A stretch of DNA of 64,000 nucleotides from Bugula neritina (Eukaryota > Animalia > Bryozoa). The DNA lies in NCBI GenBank assembly GCA_964035545.1, contig OZ037772.1, forward strand, positions 3,377,538-3,441,537, given 5' to 3'. How positions within the stretch are numbered: the first letter of the stretch is position 1; every line of letters starts with the position of its first letter. The translations under genes and the position numbers were made by a program. Positions 1 to 64,000 of this stretch are shown piece by piece. The notes under the pieces are model-generated. The model was given only the letters and a program-made list of their open reading frames with translations. It was not told where the DNA came from and did no database searches.

Positions 1-122
1 CTCTGTTAGTACAGTTACTCTGTTAGTATAATTACTCTGTCAGTATAGTTACTCTGTCAGTACAGTTACTCTGTTAGTATAGTTACTCTGTTAGTTTAAT
101 TACTCTGTTAGTATAGTTACAG
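1..122. repeat. 19-bp minisatellite (CTCTGTTAGTATAGTTACT), runs off the window start
   Basis: About 6 near-identical tandem copies read directly. Confidence 0.9.
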
Positions 123-364
123 TAGCAGTTTGCTAGTCATAATAACTTGCACTGTTAGTTGCTGGACAAGTTATTCTACATCTCTTGTAGCCACAACCAA
201 AGTGGTGTCTATATATCCTGCTAGTGACTTGAGTAATGACTCATATGTCTCCTACAGTACGAGTGGTCAGCTTTCGGCAGTGTTGGAAGAGAGTGGAGAC
301 AACTTGGATCAGAGGTATAGGTATTGCTTAGTATAAGTTATACCATTACCATATGTAAGCAGAG

Positions 365-415
365 TGACTGACTGGCTGACTGGCTGACTGGCTGGCTGAC
401 TGACTGACTGACTGG
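365..415. repeat. (CTGA/CTGG)n tetranucleotide microsatellite
   Basis: Run of gactg/gctg units. Confidence 0.85.
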
Positions 416-949
416 ACAGATAAACAGATAGGTAAATATCGATCAGATATATAGTGAAGCTACCAACTGAGACCCAGACTGTGTTTTGATACTGGTATAT
501 GATATCTTTCTACAATGTGTTTACAGTTTACTGTACAAAGTATAGTTCCATCAGATGGACTCACTCTACTCATGTGTAAGACTCATTAAGAATGTCTACC
601 CAATCAGATCTGTGTTAACGAGGTGTGCACACTGACGTGTAAAAGTGACTCTGAGTGTACAACCAACCAGGTTAGACACTGCATACATGTCTCTATCCTA
701 GCAGGTATTTCACAAACTATTCTGACACCCATACTTTTATTGTTCAATGTCTATGTATTCTCCACCATGTTTTTACTAGAAGTAAACTTTATTTTAGTAA
801 TGAGTTTAAAATAAATTATTGTTTCGCATTGTACAGTTTATTATTGCCTGAATCTTGTAATAAGAATATTGACAATATTAGAGCAGCTATGTGATTAGCT
901 TTACAATATCAGAGTAGGGATGCTATTGGCTACTCTGTTCTGTTCTGCC

Positions 950-3900
950 GGACTTCAGAAGGGAAGAGGGGAAACGGGATTGCCCTGTGCTGTAGGGGAT
1001 GCTGGAAAACCCGGATCTCAATGTCCAATGGGAGAGAGCCGGTCGACTGGGCTCTAGAGATTCCTCGGACCAGTCGGTGCTCCTGGTTATCCTGACCTGC
1101 AAGAACCGAGGTTGGTGAATAGTATCTTTGTGGGGCTCACTGCTTGTGTGGGAGTCGTCTCCTCTGAAATATTTGGAAATATCGCTTGAGTTCCTTGCCC
1201 TGTATTATCAGTTAGCCACGCCTAGGTGTTTCACAGTTCATTACAGGTTTGGGGTAATTGTAATTTGTAATTGTAATATGTTGTATTTAATTACATTTTT
1301 TCAAGTAATTGAATGTAATTTGTAATTGATGTATAAAAATGTAATTGTAATTGTAATTAATTACATATCTAATAATTGATTTTTACAATTACATCTCAAT
1401 TACTTCAAACTTTTAAATCTTAAAAAAATCATTCTTTTTTAACATACCAGTGCAGCGATGTGATTGGCTTAACAATATCAGTGCAGTGATGTGATTGGCT
1501 ACTCTGTTCTGTTCTGCAGGGCCATGCCTACTTGTATTATGTGTTAATCTTGTTTTGCAGTGAACAGAAAGGGATAATGGGTCCCAAAAGACATCCGGGA
1601 TCTTACAGAACTGATGGTGAGGAAGGGTTCACCCGATGTTGATGGCCTGCATGGTATATCCGGCAATCCTGGAGGTGCAGGAGAAAGGAGACCACCTTGT
1701 TTTGCAGGAGATACCGGAGTTCTTGGAGAACCAGGTGATGTTTATGCTCAATTGAGTTCAATCTGTCAACTTAAGTTGGGATCTTTTTCGTTTTCATTAT
1801 TTTATGTTTGTTATGTGGAAAAGGGGAAAACTCTGTCTCGGAGCATTTTTGTTTTTTCAGAGGGCTTTGGATTATTTGATTATGGTCTACACAGGGGTGT
1901 AGACAAACTAAACTACACAGGGGTGTAGACAGACTTAACTACATAGGGGTGTAAACAGACAAAACTTACTACGAACTTACAACTACCCTGCGTCATGACG
2001 TCTCTATTCTCTCCTATAATTTGACCTTTATTTAGCGAGCAGATTTCTAGTAGGCTATTCTATAGTGACCAGTCACACTGTTTATTATAGCAACATAGAA
2101 ATCAAGTTGAAAACTAGTTGCATCTGTTGTGATGCTATCAATGGGTGCTTACAGGTAGAGACGGAGTACCTGGACCTGTTCAGATCGGATATCAGGGTAA
2201 ACAAGGAGATCAAGGTCCTACAGGTGAGAATGAGGAGTTACTCACCCTTGCTTGTGTATTTCTGTTCTTTTTAGGTATTCTATAATATGCTGGGGTTTCC
2301 CTCACAGGCTAAGTAATCATATTGAATCCCAGCAGTGATGGTTACTTCAACTGACAGGATTACTATGCTGTATGATAGTTACTATGACTGGTTTCCATGG
2401 ATCATTTTTACCATACTGTTTACCACATGATGCATTGTCTGAGTAAAAACAAGGAAACAAAGAAATATACCAGAATTGTTGAGAAATTTTGTGTTCCAGA
2501 ATTAATAAATGACCACTTGTAATGCATACTGATGCTGCTTGGTTCATAGGACCTGTCGGACAAGCTGGAGAGCCCGGTCTGCATGGCAGAAATGGAAAGA
2601 CAGGAAAAACTGGACCAGCTGGTATGCCTGGTCCAACCGGCTCAAGGGGATTCACAAAAGAACCCGGATCTGATGGAAGGTATTTTTTGTGCTTTACTTC
2701 GCCCTATTAAGCTTCTTGGAACTTTTTATTTGATTTAGTTTTTATTAATTGTTGTCAATTTTTTCAGAGAGACAGTGTACCTGGAGTACCGAGTGCTGAT
2801 GGTAGACCTGGGGAGCAGGGTGATCAAGGACCTCCTGGCCCCATGAGTCCAGTGGGAATCCCCGGTAACCAGGGACCTGAAGGTGCTCAAGGAGACAAGG
2901 GTGATAAGGCAGGAACATTCTTTATTCAGTTTTCTATTTATTTCAGTTCTCTGGTTTTCCACTAGTCAATCCTTTAGTTGTTTATTTGTTTTAGTTTATT
3001 TATGTTAATACTAGAGTTGCTTCAGTGACACCACATCATGTAATATATTACATAACAGTGCAGTATAATACACCATAATATAATATGTTATACAATACAA
3101 TAATATTACAGAAAATATAATTCACTAATATCTCACAGCTAAGGCGTGTCTTCTAAATATATTCATTACTATAGGGGCCAGCTGGGCCACAGGGTGCTTC
3201 TGGACCAACTGGATTGTCTGGGCCAACTGGTCCTCAGGGACCCCATGGAGCTTCCGGGAATTCCCGGCGAACAAGGACCTAAAGGTATGAACTAAGTTGA
3301 ACCTATCTTTGTCCTTAGTTATTGGCCATCAACAGAATCATGGCTCTAAGAGTTTTCCTACCTGGTAAGGAGAGAAGGCAACTCCTAACTCATGATAATA
3401 TGAATGGTGCTGCTGTTGTAAGACCTACTGGTTTCCAGGGACCTCAGGGATTTCCCAGACCTCCCGGTATTTATGATGCAAGGGGAGATGTCGGATCACT
3501 TGGTATTGCTGAACCACCCGGGCTACTGGGTGCTGACGCCAAACAATGATGGCAAACAAGGAATAACTGGTTCTCCTGGTGCTATAGGTCCACCTGGACC
3601 TTATGGTGCTAAGGTAAACACTTAAACTCACACTCACACACGCATGCACTTACACTGTTAGCAGGTATTGTTATTCATCTTGTTAGTTTAGTTGTAATAA
3701 ACCAATAGTCTGTATTTCTAGGGTGAACAAGGGAGAGATGGGGAAATGGATAGTCCTGGCAGTCCTGGACCTCCTGGTAAAGCCCAGTATTTGGTTAGTT
3801 ATTAGTAAAACTGAATCATTGTTCATTACTTGTATCTTTTTTATTTCCTTTCAACTGTGTATTGGTAATATTTTGGGAATTTCATTCATAGCCTGTGATT

Positions 3901-5851
3901 GAAGCTTTTATTTGATTCTACCATGGGTTATGTTAGGTGCGCCCCCTATGATGATGAGTGCAATGATGTCCAACGGTAAAGGTGTACAAGCAGATGATGC
4001 AGGCGCCAACAATGAGCTCTATAATATGTACCTCAGTGAGTAATGGTCATGATGTGCTTTGATGTTGCCTGCTTTTTAGCGGGAAAGATCTTTTAAATAG
4101 TGTTTTGGAACTCAAATGACGGACCTGTTTCAAATTGTTTTTTTATGTTTAATTTACAGACAAACAATTTTATAATTTACTGTTAGAAACTATTGTAATA
4201 AAAATATAGACAGCTGTTATAATGTATTTCTCCTCCTAGCATTGATGATTGACATTCTTGTTTGATGAGTCACCTATTTAGTTCGTTTCTCCAGTTAAAT
4301 GTTTCTACATTCTGACATGTTATATAATGTTGGTTTTATTGCTGTTAGCTTGCATAACTACTTCCACCTTATTTCTCTAGAAACAAAAGTAAGGGATGGG
4401 TCCAAAGACAGCCCAGTTAGAGACTGTAGAGAACTCTTCACTGAAAACCCAGAGTTCAAGAGTGGAACTTAATGGGTGAGAGAAGATGCTGATATGTTTC
4501 TATTTTCTCTGCTCAGAGGAAATCTGCATCTAAGTCTAATGACTGAAATTTTGTGAACATGTTTGACATTCTACAATTACTACTCCTAAGATGTCAATAT
4601 AATGTCATGTGAAGTTTCTACAGATATTTAATGAATTGTTGTTTAGGAAAAAGAGTTTTCCCATGAGTTGCCTGTATTAAATAATTCTGTATATTCTACC
4701 GCTGAACCGGTTTTAGTAGTTTTATTTGATATTGGCATTGTGTTAGTGTGAAATAGAGAAGTTGTATTCTCTATTGTTTGTTGTCAGGTGGATCCAGATG
4801 GTGGCTCCATAGCTAATGCTATCCAGGCTTACTGTCGCAAGGAAAGGAAGAGCACTTGCATCATTTTAAAGACCTCCGAGTTTGCCATCAAGTCGTACGT
4901 CACCCAGCAGCTAGATAATCAGCCATTCGTTGCTAAACACATGGGAACAGCACTCGTGAGTGTTTATCTTGTATCAACCATGACTGTCTTAGTAATAGTC
5001 AAGAATATTCAAAAGTTTTATGTTGAGAATTGTCGCTATAGTAACATATTGGTTTACTGTATGGATGTTGCTAGTCACCAGATACTAGTCCTCTACTATG
5101 TTGCTAGTCACTTGATAATCTGAACAATCACTGGCTTCTTCTTAAGCTGAGCGAGTTGTTGGTATGATTGTTCCTTTTGCTGATTGTAGATGTATAAACT
5201 CAGTGGCAGTAGAGGACGCATGTGGCGTAAGAATAAGTCAGTCATTTTATATACAGCTGGTGAAAAAGAATACACAGTAACAGTCAGCAGGTTCCAATAT
5301 TCAGTGCTGCAGGTTGATTGCAAGGTATGTAAATCTGACCTGTATAGTGTAAATCTGACCTATATACTGTTAATCTGACCTATATAATGTAAATCTGACC
5401 TATATAATGTAAATCTGACCTATATAGTGTAAACCTGACCTATAAAGTGTAAATCTGACCTATATAGTGTAAACCTGACCTATATAGTGTAAATCTGACC
5501 TATAAAGTGTAAATATAACTTATATAGTGTAAATTCGACCTGCATATGAACGTGATTGCGATAGTTGCATCTTTTTTTCTATTAAGATACAATATAGCTT
5601 GCCTTTGAGGCTTTTTAACAACTACTTATGAGTTCAACCCAAAAGCCACTTTGATTTCTGTGCAAGTTTAGAATTCTGAGTTTGCCCTCTGCCAGTTTGT
5701 AGTATTCCAAATACTATCAGAAGCTCAGACAGTGATTGAGATTGACACCAAGACCACCACCCACTTGCCTATTATTGACATAGCTCCTGGTGACATCGGG
5801 ACCACCCACAAAGAGTTTGGGGTTCAGCTTGGAGAAGTCTGCTTTTCATAG
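950..5851 (+). pseudogene. Fibrillar collagen alpha-chain pseudogene (Gly-X-Y exons plus COLFI C-propeptide)
   Basis: Many short AG/GT-bounded Gly-X-Y segments (e.g. GPVGQAGEPGLHGRNGKTGKTGPAGMPGPTGSRG at ~2550-2650). Telopeptide KGVQADDA at ~3980. COLFI motifs GSKDSPVRDCREL..PEFKSG (~4400-4470), VDPDGGSIANAIQAYC (4788-), RFQYSVLQVDCK (~5290-5324) and last exon [36 protein letters not shown] ending 5851. Several segments carry stops or frameshifts. Confidence 0.85.
5328..5545. repeat. 20-bp intronic minisatellite (TATATAGTGTAAATCTGACC), ~10 copies
   Basis: Read directly; about 5 copies in the duplicate at ~24395-24490. Confidence 0.85.
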
Positions 5852-6569
5852 ACTCATATCTAACAACAGCTTTATTTGTCTGATTTGTAAGACTGTTCCT
5901 GATTAGATAATTAGTGGCCAATCAGAGAATGCAATCAATGTTTGGTTGGCTGAGACCAGCAGTCTGATTTTTATATAACCTAATTTTTAACTGAAATATT
6001 TGATTACTCTAAATAAATTTATCCGAGACTTCCAAGGCAGTGATGGTGATTTTTGTACATATAAATTTGAAGAAGTTTAGCTATAGAGTTTATGCTGTTT
6101 TGTAATTATTCCACCATAACCTGAGATTGTGAGTAGTGATTCTAGAATGAGGTAGGGAGGGTGTTATGCCTCTCCCTATGACTTTATGTATTTAGAAACT
6201 GTTGTTAATTTAGTAATTCTGTTGGTGGTACATTTTTAAATTCATTTAATCCAATCATTTCTCTAATATTGCAAAATATAATTTACCATACAGCACTACA
6301 CAACTTATTTCTCAGCTTGTAAATTTCATCATCAAAATTATTATAGTACTAAAGTTGGTCACAGATTTCTGATAAGCTGCAGCTTTCAAATCTGATTATT
6401 TAACCTATTCATCCTGAAATTAGACATTGTTAGTTTAAAATGGAATTTTACATATATTTTAGTTACTTAGTTCCAACTGTGTTGACCATATCAACATTTT
6501 AAATTTTATTTTGGCTGCTATGAAGTATATAAGCAAATGGCATTAAGTTATTAATATATAATAAGGTTT

Positions 6570-6975
6570 GCAAAGACTTAATATACCAAGCAACTGTGAC
6601 AAGACATGACATTAACTCCATTCAATCATACATAGGACTTTGTTCAACTACCTTCAAAGCCAGACTCAGCAACCATAAAGCCTCTTTCCTACATGCAGAT
6701 AAAACCAACAACACACAACTCAGCAGATACAGACGGGATTTAGAACAAAAACAACACGGAATTCAGCCTAAAATGGGTCATTTTAAAATTTTGTAAATCA
6801 TACTCAAACCTAATCAACAGATGTAACTTATATAGCTATGAAAAATATGTAATTTTTAAACAACCGGAGTTATCCACTCTCAACAAACGCAAAGAGCGAA
6901 TTGTGAGAATTCCATGCTAGTGACCTGCCACACACAGTGCGTGTGTTGCGAGTGCAAAATATTATTAGCAAATGA
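6570..6975 (+). mobile_element. Penelope-like retroelement remnant (GIY-YIG endonuclease C-terminus)
   Basis: LIYQATV...SYIGLCSTTFKARLSNHKASF...TQLSRY, then after a frameshift FSLKWVIL...RCNL..YEKYVIF..LSTLNKRKE. This matches the GIY-YIG signature of Penelope-like elements. Confidence 0.75.
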
Positions 6976-7105
6976 TGTTAGCGTTAAACTTTACTGCTCG
7001 CCTACAGGCGTTTGTTTTTAAACAGCGTCACCGGGCAAAGTAATTTGGATATTATAAAAGCAGAAATGCAAAATATATAAAACTGTTTTAATTCAGCTCA
7101 GTATT

Positions 7106-10100
7106 TTATGTCATACAGTATATTATGTTATACAGTATATTATGTTATGCAGTATACTATGTTATACAGTATACTATGTTATACAGTATAATATGTTATA
7201 CAGTATACTATGTTATACAGTATATTATGTTATACAGCATATTATGTTATACAGTATATTATGCTATACAGTATACTATGTTATACAGTATATTATGTTA
7301 TACAGTATACTATGTTATACAGTATAGTATGTTATACAGTATATTATGTTATACAGTATACTATGTTATACAGTATAGTATGTTATACAGTATAGTATGT
7401 TATACAGTATATTATGTTATACAGTATATTATGTTATACAGTATATTATGTTATACAGTATACTATGTTATATAGTATATTATGTTATACACTATATTAT
7501 GTTATACAGTATATTATGTTATACACTATATTATGTTATACAGTATACTATGTTATACAGTATACTATGTTATACAGAATATTATGTTATACAGAATATT
7601 ATGTTATACAGTATATTATGCTATACAGTATACTATGTTATACAGTATATTATGTTATACAGTATACTATGTTATACAGTATAGTATGTTATACAGTATA
7701 GTATGTTATACAGTATATTATGTTATACAGTATATTATGTTATACAGTATATTATGTTATACAGTATACTATGTTATACAGTATACTATGTTATACAGTA
7801 TACTATGTTATACAGTATACTATGTTATATAGTATATTATGTTATACACTATATTATGTTATACAGTATACTATGTTATACAGTATACTATGTTATACAG
7901 TATACTATGTTATACAGTATACTATTTTATACAGTATATTATGTTATACAGTATACTATGTTATACAGTATACTATGTTATACAGTATACTATGTTATAC
8001 AGTATACTATGTTATATAGTATATTATGTTATACAGTATATTATGTTATACAGTATACTATGTTATACAGTATATTATGTCATACAGTATACTATGTTAT
8101 ACAGTATATTATGTTATACAGTATACTATGTTATACAGTATACTATGTTACACAGTATATACTATGTTATACAGTATATACTATGTTATACAGTATACTA
8201 TGTCATACAGTATATACTATGTTATACAGTATATTATGTTATACAGTATACTATGTTATACAGTATACTATGTTACACAGTATATACTATGTTATACAGT
8301 ATATACTATGTTATACAGTATATTATGTCATACAGTATACTATGTTATACAGTATATTATGTTATACAGTATACTATGTTATACAGTATACTATGTTATA
8401 CAGTATACTATGTTATACAGTATATTATGTTATACAGTATACTATGTTATACAGTATACTATGTTATACAGTATACTATGTTATACAGTATACTATGTTA
8501 CACAGTATATACTATGTTATACAGTATATTATGTTATACAGCATACTATGTTATACAGTATACTATGTTATACAGTATATTATGTTACACGGTATATTAT
8601 GTTATACAGTATATTATGTTATACAGTATATTATGTTATACAGTATATTATGTTATACAGTATATTATGTTATACAGTATACTATGTTACACAGTATATT
8701 ATGTTATACAGTATATTATGTTATACAGTATACTATGTTATACAGTATACTATGTTATACAGTATATTATGTTATACAGTATATATTATGTTATACAGTA
8801 TACTATGTCATACAGTATATTATGTCATACAGTATACTATGCTATACAGTATATTATGTTATACAGTATATTATGTTATACAGTATACTATGTTATACAG
8901 TATACTATGTTATATAGTATATTATGTTATACACTATATTATGTTATACAGTATACTATGTTATACAGTATACTATGTTATACAGTATACTATGTTATAC
9001 AGTATACTATGTTATATAGTATATTATGTTATACAGTATATACTATGTTATACAGTATACTATGTTATACAGTATACTATGTTATACAGTATATTATGTT
9101 ATACAGTATACTATGTTATACAGTATACTATGTTACACAGTATATACTATGTTATACAGTATACTATGTTATACAGTATATTATGTCATACAGTATACTA
9201 TGTTATACAGTATATTATGTTATACAGTATACTATGTTATACAGTATACTATGTTATACAGTATATTATGTTATACAGTATACTATGTTATACAGTATAC
9301 TATGTTATACAGTATACTATGTTACACAGTATATACTATGTTATACAGTATATTATGTTATACAGCATACTATGTTATACAGTATACTATGTTATACAGT
9401 ATATTATGTTACACGGTATATTATGTTATACAGTATATTATGTTATACTGTATACTATGTTATACAGTATATTATGTTATACAGTATATTATGTTATACG
9501 ACATATTATGTTATACAGTATATTATGTTATACAGTATATTATGTTATACAGTATACTATGTTACACAGTATATTATGTTATACAGTATATTATGTTATA
9601 CAGTATATTATGTTATACAACATATTATGTTACACAGTGTATTATGTTATACAGTATATATTATGTTATACAGTATACTATGTCATACAGTATATTATGT
9701 CATACAGTATACTATGCTATACAGTATATTATGTTATACAGTATATTATGTTATACAGTATACTATGTTATACAGTATATTATGTTATACATTATATTAT
9801 GTCATGCAGTATACTATGTTATACAGTATATTATGTTATACAGTATATTATGTTATACAGTATATTATGTTATACAGTATACTATGTTATACAGTATATT
9901 ATGTTATACAGTATATTATGTTATACAGTATATTCTGTTATACAGTATATTATGTCATACAGTATACTATGTTATACAGTATACTATGTTATACAGTATA
10001 TTATGTTATACAGTATATTATGTTATACATTATATTATGTTATACAGTATACTATGTTATACAGTATACTATGTTATACAGTATATTATGTTATACAGTA

Positions 10101-10545
10101 TACTATGTTATACAGTATATTATGTTCTACAGTATAATATGTTTTACAGTATATTATGGTATACAGTATCTTATGTTATACAGTATATTATGTTATACAG
10201 TATACTATGTTATACAGTATACTATGTTATACAGTATATTATGTTATACAGTATATATTATGTTATACAGTATACTATGTTATACAGTATACTATGTTAT
10301 ACAGTATACTATGTTATACAGTATATTATGTTATACAGTATATTATTATGTTATGCAGTATATTATGTTCTACAGTATAATATGTTTTACAGTATTTTAT
10401 GGTATACAGTATCTTATGCTATACAGTATAATATGTTATACAGTATACTATGTTATACAGTATATTATGTTATACAGTATACTATGTCATACAGTATATT
10501 ATGTCATACAGTATATTATGACATACAGTATATAATGTTATACAT
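7106..10545. repeat. 17-bp satellite (TATGTTATACAGTATA[C/T]), ~200 copies with 19-bp variants
   Basis: Uninterrupted ~3.4-kb tandem array; it produces the spurious MLYSILCYTVYYVIQY ORFs. Confidence 0.98.
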
Positions 10546-11407
10546 AGACTGGAGTATGATTTATTAATCCAATCAGATGCAAGTATGAACTGCGTGTTCC
10601 TGTAAAGTACAGCCAATCATAATCCTGTGCCAACTTTAGCTTTTCACAGTTAGTGAACTGCAAAAAAACCAACTCATTCACCACCATGTCAGTCAAATAA
10701 TATAATATAAAGTATATTATGTAGCAACAGCTGGGCTGAGGTGAAACTCTACCAGTCTATATTCTTACACGCAGACATGCATATTTAATTAATTTAACAT
10801 TTTAAAAATGAACTTAAAACTCAAGAATTTAAAATATGAAACAAAATAATGTGTCCTATAAAAATAGCACAGCTTCTTAGAAGCAAGTATTTTACACTTG
10901 AACATGCAGAATTTGTACAGCTTATAATGATGACATTGTTGAATTGATACACACCTCTGAATGGATGTGTTTTACATAATTAAACAATTGTTCATCACTT
11001 TTATTATTAGTCTAAGGTTGACAATAATTTACACTGTTATAGTTATTGGTTGTAAACTGATTAGTTCATCATTAAGTACTTGTTTGCTGCTGCCTGGTTT
11101 ATAACTGCTTATCACAATTTTAATGACAAGGAAATTATCTTCTCCTGTTGTCTCCAGGTGTTACTGTATTTGACAGGTTTCCCTGTTAATAAAGTAATCT
11201 TATACTGATACTGATGACATCCACAAATACTTGTGTAGGGGAACAATTGACCCTTCTCTACAACAGGAAAAGAATTGGTAAGACACGTACCAATAATATT
11301 ACATAGCTTATTTTATCAATTTACTTATCCTTAATTTTATTGATTAAAAGTTACTTGCATGTAGGCTATTTTATAAATTGTTCCTATAAGACTAATTTGG
11401 GTGTACC

Positions 11408-13130
11408 TATACAATACTAGGATTACATACGACTGTGGGATTATGCGGAGTACACATTAAATCATAGACAGTGTCAATAGTAGTTACTGTAGACTTTGCT
11501 CTTGGTGAGTTTGTTGGAAGAATTTACAGTACAGTTCTTCGTGATGGAAAATTTTAATCTGCAGAGCAACTCTAGTTGAAAAACTGTTATCTAAAGTTTG
11601 TTACTTAAAGTACTATACAAATATTATTATTAGCTTGACATTTGTTATCATTAAGGGGTGTTTAATATAAATATAATACTTGAGATAAACATTCTCATGT
11701 GATATAATGTAGCTTGAAGTTATATCACATGACTTGACTATCTCTACTAGAGTTAAGGTGGGTCACCTGACAGCCCACACATATCCATACACTACATCAC
11801 ATACTGTAGGAACGCAGGGCTAATGTAATAAGTATGGAATAGTTGAACCAGCAGTTAGATACTTTGTTATAGAGACTCTAACTTTCTAGTAGTAGAAATA
11901 AAAGCAAGAGTGTCCAACCTTTTCAGAGCGAGGGCCACTACATGAAAGCAATTAATACTTCATGACGAAGACCACATTGGACACGTTAGCTTGCTCTGAT
12001 GGCCACAGCATCAGTATTTTTAAATTTACTTTAACCCAAATTCCTATAAATCACTACACAATAAAGTCCCAATAGTTACTGCAGGCAGTATGTTTTATAG
12101 CATGTGTATAAATAGGAAATTAAAAAGATAGCTTCTCACTCTAATCCATGTATACATGTGAAAAACAACTTCAGGTTTTTGCCTTTGAGGGCCACATAAA
12201 TGTAGGCTGGAGGCCACATTCGGCCTGGGCCGCCTGTTGAAAAGCCATGTTTTAAACAGTTGGTATATTAGTATGCCAGTGACCTAAAATGTAATGGTCA
12301 CTCTAGTGTTACTTTACACTTAACACAATTCAAATATTGTATATAATAATCTACTATACTCCATTAGTATAGTATAGTATTTGTAACCACCTGCAGGATG
12401 GTCACATGACCACTGCTACTTCTCAGACAGTTTACTAAATGACAGAATGAGAAGACTGATGGCTGATCAGATGTATAATAACATAGTTTATCAGTTCACT
12501 TGAAGTCCTAAATTATTTTTGTTGAAAGTTAGTTGCTTGCATTTTAAAACTTGTTATTAAAACTATTATAACTATACAATACAAGGTTTATATGACTGTG
12601 GTATACTGCTGAGTACACATTAAATCATAGGCGGTGTCAAAAGTAGTTACTGTAAACTTTGCTCTTGGTGAGTTTGTTGAAAGAATTTACAGTCCAGTTC
12701 TTCGTGGTGGAAAATTTTTATCTACAGATCAACTCTAACTGAAAAACTGTTATCTAAAGTTTGTTACTTCAAGTACTATACAAATATTATTAGTAACTTG
12801 ACATTTCTTATCATTAAAGGGTGTTTAGTATAAATATAATACTTGAGATAAACATTCTCATGTGATATAATGTAGCCTGATGATATCATATGATTTGGCT
12901 ATCTTTACTAGAGTTAGGGTGGGTCACCTGACAGCCCACACATATAACTACACTATACGTCACATGCTGTAGAAACACTGGCAAAGCTGAGGCTAGGCTG
13001 ACTAATAAGTATGGAATAGTTGACCCAGCAGTTAGATACTTTGGTATAGAGACTGTAACTTTATAGTATTAGAATATAAATATTACTCTAAAGATTTGGT
13101 ATATCAGAGAGCCAGTCACTTAACACCAAT
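11408..13130. repeat. Local direct duplication (~11408-11900 and ~12573-13077, homology continuing briefly beyond)
   Basis: Shared blocks such as gagtacacattaaatcatag, ctttgctcttggtgagtttgttg and gggtcacctgacagcccacacatat in both copies. Confidence 0.85.
11905..12249. mobile_element. Degenerate hAT-type non-autonomous DNA transposon (MITE)
   Basis: Starts caagagtgtccaacc...gagggccac and ends gggccgcctgttgaaaagccatg, like hAT CAGGGGTGTCCAAC termini. Absent from the duplicated copy. Confidence 0.55.
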
Positions 13131-15228
13131 TATAAACTTGGTTGTCTCAATCAGAGCTGGTCTCTGTGTATTTCAGTGTGTTTTAAAGGTTCTCTGAAGC
13201 TTCCCCAGTCATTATACGAGAGCAGTGCCTTTAAATATATACAATAGTTTTAATACAATACAAAGACAATTATTGTTAACACATGTCAAGTAATAGAACA
13301 GGAATATAAGGCCTCTCTGGTAGTTATTTGAATATCTACTTAAGAAGTATAACTAAATATACAATAATAACTACATATCTAGAAACATGCAGAATATTAT
13401 ACTTGAAGAAATCTCTTGTAACAAGCTAGTGTCACATAACTGGAAGATAGAGAAACTATATTTCTCAATTCAGAACACAATCTGCAATCAGCATTCAGCG
13501 CTGAAATTAAGCAAAAGCAATGACAGTTGTTATAATTATGAATATAATAATATCATGATGTAAATAATGTAAATAATAATATTATTATACTTATATAACA
13601 AATGTCATTGTAGTTCCCTAAGCCAAGCATAACTGGTTAATGTATGTCACGTGACTCAACAGATACACGCCCCTTCTGCTGTAACATTATAACGTCATTG
13701 AACACAGTCATTCACACGCTGACGGAAGAGGGCTACACACTGATAACTGGCAGGTTAGTATAACATTTATAGACTTAGTGTATCCATAGTCGGCAATCAG
13801 TATAAGTATTACATTGTTATAACTATTAGTATTATTATTAGATTTAGTGTTGCAAACAGTTTTAATACCACGCTCGCTACCATCATCATTAAATTTATTA
13901 ATAATGATAATCTTAACAAGTTATACTTATACTTATACTTATAGTTAATAGTTATACTTATAGTAGGTTTATTATAACCAGTGACTGTGAGTCAATTATT
14001 TTTACTTTGTGAATTTATGATTGTAAAATTATCATACTTATAATATTTATTGCGAATTTTTAAATTCATGTTACACTTACTCAATTTGAATATCAGAATA
14101 TCTTACCACTGGCACTAGTCAGTTATTAATGACCGTGCATAGTGATCACTGCATGTGATACATTGTCACACCCTGCACATTCCAATGCACTGCCCTTCTG
14201 TATTCATTGTGAATAGCATATTTATTTGGTTGGCTTATATTATTTTATTCATGCAGCTATGATTTTACAAACAAACTGCAGTATACTGCTCCGATTTATA
14301 TAGCAACACTTGCTGCTATCTTTACCTCTCAATTTCTGTCATTTAAAAACTGAAGTATTTACATAGCAGGTGGTGAAATTAATTGGTAATTGAGTATTCT
14401 ATAAACTACTGAGAATATATGGTTAGCCACATTTTTATGATCTACCATTGTTGTAGACATAAAATATGAGGTTAGTGTTAGTAAATCATTTGCTAGGTAA
14501 GAGTGTAGAATAAATAATTTGCTAGAGATGAGTGTAGAAGCTGCCAACTCATGAAACAACTACACCTGACCTAACAGAAGTACAAACATGTTAAATTAGT
14601 GTGTTTCACACCTCCATAGTTTCTATTAGATGATCAGAATAGCAAACTAGCAGTTAATGGCATGTTTCCTGACTTATGGAAGGGTGACTCTAAGTAACAT
14701 ATTGAATCATGCATCACCAACACTGCAGAAATGTTAAAATGAGTTATGTCATGTAGATTATCAAGGAAACAAAGAATTTCCAACACCCAGCACAAAATAT
14801 TTCATAGAACTATGTTTTCTCACACTGCTATGTTCCCCCTGTTAAGTTTCTCACTCATGCTATACACTCCTTGCTATGTAATAGTTCAAAGTACACCCTG
14901 GGAAGGAACAAAGTCTATCCTATGCTCAGGTGTAGACTCTGTCCCAGTAGTGTGTCAAAATACTCAGTTAGAAACACATTATTATTGGGAGTTCATGAAA
15001 TATCCAGCTTATATAAGCAGCTGAGTCGAATTCTGCTGTTTGTTCATAAAAGTAATACATAACTCACTGGTATTCATGTTTCACTTCTCCTCTACATTTT
15101 GATGGTCTGGTTATGACTTAGAACTTAATAGGCCAGTCTTTGGTTGGGAAACCTTCACAGATGTAGTGTAAAATATTATGCTAAGAGTATGTGCATCTTT
15201 TACAGGATTTCCTTATCATATAACCAAG

Positions 15229-18200
15229 ATGGCAGAATCCAGAGTTGTGAAAAAGAGACTCAACAATTCGTATCGCTGTGGGTACTGCTTGCAGTACTTC
15301 AACAAACTTGAAAATCCCAGAACTCTGCCCTGTCTGCATGTGTACTGCATGAGATGTTTGAAGACTGACATCGGTGGTAGGAAGGATCATATTAGATGTG
15401 CTTATTGTAGGTGAGTTACAGTACATAACACAATATATCATGTCGTAGGCTTGCGTATCATTTTCTCACTATCATCTAGGAGTTGTCTGATCTGTGTCTA
15501 TGAAAAGCAAACAATACTGTATATTCTATGTGAACTCTGGTTACTTACTTGTGGAGTGTGTGGATATCTTCTCATTAGGTAGAGAAAGTAACTGTTATGT
15601 AGATTGCATCATCAGCTGTCCTCTCTTGTTGAATTGTGGTGCTGTTGGATGTCATGGGATTGGGGTTGTCGCCTCATTATATTATTTTGTTCTCATACAG
15701 TACAAGACTTGTTAGACCAACCTTTTTCATATCATCCCCACTTTCATAAATGTTTACTATTAATTATCCCCCCTTTAAAAAACGAAAAAATTTATGACTG
15801 TTATAATGATAATATAGATTACTATGCAATATTTTTCCTATTACATTTGAATATAATATAGTTATTTCTGATAATTATATTATGCATGTGTAAAACACAG
15901 AGCAGTTCAATTAATGATATTATGGCTGCAGCTGATGACATTGTGTCAGCTTGCTTTCCAACCTCCCACCCCAACCCTTAAACCCCAACCCCAATATTGT
16001 AATTAAAACACATTCATGTAGAAGTAGACTGAGATGGCAGAACTGGTTAAATACATAAGCTAAGATGAAGGCTTATAGATATACATGTACATGTAACTTG
16101 CAAGAGCTCAAAAGTCTTTAACAAACTGCTTGAAATTTTCAAAATCGAAATCCAGGCTACCCCTAAAAAGCCCAAATTCCCTCTTATAGGGGGATTCTCC
16201 CAGGTTGGGAACCACTGTGTTGGATTGACTTGTGTTTACTATCTTCTTTCCTGTGATTAGAAACATGTATGATGTTGTCATGACAACAGAGTTGCTGTGG
16301 CACAAAGTATAGTTTACTAGTAAGTAGTGATTGTGTAGTGAGAGTGGAGTGTCTGGTTATTGTCCATGGTTATGTGTAATCTGTAAGGAGTAGAATTATA
16401 TTATTTTAATATAATGTTGAGGTACTTCTATAATGGCAGTTTGCTCAATAGCTTCAGTTCTAATGCGATAGACTCATAGCTCTGGAGTCTAGCAGCTGCT
16501 ACTATTACCACTAGCTGTTTAAAATTCGGCCAACATCCGGGCTGCCAAAGCATAATAGCCATTGACAAGGCCAAGCAGTCACTGGGAAATTATTTGACCA
16601 AAGAGCAGGTCTTTTGACAATTAGTAGTCAGTCCCTTAGACAGGAATCAGTGATTCTGTGACCTATATTTAGTTAAATCCAATGCTGAAATTTTATTAGA
16701 TTATTAGACGGCCATCACAATTGTATTTGGTAGTGAGCTGTACAATATAATATTATGGGGTGTCAGTCAGTGTCTAATATAGTCTGTGAATTGAGTGTCT
16801 CCTTTAGCTTTGATGAGTTGATTACTTCTTCTACCATCAGTCAGTTGTATTGAGTGTTACTTTGTATTGAGTGATGAATAGTGTTGAGGATTTGGGCCTA
16901 TATTATGCCACCCCCCCCCCCTCTGACTTAGACTGTGACCCAGCCTGCTGCACATACATAGTAGTACTACACTGAAGATAGTTAACATGTGTATATATCA
17001 TATACATATATATATAACATATATATATACACATGCATATATCATCCTACTAGTAATGGATTACTAACTACAACTTATCCTATGACTCACTCTTCTTATG
17101 CTAGCTGCATGAGATAGACAACACTCACACTTGACACGCACTCACAGTGCACTAGCTCTTGACACATTGCCAAGAATAATGAAATGACAGTTTCGCGCCA
17201 CTCCTAGCAGTTAGAGTGGCAGGGAATAGTTGTAGTATGTTGTAGTATTGGCTCCTCAGAATTCACCCCTCAGTAATTAGTTGCATTGCACAAACTTGCA
17301 ACAATAGTGAATAATTATTGACAATATGGCCTCCACTCAGCAGTTAACTAGTAATTTATCTTGTCATTTTACTCTACAAGTTACAGTTGAGTCTATTTGG
17401 TGAGTAGCAGTTCTTTGTCATGAGTGACTATTTTCCAGCATATTAGGTACATAATATAGTCAAGTGTGTTTGTGTGGTAGCCTGTGGTCTATATAATGAA
17501 TGTGTGTTGATGAGTGATGAGTATTTATATGAGTATTTGTCAAAGACATAGCTGTGTGTGTGGATGGAGTATTTCATTACTTGAGATATACTAAACACAG
17601 CTAACACAGGTAACATACTGATTGCTATAATATATTGTAGGAAAGATCACTATGACATCACAGATCCCACAACACTACCAGTAGCTCAGCATGGAGACCC
17701 CTTAGAATACAAGTCTGCACCCATTCCCTGCGATGTGTGTAAAGGTGGAACACAAGCTGCTGTGTTTTGTCTTGAGAGTCAAAAGAAATTGTGTCAGCAA
17801 CATCAAGAAGTGAGTCTTTCTTAGATAATTTCTCAAGATTAGTTACTAAACCAGTTCTGGTTTGTATGTAGAATATTATTGTAAAGAAATGTTGAGTCTG
17901 TGTGACTTTTTATACTAAACACACAGTTTCACAGTGCAGTGAGTCAACTATGACAGACTTGTTGGTGAAAATACAACCAACTAAACTGTTGACCTTCATT
18001 ATACAGAATCACAGAGAGCTGATGGGAGATAGACATCAGTTTATTGACATTGAGGTCTACAGAGCTTCTCCCCAAAGATATACTATAACTGAATGTGAAC
18101 ATCATAAACAGGAACAGCTGACAGAAGTGTGTTCCAAGTGTCACCAGATATTCTGTATGAGATGTGATATGAGGACTGGCTGTAAGGATAAGACAGGTAT

Positions 18201-21200
18201 TTACTTGCTGTTTCTATTTCTGTAGGAAGAAACTGAGAAATGTTACAAGAAACTGTTATTTATTATTTTATTATTAAAGTGAGTTATGTAACAGTATAAG
18301 AGGAAGTAAGTTTGTCAGCATTAAGGTTTGTGTGAGACAGAAGTGGATAGTGCAGGAGTTGATATTCTCACTGTTATGTTGAATATTTAGTATATTTCAT
18401 CCTTCAAGTGTCTGTTCCCTTGATAAGATGGTATAGGCATAGCTTTAACTCAGTGGTGTCCCACCTTCTTCATACCATTCCCCTTTTTATAAATGTTTTC
18501 TATTAAGTTTCACCCCTTTTGAGAAACACTGTAACTTATATTCATAAAGAAAATCAGGCTACAGATTTTTTCCAGAAAAGGCCAGTGTATTTGACATGGA
18601 CCAGTGTCTGCCACAGCTTCAGTTTAGCTTTGAAAGCATTGATGCTGGTATTAAAAGCAGTGAGTTGATGATTATACTCATTCATTTTAGGTTCAGAGTT
18701 TTTAGTACAGCAAATATATCTACTAGGTATTCAGGAAATATTTTATGGAGATCAGTTTGACTGGCTGCAACAAATTCCTGTTAGTTTTTGCTTTCAAGAA
18801 ACTTTTTAACCTCCATTCGTAGTAGAAAGGGTAGCAGCTAGAGTAGAAAAGGAAAAGGCACTTTGTGTTTGACATGGACCAGTGTCTGCCACAACTTCAG
18901 TTTAGTTATAGTTATACATATACATGTAACCTGGAAAACAAGGCAAGAGCTCAAAGAAATGAAACCCCTGAAAAGCCCAAATTCCCTGCAAGGGGAATTC
19001 CCCCAAGGTTGGGAGCCACTGCTGTGATTAATGAGCTAACCTGTGAAATATTTCTAGTCCAACCAACTGTCTAGTTATCACATAGTATACATGTGTATAG
19101 TGATACATCATCAACCTGTAGTTAGAAGTATAGTAGGTGCAGAATAAATACAATATCATATCTAAAAAGGCTTTTATGGATCGTGTGATTTTATGTATAC
19201 AGAGGAGACAGTAGCATCCCATGACTTGGCATCTTTGAGTGATTTGTCTTGTGAGTTACGAGAAAGTCTGACTGGTGGAATAGAGACTCTGTCTGAGAAA
19301 GTTGCAGAGTTGAATGACATCTCAAAGGATGCCTGGAAAGAACTGAGTAAATTAGAAGATGAAGTGAAGAAGATGGTTGCCAGAGTAAACTCTGCAGCTG
19401 ACGCTCAGGTATGCTGACATGATGATGTCATCTAATGTATTTCTGTTTGTCTGAAATTAGGTTTTGCATTTGGTCTTTGAGTTGTAAATAGAAATGAATT
19501 TCATTTGCCACTAGAATCAACTGGCCATTAAAGCTTTATCATTCTGTGTAAAAGTAGCAGTAGTCATTCATCACATGTTACTCAGTGCAGAGGAACCTGT
19601 CAATACAGATGACTCACTCATCCTTCTGCACCTGTCAATCACTCACACACAGAGGTTGGCTGGCTGAGTGATTGACAGGTGTCAGGAGGAGGAGACTAGT
19701 CACGTGATGTACTAGCTCTCTGCTGTGTATAGAGTGTCACGTGACTGAGTCATTGTACACTCAGTGGGTGATCTGTCTCTTTCATTTCAAGTGTAGAGGT
19801 TGTGAGGTGCAGATGTGGTTACACTGTGTTACTATTTATTAGATAGAAGAGATTAGAAAGAGAGCTACAAACCTGAGGCTAGAAATATATGGATATTTGA
19901 AGAGCTGCACACAGATAGTGGATAATTATAGAATAGAGCTGGCCTTGAGTAAGACAATGGGCAGACAGTCTCTGCTGGACACAGTACAACATGCAGTTGA
20001 TAAGTTCAATGATGCAGGGATTGTGAGAGACTACAAAGAGATGAGTGAGAAGATGGAAAAGGCTACAGATATTGGTGTAATAGAGAAGTGTGTACTTCCA
20101 GACAGCATCTTGGTACCAACATGTAGGTGGAGTCTATAAATAGTAACACTAACTATAAATAACTTTCTACTTGTAATCAGTTGAATTGTTTTCACTGGAT
20201 ATTTTAATAGTAGAATAAGTAGATAGAGTTTATTTATTAGAGAATTGAGTTTTGTTCTACTCTCACATTATGAGACATTTCTGCAGTGTTTCAGAGTTTA
20301 TGATGTATAAGTGAGCTGCTAAACTGTGTTATGCTGACTACCTGCTGTCAGTATTAACAAGATATTCTCACTTAGACCTGTGCATCACGTAGCAACTTGT
20401 AGTAACTACAGACCGCTTGTATTTAAAACATCTTTTAGTTTTAAGTTTGAAAATCTGTTCCCACCTCCTCAGGTGATGAGATTCTCAAGTTATAGAATTG
20501 TTATTTTGTTGTTGCAGACAGTGAAGACAGTCTGGGACTGAAGCTGCTGCAGCCACCATCTTCTCTACAGTCTGATGGACTTTCTGTACGTGACTTGTGT
20601 TCCACAGTAAACATCTCAGCTGATGGACATGTGATGTGTGGGACACTAGAAGGTGTAGAAGTAATAAATAGAGAGACTCTAGGTACTATCAGCTCAGTGA
20701 AGAACACCAACACTACAGGGTGGTGGGAGATAATCCAACCTGAAGGGGTGATGGTTGGCAGCTGGTATAACAAGAAGAAGAAAACAGCTGAAGTCTCACT
20801 TCTTGATCCGAACTCCTTTGAGAAGACTCGCTCCCTCTACAAGCAGTCAGTAGATGAACTCACTTACTATAGAATAGCTCAGCACGACTCACTGCTCTGT
20901 ATTGTAGACAGGAGAGAGAAACAGCTGGTAGTCTGTAACCTAGTTGACAATAAAATACAGAAGTTCCCACTTCCTGAAATGAAGATCCCTCGACCTGTAT
21001 GCGTCCTCCCAGACTCAACTCTCCTCATAGGAGACCACACTGTAGATGGTGCAGTGAGAAGACATAAAGTGGAGAACACAACTCTCACTCTAATGTGGGA
21101 GTTTCCTCACATCTTAGAACCAACTGGTATTTCCTTTGATCCAACATCTGAACTGATTCACATCTGTACATGGAGAGGACCTCTCCTCATCCTCTCACTT

Positions 21201-22343
21201 GAAGGTAAATACTCTGTTTATTATAGTAAGTTTAGTTATTTATATATAATTATGTTGTAGTAAATAATATATTTTAATAATTACCAGTAAACAACTTCCA
21301 CTCATAAGATATATTATGATATTGTTAGTACTTATCAAGTCACTGATGTTATTTTTAGCTAAAGTTATGTAATAAAGACTGTAACATGCTGATAGTAGAT
21401 GTTGTATTCTTCATCACATGACTTGTAGCTAATAATAATATTAGTGAATAATACTGCCTCCCTACAATAAGTTTATTTCCAGCTGCAGTAACATGCAGGA
21501 TGTAAGCACAGGTAAAAGTGTATATTATATTGTATAGGTTTAAGGTGTACTCTGTGTAGTGTGCAGTGAGCTCTTAGTAAACTCTCTATTCAGTCTTCCT
21601 TTCCAAGGGTTCACCTGGTAGTGTAGAGGATAGGGACTCCACACTGTTGAGTGAGTTGGTGCTGCAAGGGGTTCAAACCCACCTATCAGCGTGTCTAGTT
21701 AGTATACTATGCAAGTGTTTTACAGTAATTTTAGAGGTGCTCAGTCTAACAACTGTACAGACTGCCAGCTACACATGAGTTATAAGTTGTAGTTTGACTT
21801 CAGTCTAGTGCTGCTATTGTTTTGGTCATCAGATAATTTAAATATGAATAATTTGATACTTTCTGACTGCCATTACTGAGTTTATTGTAAGTTGATGATG
21901 GCTTGTAGAGCAGTGTTTGCTGGTGGGACTCAGGTGGCTGTGGTTGGTTCTTGTCAAGTATTTAATATGTGATAATGTTGGAGTAGCTGTAGTAGTAGTA
22001 TTGGAAGTAGACATGTGGGTGTGTTCATGGTAAAAGCCACAGGCTAAGTTTGTGGGTCAAGGTCAATACAGTTGTATAATGAGACACTACTTTCTATTAG
22101 AATATTTACTTCATGCATGTAACCTGCTTAGTTCCATCTTTAAAGACAGTCTGTTTGTTTCTCTCAATACACACCAACTGCTACAATATGATGCTATTAT
22201 TTACAGGTCAACTGGTGCTTACTGTTCCCAGAAAAAGTCTTGGTGTGCGTGACTTGGTGTTTGACATTGCTGTGTATAACAGAGACACAGTGTTTCTAGC
22301 ATGTAGTTATGATGGTCTGAGGAGATACACAATAAAATACTAA
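15229..22343 (+). CDS. TRIM-family E3 ligase (RING, B-box1, B-box2, coiled coil, NHL/beta-propeller-like C-terminus), ~616 aa. Exons 15229-15410, 17641-17809, 18007-18196, 19203-19408, 19843-20122, 20518-21204, 22207-22343
   Basis: RING CGYC..PRTLPCLHVYCMRC..IRCAYCR; B-box CDVC..AVFC..LCQQHQE; B-box CEHH..VCSKCHQIFCMRC; helical region; propeller-like repeats (PRPVCVLPDSTLLIGD, EPTGISFDPTSELIHIC). All six introns are GT-AG with matching phases (1851 nt total). AATAAA near 22519. Confidence 0.88.
15712..16218. mobile_element. Degenerate hAT-like MITE in TRIM intron 1
   Basis: 3' end aagcccaaattccc...ggggattctcccaggttgggaaccactg is shared with 18451-19021 and with ~36350-36480. Confidence 0.5.
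18451..19021. mobile_element. hAT-like MITE in TRIM intron 3
   Basis: Imperfect terminal inverted repeats cagtggtgtcccacc / ggttgggagccactg. Confidence 0.6.
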
Positions 22344-24142
22344 ACTTATCAGCTACAGTTTACTAATAATCAGCTCAGTGAGGTGCTGAGAGATAAACTA
22401 GATAATATTTGTCATCAACATAGTTGGATTCATTACAATTCATCAATACACACTCTGTATTTATAGTTGGATATGAGATGTTTTACTGTATCAAATATGT
22501 GTTGTTATTTTACCATCTAATAAAGTTTATTTGTTAGCGAAAACATAGTCTGTTTTCATGCCTCATTAGCTTTAGTTCAAGTTGAGTTCGGTTAGTAACA
22601 ATAATCTATACTGGAGCAGTAACTGTAAATGACTTGTTTGTGAGAGAATTTATACACTGAATTGACATGCAGGTGCAAGTAACTCCAACATGACTAAGTA
22701 AATTTAATCCAATTATTCATAATAATATACATTCCACTGCTCTGTATACAACAGCAATGAGTAGCCAATCAAATTGTTTCTTGTCACGCAATCAGGAATC
22801 TGATAAATAATATATAAGGCAATCAACTAGATGTAAACACTGTATTACTCTACACATGAGCTGTCTGTGATGCAGCTGCTTTGTAAACTGTGTGTAATTT
22901 GATGAGTAGTTCAATTGGTTGCAGTTTAATTATGACATGTTCCCCATTCACCTGGTAGAAATCCCATGAGGTATAATAGAGGACAACTCCTAAGCATGTT
23001 TGAAGGCATGTTTTTAGTAAACAATATATTGCAATGCTACCATCTGATTGGACAATTATGTCCTCATAAAATATAAGCTTAGAGCTCTTGAGTAAATTGC
23101 AACTAGTTGCCAAATGGTGATGGTAACATTTACATGTAAACTCAACTCTTAAGTATAGGTATTATATAGTACTGATGGGTTTGTATTACTTTTACCTGCA
23201 GGGCTGACTACATTATAAATTGGTTAATACAACTCATCTTGGATTCGACTACTACAACTTATATATATAGTATTCGGAATAACTCCAAAGTAGCATATTT
23301 CTGTTAAAATAACATTTATAATAAACAGATAAATTATATATTTACTGATTCAATCACTATTTGAGTTTTCAAATTAAAATTCAATAAGAGAGATCAGCAA
23401 GTAATAATCATATGTTATGTAATAATATATGCAACAAAAAAGCATCATTATAAAATTTAACAAAATGTATTAGCAGTTATCTATACTGAGATTATAATGT
23501 AATACTAATGTTGTAAAAGTATTGAACTATCAATTGATCAACCCCCTCTCTTATTATTTAACCTTTGACCTACAAACAATGCTTTCTTGTTGCTATTATA
23601 CTGTCTTTTTTTAGTTGGCTCATAGAAACAGTTTCAATCTAACAATGTAGTGTTGATACAAATCAGAGTATATAAGCTCAACAATAAAACATAAGAAATA
23701 AATATCCTCAATATCTTAAGGAATATTCCAGAGAACACTGCAGGCTAAGCTAAGATATTTTACAACTACATGCAGTTGACATATCTTCATGAATTGTGGA
23801 CCATTTTGGTGCTTCTGTGTGCACAGACAAGTTGTAATGACTCTAACAGAAACTTTCTCAGTAGGTTTCAGTTCATCTTGAATATAGTACAGCTTGTTGT
23901 CATTTGGCCTCAATATTATTGATGATACACTACCTTGTTTGGCCTCAATAGTATTGATGATACACTACCTTGTTTGGCCTCAATAGGCAGAGTCTTCCCA
24001 ACTCAACTTCCTTCGAATTCATTCTGAGAGAGCGAAGCAAACCCTGACTTACAGGTAATAGTCACTGCTAGCAGCTTACCAAATAGTCACTAGTCAGTAT
24101 TCACTAGTCACCAGTTGCTAGTCACCAGTTGCTAGTCGCCAA

Positions 24143-25484
24143 TCACCAGATACTAGTCCTCTACTATGTTGCAAGTCACTTGATAATCTGAACAATCACA
24201 GGCCTTTTTAAGCTGAGCGAGTTGTTGGCATGACTATTCCTTTTGCTGATTGTAGATGTATAAATTCAGTGGCAGTAGAAGACGCATACGGTAGGAAGAA
24301 TAAGTCAGTCATTTTATATACAGCTGGTGATAAAGAATACACAGCGACAGATAGCAGGTTTCAATATTCAGTGCTGCAGGATAATTGCAAGGTATGTAAA
24401 TCTGACCTGTATAGTGTAATTTTGACCTATATAGTGTAAATCTGATCTATATTGTGTAAATCTGACTGATATAGTGTAAATATGACCTGCATATGCACAT
24501 GATTGCGATAGTTGCATCTTTTGTTTTATTAATTTACTGCGGAGCTTGCCTTTGAGGCTTGTAATAAATGTTTACGAGTTCAACCCAAAAGCCACTTTGA
24601 GTGATGAACAAGTTTAGAGTTTTGAGTTTGCCCTCTGCCATTTTGTAGTATGCCAAATCATCAGAAGCTCAGACAGAGATTGACACCAAGACCTCCACCC
24701 ACTTGCCTATTATTGACATTGCTCCTGGTGACATCGGGACCACCCACAAAGAGTTTGGGGTTCAGCTTGGAGAAGTCTGCTTTTCATAGACTCATATCTA
24801 ACAACAGTTTTATTTGTCTGATTTGTAAAACTGTCCCTGATTAGAGAATTAGTGGCCAATCAGAGAATGCAATCAATGTTGGTTGGCTGAGACCAGCAGT
24901 CTGATTCTTATATAACCTAATTTTTAACTGAAATATTTGATTACTCTAAATAAATTTATCCGAGACTTCCAAGGCAGTGATGGTGATTTTTGTACATATA
25001 AATTTGAAGGAGTTTAGCTATAGGGTTTATGCTGTTTTTTTAATTATTCCACCATAACCTGAGATTGTGAGTAGTGATTCTAGAATGAGGTAGGGAGGGT
25101 GTAAAGCCCCTCCCTATGACTTTATATATTTAGAAACTGTTGTTAATTTAGTAATTCTGTTGGTGCTACATTTTTAAATTCATTTAATCCGATCATTTCT
25201 CTGATATTGCAAAATATATTTTACCATAAGGTGCTACACAATTTATTTCTCAGCTTGTAGATTTCATCATCAAAATTATTGAAGTAATAAAATTGGTCCA
25301 GAATTTGAAAGAAGCTGCAGTTTTTAGATCTGATTATTTAACCTATTTATCCTGAAATTAAACATTGTTAGTTTAAAATGGAGTGTAACATATATTTTAG
25401 TCACTTAGTTCCAACTGTGTTGACCATATGAACATTTTAAATTTTCCTTTGGCTGCTATGAAGTACATAAGTAAATGGCATTAA
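24143..25484 (+). pseudogene. Duplicated copy of the collagen 3' end (last two COLFI exons plus 3' flank; copy of ~5075-6546)
   Basis: Collinear near-identity over ~1.35 kb including the intronic 20-bp repeat and ggttcagcttggagaagtctgcttttcatag. Confidence 0.9.
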
Positions 25485-25599
25485 ATTTCACAGGTCACAT
25501 CATCTCGTAAAAGTTAATTGTAAATAAAAATAAATTTCAAGTGTTTTTGAGAAGCTATAGGTTTGTATGTTTGAACAAATGAAACATAATGTTCCTTAA

Positions 25600-28480
25600 T
25601 GTCAAGATTCTGCTTATACCACAATACCATAAACATTGTGACTCTGTCAGTAGCCAAAAGAAATGATGAAAAAACTTGTTTACTAACACAACTAGTAAAT
25701 TTTATAAATATCAGACACGATTTAGAGAAGAGTTGATGCTGCCCTGCTGCTGCGAGACGGCGGAAGATTTTTGAAAACATAGATTGGGACTTTAGTAGAG
25801 TCAGACCTGGGCTCGCATTTGAAAGGCTTGTTACTGAAAGCAGAAACAATAAATATCAAAAATGTCTACTTTTCAGGTTCCTGGGAAATTTTTTCAGATG
25901 TATTTCTGAAGCTAACAATGTTTTACTAACCTTCATGTCAAGGGTTCTCTTCATCATTGTTATACAGACTTTGAATACCGTCTTGTATCAACTGGAAACA
26001 CACATTACAATCATTAACTCAAGCACAATCAACATAGAAGTTTAGCAATTACCAGTGAGCGTTGAAAGAATTTCAACAGATTGAAAACTTTTCCAAATAA
26101 ATTATAAGTCTACAAACCGTTTTTGATCTAGCAATGAGCCATTTTAATTCGATACATAGTGGTGACTGCTTTAACAGCAGCCCTGAACCTGCGCTTAGCT
26201 GGGATCTTGGTTGGGGGGTGGGGTCTATTCCTGCCATTGTTTCTGCCCATCTCAGTGTCTCTGCTACACACTCCGGCGTTTTTACATTTCAGGGCTTCCA
26301 GCTGGACCTTCAGCATGCTGATCGTATGAAGGTGCTCATAACACTGAACTTTCTAAAATTCATCATTGAAACTATTTCTTGAGCCTCAAAGAATAATACA
26401 GTCACAGTATAACTCATTATGCATTCTATAAATCAAATTACAAACAAATCAATATCTAATAATTATGGTGACAGTCAACATCTCAAATATTCTTATTAGA
26501 CTTTTATATTCTATAATATATTGTATTTATTACACTGCAATATAAAACCAAAACCTATACTGAAATTTATACCTGCGACTGAAGATCAGCCTCTTGACTT
26601 TTACACTGGTCTAGAAGGGTGTTGACTTGTGAGTCTCTTTCTTTAGCTGAAGCTAATAGTTGTTCTTCCAAAGTCCACAATAAGTAACGCAAAAATACGT
26701 ACCTAATTGTGTGAGGAAGTCATTGTGCAAAGAGGGCCAGGTTAAATGATACTGCTATAAAGACAAACTATGCACCAACCACAGAAGGAAGTGGGTTATA
26801 AGTGAACATTTCTAGAGCACTCAAGTAAAAGCGTCTACATCTGGATTACTTTAAGAAACAGAATGACTGACTGATTTATACCTTTACAATTTCCTCATAC
26901 TCATTGAGTCTCCTCTCATACTCTGACTGTAATTGAACATTTTCTGTTGCAAGTTGGCTGTTCAAAGCGATCAACTCTAAAACAACACATGCTTTCTCAG
27001 ACAACTAAAGGCCATAGGCTTCTATCCAACTTACACTGTGAGATTAGGATAAATTAAGTGAGCATTTCAACACCACAATAAGCAGTATTAGAACCATCCA
27101 CTTTCGTGCAAATAGTTTCATTGAATCCATTGCTGCATGAATGTAGTGAAAAACAAAAAGATATGGAAATTAAAAAGGAGACATAGGCTATAAAATTTGA
27201 TGGGTTTAGTGAAACCAACACAGAACCCACACTTCAAGTCATATATTTATTATTACAACAGAATAAGGAACATCAGTAAGTAAGTATAAAAAGTATCCGT
27301 TCTCAAGTCCAAACCTCCATCTGCCATCTTGGAGTCAAAACTTTTCCTTTTCTCGTGTGGGGTAGTTGAGCCTGCATTTCCACAGGAAAAAGCAGTATTA
27401 ACATTACTGGCTCCACCCACATTACTGGCTCTACCCACATTACTGGCTCCATCCACATTACTGGCTCCACCCATCTTACTGGCTCCACCCACCTTACTGG
27501 ATTCACCCACATTACTGGCTCCACCCACATTGCTATCACCTGAAACAATAATTTATAATATATAACACAAAAACAATTTTATTAAAAACTTATTGATGTT
27601 ATTGATGTTGAGTTCTAGTCTGTACTTCTCCTTTAGCTGTTCATCACATCTCAACAGTACAATAGATCAATAATTTAAAGATTAAAATTTAATTTAATAA
27701 ATAATTTTAAACGCTGTATCACTGAATAATACATAGCTTGAAAATGAAACTACAACACAATAATTTTTAGCTGTGTGTCAAAGTTCTATGAAAGCAGCAG
27801 AATTAGTCAATCCAAAACATGAGTCTCTGTATAACTTGGCTTTCTCTTCACTTTATTGTAATGGTACAAAAACAGGACGAATATTGTAAATTGATCTCAA
27901 AAAGTTGTTAGTGTTCATTTGAAATAATAACTTTAGCCAAAAATCCTGTCAAGAAAAAAGCTTTTTCTAGTAGGTGCAACAGTACACAAGTTTTATCAGT
28001 ACCAAGTTGCGCGTACACCTCTACTGAAAAAACATTTTTTCTTTAGGTAATCTGAAAACCCAACTTAGGCTATGTGGAGACAATGTTTGTTTATTTGAAT
28101 TTATGACATGGTTACTTGAGAAAGACATTCTTTCAACTTTTTAGGAGTACTTTGATAAAATTTATCTAAATTACACAAAAATTCTGCTGATTCTTATATA
28201 ATGGTAAGACAACAACCTGACTGGTACTTCCTATCAGCTACAAGAGTTTGGACTTTATCAGCCATGTTGATGGCGGACTTGTGTTCTTGTAATACAGAAG
28301 GCAGTATATCAGCTCAACTAACCAATGACTTGCAGCACAGAGCAGGCTAAGACTGTATAGGCGTTGTCAAAGCTTTTAGTGAAATGTTCTTGATGAAAGC
28401 TTTTGGCAATAGCTTTCTGGCTGTTAAGTTTTTTGTTGAGTTGTCATCCTGCATCTGTGCCTCTACACCATTCAGCATTC
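25600..28480 (-). pseudogene. Decayed multi-exon gene for an unidentified coiled-coil protein
   Basis: Minus-strand segments ending in GT donors encode LEEQLLASAKERDSQVNTLLDQCKSQEADLQSQ (~26575-26670) and LIALNSQLATENVQLQSEYERRLNEYEEIVK (~26882-26977). Also KRRFRAAVKAVTTMYRIKM (~26140-26200). Stops occur in neighbouring segments. Confidence 0.4.
27401..27535. repeat. 18-bp minisatellite (CCCACATTACTGGCTCCA), ~7 copies
   Basis: Read directly; reads (VGGASN)n on the minus strand. Confidence 0.85.
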
Positions 28481-28596
28481 TCACTCACATTAACAATTAT
28501 TTTGCACCTTCTAATTAAAGGAAAAGGAATAGAGAAATAAGTAGTACAGCCAACTAAGTCTGCCTCAATTCTGTCTTTACTAAAACCTGATTGCAT

Positions 28597-28800
28597 ACAG
28601 TGTAAGTATACTGTGTAGGTATATAGTGTAAGTATACTGCGTAGGTATATAATGTAAGTATACTGTGTAGGTACACAGTGTAAGTATACTGTGTAGGTAT
28701 ATAGTGTAAGTGTACTGTGTAGGTACACAGTGTAAGTATGTAGTGTAGGTATGTAGTGTAAGTATACTGTGTATGTAAACAGTGTAAGTATGTAGTATGT
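28597..28800. repeat. 28-bp minisatellite (AGTGTAAGTATACTGTGTAGGTA[T/C]A[T/C]), ~7 copies
   Basis: Read directly. Confidence 0.85.
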
Positions 28801-31800
28801 AGTATGATACTGCTATTCTAGTAAACTGAATGGTGAAAACGTGACTAGGGAAAGAGACAGCACGTCACAAGACCGCTGTATACAGGTGTCCTTGCCGAAG
28901 TGACTCCCCTCTCAACTACCGCATAGCATATAAACCCACAAATTACTCTACACCACCATCTTCTGTCCTACAATCTCAGTCTAACCAACCAATGGTAAGT
29001 CATAACCAACTTCTGTCGGTCACTCATTCAACATGGTGCATTCTGATTGCATCAATTATACATCTGTTGAGTACTACTGCATGCTGTAGAACGGTCCTGA
29101 CCTGCAAGGAGCGGATGGTGGTGAGGAGTTTCTGATTGACGATTCAGATGAAGATATGTCCCTGGACCCCCCTGACTCCGTCTGCAGAATACTCAAAGAG
29201 CTGTCCAATCATGACGAGAGGTTAGTCTTTCATCAAATAGTTGCTTTCGGCTATCGCTTGTTAAATAAATAAACGCTGCTGACATAATGAACAGTTTTAA
29301 AATAGTGCAGACTAACTTATCCCGATGTATACATGTATGGTTTGCTATATAGTCAGTGTCAAATGTGTATGTATAGACATAAGTAAAGATACTCTTTTAG
29401 ATCTACAGCAAAATTCATGTTTTAGCTGTACAGTTTGTGCCACTACGGATAGCAGAGGAAGGCAAAATCAAACGCACGTCACTCGGTTCTGCAGTGCCAT
29501 ATGTTATCATTACTGTTTAGAACAGGCCATCAGTTCTTCACAAAAAACATGTTTGAAACTAAACTATAAAGATCTGCTGAGAATAAGTGCCTGTTACTTG
29601 CACTCTAGTAAACAGCAAATCTAATGGATGTATATTTTATCTAAAATCGTGTGTTTTGAACTGCCCCTAGCACATTTATAACCAAAGAGTTTTGGTAACA
29701 ACATTTTTATTTTAGTCATTTTTATATGATAGTTTTCATACTTAGCTCAATAATTGAATTTACTTTAGTTGTCTAAATAATATAACGGAGTCATCAGAAA
29801 AAGGCAAAATAAATGTCATTTTCAATATTAAAAGTATATTTCACCTCCCACATTTAACATCACACATTTATAGAGTTGGCAATTAAATGACCAAGTCTTT
29901 GGTATGAATAAACTGGACAGTATTTGGCTAATGACTATACACTGTACCATCATTGTTGACTCTGTGGTTGGCACCACATTTCCCTGACTATTCTATCTTT
30001 TGTAGCTGAAACTTCTCAATCTATATATTAAAAGAGCAGAAGAAAAGCCTGCAGAGCTTCACCACGACACAATCACAAAGAACTAAATTACTTAAGAATT
30101 ACTTCCCTATATTTACAAGAATTAGATGTCGAGAGCCAGCTATGCCTCAGTTGACAACAAGATGGGAGACGCCCACGGTTCTACCGTCAACGCTAAGGGT
30201 GCAATGAAAAATATGAAGAAACATCTCTTCAACATGTAGGCATTACATCACCAGTCAGAGCAAATGTCAAGGTTAAACTCTGTTTCCTGTTGATGGACTT
30301 CCTTCTTGAATATCAGCTGTACCTTTATCTTGTATAGATATTTTAATTATATTCTCCTTGTATGATTAGGAAAATAGTTTGGATACAAATGTCACAATTT
30401 ACTTTTTATTGTTTATGTGCTTTTGAAAATCATGTTTGGTAATTCTTTCATGTTGCTGTGATTAATTGTTTAATAATAATAGATAATGATTATTCAATAA
30501 TTACTTCTTCTGAAATTCCCTTAGGGTGTTGCATGTTGTCCATTTTAAAGAGGAAAGTAAAGCATTGCCTATATAAACAAACAAATGAAGCAGCCTTGGT
30601 TTAGGGTAAACACAATGTCAATGATTTGAATCTTTGGTAAACAATAAGACATTTTCATAATGACCATAGAAAGCCCCATTAAATTGTTCATCACTAAACA
30701 ATAGTTGTATATACTTCAAGTGGTTCATCTCATGATCCTAGTTTAGCATCCAAAAAGAAAGCTCATGATAAGTAGTTTATGAGAGTGCAAGGGAATAGAA
30801 TAGATATGAGGAACACAATTAGAGTAGAAAAACAAAACAAAAACAATAACGATAATTAGTAGTGAATTAACAAACAGCCATTTTGATTGGAGAGAGGACT
30901 GAGAAAACTGCATAACTCTGTTTAGAGTTGTCTTCTTAATTTTGAGCTCATGGCATGTGTATGTGCTACCTAGCAGCAGTACTATAATATAAACAAGAAA
31001 CAATCTCCGTTATATGCCCATCATTGACATCTTTGATGCATCTATTGATTCTATTATCAGGTATTAGCGGTTAAATTAGTTTTTTCAACTTTTTCTAGAA
31101 TAGTTAGCTCAGCTAACAGACTGGTTTTATAAATTACACTTTGAAATGTGTTTTTTTTTGTAATTCTGTCCTACAGTGGCAAATTCTCAGGCCTACCTTT
31201 AACAGTCAGCTGTTGGAGCAGCAAAGTATTTTGGGTTGAATAGTGTATATTAATAACTTTCCTTTTAATGACTGACAGTCTAGTAGCAATACAAATAATA
31301 CTTTTACAAAACTTTTCATCTTTACCAACAATGCAGCTAAATGCTGAAAAGTTTTGTAATTATTTGATTTATCTCGTTGCATATGACATGCTATTCATGC
31401 CAATGCCTAATAGTGACTATGTATCTGTGTATGTATATAGAACACAGTATATTATATGGCTCTGCTGAGTCAACAACCATTAATTCTATACAAATTCAAA
31501 CCCAGAATATTGAGGTGTGTCTATTTATTCTAGTTGTATGTAGTTGTATTTATGAACTTTGCATGTACCACATTAAAATTTATTTTATTTAAGAAAATTC
31601 AACATTTGTTATGCAAATTTTGCCAGCAAATGACTAAAGAAATTATTTGATTTTTGAAAATTTAGTAAGAAAAGTAACTCCTAAATAAAGTGACTGGCCC
31701 ATGCTATGTCCTATTGATTTTAATATTGAACACATGATGTAATTATGTAATATTTAGCATGTAAACTATCATCTCTGGTTTGTAAACAGGCACAATGTGG

Positions 31801-32049
31801 TCTTCAGTCTCTACTGATGTTTTATTGGTAAAACTGTCGTGAAAACTACAATTAGTGAAATTTTAAATATGCCATAATGAATGAAAATGTTGGATAAAAT
31901 TGTCAGATCAGAAAATGCATAGTATTTTGTGTTTTTGCAGAGTAGATACTGCACAATAATGTAATACATTTACAGAGAATAATATGCTGGTAGTGATTAT
32001 AGTTTAGTCAACAATTTGAGTAGCCTATGTATGGTAAATACGTTACCAA

Positions 32050-33835
32050 GTAAATGTAACCTGATATAGTGGTGGTAAACTATAATATAGTTCCCATAAA
32101 GTCAGTTCTTGGAAAATATGCTATTCTTGAAACATTAAATTATTATAGATGTATAGGGCTTTCTTCCCTTTTTATATGCTTAACTCTTACTCCTGTATTT
32201 CACAAGTTATATCTTTAAGATATTCCAACTTGCTGAATTATGGTTGCCGTTGGTGCTGAGGCTTGCCTGCTTCCTTGAAACTTTCAGTGAGATGACTGCT
32301 GTGACAGGTTGACGTAACTATAAATTATTGTGTCTGTTCCGTCACGGTATGTAGACTACACTGTATATCTACAAAATTCAAGGAAGAATGTGAAATACAT
32401 ATTCTGAAAGCAATGGACTTGAAACTTGAGTACAGCTAAAATTGAAATATGCAAATGAGCTAAGTGTCATGATACTACATGGAAATTGCTTTAAACATTA
32501 ATATACTAAACGTATGATTTACAGTGCTTTGAATAATGCAAATATAATATGTTTAGTAATATGGTATTATTCAAGTTATTGTGGTATAGCGATGGTTTTA
32601 CTTACATGTTTTGTTCACGTGTTGGGATTTGTAATTTTAACCTCATCTTACATGAACATTAATTGGTAAACAAATATGAATAAAACTAGGAGTATATGAT
32701 TATTCAATCATATTAACATATAGATGACATTTACGTTCATTATATACTTGATGAATTATACAGATTTGATATAACCTGGTGTTTACTTCACTTATAAAAC
32801 CTCATAACTACAAAGTCAACACGTGAACAACTAATACATATTATTATATTTTCTTGCTATATAAAACATATATTTCAGGCTATGAGTTATGGTAGAATTA
32901 ATGCTGGTATAACTTATTAGTCTTAGAGATCCTGATATGGTCAATACCGGGATGGTGTCACCAACAATTCCTCACATAGCAGTTAGCACATTGCTTGACT
33001 TGAACCTGCGAACCAACCAGCAACTAACTTGGTTAGACTCATCGCCCGTACCTCAGAAATCCAAAACAACCTGAATATAAAAGGCAGCAAAGAAGCAGCA
33101 ACAGCATTATCGATGATAAGAGGAGCAATCAACAATCAGAAGAGCCGCTAATAATCGAAAGAGTCATAGTATATTTAGTTTTGAGGGAAATAATTTAGAA
33201 ACTCAAATATTTAAATGAATTTAATCCAACCAATTTCGGACTGAGAAGTTTCATTGTTAGTAACTTGATATATATTTTTTGTGATGTACTAATTTTTATT
33301 ATTGTTTGTTTTATTACTGTATAACTTATACTTGGAGAAGCCATCATTGAATTGAAAATTTACTTTGAAGTCGCAAAAATTACACTTGAAGGAATATTGT
33401 TGACATTGGGAATTTATTGAGTTACATAGGTTGTTTGAGGAAACTGTCTTGAAATTGTTTGACCTTTTAAGTTACACCAAATTTATGTTTAAAAGGCTTA
33501 TCAATTTTTGTTGCCAGTATATTATACGCAGCGGGATTTCAAAGGGTCACTAGGATATACATATATGTGTTTATTTTATTTCTTTTGGGTTTGGCTATTA
33601 TAATAACTTTTCTTGTCTTATAATTTTGTTTCCATGTTATTATCAAATAGATATTTTAAAACGCATGCAAAATCCATAGTTTTATTCATTTCCGGAGAGA
33701 CAGGTCCTAAATTTGTCTCACGAAATTTATAACCTGAGTGCTACCATTACACAACACACATAGAACCACACATATTGTTTATACATAAATAATATTGCCA
33801 AACCATTAATAAACATTTGTCGAGCGGAGATAACT
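32050..33835 (+). repeat. Diverged copy, in inverted orientation, of ~38781-40810
   Basis: Ordered blocks match the reverse complement of 38.8-40.8 kb: acaagttatatct..cacggtatgtagacta (32.2-32.36k), tcacgtgttg..atttgtaat (32.6k), gggatttcaaagggtcactaggata (33.55k), aatttgtctcac..aacctgagtgcta (33.72k), tcgagcggagataact (33.82k). Confidence 0.75.
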
Positions 33836-36800
33836 TTTATATTTTTATTCTACAGTTATTGGATTGCAGACACTAATTTCAAAGCAAAATCATTCAAGTA
33901 ATATCTGATTGTTAATTGTCTCCCCTTGAATCAATCATCAAGCGAAAATTTATTTTCATTCAAGTAATAAATAAATATATACACATATTTCAATAAGTTT
34001 ATAAACTATAACTATTAAAAATTATTAAAATTATATATATAAAATAATTTTATTTTATTTTTGTTCGACAAAACTTTTATCAGTGATAATTTGACACTAA
34101 CTAATAAGCTTCAAGTAAAGAGCAAGTATTGCTATAAAAATCAGTATACACCATCTAAATTATTAAAATTGATACTAAAAAGAATAATACAAATGCCATA
34201 AATGAATGTCAAAAATACTACAATAACAATAATTACCTTGTTGAACCATCCAGGAATGGAGCTTATAACTTTGATGTTAATGTAGTAGGTATTTATTCTC
34301 TACTTTGACAATACTGATTTAAATGCAACAAAAAATTTAACAAAGAAGTTACTCAGCAGTTTATGCTACATGTTAGCTGACTAAAAGTGTAGCATAGAAT
34401 GAGAGCTGAGAGTAAAATATACCTCAATGAATGAATCATTTCAGGAAGCTGATGGTGTAAAAAACTATTTATATAACTTAGTCATAGTGAAATCATACAC
34501 ATGAGGAAATCATGTTGACTTTCGAGTGCAAGTTTGTCATAGCCATAAAAGCAAAACAGCTACATATACGTGACTAATGCAATGGTTTTCTAATTATAGG
34601 CACGTTGGGAAATTTTGTTTGTTTTGATGAGAGCAAGAAATTTCACTGGCATTCCGATTAATTACATAGCATATTATAGGACTAGGCAGATGTATATGCT
34701 GTAGAATGATTTTTGGACCTTTCAATCAGCATATGAAAAACTGTAGTCAAAAAACAAGTGATCATAAAAATTTATTTTATATGAATAAAAAGTGACTAAA
34801 ATTCAAACAATTATTTTGAAATAATATACTTGCATAGACTTGCGTGCTATACTAATTACAAATATAAGCTAAATAACAAAAGAAAATTATATATATACTA
34901 ACAGTTTATGAAGTAGAATTTGTGACAACGATTTATAAAACGAAATAGTATAAGTTCGACAATTTTGCAGCACCTTGAAACACAAAGTGTAAAGATGCAT
35001 GCGTCAGTATACAGAGTTTGTTGATGTAAAGGTGTTATATCAAAGTTTTGCTATACACGGGCTGACAGTCAAGCAGCCACCTACAAATAATTATATATAT
35101 GTGACCTAACACTACAGAACCAGGCTATCTAGGTAAAAATTACAGATTGATAATAACTATAAAATTATATATATATAAGTGTTAAAATATCATTGAAAAA
35201 ACTTGGTAAAACTTCTGTTTGACAAATATGATTCAATTTTTGATGAATGCTTTCGAAAATATTTTTAGAAAGTTTAGATTATTAATTATTAATAACATGA
35301 ACAGTAACGCTTTTAACCTCTTCAAAAAAATCGCAAGAGAGGCAATTGCTAATACACAAAAAGAAAACAAGAATAATGTTGCTGAAAAATAAGTTTATAC
35401 AACAGTGTTTAAATTAGGCCATAATAAAGTATAATAGTATGAGAGGTAATAATGGCACAGTTAATAATATAATGCCACAGGAAATAATGGCACATGCAGG
35501 TGGTAATATGAGGACACAGGTGATAATGTCACGGGTAAGAAGGGCACACAGCGAAAAGTAGGAAAACATGGCACACTTATGTTCAATTTTTCCAAACACC
35601 CATTCTCACCCTTATACCCTAATACTGAAAATGTGCCATTCTTACCTATTTTTCCACTTGTGCCATAATTACCTGTATGTGCCATTTTAACCATAGACAC
35701 CACCCACAATGCATCAATTAGAAAAGATTTCAAATAACCCTTCATTGCTGAATTATTATGAACCAACTCAATACAATCCTCCTGTAATTCTCCTGGAATC
35801 CTTTTGACAAAGCGTTGGAATTTGTCACATGTCAAGTTAAGAATCTAGCTTTTTCTCTTTGAGAGGTAGCTCAGAAAAATATCGTTAAAGCTCTATTGTG
35901 CTCTAGTATGCAATTTTTACTTATGACATTTTTATTTATTATCGGAACTTGTTCTCCTATAAAAGTTTATTGAGTGTGTGGAAAAACACCACAATTTAGA
36001 AAAAGGCGCCACCACTTTAGTGTAACTTTAGAAACACTGACGCTGCTATATGAAAAGCAATGATATATGATGATTGCACTCCTGTATGTTTAGGCTCAGA
36101 TTATTTAGAGTAGCAAATATATTTACAAGGTATATGTAGTATACAGTTTATAGAGATTGACTTGCATGGCTGCTAAAAGTTGGCCTGTTAGTTCAAGCAG
36201 CAAATTTTTTGACCTCTATTTGAAAGTAGCACAGAAAGCAGTTAGGGTAGAGTAATTAATAAACACATCCATGTCAAAGTAAACTGATATTGCAGAATAT
36301 AGTTTGGCTAAATAAGGGAGCTAAGATAAAGGTTTACAGAAATATACACATATAAATGTAACTTGCAAGAACCCAAAAAGCCTTCATCAAACCTTGTGAA
36401 TTTTTCAAATTTCAAATTCTCCCCTAAAATGTCGAATATTTCCCCTAAGAGAAATCTCCTCCCAGGTTGGGAAACTCTGAGCAAGACATGTAAACATGAA
36501 TATTACCAAGTGCATGCATTGCTAGTTACTAGACTGTTGGGTTACAACTTACAATATTTGTAAGCTGAAGAGCTATTAATAGAGATGATGATAATGCAGT
36601 ATAAATTAGTCAGTCTATTATCATGAGTTAGTCACTGCTAATATTATGCTATGCAATGGCTAACAGTCACATAGCAACTTACAAATAATTCTACTATTTA
36701 TTATGATTATTATGACATCTATGATGAGGAAATAAAATGTGCCTTTACATACACATCATATTTTGTGTAAACAAGTGTTTAAATACAGTTGAACATTTGG

Positions 36801-38019
36801 TGTTCGAAATTTGTTTTTTTTTGTTTCAAATGTTAATAAAATACAAATCAAAAAATTTTTTTCAATAAATAATAGTAAATTATGCTGAAGAACTAATGTG
36901 GACTTGTAGAATAAGTTCGCAAGAGAAGTAACTCCTGGTTAACATGATTAAACAGTCACAATAATATTCCTGAAAGATTCCTAGAGCCTAAAGTTCATAC
37001 ACTATTGTGATGCAGTAAGTATTCTATAGAGTTGGTATTGATATTGCAGTACAATTAGGTCATGAGCTTTCACCAGGCATTAAGTTTTTACCTCCACTGA
37101 TGGAGTAATCTTAGGGCTGCTACAGTTTATCGAATAATTGCAAACTATTTTGTATATACAATGCAGATTTCTTATAGAAAAGTGTCCAATTTTTGTTGAA
37201 GAAATTACTAAGACTTTTTTTTGAAATAAATGCTATATAATATGTTTAAAAATAAGATTTTAAAATTATTGTATCAGCTTTTATTCATAGTAAAAGAATT
37301 AAATGTATATATCTGTATATAACTGTATATCGCTGTTGATATTTATAAAAGAAGCGAGAGATGCAACTCCCAATAAATATTGAATCGAGAAATAATATTG
37401 AATAATAAGGTCTATAAGCTAAAGATCATACAGCACTGTCAGCTTGTAATAAATAATATAGTATAAGATTACTCAAATGAAAATACTATAAAGCTACATT
37501 TACATACAAAACATATTTGTGTAAGAAAGTATTTGAATTACAGTTGAAAAAACTACTCAGTGTTAAAACAACATTTTATTGTAATTAAAGCTTTATTGTA
37601 ACATATATACAAAAACTTGTTGTTAGTTACTAAAAAATTACGCTGAAAAAATAATAAAGGAAGTTAGCAGGGGAAGTAACTCCTAATAAACATAAATTTA
37701 CCAAAAAAAGCAATTTGATTGAAAATTTTAGTTTGACATTCACACAACACACCACAGCAGTAAGTAATACTCATTGCTGTATAATCAGATAATTTACTTC
37801 TGTTACAACTAAAATTTAAATTATGTTACACAATGCTGGTGCCAATTGAGCAATGTTATACAATTTCATGATATCAACGGCACCAGTGAAGTAGTCGTAT
37901 CCAAATAAAACATGATAGACACTTTTCACATGTGCCTTTAGGACATTAGCGTTCTTCAGTGTCCAGTTACTCAATATATACAATGCATATATTTTTGTAG
38001 AAAGGTGTCAAATAGTTTT

Positions 38020-38560
38020 TGAAGCCCTCAACAATATTCTGTGAGGATAGGGTTGTGGGGGACACGGTAAACATATCGGGACAGTCCAACTGCCTCTGCG
38101 TCAAAGTTCCTCCTTCTAGACTCAGTGAAGACTTGGCCAACCTTCTAGCAAGTTCCAACTGCTCAGACGTCACTCTGACCATCGGACCGCGAAAGTTCAA
38201 AGTTCACAAGTCCATCCTCTCCGTCAGGTCTCTTGTCTTCAATGCTATGTTTGAGCATGAGATGGAGAACAAACAGAATTTAGAATTTAGACAAGATGGT
38301 GGCTGACCTTCTCTCGGCAGCAGATAAGTACGCACTAGAGAAGAGTCCCTGTTTGGTAACCTCTCCATAGACAACGTGTGTGAGGTACCGTGGTTCTAGC
38401 AGACCTCCACTCGGCTGAACAACTCAAAACACATGCTCTGGACTTTGTCAACAGCCACGTCAGAGGCGTCATGGAAACCTGCCATGAAAAATGTGAAAAA
38501 ACGTACCCTCAACATGTAGACCTTGCATTGCCAATCTGAGTTAATGTCAAAGTTTAGCTC
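38020..38560 (+). pseudogene. SPOP: SPOP/roadkill-like MATH-BTB pseudogene fragment with internal deletions
   Basis: IFCE..VVGDTVNISGQ..VKVPPSRLSEDL..FKVHKSILSVRSLVFNAMFEHEME, then in shifted frames [34 protein letters not shown] and [20 protein letters not shown], collinear with SPOP. Confidence 0.85.
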
Positions 38561-38602
38561 TATTTCCTGATGATGGACTTCCTTCTTGAATATCAATTGT
38601 AC

Positions 38603-38710
38603 TGCTATCACAAACACTAGTTACAGTAGTATAATAAGATCAAATGGCTGGAATTATTGAAAACAAGCTGACGAGAAAAATTACAGCACTTGGAAGTTTA
38701 AATTCAAGTA
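38603..38710 (+). mobile_element. Copia 5' leader and gag-start fragment, truncated at the solo Maverick terminus
   Basis: Near-identical to ~59292-59399 (aacactagttacagtagtata...atggctggaattattgaaaacaagctga). Confidence 0.8.
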
Positions 38711-38775
38711 GGTAGTATAATAAGCGCCTCTACGGCTATGGAAGTAAGCATCTCGCAGCAACAAACTTGTCAAAA
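38711..38775 (+). mobile_element. Solo Maverick terminal fragment
   Basis: gtagtataataagcgcctctacggctatggaagtaagcatctcg (38712-38755) is identical to 41118-41161; the next ~20 bp are diverged but alignable. Confidence 0.85.
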
Positions 38776-39149
38776 GTAGGAGTTATCTCCGCTCGATGAA
38801 TGTTTACTTATGGTTTGGATTGGCAATGTTATTACTGCATAAACAATATAATATGGGTTCTATGTGTATTGCGTAACGGTTAGCACTCAGGTTACTATTC
38901 TGTGAGACAAATTTGGGATTTGCTCCCCCAAAAGAATTGAAACTATAATATATATGTTGTGTATAATATGTATATCTATTTGATGATAATATTGAAGCAA
39001 GCAAAATTACAATAACAAAATATTACAAGACATTAACCAAACCAAAACAAAGATTATCCTAGCGATCCTTTGAAATCTTGCTGTGTAATACTAGCAAACA
39101 TAAATTGATAAGTCTGACAATCAAGATAGATAAGTTATACAAATTAAAT

Positions 39150-39480
39150 ACATAAGAGAATTTTTGTAGCCTTAAAATAAATTCTCCAATTCAAATATTT
39201 CTCAAATATAAAATTGTGCAGCTTCAGAAATCCAAATATTTTCTCCAATATAATTTGTGCAGACTAGAAACAAATTTCTCAATTCAAATATTATAAATTT
39301 GTGCAGCTTTAAAATAGAATTTCTAATTCAAATATTTTCTTCAAATAAATTTATGCTGTTTCTAAATCAATAAATCAAATCAACAATTTTTCTTCAAATA
39401 ATTTATGCCGCTTAAAAATTAATAGATCAATTCAAACAAAATTTCCTCAAACAAGTTTTTGCTGCTTTTAAAGAAAACTA
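39150..39480. repeat. Degenerate ~45-55-bp tandem repeat (TTCAAATATTTTCT..AAATTTGTGCAGCTT)
   Basis: About 6 imperfect copies. Confidence 0.6.
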
Positions 39481-40280
39481 ATACACTTGTTAGTCCAAAT
39501 AACAAAAGAGGTTAAAAATATCCTTAACATAAAATTGCAATATTACTTACTGCAGCCAGTCTATATTATCATTATTTGTATCAATTGGTCAGTTTTCTAG
39601 ACGTCCCCCCTAATATAATTATTACTGCTGCTATATCTTCTATGCTCCAATCGTCTTTAGCTGATTTTATCTTCTTGTATATCTATCTTCATTCGTCATT
39701 TATCATTCATCCTTTTTCTATTTTCAGAAATTCAGCTCCTTTTGTACCAAATCTTTTTGGCAATGGTTCAGATTTTAAGGATACCGACAATAACTGGCCA
39801 ATGAAAACCAGCGGCAGACTGACGTAGAACTCGGTTAGGTATGTTGGCAGCCAAGATAGGGATTGACGTAAGAAGGATCTGTTGTTATTGGCTCATCTTT
39901 GTATATTGTGGGCTAAATAATCAATAATTGTACAGCAATCCTTAATCTAAAAAATAACTTTAAAACTATAATATGATAAAATGTATCAGTCGATGCTTAC
40001 GTGTTGACCTTTGTAACAGGCTGATCAATGTCAAAAAATTTATTAGGCGTTTGAAACATTATATCATCTACATGTTGGTGTAAACAAATATTTACACATA
40101 TGTGTATCTCTATTTATGAACAGCATCTGCTATATGTTTCAGCTTTTTTATTCATTCCCATTTGTTCATCAATTAGTGTTTTATTTCAAAAGTCAATATT
40201 ACAAATTTCAACACGTGATCATGGCATGTGGTACTATCCTAACACACAATTACTTATCTAAAAGCCACACTACTAAATAA

Positions 40281-40283
<3 letters not shown>

Positions 40284-40350
<67 letters not shown>
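40284..40350. repeat. (TA)n microsatellite
   Basis: Pure run of ~33 TA units. Confidence 0.97.
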
Positions 40351-40353
<3 letters not shown>

Positions 40354-41116
40354 ATAATGCATTAAGCAATTTCTATGCAAGACCGAAATATCTAACTTAC
40401 TCAAAACTTGTACATTTGAACTTTTAACTTCACTCAATTATTGGGCCTCATGCATCATAAAACTTTTGAACGTGTTTTATATTCTTTCTTGAATGTTGTA
40501 GATAAACTATAGTCTACATACCGTGGTGGAGCAGATATAAGAATTTATAATTGCATCAACCCGTTGCAGCAGCCATCTTACTGGAAATCTCAAACAAACC
40601 TCAGCATCGCCAAAGCCATATTTTAGCGAGCTGACAGAATATCTCAGAGATATAACTTGTAAAGTATAGAAGTAAGAATTAAACACAAAGGGCAGTATAT
40701 GTATAATCATGCCTTCCATCAAGGCTATAGCTTTTTTAAAGAATTTTCTGAGAATAATGATACAAATATTAACACTTCAAGCTTAACAACTTATGACATA
40801 ACGGTTACATTGAATATTATTTTCTAGATATCATATTCGTCTGTGTTTTAGTACTGCCAAGGTTATCACTCAGCACTAAATGGACAAAATTGCTTCTTTT
40901 AATTAAGAGACTATGCTGGAGAAAGGCCATTATATATGAATTGAATAAAGAAACTAGTAAATTATTCAGTGTTATAATTAAACTTTGAACGAGCTTTGCT
41001 CTGATTGGTTTTTTCTGACTTATTGTAATATATATCTATATCTAGCCAGGGTTTTGTGCCTACATAGTAATGTACACGTTCTATGATAAGAGTAATTGAA
41101 TGCAAATATAAATGAA

Positions 41117-41296
41117 AGTAGTATAATAAGCGCCTCTACGGCTATGGAAGTAAGCATCTCGTATCGGTCAATTTGTCAACATAGCGTAGACTCTATGGCT
41201 ATGGAAATTAGCATCTCGTTAACTATGTGAGCATTGTAAGCCTTAAAGTTGACAGGTGGTAGCTATTAAATTTAGCTTACAGTGAATACACCTTTT
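41117..41296 (+). repeat. Left TIR (180 bp)
   Basis: Reverse complement of 57047-57252 except two substitutions and a 26-bp deletion; contains an internal 29-bp direct repeat (41134-41162, 41191-41219). Confidence 0.95.
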
Positions 41297-41429
41297 TAAG
41301 CAATTACTGGAAGGTGGATCAATGATTAGTTTAGCTGTATATCCTTGTCACTAACTTTATAAGTAACAAAATTTACTCACTGAGCTGAGAGTTATACAGT
41401 TTGCGAGTCAAAATTTGTGTGTTTTTTGG

Positions 41430-41464
41430 TATAAAACATCACCATTCTGAAATTTACATCATTC
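41430..41464 (+). promoter_or_regulatory. TATA box plus Inr upstream of Maverick ORF1
   Basis: TATAAAA at 41430 and TCATTC (TCAKTY Inr consensus) with its A at 41461, 31 bp downstream. Confidence 0.55.
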
Positions 41465-41497
41465 ATCGTTATATGTTTTGAGCGCAAAGGTTAATCA

Positions 41498-42013
41498 ATG
41501 ATGACAGAAGTAGAAAATTTTCCCTTGCAAAATAAAGATCCTATATTTAATGAACAAGATGCAAATGTGGCTGAAGATGAGTTAGATGTGGCGAGAAAAG
41601 TTGTACATAATCGGAATACACTCATTAATAAAGTTTCGACCAGGAGAGATAATGCAAAGAATGACTGGAGCTTTTCAGAACTAAAAAAGAAACCTATCGC
41701 TATTATCCTGGTAGCACTATTTTTATCAATGAATGTAATCAACATAGTTATGAGCGGTAATGGTAGCTTTTCTGGAAAGATGTTTTCAACTAATTATACT
41801 TTAGACAGAATGTTCAATAACTGCACAAAACACTTCGAAATGACTGACAATTTAAAACTAGCTGTTTGCAACACTAAAGTTCACGGGGATTTTATAACTA
41901 TACAATATTTTTTCTTGAATGGTAATATGTCTCAGAGTGATGCGTCTTCACCATCTAAGCTGTTAACAGTTTTGACTAAACACATTTTAGAAAATAATTA
42001 TTACGGAATGTAA
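41498..42013 (+). CDS. Maverick accessory ORF1, predicted type II single-pass membrane glycoprotein (171 aa)
   Basis: Intact ORF. KKK precedes hydrophobic PIAIILVALFLSMNVINIVM; four N-X-S/T sequons follow (NGS, NYT, NCT, NMS). TATA/Inr upstream and AATAAA at 42043. Confidence 0.7.
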   Translation: MMTEVENFPLQNKDPIFNEQDANVAEDELDVARKVVHNRNTLINKVSTRRDNAKNDWSFSELKKKPIAIILVALFLSMNVINIVMSGNGSFSGKMFSTNYTLDRMFNNCTKHFEMTDNLKLAVCNTKVHGDFITIQYFFLNGNMSQSDASSPSKLLTVLTKHILENNYYGM

Positions 42014-42640
42014 TGTTTTTCTGTATACAACTCATAGTTTATAATAAAATGTTAAATGGAAACAAAAAACATGTCTTATGGTCCAACTCTATTTGCAACT
42101 CCATTTTTAAACTTATAACTTGACACAATTTTTCTGAAACTCAAAAAGCAGAAAAAAGATAATTAACCTTATGCTAATGATGTTTGAAACTTTGACAAAG
42201 TAAAAATTAATATTAGCAAAAATTAGGAGGTGACACAGCGGTTTCCAATTTAATCAATGGGAAGTAAAACATAATAAAATCTTGTATAACCTGATATAAT
42301 ATCGCCCAGTAATTAAACCCTAGATGGGTGGATTGTATTTAAAATTTAACAACTCAATTCCTCATTATAGTTAGAAATCGGAAAATTTTTCAGCTAAGAT
42401 GGATGACACGGCAATTTCTAATTTACGGATGGGAAGTGTCCTAGTTGAAATTTAAATACATATGCAACTGTTAAAACACGTATCACCTACGGAAACTGAT
42501 ATAATATTGCTTACGTGAGTAAACCTTAAACCGGCAGATTACAATTAAAATGTTACCACCCAACTCCCTATAATAAAAAAGAGGAAAACTTTTAGTTAAG
42601 ATAAATTTCATTTACGTAGGAATAAATTACAAAATCTCAG

Positions 42641-42676
42641 TATATAAAAGCCTCGAAAAACTTCTATGTTTCATCG
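42641..42676 (+). promoter_or_regulatory. TATA box and Inr-like site of the 3-exon Maverick gene
   Basis: TATATAAAAG at 42641, TCA 30 bp downstream, good-context ACCATGG with ATG at 42702. Confidence 0.55.
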
Positions 42677-42701
42677 CATCCCAAACCATACAGCAAACAC
42701 C

Positions 42702-44014
42702 ATGGGAGATTTAGTAAAGAAGTTAGAAGCTGAACTACTACAACTCAGAAGAAAAGTGGGAGAAACGAGTACTAGTTCCAGTACAGTTGAACCACTCAAA
42801 GCCTTAAAGCCTTCTAAAAGAAAAAAGTAAGTAATAATATATTTCTTTTGGATATCTCACCACTAACCTGTTAGAATATTATTAACATGAGAATGATTTT
42901 AGTTTACTATAGTGTTAGCTTTCTATAACTATGCTAACCACTAACCTGTTAGAATATTATTAACACGAGAATGATTTTAGTTTACTATAGTGTTAGCTTT
43001 CTATAATTATGCTAACCTTTTTTATCAGCTAAAAGTAGCATTTTATTCATTACAATAATATTATTTTAGTGAATCTAAGTCTGGTGAATCAAAGCGTAAG
43101 AAACCTGCATCAATTCCAAAGGTGGATGAGTCGACTAGCGAGCCATCTGTATCTACCAGCGTGAGGTTAGTAGAATATCGTAAATCATCAATCATCTGTA
43201 AGACTCACAATTAATTGTATTCACTTGACAAACTATAAACAAATAAACAGACGTTTGTCGTGTAATAAATTATATTACGTAGAATAAGTTACATATTATA
43301 AAACATAGTAATAGATCCCTCTTTTTTAGAGCTACTACCACTCCTTCCTCTATGACGTTGTCTATTCCATCCGCTAGTTCCTCTACTGGTACAACTGTTA
43401 CTACAAGTGATGATGCTGCCACTGCTGCTACCGCTGTCGATCAGAGCAAAACACCTGCAAATGAAGAAGGTTGCTATTTAGTCCCTCTTAATTATGATCA
43501 ATCACAATTATCCTACTACACTGACAATGACAAGATAATACCTACATTTAATCATTCGCGTAAATTCTTTTTTAAATCTGATGAATTTATAGGTGAATTA
43601 AAAATATACGAGTCGAAAATTCCCAACAGTGGGCCATGTTTATATGTGAAAAAATCTAAAAATCTAGAACTTTTTAAAACAAAGCTAGCTAAAATTTTTG
43701 AAAAAAAAGTTAAGTTTTACGGTAAAAGTGAAAATGCATCATTGCTCGGATGTTATGTTGACGTGGTCAGAAACATGGAAGACGAAATTTGCGTAAATGC
43801 TGTAGTCAATGGACAACCTGTGTTATTAAATGTACAACAACTGTATGGAAAAGTGGGAAAATTAACATGCGTGTTGAGAAGCGGTGTGATAAAAAAAGTA
43901 AACGAGGACTTATTTTGGTCACTAAATGTGACCGAAATCAAACTAGACGACATATCACCGGATGAATATAATTATTTTAAACGATCGGAGCCGATCATAA
44001 AATTTTTAGGCTGA
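42702..44014 (+). CDS. Spliced Maverick gene, 301 aa (exons 42702-42826, 43070-43165, 43330-44014); putative ssDNA-binding protein
   Basis: GTAAGT and GTTAGT donors and TTTTAG acceptors, both introns phase 2, join into one 906-nt frame. N-terminal coiled segment, basic NLS-like KRK..KRKKP, S/T-rich linker, beta-rich C-terminal domain. Function is inference. Confidence 0.75.
42858..43017. repeat. ~78-bp tandem duplication inside intron 1 of the spliced gene
   Basis: accactaacctgttagaatat...tgttagctttctataa[c/t]tatgctaacc occurs twice. Confidence 0.85.
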
Positions 44015-44124
44015 CGGACTGACACTGACTCTCTAATATAAATATGTTGTATTTTTTGGTGATGGGGAAATATTTTATGTTGGTGAATGGAATACTTTTA
44101 TGCGTATTATTGTTTAAAATATTG

Positions 44125-45682
44125 TTACAATATATCTCAATATATAATCAGTAAAAAGAAATTCAATACTATCTCTGCCACTATTAAACACAAAATGTAT
44201 AAAAGCGAGTTGTTAATACACAACATCTATATATTACAATCTATCTCAATATATACTCAATGAAAAAAAATTCAATACTATCTCTGCCACTATTAAACAC
44301 AAAATGTATAAAAGCGAGTTGTTAATATACAACATCTATATATTACAATCTATCTCAATATATACTCAATGAAAAGAAATTCAATACTAGCACTGCTACT
44401 ATTGAATGTATAAAAGCGAGTTGTTAATATACAACATCTATATATTACAATCTATCTCAATATATACTCAGTGAAAAGAAATTCAATACTAGCACCGCTA
44501 CTATTGAATGTATAAAAACGAGTTAATATACAACATCTATATATTACAATCTATCTCAATATATACTCAATGAAAAGAAATTCAATACTAGCACTGCTAC
44601 TATTGAATGTATAAAAGCGAGTTGTTAATATACAACATCTATATATTACAATCTATCTCAATATATACTCAATGAAAAGAAATTCAATACTATCTCTGCC
44701 ACTATTAAACCCAAAATGTATAAAAGCGAGTTGTTAATATACAATATCTATATACTTCAATCTATCTCAATATATACTCAATGAAAAGAAACTCAATACT
44801 ATATCTCTGCCACTATTAAACCCAAAATGTATAAAAGCGAGTTGTTAATATACAATATCTATATACTTCAATCTATCTCAATATATACTCGATGAAAAGA
44901 AATTCAATACTATCTCTGCCACTATTAAACCCAAAATGTATAAAAGCGAGTTGTTAATATACAATATCTATATACTTCAATCTATCTCAATATATACTCA
45001 ATGAAAAGAAATTCAATACTATCTCTGCCACTATTAAACCCAAAATGTATAAAAGCGAGTTGTTAATATACAATATCTATATACTTCAATCTATCTCAAT
45101 ATATACTCGATGAAAAGAAATTCAATACTATCTCTGCCACTATTAAACCCAAAATGTATAAAAGCGAGTTGTTAATATACAACATCTATATATTACAATC
45201 TATCTCAATATATACTCGATGAAAAGAAATTCAATACTATCTCTGCCACTATTAAACACAAAATGTATAAAAGCGAGTTGTTAATATACAATATCTATAT
45301 ACTTCAATCTATTTCAATATATACTCGATGAAAAGAAACTCAATACTATCTCTGCCACTATTAAACACAAAATGTATAAAAGCGAGTTGTTAATATACAA
45401 TATCTATATACTTCAATCTATTTCAATATATACTCGATGAAAAGAAACTCAATACTATCTCTGCCACTATTATACACAAAATGTATAAAAGCGAGTTGTT
45501 AATATACAATATCTATATACTTCAATCTATCTCAATATATACTCGATGAAAAGAAATTCAATACTATCTCTGCCACTATTAAACACAAAATGTATAAAAG
45601 CGAGTTGTTAATATACAATATCTATATACTTCAATCTATTTCAATTTATTTCAATATATCTTAATATATACTCGATGAAAAA
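44125..45682. repeat. Internal tandem array, 14 units of 99-111 bp (mode 109 bp) plus partial ends
   Basis: TGTATAAAA recurs at 44196, 44305, 44407, 44509, 44608, 44717, 44828, 44937 and then every ~109 bp to ~45591. Confidence 0.95.
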
Positions 45683-45890
45683 GTTTAAAACACTGTTCTT
45701 CTGGCTCTGATGAAGAGTGTAGTAAACCTGACAATTCTATCTGATAATGCCACTATATGTCAAGTATATACATTTATGAGTGTATCTATTTACATATTAA
45801 TAAACAATATCTCTATTTGAAGTAATTTTCTTTGATCCTTGCATCTCTATCAAGGTGGTTAAAAGAATAATTTATACTTCAATGTTTTAG

Positions 45891-48800
45891 AGAAATTCAA
45901 GTGCCACATATGTGGAAAAAGTTATAACCACAGGCAAAGTTTGAGCAGGCACCAAAGTATCCACAAAAAAAGATGTGATCAATGTAAACGGTTGTATGCA
46001 CCGTGGAAAACAAATCACCGATGTCATAACACGGTAATTTATCTACTGAGTGATACGATACGATATGAATATGATCATACTACATATACTATTACAACAA
46101 ACTCAAAGCTAACTAATCAATGGTAATCTTGGTAAATTTTAGAATACAAACTCAAACGGAGCAGAGAGAAGGTCAAACAAAAAGCCTCAAACCACATTCA
46201 GTGATGATATTGAACGCTATCAGTACAAAGGCATTTACGAAGAGGAAACAAATGCTCTATTGAGAAAAAACTGGTCAGCTATAAGAACGTACAACAGAAA
46301 AGGGAAATATTGTAGTGTCTACAATCGATTGATAAAAGACAATGACATTATTTCAACTTTAAACAATAAAGAAGTGAAATTAATATTTCATGAACAAACA
46401 TTGAAATTCAAATGCAATGCTTCAATTGGTTTTATCCTTTTGAATCAAAATGAGGAAAAGTTGAGATACTTTCATGCTAGCATGGGTGTTGATAAACTTT
46501 TTGCCTCGCCAAAGCTAATAGAGAATTTACAAGATTTCAATCAACTTGTGAAAGAAATGACAGAAAAAGATTTCATAGAGAAAGCAACTCAAAACAGGCC
46601 AAACACTTCGTGGAGTGTTCACAAAATAACAAATATTACATTGTATGTATTTCCTATACCAGATCACAATATCGGAAGCCCTATATCTCCATCTGAGAGA
46701 ACAAAACAAAACAAAGCAATTATAACAGCTAGCACTGATACAACTGGAAGACTGTATGAAGACAACTTATGTCTATTTAGAGCTCTAGCTTACTCAAAGG
46801 GGCAGCAGAGTACTTTAACACAGTCTACGAAACATTATTATGAAATGTACTTGAATGGTATGAACAAACTGAATCAAGATTTTACAGGAGTGCCTTTATC
46901 AGACCTCAGATTTGCCGAGCGAATACTGAACTGTTCTATTAATGTGTACACCTTGGAATACAATACAGGGAAAGAAGCTAATGCAAAGCTTATGTACAGA
47001 GCCACTACCAATTACAAACACAAACTAAACCTACATCTAGAGGAATCACATTTCAGTTGGATAAAAAACATCTCTCTTTACACAAAGTCATACAAATGTA
47101 CATTTTGTAACAAGCTAATGAAATCAGTCAGAGCGTTGAATAGTCATAACACAGTATGTACAGCTGGTGAAACAAACCTTGTGTATCCCTACGGGGTGTA
47201 TACTCCGTCTCGATCTATTTTCGAAAAGCTTGAAGATGTTCACATCACAGTTGATGAAAATAGACGACATTATCCGTACTTTGCTGTGTTTGATTGCGAA
47301 ACGATGATGTCTTCGATTGATTTACCTGCAAACACAAATACAATACACTATGAAAACAAACACAAGTTGGCTTGTATAAGTTTATGCTCAAACGTATCTG
47401 GCTATACACAACCAGTGAATTTCATGAATTCTGGAAATGAATACGAGCTGGTTGTGAAAATGATGGATTTCCTTACAAAGCTGTCTGAAGTATGCTACCA
47501 GAGATTGCTTGTTAGATACAATGATGTGTTTAAACAACTACGTGAAAAAGCTGACGAGTGTATCAAGAAAGAAATTGAAGCTAGTTGTAATAACAAAGCA
47601 GTGAACAATGTCAAAAAAAAGTTTGAATCACTAGAAAGTCAACTCCACTGTTATTTGAAAGACTTGATGATCTTGTCTTTCAACGGCGCTGTCTATGACA
47701 TTCCATTGATTCGACAACATATGCTACGGTATCTATTAGAACAAAACCAAAAAGTTTTGTTTACAGCTAAAAAAGGAAACAAATACATGTGTATTCAAAC
47801 GGAAAAATTAAGATTTCTAGACGTGCTCAATTTCCTTGCTCCAGGGTTTTCGTACTCTGATTATCTAAAAGCTATGGGAGTTGAAGGGGAAAAATTCTTC
47901 TGGCCTTATGACATATTCACATCTATGGAAGTGCTAGACAGAACAGAGTTCCCCGCTCATGAAGAGTTTTACAGTAAACTGAAAGGTAAAAACATATCCG
48001 TTCAGGAGTATGAAAAATGCAAAGAAATATGGGTGCAGAAAGGAATGAAAACATTAAAAGACTTACTAGAGTACTACAATAACGAAGATGTCAGACACTT
48101 TATACCAGCATTAGAAAAGCAAAATGAATTTTACAAATCATGCAATCTTGATTTCAAGTCAGCTATATCTATACCAGGACTAGCGATTCAATATTTATTT
48201 CAATTAAAAGACCCAGAAGCGCCAATCTTTCTGTTTGGTGATAAGTTTAAAGACATTCACCAACTTATCAAATCAAACATTAGAGGTGGTTTATCAATTG
48301 TGTTCTCAAGGTATCAAGAAGCTGGCGCAACAAAGATTAAACCTGAATACTTTGGTGATCAAGCCAAAACTACGCAAACATGTGTAGGGTATGATGCGAC
48401 AAGTTGATATTTGAGTTGCCTAGTGAAAGATATGCCCACAGGAGCCTTTGTAAGAAGGCGGAGAGAAAATAGCTTTAGAATAGAAAAAAGCTACTATTCG
48501 GGTGAAAAAGCTACAGTATGGCTAAAATACATGTCAAAGCTGCTCGGAGTCAAAATTCAACACAAGTTTAATAGCACCGAATGTCGAATAGGTGGACGAA
48601 ACATACCAGTCGATGGATACGCTCTGGCGAGTGATGGTAGTGAACTAGTGTTCAACTACTCAGGATGCTGGTTTCACGGACATCTATGCGACTATTGTCC
48701 AAATGGAAAGTTTAATAACAAAGAAAAAGATTTACAAAATCAAATAGACACATACAATACGCTGAAATATTTCCAAGATTTGGGTTACAGAGTCTACCAT

Positions 48801-50293
48801 ACTTGGGAGTGTGAATTTGATAATTTGAAAAAGGAAAACAGTGATGTCAGTGAGTTCTGCTCAAATCTGGACTTCATTGTTGATTCAAGATACGTAATAT
48901 CAGAAAGCAAAATACTAGAAGAAATCAAAAATGGTTCAATGTTTGGAATGGCTGAAGTTGATATAGAAACACCTGAAGACTTGAAAACAATATTTGCTGA
49001 ATATCAACCTATACAAAAAAATGTACTGATATCAAGGGATGACATAGGCCCACACATGAAACAATTTGCAGAACGAAATGGTTTACTAAAAAAGCCATCA
49101 CGTACTTTAATCAGTAGCTATTTCGGGAACAAAATCCTTTTGTCCACCCCGCTACTGCAATGGTACCTACAACACGGCTTAGTGGTTACAAAAGTATATC
49201 AAGTAATTCAATACAAGCCATCAAAATGCTTCAAGCTGTTTGGTGAAAAGGTAATGGAGGCTAGGAGAGCTGGTGACCTCGATTCCTCAAAGAAGATTAT
49301 ATCGGATTCATGCAAACTAATAGGTATTTAGTAAATATTGACATGTTTAAACATAGCACTTATTCAATGGTTATTAATATGCAAATCACTTAAGCATCTA
49401 GCAAGAGCGATAACTTTTGCATTGAATAATTACTCAATATATTTCAAAATAATCCACTTCGCTATATTTCAGGAAACTCTGCGTATGGCCGAACACTAGT
49501 CAACCTGGAGAGTCACACTGATATCATATATTGTGATGCTGAAGAGACAAACATCTCAAGACTGGTAAACAATCCTAGATTTAACAGCTTACAAGAAATT
49601 GATTCTCAACTAGTTGAAATTGAATCACGAAAAGCTAAGATTAGACTCAATGTACCAGTACAAATTGGCTTTCAAGTATTAGAGTATGCAAAGCTAGCCA
49701 TGTTGAAATTCTATTACGATTTCTTGTTAAAGTTTCTATCTCTAGACAGTTTTGCTTTGATTCAAATGGACACTGACTCAATGTATTTAGCTCTAAGTGA
49801 AAAAACTTTGTACCTAGCGGTTAAAAGTGATATGAGAAATGAATTTGAACAAGAACACACTAGTTGGATGTGTAGAGAATATTGCGATGAACACAAGTCA
49901 CAATATTTTCAATGTATGTTTAACGGGCAAACCTGGAATCCATTAGACTGTTGTAAAGCTAGTGCCAAGTTCCACAAAAGATCTTTGGGGTTGTTTCACT
50001 GCGAAAATGTCTCCCGAGGTGTTGTAGCGCTTTGCTCCAAATGTTACTATTGTTTCGGGGAAGAACCTAAATACAGTTCAAAAGGTGTCAGTAAATTGCA
50101 CAACAACTATACCGAAAAAGATTACTTCGATGTATTGATAAATCAGAAAATTGCTTACGGTACGAACAAGGGTTTTCGAGTAAAAGGTGAAGAAATATTC
50201 ACGTACGTTCAAAATCGAAAAGCTTTAAATTATTTTTACGGAAAGAGAATTGTGTCACAAGATCACGTGACAACCAAACCTACTTTACTGTAA
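45891..50293 (+). pseudogene. polB: Protein-primed family B DNA polymerase (pPolB), ~1380 aa, spliced (exons 45891-46033, 46143-49323, 49473-50293; first exon unresolved), with one in-frame TGA at 48405-48407
   Basis: C2H2 finger FKCHICGKSYNHRQSLSRHQSIH; vOTU-like DNLCLFRALA..SHF; Exo I FDCET, Exo II FNGAVYD, Exo III YNNEDV; motif A YDATS*Y; motif B KLIG/NSAYG across the last intron; motif C DTDS; terminal YGKRIV. Confidence 0.93.
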
Positions 50294-50374
50294 AAAAACT
50301 GTGTTCAGTTAGCGCGTTCAGTTAATTGGTATTTCACTGTTCGGTTGATAGGTCGCATCAATCAATATTCTACG

Positions 50375-50773
50375 ATGGAAAATTTATACCTATTACAGAA
50401 AAACGCTTATAATTATATATGGTACAAGCTTTCGAAAATGAGTAGACAACATTACGTTAACTATTGTATAACACAAACCGTTTTGGACATGTACAATAAA
50501 CATCAAAATTGGAGTGAGGAAGAAATAAATGAATTGGTCGAACTAGCCGAGGATATGTACGAGACTAACGGTTACGTTCAGTTTTGTAAAGTGGCAAAAG
50601 ATTTGACTGATCCAAATATCTCAGCTATTCGCTTAGAAACAATATTTTTCTTGTGCGTGCAAATTTGCAAAATGTATATCGAGGCTGGAGAACACTTCGC
50701 AGTGAAATATTTTATTCAACAGATCCAATGGAACTTGGGAATAGCTCTCGAGAAACAAAACAATGTACAATAG
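50375..50773 (+). CDS. Bcl-2-like protein (132 aa), putative viral apoptosis regulator
   Basis: BH4-like AYNYIWYKLSK (cf. Bcl-2 KYIHYKLSQ) and BH1-like YVQFCKVAKDLTDPNISAIRLETIFFLCVQIC (cf. Bcl-xL [32 protein letters not shown]). All-helical pattern; TCAGTT Inr motifs at 50305 and 50318; AATAAA at 50921. Confidence 0.6.
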   Translation: MENLYLLQKNAYNYIWYKLSKMSRQHYVNYCITQTVLDMYNKHQNWSEEEINELVELAEDMYETNGYVQFCKVAKDLTDPNISAIRLETIFFLCVQICKMYIEAGEHFAVKYFIQQIQWNLGIALEKQNNVQ

Positions 50774-50800
50774 TTTATTTTGTATATAATTGTGTATATT

Positions 50801-50858
50801 TGCCTAAACTTGCCTAAACATGCCTAAACATGCCTAAACATGCCTGAACTTGCCTAAA
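50801..50858. repeat. 10-bp tandem repeat TGCCTAAAC[A/T], 6 copies
   Basis: Read directly, between the Bcl-2-like ORF and the ATPase. Confidence 0.9.
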
Positions 50859-50950
50859 TCTATTTATACTTTTTTATGCCTATTAATATTTTTGTACATT
50901 ACTTGATACAATTATTTGGGAATAAACTCTCGGAATATACAGTTAACATC

Positions 50951-51601
50951 ATGAGCTTACCTTTCTACCATACATTTTCAGCAATTGTAGCTGGTCCTTC
51001 AAGGGCTGGTAAAACTCAGTGGGTAAGGAAATTGATTACCAACAGTCATACAATGATATCACCTCCACCTGAAAAAATAATATATTGTTATAGTGAGTGG
51101 CAGCCACTGTTTAGCTCATACAACAACGTTGAGTTTCATCAAGGTGTTATCGATATACAAGAATTAAACAAAAATATAAAAAACTTGATAATATTTGATG
51201 ATTTAATGAGTGAAATAGATCAGAATATTGAAAACATATTTACTAAGCACAGTCACCATCGCAACATAAGCGTAATATTTATAACACAGAATCTGTTTCA
51301 AGACAACTCTCACATGAGAACAATGTCTCGAAGCGCTTCTTATGTTGTTGTATTTAAAAACCCTAGAGACGTGAACCAGATATCCTATTTGGCAAGACAA
51401 ATGTTTCCTAAAAACCAGAGTAATTTTGTTGTTGAAGCGTTTCGAGACGCCACTTCTGTCCCCTTTGGGTACTTGGTTATAGACTACAGGCAAGAGACAG
51501 AAGACTATTTGCGCATTAGAACAGGTGTATTTCCGGGTGAGAAAACCTATATCTATTTGTCAAACAGAAACGCTACTTCATTACAAAGAAATGCAGCTTG
51601 A
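50951..51601 (+). CDS. A32/FtsK-like genome packaging ATPase (216 aa from the likely ATG)
   Basis: Walker A GPSRAGKT, Walker B LIIFDD, SHHRNISVIFITQNLF, FKNPRD, typical of Polinton ATPases. Confidence 0.93.
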   Translation: MSLPFYHTFSAIVAGPSRAGKTQWVRKLITNSHTMISPPPEKIIYCYSEWQPLFSSYNNVEFHQGVIDIQELNKNIKNLIIFDDLMSEIDQNIENIFTKHSHHRNISVIFITQNLFQDNSHMRTMSRSASYVVVFKNPRDVNQISYLARQMFPKNQSNFVVEAFRDATSVPFGYLVIDYRQETEDYLRIRTGVFPGEKTYIYLSNRNATSLQRNAA

Positions 51602-51615
51602 AGCTAACATAAATC

Positions 51616-51966
51616 ATGACCGCTAGAATTAAAAAACATGCCAAGACTCTAAGTTATTTAGCTGAATGTGACAAACACAACTGTAAAGCAATCATCAACG
51701 CAGCGGGTAGTGAACTGTTGAACTGTTTCTCAGATATTTGCTACAACGTATTAAAAGGCAAGGTGTCATTGTCACCTACTGAAGAAAACAATTTACGTAA
51801 ATACAAAAATATTTTAAGAAAGATTGCTGATAAAAAGAGTACACTGAAAACTAAAAAAACACTGGTACAGAAAGGAGGGTTTCTCTCGGCTCTTTTAGGA
51901 CCACTAATAGGAAGTGTTCTAGCACCACTAGCGAAAGGAATATTCAGCGGTTTTAGAAAAAGATGA
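51616..51966 (+). CDS. Conserved small basic Maverick protein (116 aa) with QKGG/FL motif and C-terminal amphipathic helix
   Basis: ELLNCFSDICYNVLKGKVSL..LRKIA..KK.LVQKGGFLSALL pattern and position after the ATPase match a known Maverick core ORF. Confidence 0.8.
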   Translation: MTARIKKHAKTLSYLAECDKHNCKAIINAAGSELLNCFSDICYNVLKGKVSLSPTEENNLRKYKNILRKIADKKSTLKTKKTLVQKGGFLSALLGPLIGSVLAPLAKGIFSGFRKR

Positions 51967-52688
51967 ATTCGCAAAGCGCTAGAAAATTCTTATTAGTGGA
52001 TGCCGCGGATCTAAAACACAACTCATTTGTAAATGCTGATGTCAGCAAAAATAATGATTATCAACAAGTCGAGAGAAACAAACCTTTGATTACTAAAGAA
52101 CTATTTGCCGTAGATAAGCTAATGAGTGAAATCTTAAATGACAACACGCTATCAGAAAATGAGAAAGTAACTGCTTATAACAACGCGTTGACTAATTATC
52201 AAGAGTTAAAAACTACTACTTATAAGAAAATATCTAGCACAAGGTTGCCTACTTTATCAAAGAATAGTGAACCACAACTAAAAGAAACAGAAAGTCTTAC
52301 ATCTTATAACCCACTACTAGCTATCCCTCAAAGATTTAAAACAAAGGCGAGTCAACTTTGGGATATACTGAAAAAAGATGGTAAAGTTTCTGTAAATGAT
52401 GCGGGGCAGGTAACTATTAACGGCAACCAACTACGCGGAAGCAATTTATCTGATCTATTAAATCTTGCGGTTAATAGTCAACTGAAAGGTAAAACATTGG
52501 AAGGGTGGAAAGAATTTAGACAAGTATTAATTGATTACAATGTACCCAAACTACTCATTAATCAAAACGTTATCGAAGAGAAATCTAAAAGTAGAAGAGA
52601 GTCTAGTAAATTGTCATCAGGCGAGTGGGATCCATACGATGGCAAGGCGAAAACGAAAAAAGCAAAATCCAGACTCCAGCTATACTGA
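51963..52688 (+). CDS. Conserved Maverick protein of unknown function (241 aa)
   Basis: MSEILND..LSENEKV..Y..AL..Y and GQVTING..GSNLSDLL..GWKEF motifs; ATGA overlap with the upstream gene; lies directly before the integrase. Confidence 0.8.
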   Translation: MNSQSARKFLLVDAADLKHNSFVNADVSKNNDYQQVERNKPLITKELFAVDKLMSEILNDNTLSENEKVTAYNNALTNYQELKTTTYKKISSTRLPTLSKNSEPQLKETESLTSYNPLLAIPQRFKTKASQLWDILKKDGKVSVNDAGQVTINGNQLRGSNLSDLLNLAVNSQLKGKTLEGWKEFRQVLIDYNVPKLLINQNVIEEKSKSRRESSKLSSGEWDPYDGKAKTKKAKSRLQLY

Positions 52689-53766
52689 TAAACTAATTCG
52701 AGACACCTATTTCAATATTTCTAAACCAGCCGGATTTGGTAGTAAAGCAAAATTATACAAATCATTAAAAGGCAAAGTAAGCAAGGGTGCAATTGATAGA
52801 TGGCTTGAAAAAACTGACAGCTATAACCTACATAAACCTTTGCGAAAAAACTTTCCCAGACGAAAGTATATTGTATCAGGTATTAATGCCATGTGGCAAA
52901 TTGATTTAACAGATCTCCAACAGTTTTCATCCGAAAATAATGGATTCAAGTATATACTATTAAGCATTGACACATTCAGTCGTAAAGCCTACGGTGTACC
53001 ACTCAAAACTAAATCTGGTTTAGAAGTGAGTAGAGCTATGAGGGAGATTATAGAAAACGAAAACAACAACACTCCACCAGAAATGATTTTATCAGATAGA
53101 GGCAAAGAATTCTTTAACCCTCAATTTAAAGCATTAATGAAAGAATATAACATAAACCACTTTTCATCCAACAATCAAGAAATTAAAGCATCTATGGTTG
53201 AAAGACTGCAAAGAACACTAAAGGCTAAATTGTTTAAATATTTTACTCATCAAAACAGTCACAGATATCTTGACATTCTCAATGATCTAATATCATCATA
53301 CAATAACTCGAAACACTCGGCTCATAACTCAACACCTAATGATGTGACAGTTAACAATCAAGAAGAAATTTGGCATAGACTATACACAGATAGTCAGAGT
53401 GGTCAAACTAACAAACTAAAATACAATGTTGGAGATCTCGTTAGAATATCGAAATATAGTACAGTATTTAAAAAAGGATACCTTCCTTCTTGGAGCGAAG
53501 AAATCTTTACCATAGCGAAAATCCACACTACTAATCCTCCAGTGTATTCTCTCGCGGATGACAGCGGTGATCAGCTAGAAGGAACATGGTATGAACCGGA
53601 ATTGCAGAAAGTAAACACCAAGAGCAACACCTATAAAATAGAGTCAATTGTTGGTCAGCGTACTGTAAATGGTAAAAAACAATTTCTTGTAAGGTGGGCT
53701 GGATATCCGCCAAGTTTTGACTCGTATGTTGATAAAAGAGATGTAATTTTTAACTATAAGAATTAG
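52639..53766 (+). CDS. int: Retroviral-like (rve) DDE integrase with C-terminal chromodomain (375 aa from the likely ATG)
   Basis: WQIDLTD, SDRGKEF and VERLQRTLK supply D-D-E; YNNSKH; KYNVGDLVRI; chromodomain YKIESIV..KKQFLVRWAGYPPSFDSYV. Confidence 0.95.
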   Translation: MARRKRKKQNPDSSYTDKLIRDTYFNISKPAGFGSKAKLYKSLKGKVSKGAIDRWLEKTDSYNLHKPLRKNFPRRKYIVSGINAMWQIDLTDLQQFSSENNGFKYILLSIDTFSRKAYGVPLKTKSGLEVSRAMREIIENENNNTPPEMILSDRGKEFFNPQFKALMKEYNINHFSSNNQEIKASMVERLQRTLKAKLFKYFTHQNSHRYLDILNDLISSYNNSKHSAHNSTPNDVTVNNQEEIWHRLYTDSQSGQTNKLKYNVGDLVRISKYSTVFKKGYLPSWSEEIFTIAKIHTTNPPVYSLADDSGDQLEGTWYEPELQKVNTKSNTYKIESIVGQRTVNGKKQFLVRWAGYPPSFDSYVDKRDVIFNYKN

Positions 53767-53799
53767 ATAATAAACTTATATGTTGTCACTCTTACAAAG

Positions 53800-54570
53800 A
53801 TGCGCGTTGTTTTACCTAGTAATGCTTCGTTGAAGCATTTTCCAAAAAATAGTCTTTCAGTATACACAGTTCAATTGCCTCAAAGTTTAGATTTTACAGA
53901 TGGCTCTTACGAGATCGGATTGAGTGAGATACAATTTTATAAATCATGGTTCAATGTGAAACAGTGCAGCATAACCTTAAAAGTAAATGAAGCTGAAGAA
54001 ACAGTGCATCTAGATGATGGTTACTACAAATCAGATAAAAAGCTAATACAATCTATCAATCAAGCAATAAATGACCAGTGTTTAAATCTGAAAGTAAAAT
54101 TTAATTTCTATTACAACGATGTCAATAAGAATTTTTATGTCATTGCTGAAAATGTTAGAGGTTGCTCTATAGACATCACATACTCACCATCTCTTGAGAA
54201 AATACTTAATGTACAGGAAGAAAAAATGGAGATAAAATCAATGACCGATGGCACAATTTTGGTCAAGTACAATACTCCAATAAGATTACATACAATATTT
54301 AACCTGATGGTGTATACAGATGTAGCAGAATCTAGTATTGTTGGAGATACTCAGGCTCAACTACTAAGAGTTGTAGGAGTCGAGGATGGTCATTGGAGGT
54401 TGCAGTCCACTAACTTTAACAATGTACAGTACTGCAAAATAAATAAAACGCATGTTTCGAGTGTATCAATTTATATATACACGGATTACGGTGAAAGAGT
54501 ACCATTCACGCATGGACGTACAGTGGTAACGGTAGATATTCGAAAAGTTAAACCTATAAACCTAATATGA
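53800..54570 (+). CDS. Minor capsid protein (penton, single jelly roll; PX)
   Basis: VLPSNAS..FPKNSLS.YTVQLP..YEIGLSEI and VYTDVAESSIVGDTQAQLLRVV motifs. Confidence 0.88.
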   Translation: MRVVLPSNASLKHFPKNSLSVYTVQLPQSLDFTDGSYEIGLSEIQFYKSWFNVKQCSITLKVNEAEETVHLDDGYYKSDKKLIQSINQAINDQCLNLKVKFNFYYNDVNKNFYVIAENVRGCSIDITYSPSLEKILNVQEEKMEIKSMTDGTILVKYNTPIRLHTIFNLMVYTDVAESSIVGDTQAQLLRVVGVEDGHWRLQSTNFNNVQYCKINKTHVSSVSIYIYTDYGERVPFTHGRTVVTVDIRKVKPINLI

Positions 54571-54998
54571 GAATAATTCCATTCGATTGTGATGCCGCAT
54601 CAAATAGCTATAGACAGTTATATGAACAATCATGAAATGGAATGATTCCAATATTTTCAGGAGAAAAATATCAAACAGGATACGGTTTAGGGAGCATATT
54701 TGGTAACATACTCAAAGCAGCATTGCCTGTTGTAAAACAAGGTGTAAAAAGTTTAGGAAAGACAGCAATAAATACTGGTCTAAACATTGCCAGAGATAGT
54801 TTATCCGGTAAACCATTCAGAGAGTCAATTAAAGATAATGTCAACAGCGCGGCTGGAGAGGTTATTACTAAAGGTATTACATACGTCACCAACAGAAATC
54901 GAAATAAAAAAAGGAAGCGTCAGACTAACAGAGTTACTTCTTCCAAGTCTTCAAAGGTGAAAAGACGTAGGGTTACTAAACGCGATATCTTTTCATAG
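54567..54998 (+). pseudogene. Small basic core-like Maverick protein (143 codons) interrupted by TGA at 54633-54635
   Basis: ATG overlaps the minor capsid stop (ATGA). The frame reads MRIIPF..YRQLYEQS*NGMIPIFSGEKYQTGYGLGSIF; the family pattern Q-x-G-x-G predicts Gly at the stop. Arg/Lys-rich tail ending RDIFS. Confidence 0.75.
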
Positions 54999-55009
54999 AA
55001 TACTATACT

Positions 55010-56320
55010 ATGAGTTTCATAATGGAACATAGCTGCCTCGCTGGCAAACCCGAATTAGATTTATTTTCTACACTACCTACTCAAGCATCAATCGAAGAAG
55101 GATATCACGTAGAACATATGCCCACAACCTCACTGAATGATGAGGGACCTATAAAGTTCTCAATCTCTGGTGATTCGAACAACTACCTTGACCTCAGTTC
55201 AAGCTATCTATTATTAGAGGTGAAAATAACAAAAGCTGACGGTACGGATCTCGATGCTCAAGGTGATGCGGCTCCTATAAACCTTTTGGGTCACACATTA
55301 TTTCAACAAGTAGAAATTATGCTAAATGATGTAGTTATTTCCAACGCTTCTAATCTCTACCACTACAGAGCTCTTATAGAAACTTTACTAAGTTACTCCG
55401 ATGAAGCTAAAAAGTCACAACTATCAATGTCACTCTACTCAAAGGATACACCCGGAAAAATGGATCACATTGGTGGTGATAATGAAGGCTTGGAAGCTAG
55501 AAGGCGAATTACGGGGCAGAGTAAAACTGTGCAGTTAATTGTTAGACCGCACGCTGACATATTCTTTCAAAGACGATTCATTTTAAATGGAGTAGACATG
55601 AAATTAAAGTTTGTGAGGAATCACAACAGCTTAGTGCTAATGGCTGGTGAAAACTCTACTTGCAAACTAAAAATCCTAAACGCATCTTTTTTCCTTCGAA
55701 AAGTTAAAATCAATAGCGGAATACAATTAAAGCACATTGAAAATTTAGACAAGAAACTATTGCCAGCCGTTTATCCTATCAGAAGAGTTGATATGAAGTC
55801 ATTCAATATCGCATTGGGTTCATTGTCTTGGAACGAAGAAAATTTATTTCACGGTATTCTGCCTAAGAGGATAGTTATAGGTATTGTAAACGCTGGTGCA
55901 TTCGAAGGCGCGTACAATTTGAATCCTTTCAACTTTCAGCACAAACATTTAAAATATACAAACCTAGTCGTTGACGGGAAACAAGTACCTCAGAAGGCAT
56001 TGGTTTCAGACTACACAAATCATAATACTCTAAGAAACTATTTTACGCTCTTGGAATCAACGGGAAAGGTGTTCAACAATGGCGGAATAGATATAGATAG
56101 AGAGGAATACGAGAAAGGTTACAGTCTAATGGCCTTTGATTTAACTCCTGACCTAGATTTGAGCACTTGCTTTCATTTGATGAAGCGAGGAACAATAAGA
56201 TTAGAGCTAAAGTTTTCTCAGGCTCTTGACACACCCGTTAATGTGATTGTCTATTCCGAATTTGACTCTGGTATAAAAATTGATAAGAATAGAGCGGTAC
56301 TTACAAATTTCTACGCGTGA
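55010..56320 (+). CDS. Major capsid protein (double jelly roll; PY), 436 aa
   Basis: KPELDLFS..PTQ.SIE, YLDLSSS, YHYRALIETLL, NPFNFQH, GYSLMAFDLTPD and G.IRLELKF motifs of Maverick major capsid proteins. Confidence 0.93.
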   Translation: MSFIMEHSCLAGKPELDLFSTLPTQASIEEGYHVEHMPTTSLNDEGPIKFSISGDSNNYLDLSSSYLLLEVKITKADGTDLDAQGDAAPINLLGHTLFQQVEIMLNDVVISNASNLYHYRALIETLLSYSDEAKKSQLSMSLYSKDTPGKMDHIGGDNEGLEARRRITGQSKTVQLIVRPHADIFFQRRFILNGVDMKLKFVRNHNSLVLMAGENSTCKLKILNASFFLRKVKINSGIQLKHIENLDKKLLPAVYPIRRVDMKSFNIALGSLSWNEENLFHGILPKRIVIGIVNAGAFEGAYNLNPFNFQHKHLKYTNLVVDGKQVPQKALVSDYTNHNTLRNYFTLLESTGKVFNNGGIDIDREEYEKGYSLMAFDLTPDLDLSTCFHLMKRGTIRLELKFSQALDTPVNVIVYSEFDSGIKIDKNRAVLTNFYA

Positions 56321-56859
56321 TGAATTCTAAAGAAATATATTCCATTCTTGAGAACGATGAGTGGGTGAAAAAGATGAACTTCATCGGTGTATTTCCAGTC
56401 GATAGAATACCTAGTAGTAGTTTGACGGATTATCCTTGCTGTGGAGTTGTAAACACTAAACCTCACAATCATCCGGGAGAGCACTGGGTGATGTTTCTAA
56501 AGACAGAAAATAACACAGGAGTTTATTTTGACTCTTTTGGAAGTGGTCTTTACAACATGCCAGAGGTTGCGGCTATATTTGATTCAGTAGACTCTTGGCA
56601 ATTTAGTAGCACTCAGCTACAATCTGTATTTTCTACAGTTTGCGGACAATACTGTATTTTTGTGTTAACGCATTTAGCCAGAGGTTTCTCACTAGAACAC
56701 ATTATATCTTTAATAAATGATTGTTGTGATACATACGCAAATGATGCTTTTATATTTAATTACATTAATCAAAAATATAGTAATTTTTTAAATAAAGAAC
56801 TGGAAATTGTAGACTTACCTTTTATTTTTGAACAAGCTTCTTATCCTGTTAAAATTTAA
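56320..56859 (+). CDS. Adenain-like cysteine maturation protease (179 aa)
   Basis: PGEHW (His), YFDSFG (Asp), QLQS..STVCGQYC (Gln, Cys); TGATG overlap with the major capsid gene; AATAAA at 56898. Confidence 0.93.
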   Translation: MNSKEIYSILENDEWVKKMNFIGVFPVDRIPSSSLTDYPCCGVVNTKPHNHPGEHWVMFLKTENNTGVYFDSFGSGLYNMPEVAAIFDSVDSWQFSSTQLQSVFSTVCGQYCIFVLTHLARGFSLEHIISLINDCCDTYANDAFIFNYINQKYSNFLNKELEIVDLPFIFEQASYPVKI

Positions 56860-57046
56860 AGCTGTAATATTCTATTATGACATTTTTTGTTGAAGAAAAT
56901 AAACTCATGGTGAAAAGAAATCTCTTTTTGGTTATTGAATATTATACGGAGTGTAGAATTTACCAAAGTGACAACAGTGATATAACGAGGGTAACTAATC
57001 ATAGATCAATGTTTTAGTACGTGAGATTCTGACTACGTAGTTAGTT

Positions 57047-57252
57047 AAAAGGTGTATTCACCGTAAGCTAAATTTAATAGCTACCACCTGTCAACTTTAA
57101 GGCTTACAATGCTAATTCATCAATAACAAATACAATGGTCACATAGTTAACGAGATGCTAATTTCCATAGCCATAGAGTCTACGCTATGTTGACAAATTG
57201 GCCGATACGAGATGCTTACTTCCATAGCCGTAGAGGCGCTTATTATACTACT
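57047..57252 (-). repeat. Right TIR (206 bp)
   Basis: Inverted copy of 41117-41296 with 26 extra bp; ends ACTACT followed by TSD AATGAA. Confidence 0.95.
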
Positions 57253-57859
57253 AATGAACATAATTTCTTTGATTTTAGTCTAGTTATGTTATAAGCATTA
57301 GATAACTTGTTTTTGAGACAGCGGGGTGAGAGCTTTGTAAAAAAATTAGCCTAATTAGAATTTCTGTAATAGATAAACGTTACTAGCTCCTTAACAATTC
57401 AATTAAAGTTGAATAAAAATATACATCAAATTACCAGTTCAAAGTAAAAGACTTTGAAGGCTAATAACTTACTACGAAGATTTAAACCAAATAACAAGAG
57501 ACTAAATCCAAAATCAATTTATAATTATTCTTAACATATGACAAGTATGAATGTTACAGCTGCTCTTGTACAATGTACTTGTACAGCTCTTACTCATCCT
57601 AGTATGTTTAACTGGCATAGCATCCTTGTCTTTCTAGGGACTCCGTACATCGTTGGAGTGCAGAGGTCATCTCCAACAAAAGACTTTGAATTAGAGTGGA
57701 TAAATAAAAGTAAGCGCTTGTAATGTTTTTCAACTCTAATTAAAGTTCCCAAAATGTTATTGTTGGTAAGTTTCAGGCTCAAGAATAATCTTGTATTTTC
57801 TTATTAAAGAACAAAAAGAGAAAAAAAGAAAAAAATACGGGTCCTAAGTCGCAAAAACC

Positions 57860-58040
57860 AAAAGATAGCTATTCCAGAGGTGTGGACATGTTCAAAAGTT
57901 TCAAATTTGGGGAAGGAGAATTTAAAGAGGTTCACAAGGATGTCCTAGAAAAATTTGACAACTTTTGTAAAAAGACCTTCAAGAAAATAATCAAGAGACA
58001 TCAACTGCTATCAATAGATGAGTATGTCACCAACTTACAT
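57860..58040 (+). mobile_element. Gypsy gag fragment (paralog of ~63410-63640, with deletions)
   Basis: gaggtgtggacat.ttcaaaagtttcaa.tttggggaaggagaa and gatgagtatgtcacc.acttacat are shared. Confidence 0.75.
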
Positions 58041-58119
58041 TGTTTATGAGCTTGATAGAGATAAAACTTCACTCAATACCAGAGGCATATTTTTAAATAT
58101 TGTTTTTTTGTGTTTGCAG

Positions 58120-58265
58120 GTGAAAGACCATTTCCATGTGATGTCTGTGGCAAGGCTTTCAAGCGCAGACACCATCTTGCAGAGCACAGGCAACTACACA
58201 CCGGAGAGAAACCCTTTCAATGCAAGAGGTCTGGTAAAAAGTTCACTCACTCCGGTTCCTATAGT
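58120..58265 (+). pseudogene. Orphan exon fragment of a ZEB/zfh-1-type zinc-finger gene
   Basis: After acceptor tttgcag it reads [54 protein letters not shown] and F.HSGSYS are ZEB signatures; one Cys is lost and the finger is truncated. Confidence 0.75.
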
Positions 58266-58870
58266 TGACACCGGAATCCCACAAACAAACGTAGCAAAGT
58301 TAAAAGTGTAACATTTGATGGCAATAGAAGTCTGCCTATAGTAGTAGATGCTACGTTATCATAAAGTGTTGGCTCACAAGAGTTTCTCATCGTGAGCATT
58401 AAAGTAGGCATTATATTTGTGTGAATTTTATCCAAGTTATCATGTAGTTTTCTTATCATACAATACAACTTATTGGGATGTGGTAGTAGAAAAATATAAA
58501 AAATATATTTTAGTTTAGGAGGAAAAACTGAAAAGTAACCCACCGAAGATGAGGTCTAGCGGAATAATAAGAAAATTCTCACAACAAAGTAATTAGCAAT
58601 GAAGGGTCAGAGGTCAAGCATACACCAAGTCTAGCAAATTTATTATCTTCAACAGCCTCTCAATGAAACCATGCCATGCCTAGTTCATGTCATAGCAACA
58701 TACAACTGACAGGGTGGGGGGGGAGCATGACTAGCAGAGACTTAGCTATTATAAACTAGGTTAGGAGAACATAACTCTGAAAATAAAACAATGAGCTGTG
58801 TAATTATGTATGTTGATTTTCCAGGTACAGCAGGTGTAGAGCTCAAAGGGTTACCAAGTAACTGATTTTA

Positions 58871-59112
58871 ACAGAGTAACATGAAGGTATATACAGAGTA
58901 ACATGAAGGTATATACAGAGTAACATGAAGGTATATACAGAGTAACATGAAAGTATATACAGAGTAACATGAAAGTATATACAGAGTAACATGAAGGTAT
59001 ATACAGAGTAACATGAAGGTATATACAGAGTAACATGAAGGTATATACAGAGTAACATGAAGATATATACAGAGTAACATGAAGGTATATACAGAGTAAC
59101 ATGAAGGTATAT
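58871..59112. repeat. 22-bp minisatellite (ACAGAGTAACATGAAGGTATAT), 11 copies
   Basis: Read directly. Confidence 0.95.
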
Positions 59113-59130
59113 TATTATTATTTACAGTAT

Positions 59131-59600
59131 TGTTTCATAGTTGAATCGTACAAGTACTTAGTTGCTTACGTGCAATAGCAATTTTATAGCTATCTACTTA
59201 TGTGTGCTACTTCATGTTTTTTGTTCTTAGTTCAGTTGCTTGTAGTAGAGCTCTGTCATATTATCACTCTAACAGGTTATGGGCCCAGAGCGCTATCACA
59301 AACACTAGTTACAGTAGTATAAAAAGACCAAATGGCTGGAATTATTGAAAACAAGCTGATGAGTAAAAATTACAGCACTTGGAAGTCTAAACTCAAGCAT
59401 TTGCTGATTGCTAAGGAACTATGGGAATATTTTGATGGCTCCATAACTGAACCTGAAGAATCAGCTAGTGCTCTACTAGACTGACTATACAAAGATATCA
59501 AGCAAGACTATGTCAATTATTGTACTCGCGATAATTTGCTATATCCCATAACCAGCTGCACAAAACCAAAACAAGCAAGGGGCACTTTACAAAAACACAG
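59131..59600 (+). mobile_element. Copia LTR retrotransposon 5' remnant: putative short LTR (TG..CA, ~59131-59274), primer-binding site 59275-59288, decayed gag
   Basis: ..AACA|GGTTATGGGCCCAG is the copia-type primer site that uses a half initiator tRNA-Met. gag reads MAGIIENKLMSKNYSTWKSKLKHLLIAKELWEYFDGSITEP. The LTR 5' boundary is tentative. Confidence 0.8.
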
Positions 59601-60034
59601 AACCAGAAAGCAAGTCAGGAAACTGACAGTGCCTTCCTCCTACCAAAAAGGGAGACAACCAACTACTAACCAAAAAAATACTTAAACCGACACTTCATCT
59701 AAATTTGTCAAAATAAAAAATAGTTGTTGTAAACATGGCAACTGCACAAGATGGTGCAGAGTTGTCCACCCAATATCTTTTCAAACAACAAGAAGTATAA
59801 TGCGTGCAAAATTTTTAAGTTGATGCAGATTAAAAAAATTTATTTATGGGTTAAATAACAACCAATTGGTTTAAGCTTTTTCAAATATAAGTATATTTCA
59901 ATGATAGTAAAATGAATTTTACGTAAAATATATATTGTACGAAAATAAACAAATATAGCAGCTAACTGGGAAGGAAGCATCTAACTGAGATGATAACATG
60001 TTATATCAAATCACCTTATTGTGTATGATTTTAG

Positions 60035-62540
60035 TATCAAGAACTTTTCCTGGACCACCTATTACCACAACCAGTTTACCAACTAGTCAAGAAGCAAATA
60101 ATGGAGATAATCCAGAAGGTGCTTATAACAAAAAAATTGTATATTTGGCGATTACCTCTAAATTTGTGATAGCTGTCATTATATTATCATACTTGCAAAA
60201 ACATAATATTCAATAGTATCATGATTATATTAGCTAAGAATGTACCTGTGGTATTGTTTGGAGTTTACAGCTTTGACATCAAAGGGGCTTTACTAATTTA
60301 CATATTTTGTTTGATCAATGAATCATAGCACTTACTATCATGCAGTCCAAATTTCTGTTCTGCATGCATCTTCAAATGAGATTTAAATGTTCAATTAGAA
60401 TTACTTATTTAATGTTTTGTTTATTTTTAGTTAGCAATGTTGAAAATATTGGAGAGGTATCATGCAGCTCAACAAGCCATGGAAGGTTTGTGTTGACACT
60501 TTGAAAATGTTTTATGGTTACAATTGGCATAACATACAATTACATTAATGTGATGATGATTGTATTAAATTATCAGTATGACAAGACACTTTTATCTATG
60601 ATATTCTTCCTGTTTTAAAGTACAAGAAATAGATGAAAATAACAGCTCCAGCGCCAAACCAGCTGATCCTATTGAAGCACTCAAGAAAGACATATAGAAG
60701 GTGCTTAGTAATGTACTATAATCAAATTTCTGTATATATACAAGTTTTCAGCCAAAGAGTTGCAATCACATGTTTTTCTGTAGTTTTCAAAACAAAAGGA
60801 TGCTTTTGTTGAGCAGAGTCTTGAGCTTGCTGACTTGACGAAATCGCTTTGGTCTTAGATAAGTCACAAAAGCATTTATTTGTAGTTAATCTAAATACTA
60901 ATATAAGACAGTTATAAACTAGATCTTAGTTTTAGGTCATATATAGTATGAAATTTTACAGACATGAAGAAACAACTAAAGGAGGTGCTGGATGGGCAGA
61001 AAAAACTGATGGCTATAATCACTGATAGCCATAGTGGCAAAGACAATATAACTGAGCAGCTGGAGGAGCCTCTAAAAACAATACAAGAGTTTGAATCTCT
61101 TGAAGAACTTCTCCAATCCTCAAGAGAAAAACGTTCTGCTCTGGTACGTAGTATACTACTATATAATATAGATTGTATAGCTAGTTTAAAGACTTTTGGT
61201 GTATAACATGCAACATATAACAACATCCTGGCGTAGTTGATATTAGAATACAATTTCTAGTGAACTGTAGATTTTCAAGCTATAAAATGTGTTTCTCTTA
61301 TGGAATGTTTCTCATTAAAGTGTTAGAAAAAATATTTGCCCCTCTGCAATAACACATTGAATGTATTCATGTAAATTCATGCTATGAAATATAGGTGCAT
61401 TAATGTTGTAGACAAAGTTTCTCTTCCAACTGAAGGGAAAAAACTGCACAGATATGGTGAAAAAAGCCATGAGAAGAATTGGCACCAATTGGCTGTGGAG
61501 CCAATTTAGTATGAAGGGCAAAGCCCATAAACAACATAAAAAGCTGTCTCTAAAAAAAACTGCAGCTTATAAATGCATACTCAGTAAGTCATATAAATTA
61601 ATCTCGTTTATTTACATCATAATTAGTTTCACTTTGCTTGTTTTTCAGAAATAATTTCAAAGGTTACAGAAGTAAAGTTATAAGCTAAATTTACTTTAAT
61701 TGAAAAGACATACAGTCAGCATATTTTTTGTTTCATGTAGAAGATTAAAGCTCACAGTTGCTAATATAAATTTGTTTTAAAAATGTTTGGCTATTTTATC
61801 TTCTAACTTAAACATGCAATACAGTCTGTATTTTGGGAGATAATATAATATTGAAATAAAAACTTATCAAATCTCTGGGGCTGCATCAGCAGTTAAAATA
61901 GTTGTTGAGTTTAGAATAATTGCTCATCTAAAAATTTACTGCGTTCAGTAAGTTTTACTTTCTAATTATATTTTAGAAGCTCTGCTGAAAAGTAAAAATA
62001 ATAAAGAAATAGATATAGAGATTGAAGTATCGCTATTTTTGAGGCAGTGCCCTTATCAACTGGGAGGGGATAAGTTTAAAAAGACAAGTTTGCAAGATGA
62101 GGTAAAGCTATACGATTATTGCAGTTATAGACTTGAACTGCTTGAACTGACTCGTATTTAAAAATGGCTATAATTGGCTTTAAATTGGTTTACAAATATT
62201 AAACTGAAATTAATAATTTTAGGTTGTACTGCACATTCAATTTACTACTTTATTTACGCTTCATTTTGATCATGGCGCTGAAGCTGCAGCAGGGTATATA
62301 CTATTTTTTGATCAAATGTAAATAAGTAATCTTTCGAAATTTGTCTAGCTATAGCACCAGAATGTAATCAATAATGAATATTAACATTTCCTAGTGAAAA
62401 AATATCTTCAAAGTGTTTTTTAGCCCCAAATGTAAATTAAAATTAATTAATGATCAGTGGTTTTACGTGAATGCTTATATTGAACACTTTTTCTTTCATA
62501 GATTGATTCCCTTTCATCTTCAGAAGATGAGGACAGCTGA
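60035..62540 (+). pseudogene. DUF4806-like multi-exon gene remnant; in-frame 3' exons 60962-61143, 61412-61583, 61977-62101, 62502-62540
   Basis: Phase-compatible GT-AG splicing gives PLKTIQEFESLEELL..KFLFQLKGKNCTDMVKKAMRRIGTNWLWSQFSMKGK..KLSLKKT..IEIEVSLFLRQCP, a DUF4806-type pattern. Upstream exon-like segments contain stops. Confidence 0.6.
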
Positions 62541-62973
62541 ACCAATGACTTTTTTATATCATTTTATTATTAAATTAGAAGAGTTGAAGGCTTCTAATGA
62601 AAAGCTAAATTTAATATTTACTTATATTTTGTACTAGTTAATAGAACATACAATTAGTGCTGACAGTCTTGATTTTATTGTAAATTATATCTCATGAGCG
62701 TTTGCAAAAAAAGATACTTTTGCACTGTTTTTGTTCTGTTGTTTTTCATTTTTCTTAACAAAATAAAATAGCCATTACAGAGATCGGTGTAAGATCGCAA
62801 ACCTTTCACCAATGTTGTATGAAAACCATTTATGCAACGTTTATATGCAACACAACGTTTATGGAACGTCGGTGAAAGTTTTGCGATAAACGTTTGTTTT
62901 AAAAGTTGTATATAGTACAAAAATGTGTCGACATTTAAACGTTTATTAAACAATTTGTAAATTGTTGGTGGAG

Positions 62974-64000
62974 TGATTGTTAAAGAACTAGGGGGATGTT
63001 TTGATGGCTCTATAACTGAACCTGAAGAATCAGCTAGTGCTATACTAGACTGACTATACAAAGATATCAAGCAAGGCTATGTCAATTATTGTACTCGCGA
63101 TAATTTGCTATATCTCATAACGAGCTGCACAAAACCAAAGCAAGCAAGGGGCACTTTACAAAAACACAGAACCAGAAAGCAAGTCAGGAAACTGACAGTG
63201 CCTTCCTCCTATCAAAAAGGGAGACAACCAACTACTAACCAAAAAAATACTTAAACGGACACTTGATCTAAATTTGTCAAAATAAAAAAATAGTTGTTGT
63301 AAACATGGCAACTGCACAAGATGGTGCAGAGTTGTCCACCCAATGGTCCTGCTTCAAGGAAGAGTTCAACTATTCTTTAATAGCATCAGAAAAATCTGAT
63401 AAGGAGGATAAAATAAAAATGGCCATTCTAATGCGGACCATTAGACCGAGAGGTGTGGACATATTCAAAAGTTTCAAGTTTGGGGAAGGAGAATATAAAG
63501 ATGTTTACAAGGATGTCCTATATAGGAAAATTTGACAACTTTTGTAAAATGACCTCTAACAAAATAATCAAAAGACATCAACTGCTATCGACAAAACAGG
63601 AATGCTTATCAATAGATGAGTATGTCACCCACTTACATAGGATCGCCAGAAAATGTGACCTTGGTGACATGTATGATGTCTTTTTTATGCAGGCCTTTCT
63701 TCTTGGCATCAATGACACGGACAACTTTGGAGAAAATTGTTCAAGGAGTCAGAAAACATAGACCTCTAAAAAGCTATTAAAAGTGCAAAGTGGCTGAGAG
63801 CTCTCAGAGTGATATGAAGACTATTAAAGCGGAAGGAGAATCAATTCATACACTTGGTCTCAAGGCCACTAAAGCAAACAAAAGTGCCAAACTGTACTTA
63901 CGCACAACTGACAAGGAAGCGAATAATCCTGCCAAGTCTAACTGTGGAAACTGTGGCAACTCTCATCCTCCCGAAAATGCTTACGGCAAACAGTGTAGTA
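62974..64000 (+). mobile_element. Copia gag remnant (62974-~63170) fused to a frameshifted Gypsy gag (63305 to window end)
   Basis: 62974-63343 duplicates 59405-59774. Then WSCFKEEFNYSLIAS..KMAILMRTI..KFDNFC..IDEYVTHLHRIARKCDLG..LLGIND and a degenerate Zn knuckle CGNCGNSHPP..AYGKQC. Confidence 0.8.

Follow-up and report, generated by a model that had tools for sequence, protein, structure and literature searches.

A predicted Bcl-2-fold gene within the replication module of a bryozoan Maverick element

An intact open reading frame (ORF) that lies between the polymerase-like gene and the packaging ATPase gene of a bryozoan Maverick/Polinton element is a true gene of that element and is predicted to encode a small, soluble protein with the Bcl-2 fold. 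The element was found in a 64,000-nt stretch of DNA, referred to here as the window. On the evidence of its predicted structure and of sequence comparisons across its family, the protein very probably has the Bcl-2 fold and is homologous to the Bcl-2 family. The preferred reading of its role is that of a soluble pro-survival Bcl-2 mimic with an anti-apoptotic mechanism, to which we give a probability of roughly 0.55; we infer its expression, its binding of BH3 helices and its anti-apoptotic effect. Bcl2 homologs in animal Mavericks have been known since 2021, and the ORF is a divergent addition to them.

The Maverick element

The features of the element and its flanks, in window coordinates, are as follows.

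41111-41116, unstranded: left target-site duplication AATGAA, read directly
41117-57252, plus strand: whole Maverick/Polinton element, 16,136 bp, delimited by terminal inverted repeats (TIRs), a 6-bp duplication and the termini
41117-41296, unstranded: left TIR, with arms 41117-41238 and 41230-41296
46260-50293, plus strand: polymerase-like gene, broken in this copy, of pPolB2 type with a VSR endonuclease insertion (VSR domain; PMC10748475)
48645-48833, plus strand: VSR endonuclease domain (family profile against PDB 1odg/1vsr/1cw0, E 2e-5)
50305-50323, plus strand: two TCAGTT (Inr-like) motifs, 70 and 57 nt before the ATG
50375-50773, plus strand: predicted Bcl-2-fold ORF, 132 aa, intact, single exon
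50801-50858, unstranded: 5.8 tandem copies of a 10-bp unit, in the spacer that separates the Bcl-2-fold ORF from the ATPase
50876-51601, plus strand: packaging ATPase, adenovirus IVa2-like (PF02456, 22.0 bits against a cut-off of 21)
50921-50926, plus strand: AATAAA, candidate poly(A) signal, 148 nt beyond the ORF stop
52531-53766, plus strand: retroviral-type integrase with a C-terminal chromodomain (rve PF00665, Chromo)
55010-56320, plus strand: candidate major capsid protein (weak Capsid_N match, E 0.024; the position fits Maverick architecture)
56317-56859, plus strand: candidate adenain-like maturation protease (weak Peptidase_C5 match, E 0.015)
57047-57252, unstranded: right TIR, pairing with the left end
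57253-57258, unstranded: right target-site duplication AATGAA, matching the left hexamer

Every recognised gene of the element is on the plus strand. The TIRs are ~180-200 nt long and 98-99% complementary between the two ends, and the 6-bp target-site duplication is perfect on both flanks. The near-identity of the repeats and the intact duplication suggest that the element is a young insertion. Its termini read AGTAGT at 41117-41122 and ACTACT at 57247-57252. This (AGT)2/(ACT)2 end motif, reported as conserved in vertebrate Mavericks (PMC8097293), is shared by the bryozoan element, whose host is a probable lophotrochozoan. Among the genes downstream of the ORF, the integrase matches rve PF00665 at 53.8 bits and Chromo at 28.2 bits, each above its Pfam cut-off, and the ATPase additionally gives a weak Pfam match to AAA_14. 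The preliminary description of this DNA had placed the ORF inside a Maverick, between pPolB and the ATPase. That placement is confirmed by the TIRs, the AATGAA duplication, the ATPase gene downstream with the integrase further on, and the VSR-bearing polymerase-like gene upstream.

Does the upstream gene deserve the label 'pPolB'? No polymerase match was obtained for the gene at 46260-50293 in Pfam, PHROGs or PDB. Its VSR domain is detected by the family profile, while single-sequence matches to VSR at the same residues are weaker. Polymerases with an inserted VSR domain make up the pPolB2 class, known from Polintons found in a marine nematode and in marine molluscs (PMC10748475). Because the embedded VSR domain matches this class, the 'pPolB' label appears reasonable and the element can be placed in the marine pPolB2-VSR lineage, which the domain at 48645-48833 would extend to a bryozoan. 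The gene has many unnamed relatives of 940-1,100 aa, and a DTDS motif is present in its C-terminal part. There is one premature in-frame stop at a point where intact relatives read through, and the DTDS-bearing part lies in another frame, so that the frame must change at least once or an intron has gone unrecognised. Judged by its reading frame, the polymerase-like gene is broken in this Maverick copy.

Several repeats accompany the element. Upstream of the polymerase-like gene, a 109-bp tandem repeat is present in 14.2 copies at 95% identity (44128-45649), and a 78-bp unit occurs twice at 97% identity in the left accessory region (42859-43017). Just to the left of the element there is a 46-nt AT-rich palindrome with adjacent arms (40268-40359). 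No further copies of the element or protein-coding remnants were found in the 64,000-nt window except for a 62-nt TIR-like fragment at 38712-38773. This fragment lies 2.3 kb to the left of the element, is 89-90% identical to the Maverick TIR and may be the remnant of another insertion.

The ORF and its flanking signals

The start ATG of the ORF is at 50375 and its stop codon ends at 50773. The coordinates and translation bear out the intact 132-aa frame reported earlier, and the peptide strings quoted from it (YNYIWYKLSK and F.KVAKDL.DPNISAIRL.TIF.L) are all found in the translation. The protein is acidic (pI 5.1). Its peak 19-residue hydropathy of 1.43 is centred on residue 91, and its C-terminus is polar. 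The hydropathy scan, with its internal maximum, agrees with the earlier statement that the protein has no C-terminal membrane anchor. Such an anchor is common in the Bcl-2 family but is not universal. The composition of the ORF (GC 0.338, GC3 0.386) is similar to that of the other genes of the element.

The preliminary description also credited the gene with its own Inr motifs and a downstream AATAAA. These motifs are present, but as signals they amount to no more than chance. The TCAGTT copies, at 50305-50310 and 50318-50323, fall within the 81-nt spacer that follows the polymerase-like gene; in the whole window the motif is found 58 times against 55 +/- 7.5 expected. Upstream of the element's gene starts, W-CAGT occurs 7 times in 1,200 nt against ~3.5 expected, about twice the background. 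The AATAAA falls between the first and second ATG of the ATPase ORF, and the window holds 173 copies against 138 +/- 12 expected, two of them within the Bcl-2-fold ORF itself. In this AT-rich DNA, the motifs are consistent with an independent transcription unit, yet they are no evidence for one. The tandem repeat in the spacer before the ATPase has the unit TGCCTAAACA; it may serve in regulation or as a kind of terminator, or have arisen simply by slippage.

A family of unnamed proteins

As a single query, the ORF gave no usable match in Pfam, PDB sequences or PHROGs. A word-indexed search returned only near-identical fragments from JGI metagenomes (87-97% identity) and a fragment from Bugula neritina. 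Near-identical sister copies are known only as protein fragments of 79-94 aa, which are open over their called length. In an exhaustive phmmer search, 16 proteins out of 1.84 billion representatives scored E<=0.001, and about 15 of them are taken as relatives. A word-indexed profile search gained just one new family member, and the exact ORF protein is absent from a collection of 15 billion proteins. One candidate, a 583-aa Mycobacterium protein (P0016), was rejected as spurious, its match being made up of seven short stretches.

The relatives are all unnamed proteins from ENA, Logan or JGI assemblies. Several are full-length and collinear with the ORF, with lengths of 130-160 aa and identities of 21-44%. 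The first ATG of the ORF is the start that the relatives use, since N-termini align there in all 10 of the 10 relatives that have one, and the C-termini fall within ~10 residues of the ORF's own. Full-length homologs at this level of identity, with coincident N- and C-termini, put the ORF far beyond chance. Some family members are found on contigs of 15-21 kb, and they recur in up to 17 assemblies. The longest listed contig is 7,839 bases both for one member (P0009) and for a relative of the polymerase (P0048), and these metadata hint that the two lie on the same contig. The ORF is one of a divergent, unnamed family that is most likely carried by Mavericks of marine invertebrates within the pPolB2-VSR lineage; for the relatives, we infer the Maverick location.

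Conservation was counted on an alignment of 12 sequences of the family (A2). About 35 positions hold their hydrophobic class in at least 90% of the members, the pattern of a folded helical protein. E106 is invariant (12 of 12) and G66 is found in 11 of 12, while Y30, W16, V36, W46, Y101 and I114 are each retained in at least 75%. The first helix, which contains the string earlier called 'BH4-like', is well conserved, with N10, N13, W16, L19 and S20 each present in at least 70% of the members. The strongest motif of the family, G105-E106-x-F108-x-V110-K111, is found where the chain turns into the last helix and is not a classical BH motif. Alignment A2 defines a family that standard annotation misses, and similar genes in other Mavericks can therefore be recognised.

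The sole named relative of any gene in the element at 41117-57252 is the Bugula neritina fragment KAF6025960.1 (P0004), which is annotated as 74 aa. Its first 27 residues are 85-88% identical to ORF residues 100-126, and after residue 27 its sequence is unrelated to the Bcl-2-fold ORF. It is probably a gene model laid over a decayed or partial copy of the Maverick gene.

Predicted structure

AlphaFold2 with the 12-sequence alignment predicted the structure with a pLDDT of 95.9 and a pTM of 0.89, all five models reaching at least 94.9. The helices of the model span residues 4-23, 34-44, 48-63, 66-78, 84-103 and 107-131. The long helix 84-103 is central and forms the most hydrophobic stretch, with hydrophobic positions conserved by class in the family. 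The prediction is thus a compact all-alpha bundle around a central hydrophobic helix, within the range of six to eight helices looked for. A model from the single sequence was poor (pLDDT 61.5) and was set aside as too uncertain, yet it too ranked Bcl-xL first.

When the alignment-based model was compared with the PDB by Foldseek, every match listed was a pro-survival member of the Bcl-2 family: Bcl-2, Bcl-xL, zebrafish NRZ, and Trichoplax trBcl-2L2 with the Bak BH3. Most of the matches listed have a TM score (TMq) of 0.65-0.72 and a probability of 1.00, with an rmsd of 3.4-4.2 A over ~125 columns; their E-values are 0.03-0.2, none of those listed being <=0.001. The comparison proposed in the preliminary description, of an AlphaFold model with known structures, has therefore come out in favour of the Bcl-2 helical bundle. 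A search of BFVD returned gammaherpesvirus vBcl-2, the adenovirus E1B small T-antigen, an iridovirus Bcl-2-like protein and the ASFV homolog, all at TM 0.3-0.58 and E >0.17. The predicted fold resembles cellular Bcl-2 more closely than it does any catalogued viral homolog.

Sequence similarity to Bcl-2

The ORF itself has no match to PF00452 at E<=10 in Pfam. The family is matched through 4 of its 12 members, at 15.7-18.0 bits and E 0.0037-0.022 against a gathering cut-off of 31.4 bits (P0005, 0.018; P0011, 0.022; P0012, 0.0044; and a fourth, P0017 by elimination, 0.0037). These weak matches share one register, in which protein residues ~45-127 fall on profile positions 2-91 of 100. The family profile compared with the PDB found dozens of chains of Bcl-xL, Bcl-2, Bcl-w and Bcl2L10 at E 0.1-2, a result that a second run reproduced, and phmmer of the relative P0012 against the PDB found no Bcl-2 entry. 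The profile matches are collinear, covering positions 13-128, or positions 46-128 against residues ~95-179 of full-length Bcl-xL chains. By these offsets, helix 84-103 falls on what we take to be alpha-5 of Bcl-xL and helix 107-131 on alpha-6.

No sequence score for membership of the Bcl-2 family attains a curated or conventional threshold. The Bcl-2-fold reading holds because the sub-threshold scores agree with one another and with the fold. Two other sets of matches were rejected. A weak BTB match (14.7 bits where the cut-off is 20.5, E 0.035) is shown by only 1 of the 12 relatives, and the designed helical repeat proteins at the top of the PDB profile search reflect a generic similarity of Glu/Lys-rich helices, each matching in several short stretches with a per-stretch E >2.

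How much of the classical BH motifs is left? The matches end at PF00452 position ~91 of 100 and at Bcl-xL residue ~179, where BH2 begins, and the ORF itself ends a few residues later. By the profile matches and the model, the BH2 signature and helices 7-8 are absent from the protein. The preliminary description recognised a BH1-like segment in which NWGR is replaced by SAIR. Residues 83-86 are indeed S-A-I-R and stand where the central helix begins. A basic residue (R or K) occupies position 86 in just 7 of the 12 members and the preceding positions are freely variable, so that an NWGR-type BH1, judged from these family counts, is not a feature of the family. The motif-level arguments advanced earlier for Bcl-2 identity are weak.

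Possible role

If the protein is a pro-survival mimic, it would be made while the Maverick is active. The helices that surround the central helix 84-103 would form a groove, in which BH3 helices from pro-death Bcl-2 relatives of the host would be bound, and with these sequestered, apoptosis would be delayed during the copying and packaging of the element DNA. The sub-threshold sequence scores, the reliance on a predicted structure, the lack of an anchor and of BH2, the absence of the BH1 signature and the broken polymerase-like gene of this Maverick are points against this reading. With BH2 and the anchor missing, a canonical groove and targeting to mitochondria are hypothetical.

The missing BH1 signature, BH2 and anchor would fit a Bcl-2 fold that has been put to another job. 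Poxviral Bcl-2-like immune antagonists are small Bcl-2-fold proteins without BH motifs, some of them without a membrane anchor. The Maverick protein might, like them, target host signalling proteins (of innate immunity, autophagy or calcium channels) and not pro-death BH3 helices, and the non-classical position of its top motif, with E106 at the turn into the last helix, favours such a target. However, in structure it is best matched by cellular pro-survival proteins that bind BH3 helices and not by poxviral ones, the BFVD entries being worse, and PF00452 similarity is still detectable in the family. Poxviral Bcl-2-like proteins are generally not known to show that sequence similarity. On balance, a different target is unlikely, though it is the strongest of the alternatives to the pro-survival mimic.

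It is very improbable that the protein is no Bcl-2 relative but a generic bundle of six helices, resembling Bcl-2 through convergence or because a shallow alignment misled the prediction. All of the E-values are sub-significant, the model draws on just 12 sequences, and designed helical repeat proteins rank above Bcl-xL in the PDB profile search. Against this, three independent lines (Pfam for individual members, the PDB profile search and Foldseek) arrive at the same family and register, and the TM scores against the PDB extend across nearly the full length of both partners, which indicates the same fold. The designed-repeat matches, by contrast, are the scattered low-scoring stretches described above. 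A pro-death, Bax/Bak-like or pore-forming member that kills or opens the cell late in the element's cycle is the least probable reading, since the C-terminal anchor is absent and no Bax, Bak or Bok is among the PDB matches listed (the PDB being biased towards Bcl-2 and Bcl-xL), even though the fold is common to pro- and anti-death members and adintoviruses bear other membrane-active and gasdermin-like accessory genes (PMC8502044).

A cell-death regulator would be of little use to a cut-and-paste transposon and is typical of DNA viruses, which keep the cell alive for replication and assembly. The Bcl-2-fold gene therefore adds descriptive support to the idea that Mavericks are, or recently were, viruses.

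Relation to known Bcl-2 proteins

With the cellular pro-survival proteins (Bcl-2 and Bcl-xL; trBcl-2L2, PDB 6yld; NRZ, PDB 6fbx), the ORF shares its predicted fold, the central hydrophobic helix and a weak collinear profile match from helix 1 to helix 6. It differs from them in its low identity of ~15%, in the lack of an NWGR-type BH1, of BH2, of the long loop between helices 1 and 2 and of the C-terminal anchor, in scoring below the Pfam cut-off, and in being an intronless 132-aa gene on a mobile element. The family is a further case in which Bcl-2 sequences have drifted, losing BH1, BH2 and the anchor, with the fold kept.

Among viruses, the homologs of herpesviruses, adenoviruses (E1B small T/19K), iridoviruses and ASFV are Bcl-2-type helical proteins like the ORF and appear among its BFVD matches, but these matches are weak and clearly worse than those to cellular proteins. 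The E1B entries score TM 0.39-0.51 at E 0.3-3, and neither the ORF nor its relatives match the Pfam families of viral Bcl-2 or E1B-19K. The ORF is not a member of the herpesvirus, adenovirus E1B-19K, iridovirus or ASFV Bcl-2 families. The poxviral antagonists gave no specific match, by structure or by sequence, in the searches made, and the ORF family differs from them in retaining traces of PF00452.

A precedent is found in adintoviruses, the animal Mavericks for which Bcl2 and IAP homologs are reported by Starrett et al. 2021 in one sentence and supplementary figures (PMC8502044). There too, an anti-apoptosis-type accessory gene is carried in an animal Maverick/adintovirus genome. The bryozoan ORF, likened to those homologs by description, differs in its place, flanked by the polymerase and ATPase genes in the replication module of a pPolB2-VSR element. 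The text of the paper makes no mention of bryozoans, and in the literature collection searched no paper links Polintons with viral Bcl-2. With the present case, the one-line adintovirus report is joined by an example from a lophotrochozoan host and from the pPolB2-VSR lineage. In planarians, giant LTR retrotransposons called Burro carry a BCL2-like motif (PMC6431247) and are likewise invertebrate mobile elements with apoptosis-regulator domains. In Burro, however, the BCL2-like domain is part of a retrotransposon polyprotein of ~4,900 aa, whereas the bryozoan case is a free-standing gene of a DNA element.

Has the gene been captured from a host? The preliminary description proposed a captured host-control gene. 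The Bcl-2 character of the protein is upheld by the model, Foldseek, the weak PF00452 matches and the collinear profile match to Bcl-xL; a recent capture is not. The ~15% identity to cellular Bcl-2, the deep divergence of the family and a GC and GC3 like those of the other element genes make recent capture unlikely, and any capture must therefore be old. It is conceivable, though tentative, that the family is a fixed core gene between polymerase and ATPase in marine-invertebrate pPolB2-VSR Mavericks, that is, an ancient Bcl-2 clade without anchor or BH2 that evolves with the elements across phyla rather than sporadic cargo. If true, Mavericks that still need the infected cell alive could be recognised directly by this sequence, and with them a viral and not purely transposon lifestyle.

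Other features of the window

To the right of the Maverick, TCAGTT occurs 15 times on the minus strand within 5.4 kb (58526-63906) against ~2 expected, and a 22-bp tandem repeat is present in 11 copies at 58871-59112. The cluster and the repeat suggest other repetitive or mobile sequence in this region. At the other end of the window, positions 6001-12000 are very AT-rich, with a GC content of 0.22-0.30 against 0.31-0.41 elsewhere in the window.
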